DNA of 32,000 bases, taken from NCBI RefSeq assembly GCF_018398935.1, contig NZ_CP074694.1, positions 1,470,001 to 1,502,000 of the forward strand, written 5' to 3'. Of this stretch, positions 1-32,000 are shown in pieces. The DNA comes from Telmatocola sphagniphila. GTDB lineage: Bacteria > Planctomycetota > Planctomycetia > Gemmatales > Gemmataceae. How positions within the stretch are numbered: position 1 is the first letter of the stretch; the number at the start of each line of letters is the position of its first letter. Made by a program: the position numbers and the translations under genes. The notes below the pieces were generated by a model that worked only from the letters and a program-made list of their open reading frames with translations, made no database searches and was not told the DNA's origin.

Positions 1-94
1 GGAATGATACGTGGAGCGGATTACGGCGACTGATTCTATTAGCGACTAAACTTCAAGGTACGCACAGCCAAGAATCGTGCGAAAGGTGAGAATT

Positions 95-1399
95 ATGAAC
101 ACAATACAACCGCTTTCACGCCGATCTTTTTTGAAGGGTGTGGGCGTCAGCATGGCTTTGCCCTGGCTGGAGTCCGTTCCTGTTTGGGGGGATGATAAAC
201 AAAAAAATTCAGCTTCTGAACCTCCAGTCCGATTTGCATGCCTCTTTTCCGGTAACGGCTTCCATTCCCGAGAATGGTGGGCGAAGGGCGAAGGTAAGGA
301 TATGCAACTGGGGAAAGTTCTGGATCCTCTGCTGCCGCACCGCGACAAAGTGCTATTCTTGCGAGGGTTATACAATCAGGAAGCATTGATTGGTGGTATA
401 CATAGCTGCCAGACGGGAAACCTGCTGACGGGAGCTCACCTCTCTCCCGCGGGCGAAATCAAATCGGGTGTCAGCTGCGATCAGGTCGTAGCCGAGCGCA
501 TGAAATCGCAGACTAAAGTTCCGAGCCTTGTTCTTGGGTGCGAACCTTCCATCGCGGCCATTCACAAAAATTATTCGATGATTTATAGCTCGCACATTTC
601 CTGGAGCTCTCCTACCACTCCCACACCGTTGGAACTCTACCCGAGCTTGGCTTTCGATCGGTTGTTCCGAGATCAGGTGGGACGCGCCGACAAAAGCGTG
701 CTGGATGCCGTGATCGAAGACTCCAATGGTTTACGCAAAAATATCAGTAAGTCGGATCAGCATCGACTCGATGAATATTTATCGTCCGTTCGGGAAGTGG
801 AGCAACGGATCGATCAGGCAGGCAAAGCGGGACGGCTTCAAGGATGGCGACCCACCCTCACGAAACCCGATATTCCTCGTCCGGCAGATGGCGTTCCGCA
901 GGATATCGACCAGCATATGCGGCTGATGTGCGATATTATGGTGCTGGCTTTCCGAACCGATACGACTCGCGTTTGCACGCTGAAATTGAATAACGATCAC
1001 TCCTCGCTGCGATTTCCGCATCTGAAAGTCGATTACATGATCCACCACCTATTGTCGCACACGGACGGTGACGACTGGTTGAAGGTCAATCGTTTTTTCC
1101 TGCAGCAACTCGCTTATATCGCCGATAAGCTCGATAAAGTTCAGGAGGGCGAGAGGACCTTACTCGACAACAGTATGATTCTCTACTGTTCGAGTATGAT
1201 GACGGGGAATCACAACAACGATCAACTCCCCGTGGTCATGGTCGGTCGCGGGGGAGGTCAGATCAAAACGGGCAGAATTCTCGATTACTCGAATAAGCCG
1301 AATCGCAAAATGTGCAGCCTGTATCTCTCGATGATGGACAAATCCGGCGTTCATCTGGATAGCTTTGGCGATTCAAAAGAGCGATTGGCGGAAATTTGA
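95..1399 (+). CDS. DUF1552 domain-containing protein (Tat-type signal)
   Basis: ORF 77..1399. I prefer the ATG at 95 (AAGGTGA sits 6 nt upstream; 77 is GTG). The N-terminus SRRSFLKGVGVSMALPWL is twin-arginine-like. Family-typical blocks are present: SCDQVVAERM, SVLDAVIED, LDEYLSSVREVEQRI, AFRTDTTRVCT, HHLLSHTDG, QLPVVMVGRGGG. Confidence 0.85.
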   Translation: MNTIQPLSRRSFLKGVGVSMALPWLESVPVWGDDKQKNSASEPPVRFACLFSGNGFHSREWWAKGEGKDMQLGKVLDPLLPHRDKVLFLRGLYNQEALIGGIHSCQTGNLLTGAHLSPAGEIKSGVSCDQVVAERMKSQTKVPSLVLGCEPSIAAIHKNYSMIYSSHISWSSPTTPTPLELYPSLAFDRLFRDQVGRADKSVLDAVIEDSNGLRKNISKSDQHRLDEYLSSVREVEQRIDQAGKAGRLQGWRPTLTKPDIPRPADGVPQDIDQHMRLMCDIMVLAFRTDTTRVCTLKLNNDHSSLRFPHLKVDYMIHHLLSHTDGDDWLKVNRFFLQQLAYIADKLDKVQEGERTLLDNSMILYCSSMMTGNHNNDQLPVVMVGRGGGQIKTGRILDYSNKPNRKMCSLYLSMMDKSGVHLDSFGDSKERLAEI

Positions 1400-1411
1400 T
1401 AGTTTGGAAGT

Positions 1412-2170
1412 TCACTGAGCGGTCCAACCGCCATCGATGACCAGGGTTTGGCCCGTGATGTTGCGGGCTAACGGACTGATCAGAAAATTCACAGCCCATA
1501 CTAACTCTTCTATTTCTATGAATCGCTTTTTGGGACAGGGCGCCAGCATGACTTTCTCGACAACTTCCTGTTCCGAAATGTTTCTCGTTCGGGCTTGATC
1601 GGCAATCTGCTTCTCTACCAAAGCGGTTCGGACATAGGCAGGGCAGAGGACGTTGCTGGTGATATCGCAGTTGCCAGTTTCCAAAGCCACCGTCTTGGAA
1701 AAGCCGACAATTGCATGTTTGGCCGCGACGTAAGCGGATTTGAAGGGCGATGCCACCAGAGAATGGATGGAGCCGATGTGAATCAATCGGCCGAAGCCCC
1801 GCTCGCGCATTCCGGGCAACAACGCCTGTGTCATCTGAAAAGTTCCTTTCACCATAACAGAGGTGAGCAGATCCCATTTTTCGATGGGAAATTCTTCCAG
1901 AGTGGAGATGCACTGCAATCCCGCGTTGTTAATTAGAACGCTGATAGGCCAGTTTTGAGCCAGCATTTGTGAAATCTGTGTTAAGTCCGTCACGTCGAGT
2001 CCCAGCGCTTCCGCTTGGTGCCCTTGATTTCGAACGATATCGCAAGTTTCCTGCGCGGCCTCTGTCCGGAAATCGGTTATCCCAACGAAATGTCCTTGGG
2101 CGGCTAGACTTACGGCAAGGCCGCGACCGATACCACTCCCCGCGCCGGTAATCAGGATTGTCGGTTTCAT
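1412..2170 (-). CDS. SDR family oxidoreductase, 3-hydroxybutyrate dehydrogenase-like
   Basis: 252 aa with an ATG start. It has the Rossmann motif TGAGSGIG, NNAG, the catalytic S...YVAAK, and the stretch LCPAYVRTALVEKQI...GQTLVIDGGWTAQ, which closely resembles classical BdhA-type enzymes. Confidence 0.88.
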   Translation of the reverse strand: MKPTILITGAGSGIGRGLAVSLAAQGHFVGITDFRTEAAQETCDIVRNQGHQAEALGLDVTDLTQISQMLAQNWPISVLINNAGLQCISTLEEFPIEKWDLLTSVMVKGTFQMTQALLPGMRERGFGRLIHIGSIHSLVASPFKSAYVAAKHAIVGFSKTVALETGNCDITSNVLCPAYVRTALVEKQIADQARTRNISEQEVVEKVMLAPCPKKRFIEIEELVWAVNFLISPLARNITGQTLVIDGGWTAQ

Positions 2171-2395
2171 TATTCAGAACCATGGAAAAAAGGAATTTTT
2201 TGTGTTCAGAAAGATGGTTTATCCATCGCGATCCAGATCCAGGAATTTTTTTCTCAAATTAATTCTTTACTTGACTCGAATGATATTTAGGAGGACACTC
2301 TGATTTAATAACAATGTGTGTCGAAACCTCGCTCTCCAACCCAGCTACAGCCTTTTTCCTGCAAAGGCTGAACTCGCTATGCTGAGAGGTGATAG

Positions 2396-4036
2396 ATGCC
2401 GAAGCAGATACTTGTTCTGGATGCCACCAACCGATCCCATTTTTTTCTAGCACTCAAAGACGGGAAATTGAGTGCCGGTGGTAGCATCGATCAACCGGAG
2501 ATCGTACTCTCCAATCTAAAAATTCTTAATCTGGAATGCGAGGTAGAACTCGAAGACGAACCTATTGTCGTCTCCAGCAGCACAAATAAGAATCTGGCCG
2601 ATCTGGGAGCGGATTTGCAACCGAATTCCAAATGGCAATTCGAACATCTGGAAATCCTCTACCGAAAAAACACCCGTGCAGAAATAGTTCCCGAAGGCAA
2701 CCGAAACGCCTCCAAAAACGGCACCGATACGAATAAACCCCTGCGTAAGCGTTTATTGGTGATCGAAGGAGCCGACAGCGGGAAAGCCTTCCCTCTGAAT
2801 GATCCGGGCCGAACGACGATAGGAAACAATCAAAAAACAGCCGATATCGTTTTGCACGACCTTTATGTGGCCCGAATGCACTGCGAAATTCTGGTGAAGG
2901 ACGATCGGATCACCGTAACGCATCTGGTGGGTAAAGGCGGCACGCTCGTCAATACTCAGGAAGTGATGCAAGCGGATTTGCAAATCGGAGACGTGCTTCG
3001 AGTCGGCAACACGCAACTTCGTTACGACATCGGCGTAGTCGATACGCCGATAAAGGGGGATGCCGATAAGGATCTCAAGCTCACCGATACACCGTCCACG
3101 GATTTGAAAGATCCTATCGTTCAGACAGGCACGGATCTAAACCCACCTCTTCCCGCCGATGCGGATTCCGACCCGATTCTCAAGCTGACCGGTCAAAAGA
3201 TTGGCCATTTCATCCTGGAATCGCTGCTCGGCCGCGGCCTGACCAGCGCGGTTTATAAAGCCAAGGATTGCAAAACCGATGAGATCGTGACTCTGAAGGT
3301 GATGTCGAGCGAGTTTCCCGATAATGACACGGAACTTCAGAATTTCATCAAAGCTCTGCGAGTGGTTGCTCCTTTGCGACACGCCCATCTGGTGAGCTTA
3401 TTCACGGCTGGAAAATCCGGGCATCTCTGTTGGATTGCCCGGGAATATATCGAAGGTGAAAATCTCGGTTCGCTCATCGAACGGCAAGTGCGTGAGGGGA
3501 AACATCGCTGGAAGAATGCCTGTCGATTAGCCATTCACCTCGGAAGAGTGCTCGACTACCTCGAACAGCGTAAGGTGGTTCACGCCAATCTTATTCCCGC
3601 TAACGTACTGATCGAGAGCGAAACCAAAAATGCGAAACTTGCGGATTTGATGTTGGATCAGGCCATTGCCGGTTCGCAACTCGGTAAATCAATTCTCGAG
3701 AAGCAGCATATGCTCGAAATAGGTTATCGGGCTCCGGAGCAACTTAAAGAGTTGCAGCCGGTGGACAATTGCTCGAACATGTATGCGCTCGGGGCCATGC
3801 TCTACACGATGATCACGGGTTCGACGCCATTCAAGGGCACGAACGCCGCGGATCTGATTCGGAATATGAAAGAGTCTCGTCCGGCAAAGCCAAGCCAGCA
3901 AGTTCGAGAGCTGCCATTACATTTCGAAAATGCCATCTTCAAGCTTCTCGCGTTTAATCGCGAGGAACGCTTTCAATGTGCAGCCGAATTTCTGGAAATC
4001 GTCGAACCTTTGGCACACATGCACGAAGTGATTTGA
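2396..4036 (+). CDS. FHA domain-containing Ser/Thr protein kinase-like protein (predicted pseudokinase)
   Basis: 546 aa, with GAGAGG upstream of the ATG. The FHA core is LLVIEGADSGKAFPLNDPGRTTIGNNQKTADIVLHDLYVARMHCEIL...GTLVN...LQIGDVLRVGNTQLRY. The Hanks-type kinase fold has LGRGLTSAVYKA, VTLKVM, YRAPE and a C-terminal R. The catalytic loop is HANLIPAN instead of HRDLKPxN. Confidence 0.85.
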   Translation: MPKQILVLDATNRSHFFLALKDGKLSAGGSIDQPEIVLSNLKILNLECEVELEDEPIVVSSSTNKNLADLGADLQPNSKWQFEHLEILYRKNTRAEIVPEGNRNASKNGTDTNKPLRKRLLVIEGADSGKAFPLNDPGRTTIGNNQKTADIVLHDLYVARMHCEILVKDDRITVTHLVGKGGTLVNTQEVMQADLQIGDVLRVGNTQLRYDIGVVDTPIKGDADKDLKLTDTPSTDLKDPIVQTGTDLNPPLPADADSDPILKLTGQKIGHFILESLLGRGLTSAVYKAKDCKTDEIVTLKVMSSEFPDNDTELQNFIKALRVVAPLRHAHLVSLFTAGKSGHLCWIAREYIEGENLGSLIERQVREGKHRWKNACRLAIHLGRVLDYLEQRKVVHANLIPANVLIESETKNAKLADLMLDQAIAGSQLGKSILEKQHMLEIGYRAPEQLKELQPVDNCSNMYALGAMLYTMITGSTPFKGTNAADLIRNMKESRPAKPSQQVRELPLHFENAIFKLLAFNREERFQCAAEFLEIVEPLAHMHEVI

Positions 4037-4042
4037 AGCACG

Positions 4043-4066
4043 AGGGAGGAGCATGTGCTCCGCCCT
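4043..4066. terminator. Hairpin between convergent genes (candidate bidirectional terminator)
   Basis: AGGGAGGAGCA-tg-TGCTCCGCCCT forms an 11-bp stem with one mismatch. It lies 7 nt after the kinase-like stop and 7 nt before the DUF1501 stop. Only a weak T-run (tatgtctt) follows on the + strand. A hairpin this size is not far above chance in 32 kb, so the position is the main support. Confidence 0.4.
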
Positions 4067-4072
4067 TATGTC

Positions 4073-5518
4073 TTAACTTAATGCCTGCTTCACAAGATTG
4101 CCGTGGACATCGGTAAGTCGGAAATCCCGTCCCTGATAACGATAAGTCAATCGTTCGTGTTCGACGCCCATCAGATGCAATATCGTCGCATTCAAATCGT
4201 GAACGTGAACGGGATCTTTTGTCACGTTATAGCAGAAATCATCCGTCTCCCCGATCACTGTCCCCTTCTTGATGCCTGCCCCCGCTAATAACGTGGTAAA
4301 ACAACGCGGATGGTGATCGCGGCCGTAATCCGTCGAAGTAAGCGAGCCCTGCGAATAGATCGTCCGGCCGAACTCTCCTCCCCACACTATCAGAGTGTCT
4401 TCTAAAAGGCCCTTCTGTTTCAGGTCGGTGATGAGGGCTGCGGTCGCCTGGTCGGTATCTCTACATTGGCCTCGAATTGCATTCGGAAGACCGCCATGAT
4501 GATCCCACCCCATGTGAAACAGTTGCACAAAACGGACGTTTCTTTCGGCCAGCCGCCGTGCCAGCAGGCAGTTCGCCGCGTAGCTGCCCGCTCGATGAAC
4601 GTCGGGGCCGTACATCTCGAGCGTTTTTTTGGATTCCTTGGATAAATCGAGCAGATCCGGCACGCTGGTCTGCATTCGAAACGCCATTTCGTACTGAGCG
4701 ATCCGAGTTTGAATTTCCGGATCTCCCAGCTTTTCAAATTGCTGGTTGTTCAGAGCGGCCAGTCGGTCGAGAGTCGATCGTCGGTCCTCTTTATCCATGC
4801 CTTGAGGATTCGAGAGATACAGAACCGCATCTCCCTTGTTGCGAAACTTGACGCCCTGATGTTTCGAGGGGAGAAATCCTGCACTCCAGAGTCGGTCGTA
4901 TAAGGGCTGATCGTCAGGTCGGCCGCTGCCGAACGAAGTCAACACCACGTAAGCCGGGAGATCCTTGTTCTCAGAACCCAGCCCATAGCTGAGCCAGGAG
5001 CCAATGCTTGGTCGACCAGCGAGCTGCGACCCGGTTTGAATGAAAGTAATGGCCGGGTCGTGATTGATGGCCTCGGTATTCATGCTGCGAATCATGCAGA
5101 ACTCATCGGCCACGTTGGACATATGCGGAAGGATTTCGCTCAACCACAGGCCGCTTTTCCCCTGCTGCTTGAACTTGAATATGCTCGGGGCAATAGGAAA
5201 TTTGGCTTGGCCGGAGGTCATTGTGGTTAAACGCTGACCCATCCGAATACTCGCCGGCAGATCTTCGCCTCGCCGTTTCTCCATCTGTGGTTTAGGATCG
5301 AAAAGATCCATCTGAGAAGGAGCGCCGGACTGGAATAAGTAAATGATGCGTTTGGCTTTCGCCGGTATCTGGAAACTGTTATTTGTGCCCTGCCCTCTAA
5401 TATCCCTGTTCTGGCCCAGCAAGCTTGCCAGAGCGAGCGTACCCAAACCGCCGGCGCTGCGTTGGAGAAATATCCGTCGGTTGAGCCGATCTTGTATCTG
5501 CAGATTCTTATCGATCAT
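4073..5518 (-). CDS. DUF1501 domain-containing protein (sulfatase-fold, Tat signal)
   Basis: 481 aa; ATG with GGAG about 9 nt upstream. The signal is RRIFLQRSAGGLGTLALASLLG. Family blocks are present: IYLFQSGAPSQMDLFDPKP, MGWDHHG, VWGGEFGRT, GRDHHPRCFTTLLAGAGIKKG. It starts 22 nt after the upstream PSCyt gene stop. Confidence 0.9.
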   Translation of the reverse strand: MIDKNLQIQDRLNRRIFLQRSAGGLGTLALASLLGQNRDIRGQGTNNSFQIPAKAKRIIYLFQSGAPSQMDLFDPKPQMEKRRGEDLPASIRMGQRLTTMTSGQAKFPIAPSIFKFKQQGKSGLWLSEILPHMSNVADEFCMIRSMNTEAINHDPAITFIQTGSQLAGRPSIGSWLSYGLGSENKDLPAYVVLTSFGSGRPDDQPLYDRLWSAGFLPSKHQGVKFRNKGDAVLYLSNPQGMDKEDRRSTLDRLAALNNQQFEKLGDPEIQTRIAQYEMAFRMQTSVPDLLDLSKESKKTLEMYGPDVHRAGSYAANCLLARRLAERNVRFVQLFHMGWDHHGGLPNAIRGQCRDTDQATAALITDLKQKGLLEDTLIVWGGEFGRTIYSQGSLTSTDYGRDHHPRCFTTLLAGAGIKKGTVIGETDDFCYNVTKDPVHVHDLNATILHLMGVEHERLTYRYQGRDFRLTDVHGNLVKQALS

Positions 5519-5539
5519 CGGAAGACTCCGGTTTTTGCC

Positions 5540-8500
5540 TCAGCGGGAGACGACTTCGTCGAGGTTGAGTAACACGTTGGCGGTTAGAGTATACGCGGCA
5601 AGTTCCGCCGGATCGAGTTTTGGATTTCGAGCGGTCTTGCCGACTTTCAAAAGTTCTTCCGCGGAACTGGCTTTGTCGCGAAACTTTTGAAAATCCTTTT
5701 TCAAGCCATCCAGAAGAATCAGTTCTTCCTGAGGAGTTGGTTCTCGCGAAGTCGCCAGTCGGAAGCCATATCGAAGTCGCTCGGACGGGGTAGTTCCTCC
5801 CTCGAGTAGCATTCTTTCTGCGAACTTGCGGGAAGCTTCTACGAAGGTGATTTCATTCAGAAGGGAGAGTGCCTGGAGCGGTGTATTAGTCCGAGATCGC
5901 TTGACCGCGCAATACTCGCGACTGGGGGAGTCGAAAATCAGCATCGAAGGCGGCGCGGCGGTTCTTTTCCAGATTGTGTACAGCGATCTTCGATAAAGGC
6001 CTTCGCCGTTATCCGGTTTGTAGCCTCGCAAATCCCCATAACGACTGGTCTCGTCCCAAACTCCCTCGGGCATATAAGGACGCACGCTAGGGCCACCGAT
6101 TTTTTCGATCATTAAACCACTCACGAAAAGGGCCTGATCGCGCAAGACTTCACCGGAGAGCCGGAAACGCGGGCCACGCGCCAGCAGTCGATTTTCTGGA
6201 TCTTTCTCCAACAATTCCTTGGTCGTTTGCGCTGACTGCCGATAGGTAGCACTCAGCACCAAAAGTTTATGGAGGGCTTTCATGTCCCAATTATGTGCAG
6301 GTTCGCCGGCCACCTGAGGCAGATTTTCCGGCTTCATGAACTCGGCGGCCAGCCAATCTAGGAGTTCGGGGTGTGAAGGGAATTCTGCTTGAGAACCTAG
6401 ATTTTCCGATGTCTTGACCAGCCCGGTTCCGAAAAATCGCTCCCAGGCCCGATTTACCCAAACACGGGCCGTCAAGGGATTGCTATCCTGAACCATCCAT
6501 TTGGCGAGGCCAAGACGATTCATCGGCAATTTGGAGTCTGGTCGAGGCAGAGAAGCGGGCAAACCAGCCGACACCTGCTCTCCCTTTCGATCGTATTGAC
6601 CCCGGATCAACACGAAGGCATCGCGCGGGGTTGGCATTTCCTTCATGACCATGACACTAGGTTGCCTGGCTAGTAATTCCTGGCGCTTGGCTTTCAGGGC
6701 TTTGATTTGAGATTCCGTTTCTTGAATCGGACCCGAACCGAAAGAACGGAAGTACTTGGTCAATTCCGATTTTTGTGTATCGCTTCGTTTGGACTTATCG
6801 ATTTCCAGTATCTTTCGAATGTTCTCCGGAACTTGCGATCCCTTTAACCCTAAAGTACCGGCGGGAGCAGAAGAGGTGGAAAGTCGGAACTTCCCGATGT
6901 TATGGTTGTTTAGAGTCTCGTGTATCAGTTTTATTTTGATTGTGGCCTCAGCCGGGACTGATACCGATTGATCCGCAACCAGCATCACTTTACAATTCTG
7001 TTTGCGAGTAGGACCATCTACTGCCCAACCCGCCTGTCGATTATTGCCCACCAGATTGCTGGCTTCCCAACCCGCCTGCGAGTAGTCCGCCACCGCTTTA
7101 TTGAACTTGATTGAAATGGGCTTGTTCACGCCCGGCGCAGTAATCTCAGCTGTTACAGTCGAGAGTACGTAGTTCCCATTCGAATAGCGACCTAGGCTCT
7201 GCTGAGGTAAACTCGGATCGACGAATGTCTCCAAGAGCAATCCTGTAAAATTTCCAGCATTGAGCGGGGCAACGATTTCATAAGTGTCGTGAACGGGGTT
7301 CGGACCACTCGCTAGATAAGAGCCATCCGGTTGAAGAGTGAGTTTGGCATTGCCGGAGGATCGAACCGAAGAAGAGGCGAGAATTTTCCAAACCGATTCT
7401 TGTGATTTTAACTGAGATTTGAAGCTTTTTTCCCATCCGGACTCGTGCTTGCTCAGTTCGGCCAACTGCAGATTCAATTTCGATTGAAATTCTTTTTCCT
7501 GCACTTCGAAAGCCTGAAGTTCTGCCTCTGTTGCCTGGGAGGAAACGGAAATCACAGGTTCCGTATTCCGCGCATCCCCTTGTAAAATACCAGATTCCGA
7601 GTTGTTATTGAAGAAGGCGAAAAATTGGTAAAACTCTTTTTGGGAAATCGGATCGAATTTATGATCGTGACATCGGCAGCAGTTGAAGGTCAGGCCGAGC
7701 CAGGTGGAACCGGTAGTTTCAACTCGATCGATCACGGTTTCAATCCGCCATTCTTCCGCAATCAAGCCCCCTTCCCCGTTCAACCGATGGTTTCTGTTAA
7801 AACCAGTGGCTACGATCTGATCGGGCCGAGCGTTCGGGCGCAAATCGCCGGCGATTTGATCGATGGTGAACTCGTTGAAGGGCTCATTGGAATTGAAAGC
7901 CTTGATCACCCAGTCACGCCAAGGCCATTGAAAACGGCTACTGTCCGTCTGGAACCCATTACTGTCGGCATAACGGGCGAAATCGAGCCATTGGGCGGCC
8001 ATATGTTCCCCATAACGAGGAGACTTCAGGAGCCGATCTACTACCCGCTCATAGGCATCGGCCGATTTATCTTGGAGAAAATCGTCAACTTCCTTGGGTG
8101 TCGGAGGTAATCCCGTGAGATCCAGCGACACTCGTCGGATCAAGGTTTCTCGACTCGCTTCGGGCATGGGCTTCAAATTTTCCCTCGCCAATCGCGCTCG
8201 AATAAATCGATCCACCGGGTGCGAAAGACCGGCGATGTCTGGCACCTTCGGTTTTTGCACCGATTGGAAGGCCCAATGGCCGGCATAAGTCGCTCCGGAA
8301 TCAATCCATTTCGTTAAAAGCTGAATTTGTTGGGCACTGAGATTTTTCCCCAGGCTAGGTGGCGGCATCTGGACTTCGCTATCGCCGCTCGTGATGCGAT
8401 GGATCAGTTCGCTGTTTTGTATTTGCTTGGGAACGATCGCGGCTTTTCCGGAATCCAGTTTGGCAAGAGCGCTTTCCCTTGTATCGAGTCGCAGACCGGC

Positions 8501-8650
8501 TTTCCGCTTAGATTCGTCCGGGCCATGACATTGAAAGCAGTGATCGGAAAGTATGGGACGGATGTCGCGATTAAAATTGACCGTCTCTTCAGCGGATGCG
8601 CGAGATGCAAAAGTCAGTGGAAGAATTAAAACGAGCACTCGAACCAGCAT
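5540..8650 (-). CDS. PSCyt1/DUF1549/DUF1553 domain-containing protein (planctomycete cytochrome c family)
   Basis: The ORF runs to 8713, but the Met at 8650 begins a clean signal peptide, MLVRVLVLILPLTFASRASA. The heme motif CFQCHGPDESKRKAGLRLD lies at 8525..8539. The DUF1549 block is HWAF...VDRFI...LTGLPPTPKEVDDF...PRYGEHMAAQWLDFARYADSNG. The DUF1553 block is RVWVNRAWERFFGTGLV...HPELLDWLA...SATYRQS. Confidence 0.9.
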   Translation of the reverse strand: MLVRVLVLILPLTFASRASAEETVNFNRDIRPILSDHCFQCHGPDESKRKAGLRLDTRESALAKLDSGKAAIVPKQIQNSELIHRITSGDSEVQMPPPSLGKNLSAQQIQLLTKWIDSGATYAGHWAFQSVQKPKVPDIAGLSHPVDRFIRARLARENLKPMPEASRETLIRRVSLDLTGLPPTPKEVDDFLQDKSADAYERVVDRLLKSPRYGEHMAAQWLDFARYADSNGFQTDSSRFQWPWRDWVIKAFNSNEPFNEFTIDQIAGDLRPNARPDQIVATGFNRNHRLNGEGGLIAEEWRIETVIDRVETTGSTWLGLTFNCCRCHDHKFDPISQKEFYQFFAFFNNNSESGILQGDARNTEPVISVSSQATEAELQAFEVQEKEFQSKLNLQLAELSKHESGWEKSFKSQLKSQESVWKILASSSVRSSGNAKLTLQPDGSYLASGPNPVHDTYEIVAPLNAGNFTGLLLETFVDPSLPQQSLGRYSNGNYVLSTVTAEITAPGVNKPISIKFNKAVADYSQAGWEASNLVGNNRQAGWAVDGPTRKQNCKVMLVADQSVSVPAEATIKIKLIHETLNNHNIGKFRLSTSSAPAGTLGLKGSQVPENIRKILEIDKSKRSDTQKSELTKYFRSFGSGPIQETESQIKALKAKRQELLARQPSVMVMKEMPTPRDAFVLIRGQYDRKGEQVSAGLPASLPRPDSKLPMNRLGLAKWMVQDSNPLTARVWVNRAWERFFGTGLVKTSENLGSQAEFPSHPELLDWLAAEFMKPENLPQVAGEPAHNWDMKALHKLLVLSATYRQSAQTTKELLEKDPENRLLARGPRFRLSGEVLRDQALFVSGLMIEKIGGPSVRPYMPEGVWDETSRYGDLRGYKPDNGEGLYRRSLYTIWKRTAAPPSMLIFDSPSREYCAVKRSRTNTPLQALSLLNEITFVEASRKFAERMLLEGGTTPSERLRYGFRLATSREPTPQEELILLDGLKKDFQKFRDKASSAEELLKVGKTARNPKLDPAELAAYTLTANVLLNLDEVVSR

Positions 8651-8874
8651 GAAAAAACCTCGATGAACAGTCCAAGGTAAGAAAAGCGATCGCAGGTTGT
8701 CGGAGAAAACCATCGTGGCGGCGGGAGAACTACTCGAATTAAAAAGCCAATGACTGAGGTTCGAATAGCTCTATCAGCAGTCTGACATGCTGCATGCCAC
8801 TGCAATCGATTTTAGCCGAAAGAAGCTTACCCTGTAGCGTGAAAATGGCAATAGTGGACGATTTTTGGTGATCG

Positions 8875-9411
8875 CTACTGCTTCAAATATGCACTTTTCT
8901 CGATCTGATAGATCACGTGCGTGACCATTTTCCCTGCCATCTGACGGGTATCGCTGCGCTGGGTGAGAACGGCTCCAATCTTTTCGAGGGCCTTGCGGGA
9001 GCGAATATTATTCTCGCCCACCATGAAGAGCACGCGTTCGAAAAACGGGAAGGCATGCTGGAGCATCAACTTCTTCATTTCTCCGTTATAGCTACCTCCC
9101 CAATAAGCCCGTGCCAGAAAGCTCCAGCCAATTTCGATTTCCCGTTTGTCCAGATCCAATATCGCGTATCGGGAGGATCCGATGACTTCACCAGACTTTC
9201 GATCCAGGGCTACCAGCGCACCGCGGGATTTGATTGCGTCCTCGAAAAACTTGCGAAAAACCGGTTCCTGATAACGATCGAAAGCGGGATGAACCTCCCA
9301 GATCTTCGGATCCGAAGCCACAGCAAAGAGTTTGTCCCAATCTTCCGGTACCAGTGGTCTAAGTTCGATCAAATTGCCGATTAAGTGAGGTTGAAGCTCA
9401 AATTCTATCAC
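8875..9411 (-). CDS. GNAT family N-acetyltransferase (Acetyltransf_3-like)
   Basis: 178 aa; GTG start with AGGAG 8 nt upstream. It shows LIELRPLVPEDWDKLF...DPKIW, IGWSFLARAYWGGSYNGEMKKLMLQHAF, and NIRSRKALEKIGA, which is typical of RimJ/RimL-like GNATs. Confidence 0.75.
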   Translation of the reverse strand: MIEFELQPHLIGNLIELRPLVPEDWDKLFAVASDPKIWEVHPAFDRYQEPVFRKFFEDAIKSRGALVALDRKSGEVIGSSRYAILDLDKREIEIGWSFLARAYWGGSYNGEMKKLMLQHAFPFFERVLFMVGENNIRSRKALEKIGAVLTQRSDTRQMAGKMVTHVIYQIEKSAYLKQ

Positions 9412-9528
9412 GGATTTTCTCCTGGGGTGAATGCGGGAGGGAGCTTGGCTCTCGAAGAAAGGTTCGAACCACCTGCTCTAGTGAAGCTCAAGATAGCTGG
9501 ATTCCCGGGAAACTTCCCTAAAACCTAT

Positions 9529-9557
9529 TTGACAAATGCACCACTGTGGCTTCAATT
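9529..9557 (+). promoter_or_regulatory. Sigma70-like -35/-10 candidate upstream of the sugar cluster
   Basis: TTGACA (9529..9534), a 17-nt spacer, then TCAATT (9552..9557), about 120 nt upstream of the transporter ATG. The -10 matches only 3/6 and planctomycete promoter consensus is poorly defined, so this is speculative. Confidence 0.2.
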
Positions 9558-9676
9558 GGCCTTTCCGAGGAAGCCGAAAGATTACTCGTACGACAAAATT
9601 CAAGAAGTGCCGGGCTCACAAACACTCCTGGATGCTGTAACATAGCCGTTATTCATATAAACGAGATACTCTCCCT

Positions 9677-11047
9677 ATGATCTCTCCAGTCTTTTTTTGG
9701 TCGGTTATCTCAGCCCTCGCCGGATTCCTATTTGGATTTGATACGGTGGTTATCTCCGGTGCGGAAAAAACCATTCAAGAGATTTGGAAGCTGGATGACC
9801 AAACGCATGGATTCGCCATCGGTTCGGCTTTGTGGGGCACTGTTCTAGGATCCTTGATCGGAGGATTTCCCACCCAAAAGTTCGGACGCAAGCGAACTCT
9901 GCTCAGCATTGGTCTGTTTTATGTCGTTGGCTCGCTGGGCTCGGCCTTCGCGCAGGATGTGTACACATTCATGGCTGCTCGCTTTTTAGGGGGTGTCGCG
10001 ATCGGCATATCGACCGTGGCTTCCCCCCTGTATATTTCGGAGATTTCCCCTCAGGATCGCCGGGGTCGGTTAGCCGGAATGTTTCAGTTCAACATTGTTT
10101 TCGGAATTCTAATAGCTTATGCGTCCAATGCCGCCTTGAGTTCGATTGGTGAGAATGCTTGGCGCTGGAAATTGGGTGTGATGATCTTCCCGTCGATCCT
10201 CTACACCTTTTCCTGCTTCTTCATTCCCAAGAGCCCGCGCTGGCTGATTTCAAAAAAGCAGGATTTAGCCGGTGCGGAATCGATTCTCAAACTCATCTAC
10301 CCCGCCGATTCCCATGAAGAGCTCAAAAAGCGAATGGTCGAAATTTCACAGCAGTCAAAAGATCATCCGGTTACCGAAAATTTTTGGAACTGGAAGCTCC
10401 GAAAGCCGATTTTCCTAGCTTTTATGATCGCATTTTTCAATCAGATGTCTGGAATCAATGCGATTCTCTATTACGCGGATCGAATTTTTGACTGGTTGGA
10501 CTAGGATAAACACTATGCCCTCTACCTGCCGATCGGCATCGGCATCACGAATCTCGTTTTTACCTTCATCGGGTTAAGATTGATCGACAAATTAGGTCGA
10601 CGGACCTTGCTGTACATAGGCTCATTCGGCTACATTGCTTCTCTGGGAGTCTGCTCCCTGGCCTTTTTCTCCAAGGATTATGGCTGGAATCTACTGCCCC
10701 GGATTAGTGAATCGACCAGTTTCGAAGCGGTGTTGATACCAATTTCCATCTTCGCTTTCATTGCCGCCCATGCTGTCGGACAGGGAGCCGTAATCTGGGT
10801 GTTCATCTCGGAGATCTTCCCAAATCGATTTCGATCGCAGGGGCAATCTCTGGGTAGCTTTACCCACTGGATATTCGCGGCGATTCTGGCAAACTCATTC
10901 CCCAGCATGGCCCGTAACCTGCTTCCGGGCTACATCTTCCTGTTTTTTTGCGGCATGATGTGTCTGCAACTAATCTGGGTCTATTTTTTCGTGCCTGAGA
11001 CCAAAGGCCGCTCGCTGGAGCAGATTTCCGAGGAACTCGAAAAATGA
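9677..11047 (+). pseudogene. Sugar porter (MFS) transporter interrupted by one in-frame TAG at 10502..10504
   Basis: ORFs 9677..10504 and 10580..11047 are in the same frame, and the 25 codons between them are open. The joined product reads ...INAILYYADRIFDWLD*DKHYALYLPIGIGITNLVFTFIGLRLIDKLGRR.... Sugar-porter hallmarks are present: GFLFGFDTVVISGA, GRKRTLL, PLYISEISPQDRRGRL, PKSPRWL, VPETKGRSLEQI. The 10580 'start' is actually a TTG Leu codon inside a TM helix. Confidence 0.8.
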
Positions 11048-11943
11048 ATTCTATTCGGATAGTATCTGTCGGCGAAGTGTTGTGGGATCTCTTTCCCGGT
11101 GATGAATGCCTGGGCGGAGCCCCGGCGAACTTTGCAGTGCACTCCGCCCGGAATGGGGCGGCCGTGGTTTTTGTCAGTGCGGTGGGAGAGGATAGTCGTG
11201 GTACTCAAGCGAGAGAAATTTTATCCTCTTACTCAGTGGACATTTCATTCATTCAAATAAAAAGCGAATTTCCCACGGGGACTGTAGGAGTGCAGTTGGA
11301 TGCCCAGGGGAAACCCCATTTTCAGATTCACGAGAATTCTGCCTGGGATCATCTCGAGTGGTCCAATCAATTCGAAACTCTGATTGCAACGGCCGATGCA
11401 ATATACTTCGGAACTCTGGGACAGCGCGCAAGTCAATCAAAGAAAACTATTCGCAGAATGCTGGAACTCGCTCGCGTACGTGGCCTTAGGCGAATTCTGG
11501 ATATCAACCTTAGAGCCCCATTTTATACCAACGAAATGCTGCGGGACTCGCTCGAGTTAGCAACCGTTTTGAAGCTGAGCGATGAGGAATTGCCCAAATT
11601 GCTTTCGGCTCTTGGGTTCGAGTCCACCGCAGAACCTTCTGAAAGCCTTCGTTGGATCCGTGATAAATACGCTCTGGATTTGGTAGCCATGACGCGGGGA
11701 GCTGCGGGAGCGTTGCTCATTACCGAGAACGATTTAGTCGATCAACCGGGGGTCAAGGTCGTTGTGCAGGATACCGTGGGGGCCGGCGACGCATTTGCCG
11801 CGGCACTCACAGTCCATTATCTTCTCAAGAAATCCTTAACTGAGATTGCCCGCATCAGTTCCGATGTGGCCGCACAAACCTGCACATATAGCGGGGCTTT
11901 GCCGCCGCCGCTTTTAAATTCTTCGAGAATTCAACGAAATTGA
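11044..11943 (+). CDS. PfkB family carbohydrate kinase (fructokinase-like)
   Basis: 299 aa. The ATG overlaps the transporter stop (ATGA at 11044..11047) and GAGGA lies upstream. Motifs are VGEVLWDLFP...LGGAPANFA and DTVGAGDAFAAAL (the PfkB anion-hole/ATP motif). Confidence 0.85.
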   Translation: MNSIRIVSVGEVLWDLFPGDECLGGAPANFAVHSARNGAAVVFVSAVGEDSRGTQAREILSSYSVDISFIQIKSEFPTGTVGVQLDAQGKPHFQIHENSAWDHLEWSNQFETLIATADAIYFGTLGQRASQSKKTIRRMLELARVRGLRRILDINLRAPFYTNEMLRDSLELATVLKLSDEELPKLLSALGFESTAEPSESLRWIRDKYALDLVAMTRGAAGALLITENDLVDQPGVKVVVQDTVGAGDAFAAALTVHYLLKKSLTEIARISSDVAAQTCTYSGALPPPLLNSSRIQRN

Positions 11944-11954
11944 GTGTAACGATC

Positions 11955-14117
11955 ATGAAATACTTAACGCTTCTCACTTGGTTCCTGGCATTTTACTCAA
12001 TCGCATTTGCAAAGAATCGCGAAGAACCTGATTTGCTGATTGCCGATTTTGAAGGTGAAACTTATGGAGATTGGAAAACTACGGGAGAAGCTTTCGGCCC
12101 GGGTCCTGCGAAAGGTACTCTCCCCAACCAGATGCACGTTACAGGTTATAAAGGAAAAGGCCTGGTAAACTCCTACTTCCAGGGAGATGATTCAGTCGGC
12201 ACCCTCACTTCCCCATCCTTCAAACTCGAACGAAAGTTCATTAACTTTCTGATCGGCGGAGGCAAAAACCAGGAAAAACTGTCGATGAATCTGATCATCG
12301 AAAACAAAGTTGTTCGCAAATCGACGGGCTCGAACGATAAACCCGGCGGCAGCGAATTGCTGGAGGCCGATTCCTGGGATGTCGGCGAATTCCTGGGAAA
12401 GAATGCTGTGATTCAGATCGTCGATCATGCCCAGGGCGGCTGGGGGCATATTCTTGTCGACCATATCGTGCAGAGCAACAAAAAAGCGGCCCTATCGAAG
12501 CGGGATGTCCTCAGGGATTTTCAGATCGAGAAGAAATATCTCAACATACCGATCAAAAATGGCAGCCCTGCTAAAGTTTTGACACTTCTCGTCGATGGTC
12601 GTGAAGAAGTTCAGAATGGCATCGAACTTGCCGACGGTGAACCCGACTGGTGGGCCGTGATGGATGTGAGCAAGTATCACGGTAGAAAAATTACGCTGAA
12701 GGTCGATAAATTAACCGAGGATTCCAAGGCTCTTTCCTCTATCGTGCAGTCCGAGCACAAGCGCGATTCCGAGAATCTTTATCAGAAAAAAAATCGAGGA
12801 CAGTTTCACTTCTCTTCACAACGTGGCTGGTTGAACGATCCCAACGGTCTGGTTTACTTCAACGGCGAGTATCACCTTTTCTACCAGCACAATCCCTACG
12901 GTTGGAGCTGGGGAAATATGCACTGGGGACATGCCGTCAGCAATGATTTGCTGCACTGGAAAGAATTAGGGGATGCTCTGGCACCAGACCGATTTGGCCC
13001 GATGTTCAGTGGAAGTGCCGTTGTTGATTGGAAGAATACCAGTGGATTCGGTACTGAGGGAAAGCCGCCGATCGTGCTGATCTATACGGCGGCTGGTAAT
13101 CCAACGACTCAATGTATTGCATTCAGTACCGATGGTCGAACTTTCACCAAATATGATCGAAATCCGGTGTTACCCCAAATCACCGGAGGTAACCGCGATC
13201 CGAAGGTGTTCTGGTACGAACCGACGCAGAGATGGGTGATGGTTCTTTATGTGGAATTGCAAGGGAAGCATACCGTTCATTTTTTTAATTCTGCGAATCT
13301 CAAGGATTGGACTCTGGCGAGCATAATCGAAAGTCCAGCACCCAAAACCAATCTCCTTTTCGAATGTCCCGATTTTTTTGAGCTCCCGATTGACGGCGAT
13401 AAGAATCAACGCAAATGGATTCTGACGGCTGCGAATAGTGAATATCTGATCGGCCAATTTGACGGGAAAAAATTTACGCCCGAATCCGGTCGCTTGACCG
13501 GACAAAGGGGGCGCGGCTTTTACGCCGCTCAGACCTACAGTGATGTACCTAGCAAAGATGGTCGCAGAATACAGATCGGCTGGTTCCAAACCGTAACGCC
13601 TGGCGTGCCGTTCAATCAATCGATGACCATTCCCCTGGAATTGAAATTGACTTCAACTAGTGAAGGTCCACGGATGACCTGGAATCCTGTTCGTGAGATG
13701 GATTCACTTCGAGTACGATCGAAAAAACTTGCCCCGATCACTCTAAAAGAAGGTAGCGAGAATCCTTTGGCCGAATTTTCGGCCGAACTTGTAGAAATAC
13801 GACTGGAATTCGAGCCGGGAAAAGAGAGTGTTTTGAATTTGAATGTGCGGGGTGCCCAACTCTCTTACGATTCCAAAACGGAGATGCTCAGTGTAAACAA
13901 TGTCAAAGTCCATGCACCCATGCAATTGCGCAAACAGCAAATTGCTGTCTATTGCGACCGAACGGGACTTGAAGTCTTTGCAAGTAGCGGTTTGATCTAT
14001 GTCCCATTGCCGTTCCAGCCCAAAGCGGCGGATAAAAACTTGAGTCTCAAAGTCACATCAGGAGTTGTGCAAGCGAATTCACTGCAAGTTCATGAACTCT
14101 CTTCGATTTGGAAATAG
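11955..14117 (+). CDS. Glycoside hydrolase family 32 (beta-fructofuranosidase/levanase-like) with a roughly 260-aa N-terminal beta-sandwich extension
   Basis: I prefer the ATG at 11955 (MKYLTLLTWFLAFYSIAFA signal). The track start at 11940 is a TTG overlapping the kinase stop. The GH32 triad motifs are all present: WLNDPNG (Asp codon 12837..12839), RDPKVFW and FECPDFF. The N-terminal ADFEGETYGDWKTTGEAFGPGPA... and YLNIPIKNG...LLVDGREE... resemble lectin/DUF4980-like modules. Confidence 0.9.
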   Translation: MKYLTLLTWFLAFYSIAFAKNREEPDLLIADFEGETYGDWKTTGEAFGPGPAKGTLPNQMHVTGYKGKGLVNSYFQGDDSVGTLTSPSFKLERKFINFLIGGGKNQEKLSMNLIIENKVVRKSTGSNDKPGGSELLEADSWDVGEFLGKNAVIQIVDHAQGGWGHILVDHIVQSNKKAALSKRDVLRDFQIEKKYLNIPIKNGSPAKVLTLLVDGREEVQNGIELADGEPDWWAVMDVSKYHGRKITLKVDKLTEDSKALSSIVQSEHKRDSENLYQKKNRGQFHFSSQRGWLNDPNGLVYFNGEYHLFYQHNPYGWSWGNMHWGHAVSNDLLHWKELGDALAPDRFGPMFSGSAVVDWKNTSGFGTEGKPPIVLIYTAAGNPTTQCIAFSTDGRTFTKYDRNPVLPQITGGNRDPKVFWYEPTQRWVMVLYVELQGKHTVHFFNSANLKDWTLASIIESPAPKTNLLFECPDFFELPIDGDKNQRKWILTAANSEYLIGQFDGKKFTPESGRLTGQRGRGFYAAQTYSDVPSKDGRRIQIGWFQTVTPGVPFNQSMTIPLELKLTSTSEGPRMTWNPVREMDSLRVRSKKLAPITLKEGSENPLAEFSAELVEIRLEFEPGKESVLNLNVRGAQLSYDSKTEMLSVNNVKVHAPMQLRKQQIAVYCDRTGLEVFASSGLIYVPLPFQPKAADKNLSLKVTSGVVQANSLQVHELSSIWK

Positions 14118-14155
14118 AGTAGCACCTGGAACCCAATCTTTTCGGGATTTATCGC

Positions 14156-15340
14156 ATGGAACAAGTTGCTCAGCCGCGGCGGAGATTAGTATCAATCGAT
14201 GCCTATCGCGGCTTCGTGATGTTCCTGTTACTTGGGGAAATGTTCCGATTCGATACGCTGGCCAAAGCGTTTCCCGAGAACTCATTTTTCAAATTTCTTG
14301 CCCTCAATCAAAGCCACGTCGAATGGCTGGGATGTACTCTGCACGATTTGATTCAGCCCTCTTTTTCGTTTCTTGTAGGCGTGTCTTTGGCGTTCTCGCT
14401 GGCTGCCCGTTCCACGTTACAATCCCCTTTGCGAATCGCCCTCCATGCGTTCTGGCGGGCGTTCGTTCTCATCGCCTTGGGAATTTTCCTTCGATCCAAA
14501 AACGGGTTCCAAACGAATTACACCTTTGAGGACACTCTGACTCAGATAGGGCTGGGCTATGGCTTCCTTTATCTGTTGTCCAGAACCTCGATTCGGATCC
14601 AAGTTTTGGCATTGGTACTGATCCTCGTCGGCTACTGGAGTCTGTTCGCCACCTATCCACTCCCCGGTGAAAATTTTGACTGGTCAAAAACGGGAGTCAA
14701 GCCTGATTGGTCTCATAACCTGTCCGGATTCGAAGCTCACTGGAACAAAAACACCAATCCGGCCTGGGCGTTCGATGTTTGGTTCTTGAACCTCTTCCCG
14801 AGAGCTAAACCATTTCTTTATAATGGGGGCGGCTATGCGACACTCAGCTTCATTCCGACTCTCGCCACCATGCTTTTGGGCTTATTGGCGGGCCAGCTGA
14901 TTCGAATGGAAATGAGTGAATGGAAGAAAGTCGGCTGGTTGATTCTGGCGGCCATCGGCAGTTTAGCAATTGGCTGGGGCTTGGAAAAAGCGGGTGTCTG
15001 TCCCATTGTCAAAAGGATCTGGACATCCAGCTGGGTGTTATACTCAGGCGGCTGGTGTTTCTTATTTATGGCCGTCTTCCAGGCATTATGTGAAGCTGCC
15101 AGGTTTCATCGCTGGGCATTTCCTCTGGTTGAGATCGGTTCGAATGCGATTGCCGCCTACGTTATGGATGGGTTGATCGCCTCCTGGATCTCGGCGGCGT
15201 GGAGGAGGCATATGGGGACCGAAAACCTGCGAATTTTCGGTCTGGAGTACGAATCATTTTTCCTCGGGACGCTTTCCATCCTGACGCTGTGGCTGATCCT
15301 CTTCTGGATGTATCGAAGAAAGCTCTTTATCAAAATCTAA
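14156..15340 (+). CDS. DUF5009 / heparan-alpha-glucosaminide N-acetyltransferase-like membrane acyltransferase
   Basis: 394 aa and polytopic. The N-terminal signature is RRLVSIDAYRGFVMFLLL...HVEWLGCTLHDLIQPSFSFLVGVSLAFS (R-x-x-S-[IL]-D-x-x-RG ... H-x-x-W-x-G-x-x-x-x-D-L-x-x-P-x-F-x-F-x-V-G-V-S). It starts 38 nt after the GH32 stop on the same strand. Confidence 0.78.
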   Translation: MEQVAQPRRRLVSIDAYRGFVMFLLLGEMFRFDTLAKAFPENSFFKFLALNQSHVEWLGCTLHDLIQPSFSFLVGVSLAFSLAARSTLQSPLRIALHAFWRAFVLIALGIFLRSKNGFQTNYTFEDTLTQIGLGYGFLYLLSRTSIRIQVLALVLILVGYWSLFATYPLPGENFDWSKTGVKPDWSHNLSGFEAHWNKNTNPAWAFDVWFLNLFPRAKPFLYNGGGYATLSFIPTLATMLLGLLAGQLIRMEMSEWKKVGWLILAAIGSLAIGWGLEKAGVCPIVKRIWTSSWVLYSGGWCFLFMAVFQALCEAARFHRWAFPLVEIGSNAIAAYVMDGLIASWISAAWRRHMGTENLRIFGLEYESFFLGTLSILTLWLILFWMYRRKLFIKI

Positions 15341-15361
15341 ATTTACTTCATCGCCACAAAC

Positions 15362-16342
15362 TTACTTGGCTTTCGGCCAGATCAAATAGCCAGGGGTTTT
15401 GGTTCGGATGCTATACAGTGTTCCGCCTCCGGTGATGTAGAGCGTTTTGTGATCTTCCGAGCCAAATGCACAATTTGTGACTTCATCCTTGGGTACCGAA
15501 AGAAATTCCAGGAATTTACCCTGCTTATCGAAGACGTAGATTCCTCCTTTGACATTTGTGTCTGGTTCGAAAGGAGGATTGGGTTTATTCAATCCTCCAG
15601 CCACGTACAGTCGGCCCTCTTTATCCTGTTTTAATCCATCCGGCCCGCGCCCCTTTTTCCAATCGAAGATCAGTTTCCGACTACCCAGTTTGACCGAACC
15701 ATCCGATTTCAAATCGAAGCGGTAGAGTTTCCTAGCTCCATTCAAGGCATTATTGTCGTTGTCCGCGACATAGAGATATTTGTCGTCTGGAGTGATCAGG
15801 ATGCCATTGGGTCGTTCCAACTCCCGACCAAGAATTCGGGTCACTTTTCCATTCAAATCGATCCGGTAAACTCCTTCGACGATTTTCTTGTCGGCATCGA
15901 ACATCTCGAGTTTCGATCGATCCCCATAGCAAGGATCAGTGAAATAAATTCGCCCTTTGGAATCGAGAGTGATGTCATTGGGTTCGTTGTATCGGTGCGA
16001 TTCATAGGAATCGGTCAGCACCTTGATCGTGCCATCCCGCTCCGTGCGAGTGATTCGTCTTTGTTTTGGTTCGCAGGAAAGCAATCTCCCCTCCCGATCA
16101 AAGACCAACCCGTTAGCTCCGGCATCTTTTCGATAAACCGAAACTTTCCCGGTCGAGTCCATCCTGTTAATGGCCCCGTCATGACCGGTCATGAAAACCC
16201 CCAGGGCCGGATGCCATGCTGGTCCTTCGCCGCCGCCTTCGCATTCCACTTTGAGCTGGGAGTCTTTCTCAAAGACGAGGGATTGACAAAAGCCCTTCGG
16301 AGCAAAAACAGTGAGTAGAAAGCCAATGGTCCAATATCGCAT
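15362..16342 (-). CDS. SMP-30/gluconolactonase/LRE family protein (secreted beta-propeller)
   Basis: 326 aa with the signal MRYWTIGFLLTVFAPKGFCQS. Repeated propeller blocks are NEPNDITLDSKGRIYFTDP, ERPNGILITPDDKYLYVADN, GPDGLKQDKEGRLYVAG and ...TNCAFGSEDHKTLYIT. Confidence 0.85.
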   Translation of the reverse strand: MRYWTIGFLLTVFAPKGFCQSLVFEKDSQLKVECEGGGEGPAWHPALGVFMTGHDGAINRMDSTGKVSVYRKDAGANGLVFDREGRLLSCEPKQRRITRTERDGTIKVLTDSYESHRYNEPNDITLDSKGRIYFTDPCYGDRSKLEMFDADKKIVEGVYRIDLNGKVTRILGRELERPNGILITPDDKYLYVADNDNNALNGARKLYRFDLKSDGSVKLGSRKLIFDWKKGRGPDGLKQDKEGRLYVAGGLNKPNPPFEPDTNVKGGIYVFDKQGKFLEFLSVPKDEVTNCAFGSEDHKTLYITGGGTLYSIRTKTPGYLIWPKAK

Positions 16343-16394
16343 TTGGGGATCCTGTCGGAGAGTTAATGCTCGAATACTTCGGGAGTCCTAGAAG

Positions 16395-19300
16395 TTACTT
16401 TAAAGTCATCAGATAGGCAATTAAATCGCGAATTTCCCGCGGCGTTAGTCTCCCATCCATGGCCGGCATGGAAGAAGTCGGTTTGGTCCGCTCTTCTATC
16501 TCAGCAATGGGTACAGTCACTGACTTCCCATCGGGAGTTTTCAGCGTGATTTTCGAATTATCTTCTGCCGTGATGGTGCCCGCAATTACTCGACCGTCGA
16601 AAAGAGCGAGAGTCACATTCGCGTAACCCAAAGCAATTTTTGCGTTGGGTAGCATGAGGGACTCCAGGAGATACTCTCTCGTTTTCTGCGGATTGCGAGT
16701 GACCACTTGGGTCAAATCTGGTCCTGCCGTACCTCCACTACCTTTCACCGAATGGCAGCGCACGCATTGAGCGACCGTATGTCCATAGAAAATATCTCGG
16801 CCTGACAGTGGATTTCCGCCGTACAATGCGGATTGGTATTTCCCAAGAATATCCTTCGGTTCGGAAGCCTCGAATTGAAGCAGATGCAATCTTCGAGTAA
16901 TGGAAGAAGCTGATTTGAGTACATCTTTCACATCCAGAATCAATTCTGGGGCAACCTTACCTTCGGATAACCTTTTAGCCCAGAGATCCAGCAATTCATT
17001 GGCTTTCGGATTCTTGAGAGACGTGAGCGAATGCAGGGCCTGCTGCCGTTCGTAAATGCTAGCCTGGGTATCCTCCAGCACGCGAGCCAGTTCTTCAGTG
17101 CCTTTTTTAGCGTCGATTCGAGCATAAGTTTCTCGGGCCTCAGCCCGCAATGTGTCCTCCGGATCGTGCAGGACGGGTTCGAGTTTCGAATCGAGTAATT
17201 TTGAATTACGTTCTCCGAGTAGGTGAAGAGCGGCCCGGCGCGTGGAAGTTTCTTTTTTGGGATCGAGGACCCATTCCAGAAGTAGAGGTTCCCGGATGGG
17301 TATATCCAGTGTACCGATTAAGTTTAAGGCCTCGGTTAGGAGCATCCCTTGAGCTTGAGTGAGAATTTTCTCGACGGAGGGACTGACCACCCGACGTACA
17401 ATCTCGCGATCCCGCTTGGCCAGCGTTCTCCAGAATCCGATGACTCGATCTCTTTGGGGAGGTTCCGCCCAGTCCCTCAAGGCCGCTATTGCTTCGAGCC
17501 GTACGGCACTGGAGAAACGATTGTCCAGAGCAATATTTAATATTTTCCCCGCATTCGCCTCTTTGCCCAGCCAGAAGTTGGCATCAATGATCCTTCGCAT
17601 AAGCGGATCGAGTTCGAGTGGGTTAGAGATGGGTCCAGAGAGTTGGGTATCTGCCAAAACTGGATAAAGCTCGGTCATCGGTAGATCGTGGATGGCTCGG
17701 GCCGCTTCCGTTCGAATCAATAAATCGCTATCCTGTAAAAACAGCGAAATCTCCTGATCCTGTAATCGTCTCTGAACCAGCAATACTCCCATTCTGACTC
17801 GCGTGGAGGCATCTTTGGCGTAGGCTTTCAACTCCTGTGCGACTCCCATTTGAGATAAAGCATAAACTGCGGCATGACGTAAGAAGGGATCGTCTGTTGC
17901 GTTCTCACGCAGCAGCTCTATAAGTGGCTTAACTCCTTCCTTAGACTTGTGCTTTCCGAGTGCTTGAGCCGCGAACATTCGCACTCGGAGGGAGTCATCT
18001 TTCAAAAGAGGAATAATTTGGGAATCGATACTGAGAAACTGAGATTCCCCGAGGACTTTTGCCGTCTGCGCCCGAACTTCCGCATCAGGATCTGATAAAT
18101 AAGCCGTCAAAGGCTTCAAAATCTCCGGGTTTTTTCTAGCCAGTTGTCCCATTCCCCAAAGAGAATGTAGTCGGCTGTAGCGATTCGAATTTTTGCTATC
18201 TGCAAGCATTAACTGAAAGATCTTGGCTCCCTCATCGCCTCTTTTTGCGAGTTCGAATTGTGCCCGAATCCTTAACTTCATTTCGGGGTGGAATAACAGT
18301 TCTTGCAAACTGGAAAGCGTTTGTTTATCGAAGCCTTCAGCAAAGACTTTTTTCATCCGCTGCACATCCGGCGATTGTATTTTTGCCTCATCAAAGATTG
18401 TGAAGATGCGGCCACCCGTACTTCGGCCACTCCAATCCAATGCGCCGAAATCGGAAACGTAAAGTTTCCCCTCTGGCCCCAGGTCGACATCGGTGGGATA
18501 AAAAGGTTTCAGAAAGTCGTGATAATCTGCGATTTCATACCCTGCCCCGGATTGTTTCAGGTGAAAGGATTCCAGACCTCCATTGCCTGTGTAGTTGCAC
18601 ATCAAAAAACTGTTTTGGTATCGAACGGGCAGACTGCTACCACTGGTGAAAAGAAAACCGGAAGGCCCCGTCCCGACTTTCCCAATGGGTGGCAGCAACC
18701 AGGCCGGTTGTCCCGAGTGTGGAGTGTGCCACATTCGCTCCGCAAACCAGGGCCCGGCCAGGTAAGGTGCCTTCATCGTCTGGTAAGCCATATTCCAGCC
18801 GGCATCGCCGCCTTCCAGAACATAAACCAGTCGAGCATCGTCCCCGTAGTCGCAGTTGTTATCGTCTGCAAACAGATTTCCGAATTGATCGAAGGCTAGT
18901 TCCTGAGGGTTTCGTAAGCCGCGCATCACGACTTCGAAATTCGAACCATCCGGATCGCATCGGAAAACGGCTCCATTCCTCAAACCAGTAAAGTTCTTGC
19001 CTTCCTGCGATGTGACGTTGAAACCGCGATCTCCAATACTGAAATACAATTTCCCATCCGGTCCGAAGATCAGACCATGCAAATCATGACCGAGAAAAGC
19101 GCAGCTGACTCCAAAACCGGTGAGTAGAGGTTTCCGAATATCAGCCGTGCCCGTTTTTTTGGTATCCTGGAGCAGCCAGAGGTTGGGAATATTGGTCAGG
19201 TAGACTTTTCCCTCGTGAGCGAGAACTCCCGCTGCCAGGCCATCCAGTGGATCGTTGAACCCGCCCGCGAACACCGTGGAGTGATTCGCCCGGCCCGATC

Positions 19301-19718
19301 CGCTGGTATCTTCCAATAGTCGAACCTGATCGGCATGCTTGCTGAACCAGGACATTCCCCCGTCGAATTTCGACTGCCATTTTTTGAACATCGCCAGGCG
19401 GTCGCTCACCGATTTGAGCTGTAAGTCATCTTCCAGGAAAAAGGGGCGGGTTCGATTTTCCTCCGTCCCTCGGCTGAAGCGATACTCCTCGGCCACAAAA
19501 ATTCGACCTTTTTCGTCGACACTTATGGCAACCGGACTTCCCAGCAACGGTTCCGCTGCGAATAACTCAACTTTGAGGCCCTTGGGATAACGGAAGCCGG
19601 CGATTTGTTTCAGGGCTTTTTCCGTGCCATCGGGTAAGGTGGGTTCTTCCAGAGGGGGTTCCGCCATGCAAACGGCTGGCACGAAAAATGCGATTATAAA
19701 AATGTGGATTCGAAGCAT
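16395..19718 (-). CDS. PVC-type heme-binding CxxCH protein (dehydrogenase-like beta-propeller + HEAT repeats + C-terminal cytochrome c)
   Basis: 1107 aa with the signal MLRIHIFIIAFFVPAVCMA. The N-terminal roughly 450 aa resemble soluble glucose/sorbosone-dehydrogenase-type propellers (GRIFVAE, HDLHGLIFGPDGKLYFSIGDRG, NPQELAFDQFGNLF). The middle is HEAT-like (DPDAEVRAQTAKVLG, DDSLRVRMFAAQALG, ASTRVRMG...). CVRCH lies at 16752..16766. Confidence 0.85.
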   Translation of the reverse strand: MLRIHIFIIAFFVPAVCMAEPPLEEPTLPDGTEKALKQIAGFRYPKGLKVELFAAEPLLGSPVAISVDEKGRIFVAEEYRFSRGTEENRTRPFFLEDDLQLKSVSDRLAMFKKWQSKFDGGMSWFSKHADQVRLLEDTSGSGRANHSTVFAGGFNDPLDGLAAGVLAHEGKVYLTNIPNLWLLQDTKKTGTADIRKPLLTGFGVSCAFLGHDLHGLIFGPDGKLYFSIGDRGFNVTSQEGKNFTGLRNGAVFRCDPDGSNFEVVMRGLRNPQELAFDQFGNLFADDNNCDYGDDARLVYVLEGGDAGWNMAYQTMKAPYLAGPWFAERMWHTPHSGQPAWLLPPIGKVGTGPSGFLFTSGSSLPVRYQNSFLMCNYTGNGGLESFHLKQSGAGYEIADYHDFLKPFYPTDVDLGPEGKLYVSDFGALDWSGRSTGGRIFTIFDEAKIQSPDVQRMKKVFAEGFDKQTLSSLQELLFHPEMKLRIRAQFELAKRGDEGAKIFQLMLADSKNSNRYSRLHSLWGMGQLARKNPEILKPLTAYLSDPDAEVRAQTAKVLGESQFLSIDSQIIPLLKDDSLRVRMFAAQALGKHKSKEGVKPLIELLRENATDDPFLRHAAVYALSQMGVAQELKAYAKDASTRVRMGVLLVQRRLQDQEISLFLQDSDLLIRTEAARAIHDLPMTELYPVLADTQLSGPISNPLELDPLMRRIIDANFWLGKEANAGKILNIALDNRFSSAVRLEAIAALRDWAEPPQRDRVIGFWRTLAKRDREIVRRVVSPSVEKILTQAQGMLLTEALNLIGTLDIPIREPLLLEWVLDPKKETSTRRAALHLLGERNSKLLDSKLEPVLHDPEDTLRAEARETYARIDAKKGTEELARVLEDTQASIYERQQALHSLTSLKNPKANELLDLWAKRLSEGKVAPELILDVKDVLKSASSITRRLHLLQFEASEPKDILGKYQSALYGGNPLSGRDIFYGHTVAQCVRCHSVKGSGGTAGPDLTQVVTRNPQKTREYLLESLMLPNAKIALGYANVTLALFDGRVIAGTITAEDNSKITLKTPDGKSVTVPIAEIEERTKPTSSMPAMDGRLTPREIRDLIAYLMTLK

Positions 19719-19910
19719 GGAGAATCTCAGCGGGTTCAGCTCACGAAAGATAGTGCATTGCAGCTTAGCAATCTAGGGGGCGACATGCAAGGGCGACGCG
19801 AGTTGGAACTAGAGAGTTTCGAAGATGAAGAATCGAGTGGAAATTAGTCATAAATGTATGTTTCAGATAACATCTCCTTATCGCTTCGAGCAAATTCACT
19901 GAGGTAGACT

Positions 19911-20504
19911 ATGCAACATCATCCGAATATCGTTGAAGGTCTTAGGCAGATGCGTGGCATCTCAATGTGGTTAATCGTTTTTGGAGTTCTGCTGGTCGTC
20001 GGAGGAATAGTTGCCTTAGGCTCACCTCTTATCTTCACAATCACAACAGTTATCCTGTTCGGCTGGTTACTATTGATCGGAGGCATCGCCGGTCTGATCG
20101 GCTCAATTCTCTCGAAGGGCTGGCATGGATTTGCTGTCTTCCTCCTCATCAGCATCCTGGATATTGTGGTCGGATTTCTCATGGTGTCCAAGCCGTTAGC
20201 ATCCGCCACTTTAATCACGCTCATTCTAGCGGTCCTTTTTCTTGCGGGTGGGATTGGTCGAATTATTTCCGCGCTGGTCATCCGGTTTCCGAATTGGGGC
20301 TGGTCCGTCTTTAGCGGTTTTGTCTCGCTGATTCTGGGCGGCATGATTTGGGGAGAATGGCCAGAATCGACCATCTGGGTGATCGGGACATTCATCGGCA
20401 TCGAAATGATTTTTCGAGGCTGGACCTGGATTGCACTCGGCTCGATGGTCCGAAAAATCGTTCCACCGCCGACTTCAGCGACTTTGGATCCGCAACCTGG
20501 TTGA
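19911..20504 (+). CDS. HdeD family / DUF308 membrane protein
   Basis: 197 aa; GAGG upstream of the ATG. It has about 6 hydrophobic helices with the repeated DUF308 pattern (GIVALGSPLIFTITTVILFGWLLLIGGIAGLIGS; LAVLFLAGGIGRIISAL...). Confidence 0.72.
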   Translation: MQHHPNIVEGLRQMRGISMWLIVFGVLLVVGGIVALGSPLIFTITTVILFGWLLLIGGIAGLIGSILSKGWHGFAVFLLISILDIVVGFLMVSKPLASATLITLILAVLFLAGGIGRIISALVIRFPNWGWSVFSGFVSLILGGMIWGEWPESTIWVIGTFIGIEMIFRGWTWIALGSMVRKIVPPPTSATLDPQPG

Positions 20505-20588
20505 TGGATAACTTGTTGAATCAGATGTCATCTCATCAGCAACCTTAAGGGACCAACGGAGATTTCCCCGCTGATCCTAAGATATTAC

Positions 20589-23500
20589 TCAAAATCGAAG
20601 GATGGCTGATTTCCGGCCCAACTGCAATATCAGGGCATCGGGATCGACAATCACCTGAGTAGGCTTGAACTTACAGGTGATCGAAATTTCCCGGCTTTCC
20701 CCCGCTCCCAGAACGACAGCTAGCCGGGCATCCCGATAATCAGGCAGTTGCCTCCCTTCTTTATCAAACCGATCGCCCGTAGTGGCCGCGACATCAATTT
20801 TCGCTGTTGCCGTCCCGGCATTGGTGATCTTGAGTTTCACAACCCATTCCTCGGGAGAGTTCGAGGACACCTCCCGGAGGCCGTCGCTCAATCGATATTC
20901 GGGAACAACCACTTCATAGAACCACTGTTTGGTGAACGCATCATAAGCCGGTTTGTCAGTTGCAAACTTCCGCATGAATTCAACAAAATTCTGGAGCAAA
21001 GGATAGTCCGGCCCATCGTGGTATTGTTCGATGAATTGTCGAATCCCCTGAAGCATTGCTTCTCGCCCCAGCTGTTGCAGCATCATCCAGAATACCCAAC
21101 CGCCTTTGTCGTAAATCACCGTGGTGTCACCATCCTGGCTACCATCGATTTTCACTAAGGGCCGTTCTGAATCGCGACGGCGTTTCTGCTCGTATTGCGA
21201 TTCGATTTGCTTGAGAAACTGGATCCGACCGCGTGGACCTTTCATTTGTTCGAAGAGTAATGCCGTCGAAAAATGTGCCATGCCTTCAGAAAGCAAATCG
21301 GCATTTGTTCCTTTTCCTGGGGTGAGTATGTTTCCCCACCACTGATGAGCTGCCTCGTGGGCCGTCACCATAAAGGTTGCGTTCGATTCATTGTCATTCT
21401 GAGTGAGAAAACCGATTGCTTCCGAAAACGTGATATTTGTCGGAAAGCCCTGAGCGTAGCTCGCATAGGCCGGGAATTCACTAAGCTTCAGCTCCTTCCA
21501 GGGATAGGGATAAAACCATTCCGAATAGTACTTCCGGCTGGCATCCAGCGTTTCCGAGATTTCCTGGATGTTGAATGTATGGCCGGGATAATAATAGACT
21601 TTTGTGCCCTGCCCTTCCTTGACTTCCCACTTGCCGCCGACAACATTGCAAAAGCGGACGGGATGATCGCTTCGCCATTCCACAGTTTTTTTGCCATCTT
21701 GAACCGATTCGCTGACTCGAACTCCAACGGCATTCATAGTAAAGCTTTCCGGGGCTGTTATCACAAAGCGAGTGGAATAGCCGTGGTTCGAGCCAAAAGC
21801 CGGCCCCTTACGCTGTTTATAGTAATCGTCGGGATATTCTTTCTGTTCGTGCTTGTTATCTTTATCGACACCTATTTCGGACGCATAACCCAGTACGGGT
21901 AGAAAACTCGGTGTGAAACTGGTCAATACGATTCCAGCGGGGCTAATGAACTCGGAAATTCCACCGCCATTTTTGCTGATGCCCTTCGGCAGATGACCGG
22001 TATAGGAAAATCCGATGCGAACCACTTTCCCCGATGTCAGTTCTGCTTCGGGTGTAAAGACGCAGAGTAAGGAACGATCTTCGGGCTGATACGCCTTCCC
22101 ATTCATCGTCCAACTTAAATCCTGCCAATGCGGACCGACGGTCAGAGGGATTAGTCGAATCGGTTTTTCGCCATCGTTTCGAATTTCGTAGGATCCGGTG
22201 ACGCGGAATGCGGCCTCGTTCGGTTCAATCTCCAACTGCACGTCCATAGAATTCAAATTAGGAAGGACCGCATCGGTCCAGGTGGCGTGATTTTTGCGCC
22301 AATAATCCTTAAGAGCTTTCTTGACAACATCTCCCTCGTAGCCATCGTACACGCTTCCGTAGAGCATGACGCCCAAGATCAGTGCCGGAAGTGCGTAAGG
22401 TAGTAATCGCAGCCCCGTTCCGAAAACTGCCGCCGGGTAAAAACGCGTTAAAAGCCGACCGGGATCGGGTTCTCGCCTGCGGAAGAATTTCACAGCGACC
22501 ACGACAAAGAAAAGGGTCAAAGACAGAATGAAAAAGCGATTGAGCAAGATCGCGCGTCGATCCATTTCCAGAATACCGAGATCGCTCCAGTGAATTGAAC
22601 TCCAGAGCATCCAATTGCCCAACCAGTTCATTTCTTTAGTGAGAGCCCGATATATCGTGAAAATCATCACTGCCAGCCCAATCCCAAGCGTGGTGTACCG
22701 ATTTCCGGTTACCGAGAACGTGGCCGTGATGAATGTGGTCCAGAGTAGGAAAGTAGGAATCAGTAGTAGTCCCCAGATGATGAGGAACGGCCCTGTTTGA
22801 ATGGGTACTATTCCCTGAATTGCCAGCAGGGTCAGACAAGTCAGCAGGTTAGCCAACAGAATGAAAACGCCTACCGCGCTGTTTGCCAGAGCTTTGCCAA
22901 ACAGTAGAGCGGAGGTTCGAACCGGAGCCGCAAAAAGGATGGAAGAAGTTCCTGTTGTAGGATCCCGTTGAAGCGATTCCACGGTGTAAAACATCAATAG
23001 TAAACAGACCATAAGCGTAAGCGGGTTCATCGCGGCGACCGCTAACGTGCCTGCCGTGGAAAGCAAGGGAGTATCGAAAGCGCCGACAGCGAGGCTGCTT
23101 GAAGTTACGGTCTGTAAAATGATAATTGGGATGAACAGATACAAGCCCGGTTGGCTTCGCAGCTCTCTCAATTCCACTTTGGTCACGTGCCACAAACTCT
23201 GGAAAAAGCCAGGTTGTGAGGTCGTCATTTGCAGTGAGCCGAGATTGGCCGAGTCTGTTGCTTCCAAACGCTCATACTTTTCAGGAGTGTTGGAATTTGA
23301 TGTAAACCGGAACTTCGATTTTCGAGTTTTCGATGCCCCACGCATGCTGGAGACCAGAGTAATTTGTGCGGCGAAAACGCAAAGTAATCCGAAGCAGGCC
23401 AGGACGATTCGACTGAGTGAGAACGCAAGAGAATACTCCACTCGTGCGTGGTTGTAAAAATTCACTCCTTTATCGCTTTTCAACCAGGTTTCAGACAGCC

Positions 23501-24188
23501 ATCTAAACCCGGAAGGGTCGACCAGCATTAAAAGCTTGTTGATTCTGGGATCCAACCAACTCGGCGACCAGCTCCAGAGAAAGAAGCCGCATGCAAGCAG
23601 TAAAGCGACAGGAATTACGTAAAGCAAAATCGGTCGACGACTCCAGGTTCCGATGCAGAACGAGATTCCCGTGAGGAATATTAAGGTCGGAAACGCGAAG
23701 AAAAAGGCCGGCCGAAGATAATTCAAAGCATCGAAAGGGCCGCGAATCTCTAGCGATCGCGAATTAGGAACGAAATGGTTGAAAAAAATCATGCTCAGAA
23801 GGTGCAGGACCAAAACACCCAGGAAGCTCATAATTATCGCAAAATATTTTCCCCAGATGTATTCCGCCGGACGCAGGGGCGTCGAATGCAAAAGTTCACT
23901 GATCTTCATCTCATCATCGGCGATCACGGGCATCCCCGAGGCGATGGCCGCAAAAAAGATATAGAAAATGAACACGATCATTCCCAGCATTTGGGTGATA
24001 GCAAATTCGGAAGTGATCCAGGCTTTTGTGCCGCCGACATGGCTATCGCCGCTTGATATCTGAAGGGTTCCGGTCGAAAGCCCCCAGGCGGAGAGGAAAA
24101 GTACGATTACTAGAATCCAGTAGAGTGGCCGACGAATGTTGTGTAATAGATCGATCTTCGCGATCTGCATAGTGCGTGCGAGATTCAT
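20589..24188 (-). CDS. ABC-2-type transporter permease (two tandem modules) fused to an M1 family zinc metallopeptidase domain
   Basis: 1199 aa with an ATG start. I count about 13 hydrophobic helices in aa 20-620, including two ABC-2-like loops (ELLHSTPLRPAEYIWGKY; SILFAAPVRTSALLFGKA). The C-terminal part is gluzincin: HEAAHQWWGN (21345..21359), LLSEGMAHF (Glu968) and VIYDKGGWVFWMM. Confidence 0.85.
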   Translation of the reverse strand: MNLARTMQIAKIDLLHNIRRPLYWILVIVLFLSAWGLSTGTLQISSGDSHVGGTKAWITSEFAITQMLGMIVFIFYIFFAAIASGMPVIADDEMKISELLHSTPLRPAEYIWGKYFAIIMSFLGVLVLHLLSMIFFNHFVPNSRSLEIRGPFDALNYLRPAFFFAFPTLIFLTGISFCIGTWSRRPILLYVIPVALLLACGFFLWSWSPSWLDPRINKLLMLVDPSGFRWLSETWLKSDKGVNFYNHARVEYSLAFSLSRIVLACFGLLCVFAAQITLVSSMRGASKTRKSKFRFTSNSNTPEKYERLEATDSANLGSLQMTTSQPGFFQSLWHVTKVELRELRSQPGLYLFIPIIILQTVTSSSLAVGAFDTPLLSTAGTLAVAAMNPLTLMVCLLLMFYTVESLQRDPTTGTSSILFAAPVRTSALLFGKALANSAVGVFILLANLLTCLTLLAIQGIVPIQTGPFLIIWGLLLIPTFLLWTTFITATFSVTGNRYTTLGIGLAVMIFTIYRALTKEMNWLGNWMLWSSIHWSDLGILEMDRRAILLNRFFILSLTLFFVVVAVKFFRRREPDPGRLLTRFYPAAVFGTGLRLLPYALPALILGVMLYGSVYDGYEGDVVKKALKDYWRKNHATWTDAVLPNLNSMDVQLEIEPNEAAFRVTGSYEIRNDGEKPIRLIPLTVGPHWQDLSWTMNGKAYQPEDRSLLCVFTPEAELTSGKVVRIGFSYTGHLPKGISKNGGGISEFISPAGIVLTSFTPSFLPVLGYASEIGVDKDNKHEQKEYPDDYYKQRKGPAFGSNHGYSTRFVITAPESFTMNAVGVRVSESVQDGKKTVEWRSDHPVRFCNVVGGKWEVKEGQGTKVYYYPGHTFNIQEISETLDASRKYYSEWFYPYPWKELKLSEFPAYASYAQGFPTNITFSEAIGFLTQNDNESNATFMVTAHEAAHQWWGNILTPGKGTNADLLSEGMAHFSTALLFEQMKGPRGRIQFLKQIESQYEQKRRRDSERPLVKIDGSQDGDTTVIYDKGGWVFWMMLQQLGREAMLQGIRQFIEQYHDGPDYPLLQNFVEFMRKFATDKPAYDAFTKQWFYEVVVPEYRLSDGLREVSSNSPEEWVVKLKITNAGTATAKIDVAATTGDRFDKEGRQLPDYRDARLAVVLGAGESREISITCKFKPTQVIVDPDALILQLGRKSAILRF

Positions 24189-24252
24189 TTCCTGCTTTCT
24201 AAATCATCGGGAATAAAGCGTTGAGGTTGACGAGCTGCGAGCTTTTAATCCA

Positions 24253-25143
24253 TTACTGCTGAGTGATCCCCGGCAATTCGGAGCGTAAAGTGACGAAGTA
24301 AGCGTCCTGCAAAGTCGGCGGTACGCCGATAAATCCAATGGGTGGAGTTCCCCCTTTTTGGTAAATCCTCACTCGGTTCGTTCCCTCGACCAGAATGGCT
24401 TGCGTAACCATTTGCGATTTTCGGATGGATTCCAATTCGGCCGTGGAAACGGAAGCTTCGTAGATGTTTCCCTCGAGATGTTTGCGGACTTCCGAAGGTG
24501 AAGTCTGGGCGACGATTCGACCCCGGTTGATCATGGCGAATCGAGAACAGAGCACGGCCACATCCTCGACGATATGGGTCGAGAGTAAAACAATTCGCTT
24601 CTCGGCAAGTTCGGCGAGCAGGTAGTAGAATCGAACCCGCTCTTCCGGGTCCAATCCCGCCGTCGGTTCATCGACGATGATCAAACGAGGATCCCCGGCA
24701 ATCGCCTGGGCTAATCCCAACCGTTGACGCATACCGCCGGAGTAGGTTTTGACTTTTCGCTGGGATGCGAAGCTGAGATTTACTTTGTCCAGGAGTTCTC
24801 GTGCCAGAGCCATAGTACCCTTCGGCGACTCCACGCCTTTGAGCCGGAGAAGATGGGCCAGCATTTTTTCGCCGGTCAAATGTGGATAAAGTCCAAAATC
24901 CTGGGGCAGATAGCCGAGTCGACTCCGCAAAAACTGCGGCGTCTTGATGACATCCGTGCCATCGAGAAGAACTTCCCCGGAAGTTGGCTCCAACAAACCG
25001 GCAACGACGCGCATGAAAGTCGTTTTTCCCGCTCCATTGGGGCCTAAAAGACCAAACATGCCATTTTGCAGATCGAGATTGATCCCTTGCAGTGCCGCTA
25101 CGGGGCCGGGATAAACCTTAACCAGATTTCGAATCGACAGCAT
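24253..25143 (-). CDS. ABC transporter ATP-binding protein
   Basis: 296 aa. It has Walker A GPNGAGKTT, Q-loop LGYLPQD, signature YSGGMRQRL, Walker B LIIVDEPTAGLD and H-loop LLSTHIVED. It lies 64 nt upstream of the permease/M1 gene on the same strand. Confidence 0.93.
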   Translation of the reverse strand: MLSIRNLVKVYPGPVAALQGINLDLQNGMFGLLGPNGAGKTTFMRVVAGLLEPTSGEVLLDGTDVIKTPQFLRSRLGYLPQDFGLYPHLTGEKMLAHLLRLKGVESPKGTMALARELLDKVNLSFASQRKVKTYSGGMRQRLGLAQAIAGDPRLIIVDEPTAGLDPEERVRFYYLLAELAEKRIVLLSTHIVEDVAVLCSRFAMINRGRIVAQTSPSEVRKHLEGNIYEASVSTAELESIRKSQMVTQAILVEGTNRVRIYQKGGTPPIGFIGVPPTLQDAYFVTLRSELPGITQQ

Positions 25144-25581
25144 ACGCGTCTCGGAGTGTTTAGGTGATGCAATGTTCCAAACTAGTACCCGACTATGTCC
25201 CGAAAGGTTTCATTTACAGCGAAGCAGAATTTCAGGACAATTTGGATGAGGGTTTTTCGTCAGTCAACGAGATGGATTTAGATCTCATAGCAAATATTTG
25301 GGAAATCTGCCAGAGCGGTCCGTAATTGGTCAAGACCATATCTGCGAAACATTTTTGAGGCGGGACAAAGTTCGATAAGAATAGTCCGTGACGTGCTTTT
25401 GAGAGGTCTGTTCCACTTCTCCCGCCGGACTCAGTCGAAGCTGGATTGTTGTTTGGGTTTTGGGAGGGCTTTAGATGTTCAGGGACAATAGCTTTGAAAA
25501 TTACGACCGAATGGTGGATGGCTTCCGCTCTACTCGGAATGACAATCCCTGGGACTACCAAGGATTGTCGCACGCTGGAAA

Positions 25582-26964
25582 TTAAAGCAGTTCCGAAATT
25601 GGTGTAGGCTCATCCAAAATGTTTGTCGGTCGTCCGGTTGGATCGATCAACTGCAGCTTGGGATCAATCCCCAGAACTTCGTAAATCGTCGAGTGAATAT
25701 GCGATGGTTTCACAGGGCGATCCTTTGGTTTTTCCCCCAATCGATCCGTAGAACCGATGATCTGGCCCCCCTTCACTCCACCGCCCCCCAGCAGACAAAA
25801 CATCGCATCTCCCCAGTGATCCCGGCCTGGGGTACCCTTGGACATCGGGGCGCCGCCATTGCCGCCATCGTTCATTCGCGGCGTGCGGCTAAATTCACCG
25901 CACAGCACCACCAGTGTGGAATCGAGCAAGCCGCGTTCCGAAAGATCGGTGAAGAGTCCCGCCACCGCGCTGTCCACGATGGGAAGTAATGTCTCGTAAC
26001 CTTTTTTCAAATCCCAGTGATGATCCCAACCGCCCAGATGGACGGTAACAAATGTTGTACCTGCCTCCACTAATCGTCTGGCGAGTAAAACACTCTGCCC
26101 CCAAGAGTGACGGCCGTACAGATCGCGAGTCGAAGCTTTCTCTTCAGCGATATCAAAGGCTTTGCGGGCGGTCGCACCGCAAACGAAATGAAATGCCTCT
26201 TCTGTGAATTTGTCCTTGGCAATGAAATCTCGCCGGTTTTCGAATTGCCGCTGCACACTATCGAAGTGCTGGAGCAACGTTTTGCGATTCTCGAGCCGAT
26301 CCATGGTCAAACCATTAGCCAGGTTCAAGTTCGGCACTTTGAAATTGGCTTGATTGGCATCCGCAACGGTTTCGAAAGGATTGTACTGAGCCCCCAGGAG
26401 ATGCCCGCCGAAGTAACCGGGCCGTAAGCCTACACTCATTCCGTAAGGGACACCCACATAACCTGGCATTCCTGGTTTGCGAGGTCCAGCTTCGCGATTG
26501 ACGATAGCACCAATGCCGGGAAATTTTTGCTCGTTATTTGCCCCACTGACACCCATGTCCTTCGCCGTCAGCATGCGGTGAGCTCCGGCAAAGTGATCGC
26601 CTGTATTATGATGGAGAGAACGGACAATGGAAAACTTGTCCGTGACTTTAGCTTGTTTGGGGTAGAGTTCGGTGATGTCGAACCCAGGGACTTTCGTTTT
26701 TATTGGTTTCCAGATTCCGCGATACTCAGCCGGAGCATCCGGTTTCATATCGTACATGTCCATATGGCCAGGACCGCCGTCGAGCCAGATGAGAATGCAG
26801 CGAGTATCGGGTTGGCTCAATTTGTTTTTTTGAGATTGGTCGCTGGCTTTCAAAAGAGCTGGAAGAGTTAGGGAAGCCATACCGGCTATGCCCAGCTGCA
26901 AAAAAGATCTTCGGCTTTGACCATCGCAATAACGATCCGAACGTCCAATGTCCAGTTGAAACAT
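25582..26964 (-). CDS. DUF1501 domain-containing protein (second copy, Tat signal)
   Basis: The track ORF extends to 27018 (a TTG). The ATG at 26964 has AAGGA upstream and gives MFQLDIGRSDRYCDGQSRRSFLQLGIAGMASLTLPALLKA. Family blocks are present: ILIWLDGGPGHMDMYDMKP, LGGWDHHWD, LCGEFSRTP, GRDHWGDAMFCLLGGGGVKGG. Confidence 0.88.
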   Translation of the reverse strand: MFQLDIGRSDRYCDGQSRRSFLQLGIAGMASLTLPALLKASDQSQKNKLSQPDTRCILIWLDGGPGHMDMYDMKPDAPAEYRGIWKPIKTKVPGFDITELYPKQAKVTDKFSIVRSLHHNTGDHFAGAHRMLTAKDMGVSGANNEQKFPGIGAIVNREAGPRKPGMPGYVGVPYGMSVGLRPGYFGGHLLGAQYNPFETVADANQANFKVPNLNLANGLTMDRLENRKTLLQHFDSVQRQFENRRDFIAKDKFTEEAFHFVCGATARKAFDIAEEKASTRDLYGRHSWGQSVLLARRLVEAGTTFVTVHLGGWDHHWDLKKGYETLLPIVDSAVAGLFTDLSERGLLDSTLVVLCGEFSRTPRMNDGGNGGAPMSKGTPGRDHWGDAMFCLLGGGGVKGGQIIGSTDRLGEKPKDRPVKPSHIHSTIYEVLGIDPKLQLIDPTGRPTNILDEPTPISELL

Positions 26965-27741
26965 GAGAGAGGTCCTTGAGAAGGAACTGGCAGATTCTTG
27001 AGGAGCAAGTTTGCTCAAACACGGCGGGTATCAACAATGTGTAGCATAATCCGACCGGACCTGGTCTGCAATCGGAAATCCTGGCTTTTCAGTTAGGTGG
27101 GCGGTTCGCGTAGCTCTAGTAGTTTTCCTCAAGGAGGGGGGAGCTCTGCGATCGAGTTGAAATTGTCAGTTTCAATCCGGTGACTTCAGCAAAGGCATTG
27201 GTGCTTCGCGCAAGTTACTGGCTGTATCCTGTTCAATTTCCGAACAGAAATCTTTTGAAATGACTTCGCCTGAGGACGGAGAGAGAAAAGGGTTTGGTAC
27301 TTTATTTGCACAAGCTAGATCGGCGAAGAAAATAATCTGACGGCTCTACCGCAGATTGCCTAACGGGAAAAGCTTGCTCCTTCGAGAACGTGAAAAAGTC
27401 ATTGATTTTGTGCGGAATATGGCTTTTTTGATACGTTGAAAAACATTCTCTTGACACTAACCACTCGCAATCGGTATTTCAAATCTCGCGAGACCGGATG
27501 AAATCTGCTCTGCAATTCTCAATCAGATGAACTCTTCAAAAGTGTTTGGCAGGTAACGATTCCATTCCATCTATCTTTCGGAAAAGATCAAAAGCCGGGT
27601 CGTGTCGATTCGAACTGCGCGAGTGGTTCGCGATGCGAAACAAAAAGCTGGTTTGCTTCAGATCGTGTGGGGGGCTTTCCGATCTGATTCGGCGACTGGT
27701 TTTTGATAGGGTGTCATTGTCAAAGTGTGTGGGGGAAAATT

Positions 27742-30700
27742 ATGCTGCGCAAACTTTTTACAGCACTTCGTGCACACAAAAAAAGCAAACCATACGTTGT
27801 TCGAAAATACAACACTCGCTTACGTTTGGAAGAATGTGAGTCCCGGGAGGTGCCAGCCGTCGGTGGGGGCTTTGCCGGAGGTGGAATAGTCGGCAACTAT
27901 TATGCCAATAATCAATTTGCAGGAACTCCTTCCTTTCAGCGCACCGATGTACGTCTCGACTTCAATTGGGGTAATCAATCTCCCGGAGGTTCGCTGTCGC
28001 CGAATTATGCTGCGGTGGGGGCCAACAATTCGCCCTACTCTGTTGTTTGGAATGGCACTCTGCTTCCCGCATTCAACGAGACTTATAACTTCTATGTCAA
28101 CACCGACATCAACGACTCGTTTCAAATATTCATTCGCGCAGTGAATCCTTCGCAATTGCCGAGCGATTATGCGAACTGGACGCCGGCTTCGTCCGATGCG
28201 GTGTCATTCAAACAAACGGCGGTTCGAGGTACCGAAACTACGTGGCAGGGGTCGTACGGTCCTTTCGTGGCAGATGGCAGCAAGCAGTACCAGATTCAGA
28301 TTCGCTTCAAGGAATCACCCGGAAATGCAGAATTCCATTTGCAATGGTCGAGTCCTTCAACACCGGCCGAGGTCATAGAAACGGCAAATGGTATTGGAGT
28401 AAATGTTGCGCAGCCGCACTACTACGATCAGAATTACTATTTTGCAGATGCGATGAAGAGCTCCCGCTGGTGGTGGGCACCCGCCAACAATCCTTATCTG
28501 AATTTGGATACCTCCAATGGTCCTTCAACTTATCCCGTTCAGACTGACTCAAATGGTTGGCCGATGACCGATGCCGCTATCGGAATCTTCGATGCCCTCA
28601 GCAATGCGGACGGCGTTTACGACATCACATTTCAAGGAAAAGCACAGGTTCAGATTTCGGGTTATTACTATGTGGGGGTGGATTCGGTTCAGCTACAGAT
28701 TCCCACTGCATCCGGTTGGACCAACCTGGCCTACGGCAACGTGAAAACTGCCGGACAGGGTTACGACCCAACAACCAACACTACTCATTTCCGAATCGTG
28801 CTGTCGCCGAAACTCGATTCGATCCAAACCAATTTGGGCCTGATTTTTACCAGTTCTCAAAGAACGGCCGCATCCCCGACGAACACGGGAATCACCAATC
28901 TGAGCGTGATGCGACCGCAAGATAACAATCCCACTACGCCGTATTCGAGTGGAACGATCTTTACTTCAGATTATGAAAGCTCACTCTCGCGATATTCCGT
29001 TTTGCGAATGATGGAAGGGACTAATGGCAACCAGTCAACCAGTTGGGATACGCGAACTCAGCCCACGGCGTTCAATCAGTTCGGGACCGTCAATCTCAGT
29101 TATCAGCCCTTTGGCAACGGCGATCCCGCGGAACGTAGCGAAGGTCGGGGGATGTCTTGGGAATATCGAATCATGCTGGCGAATGAAACCGGCAAGGATC
29201 TCTATATATCCATTCCAGAAAACGTGGACGATACCTATATTCGCAATCTCGCCAAATTGATCCAATATGGGAGCATCGCGCAGACGATCAACGGGGTCAC
29301 TACTTACCGACCCGCAAATCCGGGGGAGAAACCTGATTTCCCTCCCTTAAATTCGAATCTGCACGTTTATATCGAGTACTCGAATGAAGTTTGGAACAAT
29401 GCCCCGCCTTACAGCCAGAGCCAGGAAAATCTGATTAATGCTAAGTCTGCGGTGGCGGCCTATCAGGCAAACCCGAACTCGACTTCCTTGCAAGCTCAGG
29501 TCGGCCAGGGCTTAAACTACGACAACGTGAATGATCCCTACGTCTGGGCTCGCCGCTATCAGGCGTATCGGACAGCCATCATGTCGCAGATATTTCGCAG
29601 CGTGGTCGGCGATTCCGGAATGGGAACGCGAGTGCGCGCCGTTTACATGGCGCAGTATGCCAACGAAAACAATACTTCCCAGGATGCATTGTTTTTCCTG
29701 CAAAATCTAAATCTCGCCATGCCCACGATCTTTGGTAGCTCGGCTAAACCGGTGAGTTATTATCTCTGGGGCATGGGCGCCGCCACGTATTTCCAGGCTA
29801 GCAATCAATTCGGTCTGACAAAACTGGTGGCTGATAGTGATTTTTCCAGCCCGAACGTCCCCACTAATTCCACGCAATGGAATCCCTCCGCACCCGGATG
29901 GAGTTTCATCGGACGTGCCGGAATCCAGGACCAGGCAGGCGCTCAAAGTGCGATTCTGTTGGGGAACGGCAAAAATACTGCTGTCAACTCAGGTACTAAC
30001 CCGGCTGGCAGACTCCGCCTGACATTCACGATTCCCGCCAATCAGTCCTCCAATGTGTATGCGGTAACGTTCTCGGCAGCGAAAGTTCCCGGATCGGCTG
30101 CCAATGGCTTGGAAGTCTATCTTGATGCGAACAACCTGGCCTCGATCTCGGATAATTCCTCCCAGCGACTTACCAATAATGGTTTCTCTAATGGCTTGGC
30201 CAGCAGCATACAGCTAAGCGATAGTCTGACGACCTATTACAGTCTGACTTTCACCGGGGCGCCCGGGTCAACGCATACGATCGATTTCGTCGGGACCGCA
30301 GCCAACGGTCAGGCCCTAATCGATAATGTGCAGTTGCAAAGTGTCGATGCTCTTTTGACGGGAGCATCGCAGTCTCCTACCCCCTATCCCGATAATAACC
30401 CGGACTACGGGCAATCCTTCGCGGATTATCAGAGCCGTACGAATGCTGAATCGGATTGGGCGCGACTGTATGGTTTAAAGTTTGTCGGCTATGAAGGGGG
30501 CTGGGCTCTCGGCTCGGATCTGGGCGGCAAGTATGGTACCTACCCCCTGCTGGACTACGTGAAATTTAACATTACCAGCGCTGACCCGCAGTACAACAAC
30601 GTCCGGTTGATGCAAGCCAAGGCGATCGATACATTTGCTAAAGCCGGCGGCACGCTGGAAATTTTCGGAACTTACACTCAGTGGCGCGGCAGCAACAACG

Positions 30701-31668
30701 CCATACCAGGGCAATCCACACAGCCATTGCCAAGTGCCTACGATATTGCCAATAACCACTTACCTCCCGCCGCAAGTGGCAATCCCGATGCGAGTACGAC
30801 GATTTATGGTCCAAACAGCACCCTGAATTTGAGTAACGCGAATCTGACTTCCGCTGTGTATTACGGCAACTCCAATAACTCGACCTCCCAGCTGAACTCT
30901 CAACGCTCGAACCCGTATAACTTGTCGAGTAATTTTACCAGTCAGGACTGGGTGAACTGGAACGTCTTCGTGCCGACATCCGGTTTCTACAGGATCACGA
31001 GTTCGACTTCGGATCTGAATTCGGGTCAAGCTTCAATTTTCGTGGATGATCAAGCGATGACTTTCGACGGTGGCATAGGACAGGTGGCCGCAGCCGGTTC
31101 CGCGGCTACCGGAGTCGTGGCGTTAACCAAGGGCTTGCATACTATTCGCATTCAGGCGGTTTCCGGCCAATTCAATTTCAACAGTATCCAGGTGAGTAGT
31201 GTATTGAGTGCCTTCACGGGCAATCAACCTCGCTATTTAAGCGATATGACGCCGATAACCGCTTATAACAGTTGGGGACCGTACGAACGAGATATGAGTA
31301 ATGGAGAAGCGGCCGCGAACGATGGCCAGATGATTAGCATTGCGGGTCAAACTTTTGCCAAGGGGTTGGGTGTGCATTCGGGGAGTTCCTTGACCTACGC
31401 GATTCCTGCGGACGTCACCCGTTTTCAGGCGAATATCGGAGTCGACGATGAAGTAGGCAATAAAGGCTCAGTCGTATTTCAGGTCTATCTCGATGGAAAT
31501 TCAAATCCGGCTTACACTTCTTCGGTATTGCGCGGCTCCCAAGGTTCGGTTCCTATCAACATCAATGTCACCGGAGCACATACGCTGCGACTGGTAGTTA
31601 CAGATGCTGGGGATGGTCCAGATTACGATCATGCCGATTGGGCTAATGCTCGCTTTACCTCCAACTGA
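27742..31668 (+). CDS. Large multi-domain carbohydrate-active surface protein (PA14 + clan GH-A-like core with inserted beta-sandwich + CBM6/35-like + NPCBM)
   Basis: I prefer the ATG at 27742 (GGGGGA 6 nt upstream; 27703 is TTG). PA14 is seen as GNYYANNQFAGTPSFQRTDVRLDFNWG...YSVVWNGTLLPAFNETYNFYVNTDINDSFQIFI...EFHLQWSSP. IEYSNEVWN and FVGYEGGW are candidate catalytic Glu motifs. The C-terminal NPCBM (31234..31665) reads YLSDMTP...WGPYERDMSNGE...GQTFAKGLGVHS...ANIGVDDEVG..GSVVFQVYLDG...LRLVVTDAGDGPDYDHADWANARF. Confidence 0.85.
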   Translation: MLRKLFTALRAHKKSKPYVVRKYNTRLRLEECESREVPAVGGGFAGGGIVGNYYANNQFAGTPSFQRTDVRLDFNWGNQSPGGSLSPNYAAVGANNSPYSVVWNGTLLPAFNETYNFYVNTDINDSFQIFIRAVNPSQLPSDYANWTPASSDAVSFKQTAVRGTETTWQGSYGPFVADGSKQYQIQIRFKESPGNAEFHLQWSSPSTPAEVIETANGIGVNVAQPHYYDQNYYFADAMKSSRWWWAPANNPYLNLDTSNGPSTYPVQTDSNGWPMTDAAIGIFDALSNADGVYDITFQGKAQVQISGYYYVGVDSVQLQIPTASGWTNLAYGNVKTAGQGYDPTTNTTHFRIVLSPKLDSIQTNLGLIFTSSQRTAASPTNTGITNLSVMRPQDNNPTTPYSSGTIFTSDYESSLSRYSVLRMMEGTNGNQSTSWDTRTQPTAFNQFGTVNLSYQPFGNGDPAERSEGRGMSWEYRIMLANETGKDLYISIPENVDDTYIRNLAKLIQYGSIAQTINGVTTYRPANPGEKPDFPPLNSNLHVYIEYSNEVWNNAPPYSQSQENLINAKSAVAAYQANPNSTSLQAQVGQGLNYDNVNDPYVWARRYQAYRTAIMSQIFRSVVGDSGMGTRVRAVYMAQYANENNTSQDALFFLQNLNLAMPTIFGSSAKPVSYYLWGMGAATYFQASNQFGLTKLVADSDFSSPNVPTNSTQWNPSAPGWSFIGRAGIQDQAGAQSAILLGNGKNTAVNSGTNPAGRLRLTFTIPANQSSNVYAVTFSAAKVPGSAANGLEVYLDANNLASISDNSSQRLTNNGFSNGLASSIQLSDSLTTYYSLTFTGAPGSTHTIDFVGTAANGQALIDNVQLQSVDALLTGASQSPTPYPDNNPDYGQSFADYQSRTNAESDWARLYGLKFVGYEGGWALGSDLGGKYGTYPLLDYVKFNITSADPQYNNVRLMQAKAIDTFAKAGGTLEIFGTYTQWRGSNNAIPGQSTQPLPSAYDIANNHLPPAASGNPDASTTIYGPNSTLNLSNANLTSAVYYGNSNNSTSQLNSQRSNPYNLSSNFTSQDWVNWNVFVPTSGFYRITSSTSDLNSGQASIFVDDQAMTFDGGIGQVAAAGSAATGVVALTKGLHTIRIQAVSGQFNFNSIQVSSVLSAFTGNQPRYLSDMTPITAYNSWGPYERDMSNGEAAANDGQMISIAGQTFAKGLGVHSGSSLTYAIPADVTRFQANIGVDDEVGNKGSVVFQVYLDGNSNPAYTSSVLRGSQGSVPININVTGAHTLRLVVTDAGDGPDYDHADWANARFTSN

Positions 31669-31728
31669 TCGGGAGAGACGCGGGGAATTTTCTGAAATTC
31701 AATCTTCAAGAGGAAGGCGTGGAATAAA

Positions 31729-32000
31729 ATGACAACAGATTCCTGCATTCGATTTTTTGAGGAGTCGAAGGTGAATAATACAGCTTTATTTCGACGGGGA
31801 GTTGTCCTGCCGTTGAACGATCAGGCCGAAGAAAATCTCCGCTGCAACCACATCGACAAGTCCGCCGAAGTTCGATACCTGCCTATTCAATCCGAAGAGT
31901 TGTTTAACGATCTCTGCTCGCAAGGTTTATTCCATGAGATCAACCGTCGCTGCGGCTCTTTTATTACAGATAAGGAATCGGAATTGGTGGAAGCCGCACT
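31729..32000 (+). CDS. Hypothetical protein, 5' partial (runs off the window)
   Basis: An open frame runs from ATG 31729 to the window edge (about 90 codons: MTTDSCIRFFEESKVNNTALFRRGVVLPLNDQAEENLRCNHIDK...). I recognise no motif and there is no convincing RBS. It is absent from the ORF track, presumably because it is truncated. Confidence 0.3.
   Translation, partial: MTTDSCIRFFEESKVNNTALFRRGVVLPLNDQAEENLRCNHIDKSAEVRYLPIQSEELFNDLCSQGLFHEINRRCGSFITDKESELVEAA

Follow-up and report, generated by a model that had tools for sequence, protein, structure and literature searches.

The window analysed here, a stretch of 32,000 nucleotides from Telmatocola sphagniphila, contains two adjacent genes of interest, both on the minus strand, as are all features given below. 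The first (24253..25143) codes for an ABC ATPase of 296 amino acids. In Pfam it is matched by ABC_tran (PF00005; E = 1e-30, 107.5 bits for a cut-off of 25), and its top NCBIfam matches are drrA (3e-58) and GldA (5e-50), which are both ABC-2 classes. Walker A (GPNGAGKT, aa 34-41), the Q-loop (aa 79-82, including Q81), the signature YSGGM (aa 134-138), Walker B (IIVDEP, aa 155-160, including the catalytic Glu) and the H-loop (STH, aa 188-190, with H190) are all present. The protein thus has the full set of catalytic motifs and belongs to the ABC-2/DrrA-GldA class of ATPases, predicted to act as dimers.

The second gene (20589..24188) starts 64 nt downstream of the ATPase gene, with an AGGA stretch ahead of its ATG, and encodes 1199 amino acids plus a stop. 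Coordinates and motifs were as originally predicted for this gene pair. The product is a fusion of a double type V permease, a thirteenth transmembrane helix (TM13) and an M1-like peptidase.

Permease half of the fusion protein

Hydropathy analysis of the fusion protein gave 13 hydrophobic segments. The AlphaFold2 model, which is confident (pLDDT 89.2, pTM 0.85), contains membrane-length helices in a 6 + 6 + 1 arrangement, in agreement with the two tandem ABC-2 modules and additional helix first recognised by eye. In Pfam, ABC2_membrane_2 matched two stretches of the protein (32.7 bits, cut-off 27.2); matches to ABC2_membrane_3, _4 and _5 score under their cut-offs. Each module is modelled with a type V fold, comprising an N-terminal amphipathic helix, six transmembrane helices, a TM2-TM3 coupling helix and TM5-TM6 external helices. 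Foldseek matched the permease half to Rv1217c, NosY, PmtCD, ABCG, KpsM and ABCA, with a probability of 1.00 and a TMt of about 0.6, the E-values being weak (2e-3 to 1e-1). Altogether, Pfam and fold show that a single chain carries both type V (ABC-2) permease halves, as two diverged six-helix modules.

Module 1 (aa 1-285; 23334..24188), delimited by the AlphaFold2 secondary structure and matched by ABC2_membrane_3 and _5 and, in Foldseek, by Rv1217c, NosY and PmtCD, is composed of an amphipathic connecting helix (aa 3-19), TM1-TM6 and external helices (aa 214-247). Its cytoplasmic TM2-TM3 loop (aa 91-111, DDEMKISELLHSTPLRPAEYI; 23856..23918) contains a short helix (96-101) and is the most conserved segment of the permease, D91 being at least 95% conserved. 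According to the model, this loop is predicted to be coupling helix 1, contacting the ATPase. Module 2 (aa 328-575; 22464..23207; ABC2_membrane_2 and _4, AlphaFold2) consists of a connecting helix (aa 328-344) followed by TM7-TM12, and its cytoplasmic TM8-TM9 loop (aa 403-429; 22902..22982), with a helix at 415-420, is the predicted coupling helix 2. The two modules are 20% identical and align in register; their TM2-TM3 and TM8-TM9 loops, which are the family loops quoted in the original prediction, fall opposite each other. Between the modules lies a basic, disordered cytoplasmic linker (aa 286-327; 23208..23333), with pLDDT below 50 over residues 285-315 and the lowest conservation in the protein. 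The loop that holds it (aa 282-347) contains about 8.7 Lys+Arg family-wide.

Peptidase half and its predicted location

The peptidase is built of three M1 domains. Domain I, the N-terminal beta domain (aa 641-870; 21579..22268), has AlphaFold2 strands over residues 644-866 and is matched by IRAP, ERAP1 and PepN in Foldseek. Domain II, the thermolysin-like catalytic domain (aa 871-1092; 20913..21578), is the most conserved region of the fusion protein. Peptidase_M1 (PF01433) spans aa 888-1059 (E = 2e-15, 57.2 bits for a cut-off of 27.7), and sequence matches in the PDB include ERAP1 and ERAP2. The remainder of the chain (aa 1093-1199; 20592..20912), which had been described as an Ig-like tail, is in fact the domain III beta-sandwich according to AlphaFold2 and Foldseek; its C-terminal tail is conserved (P1176, D1182, P1183, R1192). 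No ERAP1_C match to domain IV was found in Pfam, and in the AlphaFold2 model the chain stops after domain III. Consistent with this, about 600 of the approximately 860 target residues align with M1 enzymes in Foldseek.

All the active-site elements first noted in the sequence were recovered. HEAAH (aa 944-948; 21345..21359) provides two zinc ligands and the catalytic Glu, and E968 (21285..21287), aligned with the Glu of the ERAP1 NEG motif, is the third ligand. H944, E945, H948 and E968 are conserved in all 81 of 81 divergent relatives. E968 is found at HEXXH + 19, the canonical spacing being 18, and the HMMER alignment has a one-residue gap at this place. Y1026 of YDKG (21111..21113), aligned with the ERAP1 YDKG Tyr, corresponds to the transition-state-stabilising Tyr of M1 enzymes and is kept in 66 of the 81 relatives. 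Thus, the peptidase is M1-like with intact zinc and catalytic residues and, judged from its sequence, is predicted to be catalytically competent.

In M1 aminopeptidases, the Glu of the GXMEN exopeptidase motif binds the free N-terminus of the substrate. In the fusion protein, this motif position is occupied by YAQGF (aa 911-915; 21444..21458), placed in the same register by phmmer and profile alignments. In these two independent alignments G914 takes the position of the Glu, which is absent at this variable position among the 81 relatives. Because both this Glu and the helical lid, domain IV, are missing, the database name "aminopeptidase" is unproven for the family. With no Glu to anchor an N-terminus and no lid, the peptidase more likely cuts internal bonds or N-blocked substrates than acts as a classical aminopeptidase.

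TM13 (aa 585-615; 22344..22436) is an unbroken 31-residue helix in the AlphaFold2 model, with a family mean Kyte-Doolittle hydropathy of 1.55, similar to that of the other transmembrane helices, and returns the chain across the membrane. In the type V fold, both termini are cytoplasmic; since TM13 adds one crossing, the M1-like peptidase is predicted to lie outside the cytoplasm, docked onto the permease from the periplasm. Modelling the protein with and without its peptidase led to the same prediction. The block at 611-640 reached a pLDDT of 92-94 with the peptidase and 73-83 without it. Among the loops, only the periplasmic ones at 141-150, 361-380 and 521-550 gained 11-19 points along with 611-640, which argues for an extracytoplasmic peptidase; in the cytoplasmic loops the change ranged from -4 to +5 points, and it was at most 4 in the two coupling loops. 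The family-wide Lys+Arg counts (26 in 'in' loops versus 17 in 'out' loops) fit an N-terminus on the inside, and those flanking TM13 differ too little to decide (5.2 before, 6.1 after). The suggestion, made from the odd number of helices, that the peptidase faces away from the ATPase is therefore supported by the fold, TM13 and the pLDDT shifts. Just past TM13, a conserved helix (aa 620-637; 22278..22331), in which W630 and N633 are invariant, is a candidate mechanical link between the membrane domain and the peptidase.

Family and gene neighbourhood

Database searches returned 1,287 homologues of the fusion protein (clusters at 90% identity). The best 120 of these 1,287 are nearly all around 1,200 amino acids long, with 51-65% identity. 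For the peptidase module, 374 clusters (50% identity) had E <= 1e-30, and relatives with as little as 27% identity are, with few exceptions, fusions about 1,200 amino acids long. Equivalent fusion genes were present at 64 of the 71 genome loci examined, as expected from the statement that the architecture recurs in other genomes. An accidental joining of two genes by an assembly or frameshift error was rejected as practically inconceivable, because more than 1,280 homologues with the same length and architecture come from independent assemblies, isolate genomes included, and the open reading frame is unbroken over 1199 codons. Among the shorter entries in the database, most are plain gene fragments starting within the permease. 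P0215 and a few other entries resemble a peptidase with only a TM13-like anchor, and one locus (L057) holds a truncated, peptidase-only copy.

The hosts belong to at least seven diderm phyla, including Planctomycetota, Acidobacteriota, Myxococcota, Gemmatimonadota and Bacteroidota, together with candidate phyla. All named source phyla are diderm but one, a 'Candidatus Paceibacteria' bin (L068) that is possibly mis-binned. Isolate genomes carrying the fusion include those of Myxococcus, Corallococcus, Pyxidicoccus and Stigmatella. The host lineages are bacteria of soil and water that degrade proteins; the family appears to be patchily distributed, with a gene tree that matches the phyla only in part. 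Many family members are labelled with the NosY COG by JGI. No characterised member was found in the open-access and preprint literature searched, in line with the view taken at the outset.

An ATPase homologue is the upstream neighbour of the fusion gene, on the same strand, at 49 of 64 loci. The two genes plainly overlap by 4 nt in 31 of these 49 linked loci, and in several others after correction for overlong ORF calls. Eight loci, from two clades, lack an ABC ATPase inside 8 kb. Thus, ATPase and fusion genes form a two-gene operon encoding a self-contained ABC system, in which the ATPase is the tightly linked partner. Apart from it, no other conserved neighbour family was found among the loci examined; their neighbourhoods contained no conserved gene for a substrate, a precursor, a regulator, a partner, a substrate-binding protein or envelope biosynthesis.

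Possible mechanisms and comparison with known systems

From these results, the complex would very probably consist of one fusion protein, which provides both permease halves and whose cytoplasmic coupling loops hold two ATPases, with TM13 crossing the membrane again and a competent peptidase of domains I-III docked on the periplasmic side. We infer the ATPase2:fusion1 stoichiometry by analogy, from the gene linkage and the Rv1217c precedent. As to its function, we tentatively favour a machine that extracts and cleaves, in which peptides would be extracted or exported at the expense of ATP, then cut by the tethered periplasmic peptidase. A hydrophobic or amphipathic peptide, coming from the membrane or from the cytoplasm, would enter the cavity of the permease, as in Rv1217c-1218c and PmtCD. 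ATP binding would then collapse the cavity and open a periplasmic gate, and the substrate would be passed directly to the open groove of the peptidase and cut. Likely physiological roles would be the destruction of membrane-active or toxic peptides, or the clearance of signal-peptide-like remnants. More speculatively, the system might be the first ATP-dependent extracytoplasmic protease, whose type V domain would replace the M1 lid and transmit the energy of cytoplasmic ATP hydrolysis, so that peptides or protein segments would be pulled from the inner membrane and fed to the periplasmic zinc site.

It is possible, if rather doubtful, that nothing crosses the membrane and that the complex is instead a periplasmic protease gated by ATP through mechanotransmission, in the manner of NosDFY and FtsEX. 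The permease, TM13 and helix 620-637 would then open and close the peptidase, or replace its lid, and so switch cleavage in the periplasm or at the membrane surface. Type V systems such as NosDFY perform mechanical work with no substrate moved across the membrane, and NosY ranks among the top structural matches (TMt 0.65). In ERAP1 and IRAP, the domain IV lid controls the open or closed state and the catalytic Tyr; an M1 module devoid of this domain would suit such gating, as would the conserved helix past TM13 and the module 2 periplasmic loops stabilised by the peptidase in the model. However, Rv1217c-1218c, the closest match over the full-length permease, is a genuine efflux pump, and a conserved gene for a periplasmic partner or a substrate was not found at the loci examined. 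Gating is moreover compatible with extraction and cleavage, since gating and delivery could co-occur.

The permease might also be a mere tether, anchoring and positioning the peptidase while transporter and peptidase do uncoupled jobs. The eight loci with no nearby ATPase, the P0215-type entries with a TM13-like anchor alone and the truncated L057 copy would fit such a role, but short entries are mostly gene fragments. Moreover, one helix would suffice as a tether, whereas relatives as distant as 27% identity, in different phyla, still retain the permease of 12 helices, the coupling loops and the linkage to the ATPase. We therefore consider this explanation unlikely.

Processing of envelope precursors appears very unlikely. 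The permease would flip or export a lipid-linked or N-blocked intermediate, the peptide part of which would be trimmed by the M1-like domain. Type V systems such as KpsMT, Wzm-Wzt and TarGH do move lipid-linked polymers, KpsMT is among the type V systems matched and the loss of the Glu for free N-termini would suit N-blocked substrates. However, conserved envelope-biosynthesis genes were not found nearby, and the patchy spread, with a tree partly at odds with the phyla, is unlike that of a core envelope pathway. Finally, digestion followed by import, in which amino acids or short peptides would be freed right at the entrance of the transporter and then taken up, is highly improbable: the fusion would put the products at the transporter and the hosts degrade proteins, but bacterial ABC importers use type I-III folds, the fold here is that of a type V exporter or extractor and no gene for a substrate-binding protein is linked.

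How energy-dependent proteolysis can work in the periplasm, which lacks ATP, is an open question. Attaching a protease directly to an ABC motor would answer it in a compact way, and the family may link the consumption of ATP within the cell to the cleavage of peptides on the outside. The system needs two genes only and is present in cultured myxobacteria, making it genetically testable. If membrane-active peptides are indeed extracted and destroyed, it would represent a new kind of device for peptide resistance or membrane hygiene, and thousands of 'aminopeptidase' or 'NosY-like permease' annotations would be corrected.

Functional precedents for an ABC exporter coupled to cleavage of the exported peptide are the C39 PCATs and NisT/NisP. 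PCATs have a type IV fold and an N-terminal cytoplasmic cysteine peptidase, whereas the fusion combines a type V fold with a C-terminal metallopeptidase, and no C39 domain was matched in Pfam, which sets it apart from the PCATs. NisP is a separate protein, and both PCATs and NisT/NisP belong to biosynthetic clusters that include a precursor gene. In FtsEX and other type VII mechanotransmission systems, cytoplasmic ATP hydrolysis likewise controls an extracytoplasmic hydrolase. However, this hydrolase is a separate, recruited protein acting on peptidoglycan, and these systems have the four-helix FtsX/MacB fold, in which a periplasmic domain separates TM1 from TM2. The six-helix modules of the fusion have short TM1-TM2 loops and no FtsX match in Pfam, and so fall outside type VII.

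Domains I-III superpose on ERAP1, ERAP2, IRAP and Escherichia coli PepN (Foldseek E of about 1e-20, about 600 columns), and the HEXXH...E zinc site aligns with theirs, as does the YDKG Tyr. Identity to these enzymes is only 13-16%, and the fusion differs by G914 in place of the GXMEN Glu, the lack of domain IV, the 19-residue spacer and the N-terminal membrane domain that anchors it.

In NosFY, from the NosDFY(L) copper-delivery machine (PDB 7O0Y, 7ZNQ, 7QBA), the six-helix ABC-2 fold is similar (TMt 0.65) and the ABC module likewise works for a periplasmic protein, which is docked at its outer side. Mueller and colleagues reportedly found, in 2022, that the type V ABC module of NosDFY drives its periplasmic partner. 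NosY is a homodimer of separate chains, and its partner NosD is not a peptidase but a beta-helix protein in its own right. None of NosD, NosL and NosZ is encoded within the window, so that the likeness is one of fold only. PmtCD, the phenol-soluble modulin exporter of Staphylococcus aureus (PDB 6XJH, 9Q2N), also has a similar ABC-2 fold (TMt 0.65), and its cargo of amphipathic membrane-active peptides is the substrate class that we propose for the fusion; in contrast, its permease is homodimeric, it has no peptidase and its host is monoderm.

The top match over the whole permease half is Rv1217c-Rv1218c of Mycobacterium tuberculosis (PDB 8K1M-8K1P; 610 columns, TMt 0.59), despite a sequence identity of only 11-12%. 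This mycobacterial drug efflux pump stops after TM12, with neither a thirteenth helix nor a peptidase. Like the fusion, it has a type V (ABC-2) fold with both permease domains in one chain and an ATPase encoded apart. The single Rv1217c chain binds two copies of the Rv1218c ATPase, and the complex has an outer-leaflet cavity and a periplasmic gate opened by ATP (PMC11406275). Finally, a non-canonical Y-S-x-G ATPase signature is common to both systems, YSKGN in that of Rv1218c (PMC11406275) and YSGGM here.

The ATPase and fusion genes and their genomic setting

The original prediction described an ABC ATPase encoded 64 nt upstream of a 1199-residue ORF that joins an ABC-2 permease to an M1 peptidase. 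ORF listing, Pfam and hydropathy analysis confirmed this description, and the interpretation built on it, a candidate machine that would couple transport to proteolysis, is supported. The ATPase gene (24253..25143, 296 residues) and the fusion gene (20589..24188, 1199 residues) both lie on the (-) strand, separated by a gap of 64 nt. In the ATPase, Pfam ABC_tran was matched with E = 1e-30, and the top NCBIfam matches were the DrrA and GldA ABC-2 class ATPases. Its catalytic motifs are complete (Walker A at 34-41, Q-loop, YSGGM signature, Walker B IIVDEP at 155-160, and H190), and the protein is predicted to be competent. An intergenic region of about 440 nt (25144-25581) lies 5' of the ATPase gene. 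Its sole ORF, of 113 codons with a GTG start, has no family match, and Rfam gave no match there. On the operon (-) strand of this region the promoter search gave no convincing match; the sole consensus-like site is found at 25213-25241, on the + strand.

The genome in the window is planctomycete-like, with PSCyt, PSD1, DUF1501, DUF1552 and PVC haem proteins. A DUF1552 (HXXSHH) protein is encoded at 77-1399 (+), a DUF1501 protein lies beside a PSCyt1/PSCyt2/PSD1 protein at 4073-8713 (-), and a second, lone DUF1501 gene (25582-27018, -) is located immediately 5' of the ABC operon. At 9677-14117 (+), genes for an MFS sugar transporter, a PfkB sugar kinase (11044-11943, +) and a GH32 glycoside hydrolase (11940-14117, +) are linked by 4-nt overlaps and likely form a fructan or sucrose utilisation operon. 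The transporter is split into two ORFs (9677-10504 and 10580-11047, +) matching positions 2-282 and 311-451 of the Sugar_tr profile; the split probably reflects a sequencing error, a frameshift or decay to a pseudogene. A PVC-type haem-binding CxxCH protein of 1107 residues (16395-19718, -), with DUF7133, HEAT repeats and a C-terminal cytochrome c domain, adjoins an SMP-30/gluconolactonase-like beta-propeller protein (15362-16342, -). Finally, the sole recognised domain of a 1321-residue protein (27703-31668, +) is a C-terminal NPCBM/NEW2 carbohydrate-binding module; its first ~1,170 residues had no match in Pfam or NCBIfam.

Extent and conservation of the family

Among 5.8 billion proteins searched, the fusion has 1,287 homologues, the nearest with only 65% identity. 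The best 120 of these are nearly all about 1,200 residues long, with 51-65% identity over the full length, which rules out an artefactual fusion. When the peptidase part (residues 575-1199) was searched against 1.84 billion representatives, 374 clusters were found at E <= 1e-30. Among the best 150 matches, down to 27% identity, complete entries were nearly all fusions of 1,130-1,270 residues, and the shorter ones mostly begin mid-permease, indicating that they are gene fragments. Thus, judging from these matches, the M1-like clade exists essentially only in fused form.

The metagenome protein P0096 (JGI, 1506 residues) carries ATPase, double permease and M1 in one frame, with Pfam ABC_tran at 18-162. 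In this single case, all three parts may truly be fused, or one nucleotide may be wrong where the genes usually overlap at ATGA. P0215, a database entry of 643 residues, consists of a Met, a basic stretch, one hydrophobic helix aligned to TM13 (the extra helix between permease and peptidase) and the full peptidase. This could be a stand-alone form held by a signal anchor and, if so, would support an extracytoplasmic location of the peptidase. In the Planctomycetota MAG JADJLZ01, which also has a full-length copy (locus L063), a paralogue (locus L057, 7407-9863) matches residues 620-1199 only, the peptidase part. Its upstream frame resembles non-coding Arg-rich sequence and holds no permease, which leaves two readings of the paralogue: a truncated copy, or a soluble module that stands alone.

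Genome loci came from Planctomycetota, Acidobacteriota (Thermoanaerobaculia, Holophagales), Myxococcota, Gemmatimonadota, Eisenbacteria, Bacteroidota and Sumerlaeota. All source lineages are diderm, with the single exception of a 'Candidatus Paceibacteria' bin (L068), possibly a product of mis-binning. Among the carriers in culture are Myxococcus fulvus, Corallococcus exiguus, Pyxidicoccus, Stigmatella and Vitiosangium. Grouping by phylum is only partial in a neighbour-joining tree, and the Myxococcus proteins share about 55% identity with planctomycete and acidobacterial ones, which may reflect some horizontal spread. The family is already catalogued by annotation pipelines, under the NCBI name 'ABC transporter permease/M1 family aminopeptidase'. 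No paper on a characterised member was found among the open-access and preprint papers searched.

The ATPase gene lies directly 5' of the fusion gene, on the same strand, in 49 of 64 loci, and its product is 59-73% identical to that of the window. The two genes overlap by 4 nt as called in 31 of the 49 linked pairs. Apparent large overlaps number 13; several of these reflect over-extension of the fusion start by the ORF caller in GC-rich DNA, since here too the ATPase gene stops 4 nt inside the fusion gene. No other conserved neighbour was found around the 64 loci, which points to a self-contained two-gene module.

For eight full-length permease-M1 genes (37-43% identity to that of the window), neither strand encodes an ABC ATPase within 8 kb: L040, L042, L062, L065 and L066 (Holophagales/Acidobacteriota clade), L046 and L047, and L067. 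Seven of them fall in two clades of the gene tree, from which L067 is absent. These genes may use an ATPase encoded elsewhere. At L066 (11739-13550), a Holophagales locus, a DUF885 protein follows the fusion and two large TPR/STAND-like proteins precede it, an arrangement not seen at other loci.

The permease and the location of the peptidase

ABC2_membrane_2 matches the fusion in two stretches above its curated cut-off, and three more ABC-2 Pfam models match below their own cut-offs. Hydropathy analysis revealed 13 hydrophobic segments, all of which, TM13 included (family mean 1.55), retain their hydrophobicity over 110 homologues. Although the two permease modules share only 20% identity, their alignment stays in register between the N-terminal helix and the end of the conserved TM2-TM3 loop. 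The two 'family loops' of the original prediction are this loop and its module-2 counterpart, aligned in register.

An AlphaFold2 model of the fusion, built from a 110-sequence alignment, reached a pLDDT of 89.2 and a pTM of 0.85. The first permease module comprises connecting helix 1 (3-19) and TM1-TM6 (21-282), with a short cytoplasmic helix (96-101, predicted coupling helix 1) and external helices (214-247). A disordered basic linker (285-315) leads to the second, composed of connecting helix 2 (328-344) and TM7-TM12 (347-568), again with a short cytoplasmic helix (415-420, predicted coupling helix 2). TM13 (585-615) and a conserved helix (620-637) are followed by M1 domains I (beta domain, 644-866), II (catalytic, 874-1090) and III (beta-sandwich, 1098-1198).

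Residues 1-640 were also modelled separately (pLDDT 83.7). The top PDB match was the Mycobacterium tuberculosis efflux pump Rv1217c-1218c (610 columns, TMt 0.59); NosY, the permease of NosDFY, and the Staphylococcus aureus peptide exporter PmtCD each gave a TMt of 0.65, and ABCG, KpsM and ABCA proteins came next. All these matches are type V ABC systems. As modelled, the permease has the features of the type V/ABC-2 class and is assigned to it on TM-scores and the consistent match list, the E-values being weak (2e-3 and above). Both modules have an Asp in a periplasmic loop and an Arg about 5 residues into TM6 or TM12 (D224/R260, D536/R551). Among 81 divergent relatives, conservation is 95% or higher for D224, R260, W522 and R551. 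At the outer-leaflet boundary, the Asp/Arg pairs and W522 may act as pseudo-symmetric salt bridges or as a binding site.

The N and C termini of type V permeases are both cytoplasmic; a real TM13 would therefore place the peptidase outside. In the model TM13 is an unbroken 31-residue helix. Family-wide, 26 Lys+Arg are found in 'in' loops versus 17 in 'out' loops. The N-terminus (4.5 Lys+Arg), the linker joining the modules (8.7) and the loop between TM12 and TM13 (5.2) are each basic; counts directly beside TM13 are not decisive. Between the models with and without the peptidase, whose alignments differ slightly in depth, inclusion of the peptidase raised pLDDT by 11-19 points, and only in periplasmic loops 141-150, 361-380 and 521-550 and in residues 611-640. 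In cytoplasmic segments the shift lay between -4 and +5 points, and in either coupling loop it was at most 4. Altogether, this indirect evidence makes a periplasmic peptidase highly probable.

An M1-like peptidase and its possible mode of action

Pfam Peptidase_M1 matches residues 888-1059 (E = 2e-15). Against the PDB, the whole model retrieved IRAP, ERAP1, ERAP2 and PepN with E ~1e-20, the matches spanning only ~600 of ~860 target residues. The module consists of domains I-III and lacks the helical lid, domain IV; the Pfam search of the fusion gave no ERAP1_C match. All of 81 divergent full-length relatives have H944, E945, H948 and E968, and 66 of them have Y1026; no other region of the fusion is as conserved as the catalytic domain. 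This conservation makes an active enzyme very likely. The GXMEN motif aligns to YAQGF, with the motif Glu opposite G914, in the same register whether a single sequence or a profile is aligned; among the 81 relatives this position varies but is never Glu. In PepN, ERAP1 and LTA4H, this Glu anchors the free N-terminus of the substrate, while domain IV closes around the substrate and governs the change between open and closed states. Since both these hallmarks of M1 aminopeptidases are missing, the domain is best classed as an M1-like gluzincin, with the fold and catalytic centre of M1, rather than as an aminopeptidase.

The system is thus a two-gene module in which a single-chain type V double permease and an extra helix are joined to the peptidase in a strictly conserved fusion. 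From its sequence, the zinc peptidase appears competent, with an uncapped groove. As to mechanism, we infer tentatively, as the best explanation, that a substrate is extracted and cleaved. The permease would pick up a peptide of hydrophobic or amphipathic character, either out of the membrane or out of the cytoplasm, the cavity would collapse and the periplasmic gate open on ATP binding, and the tethered peptidase would cut the emerging substrate. Peptide handling is suggested by PmtCD, which has the same fold and handles amphipathic peptides. A detoxification or membrane-hygiene role fits a self-contained and patchily distributed module.

A somewhat less probable explanation is mechanotransmission of the NosDFY or FtsEX kind: ATP would gate the protease, and the permease would take the place of the lid. 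This reading is partly compatible with extraction and cleavage. That the permease is a mere membrane tether is unlikely, as the conserved coupling loops and the ATPase linkage speak against it. Processing of an N-blocked envelope intermediate is improbable, digestion and import still more so, and an artefact barely conceivable.

Among known systems, Rv1217c is a single chain with two permease domains, served by two ATPase copies; it has an outer-leaflet cavity, and ATP binding opens its periplasmic gate (PMC11406275). By analogy, two ATPase copies would assemble with one fusion. PCATs combine a cytoplasmic C39 peptidase with a type IV fold, and the system is therefore not a PCAT; nor is it a type VII FtsEX/MacB system or NosDFY. 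Its architecture is firm and occurs widely, and it brings the idea of 'ATP-powered proteolysis outside the cytoplasm' within reach of a direct test. In its mode of work it would be most like a hybrid, resembling Rv1217c-1218c or PmtCD in export or extraction, and NosDFY or FtsEX in having an ABC motor that serves a periplasmic effector.
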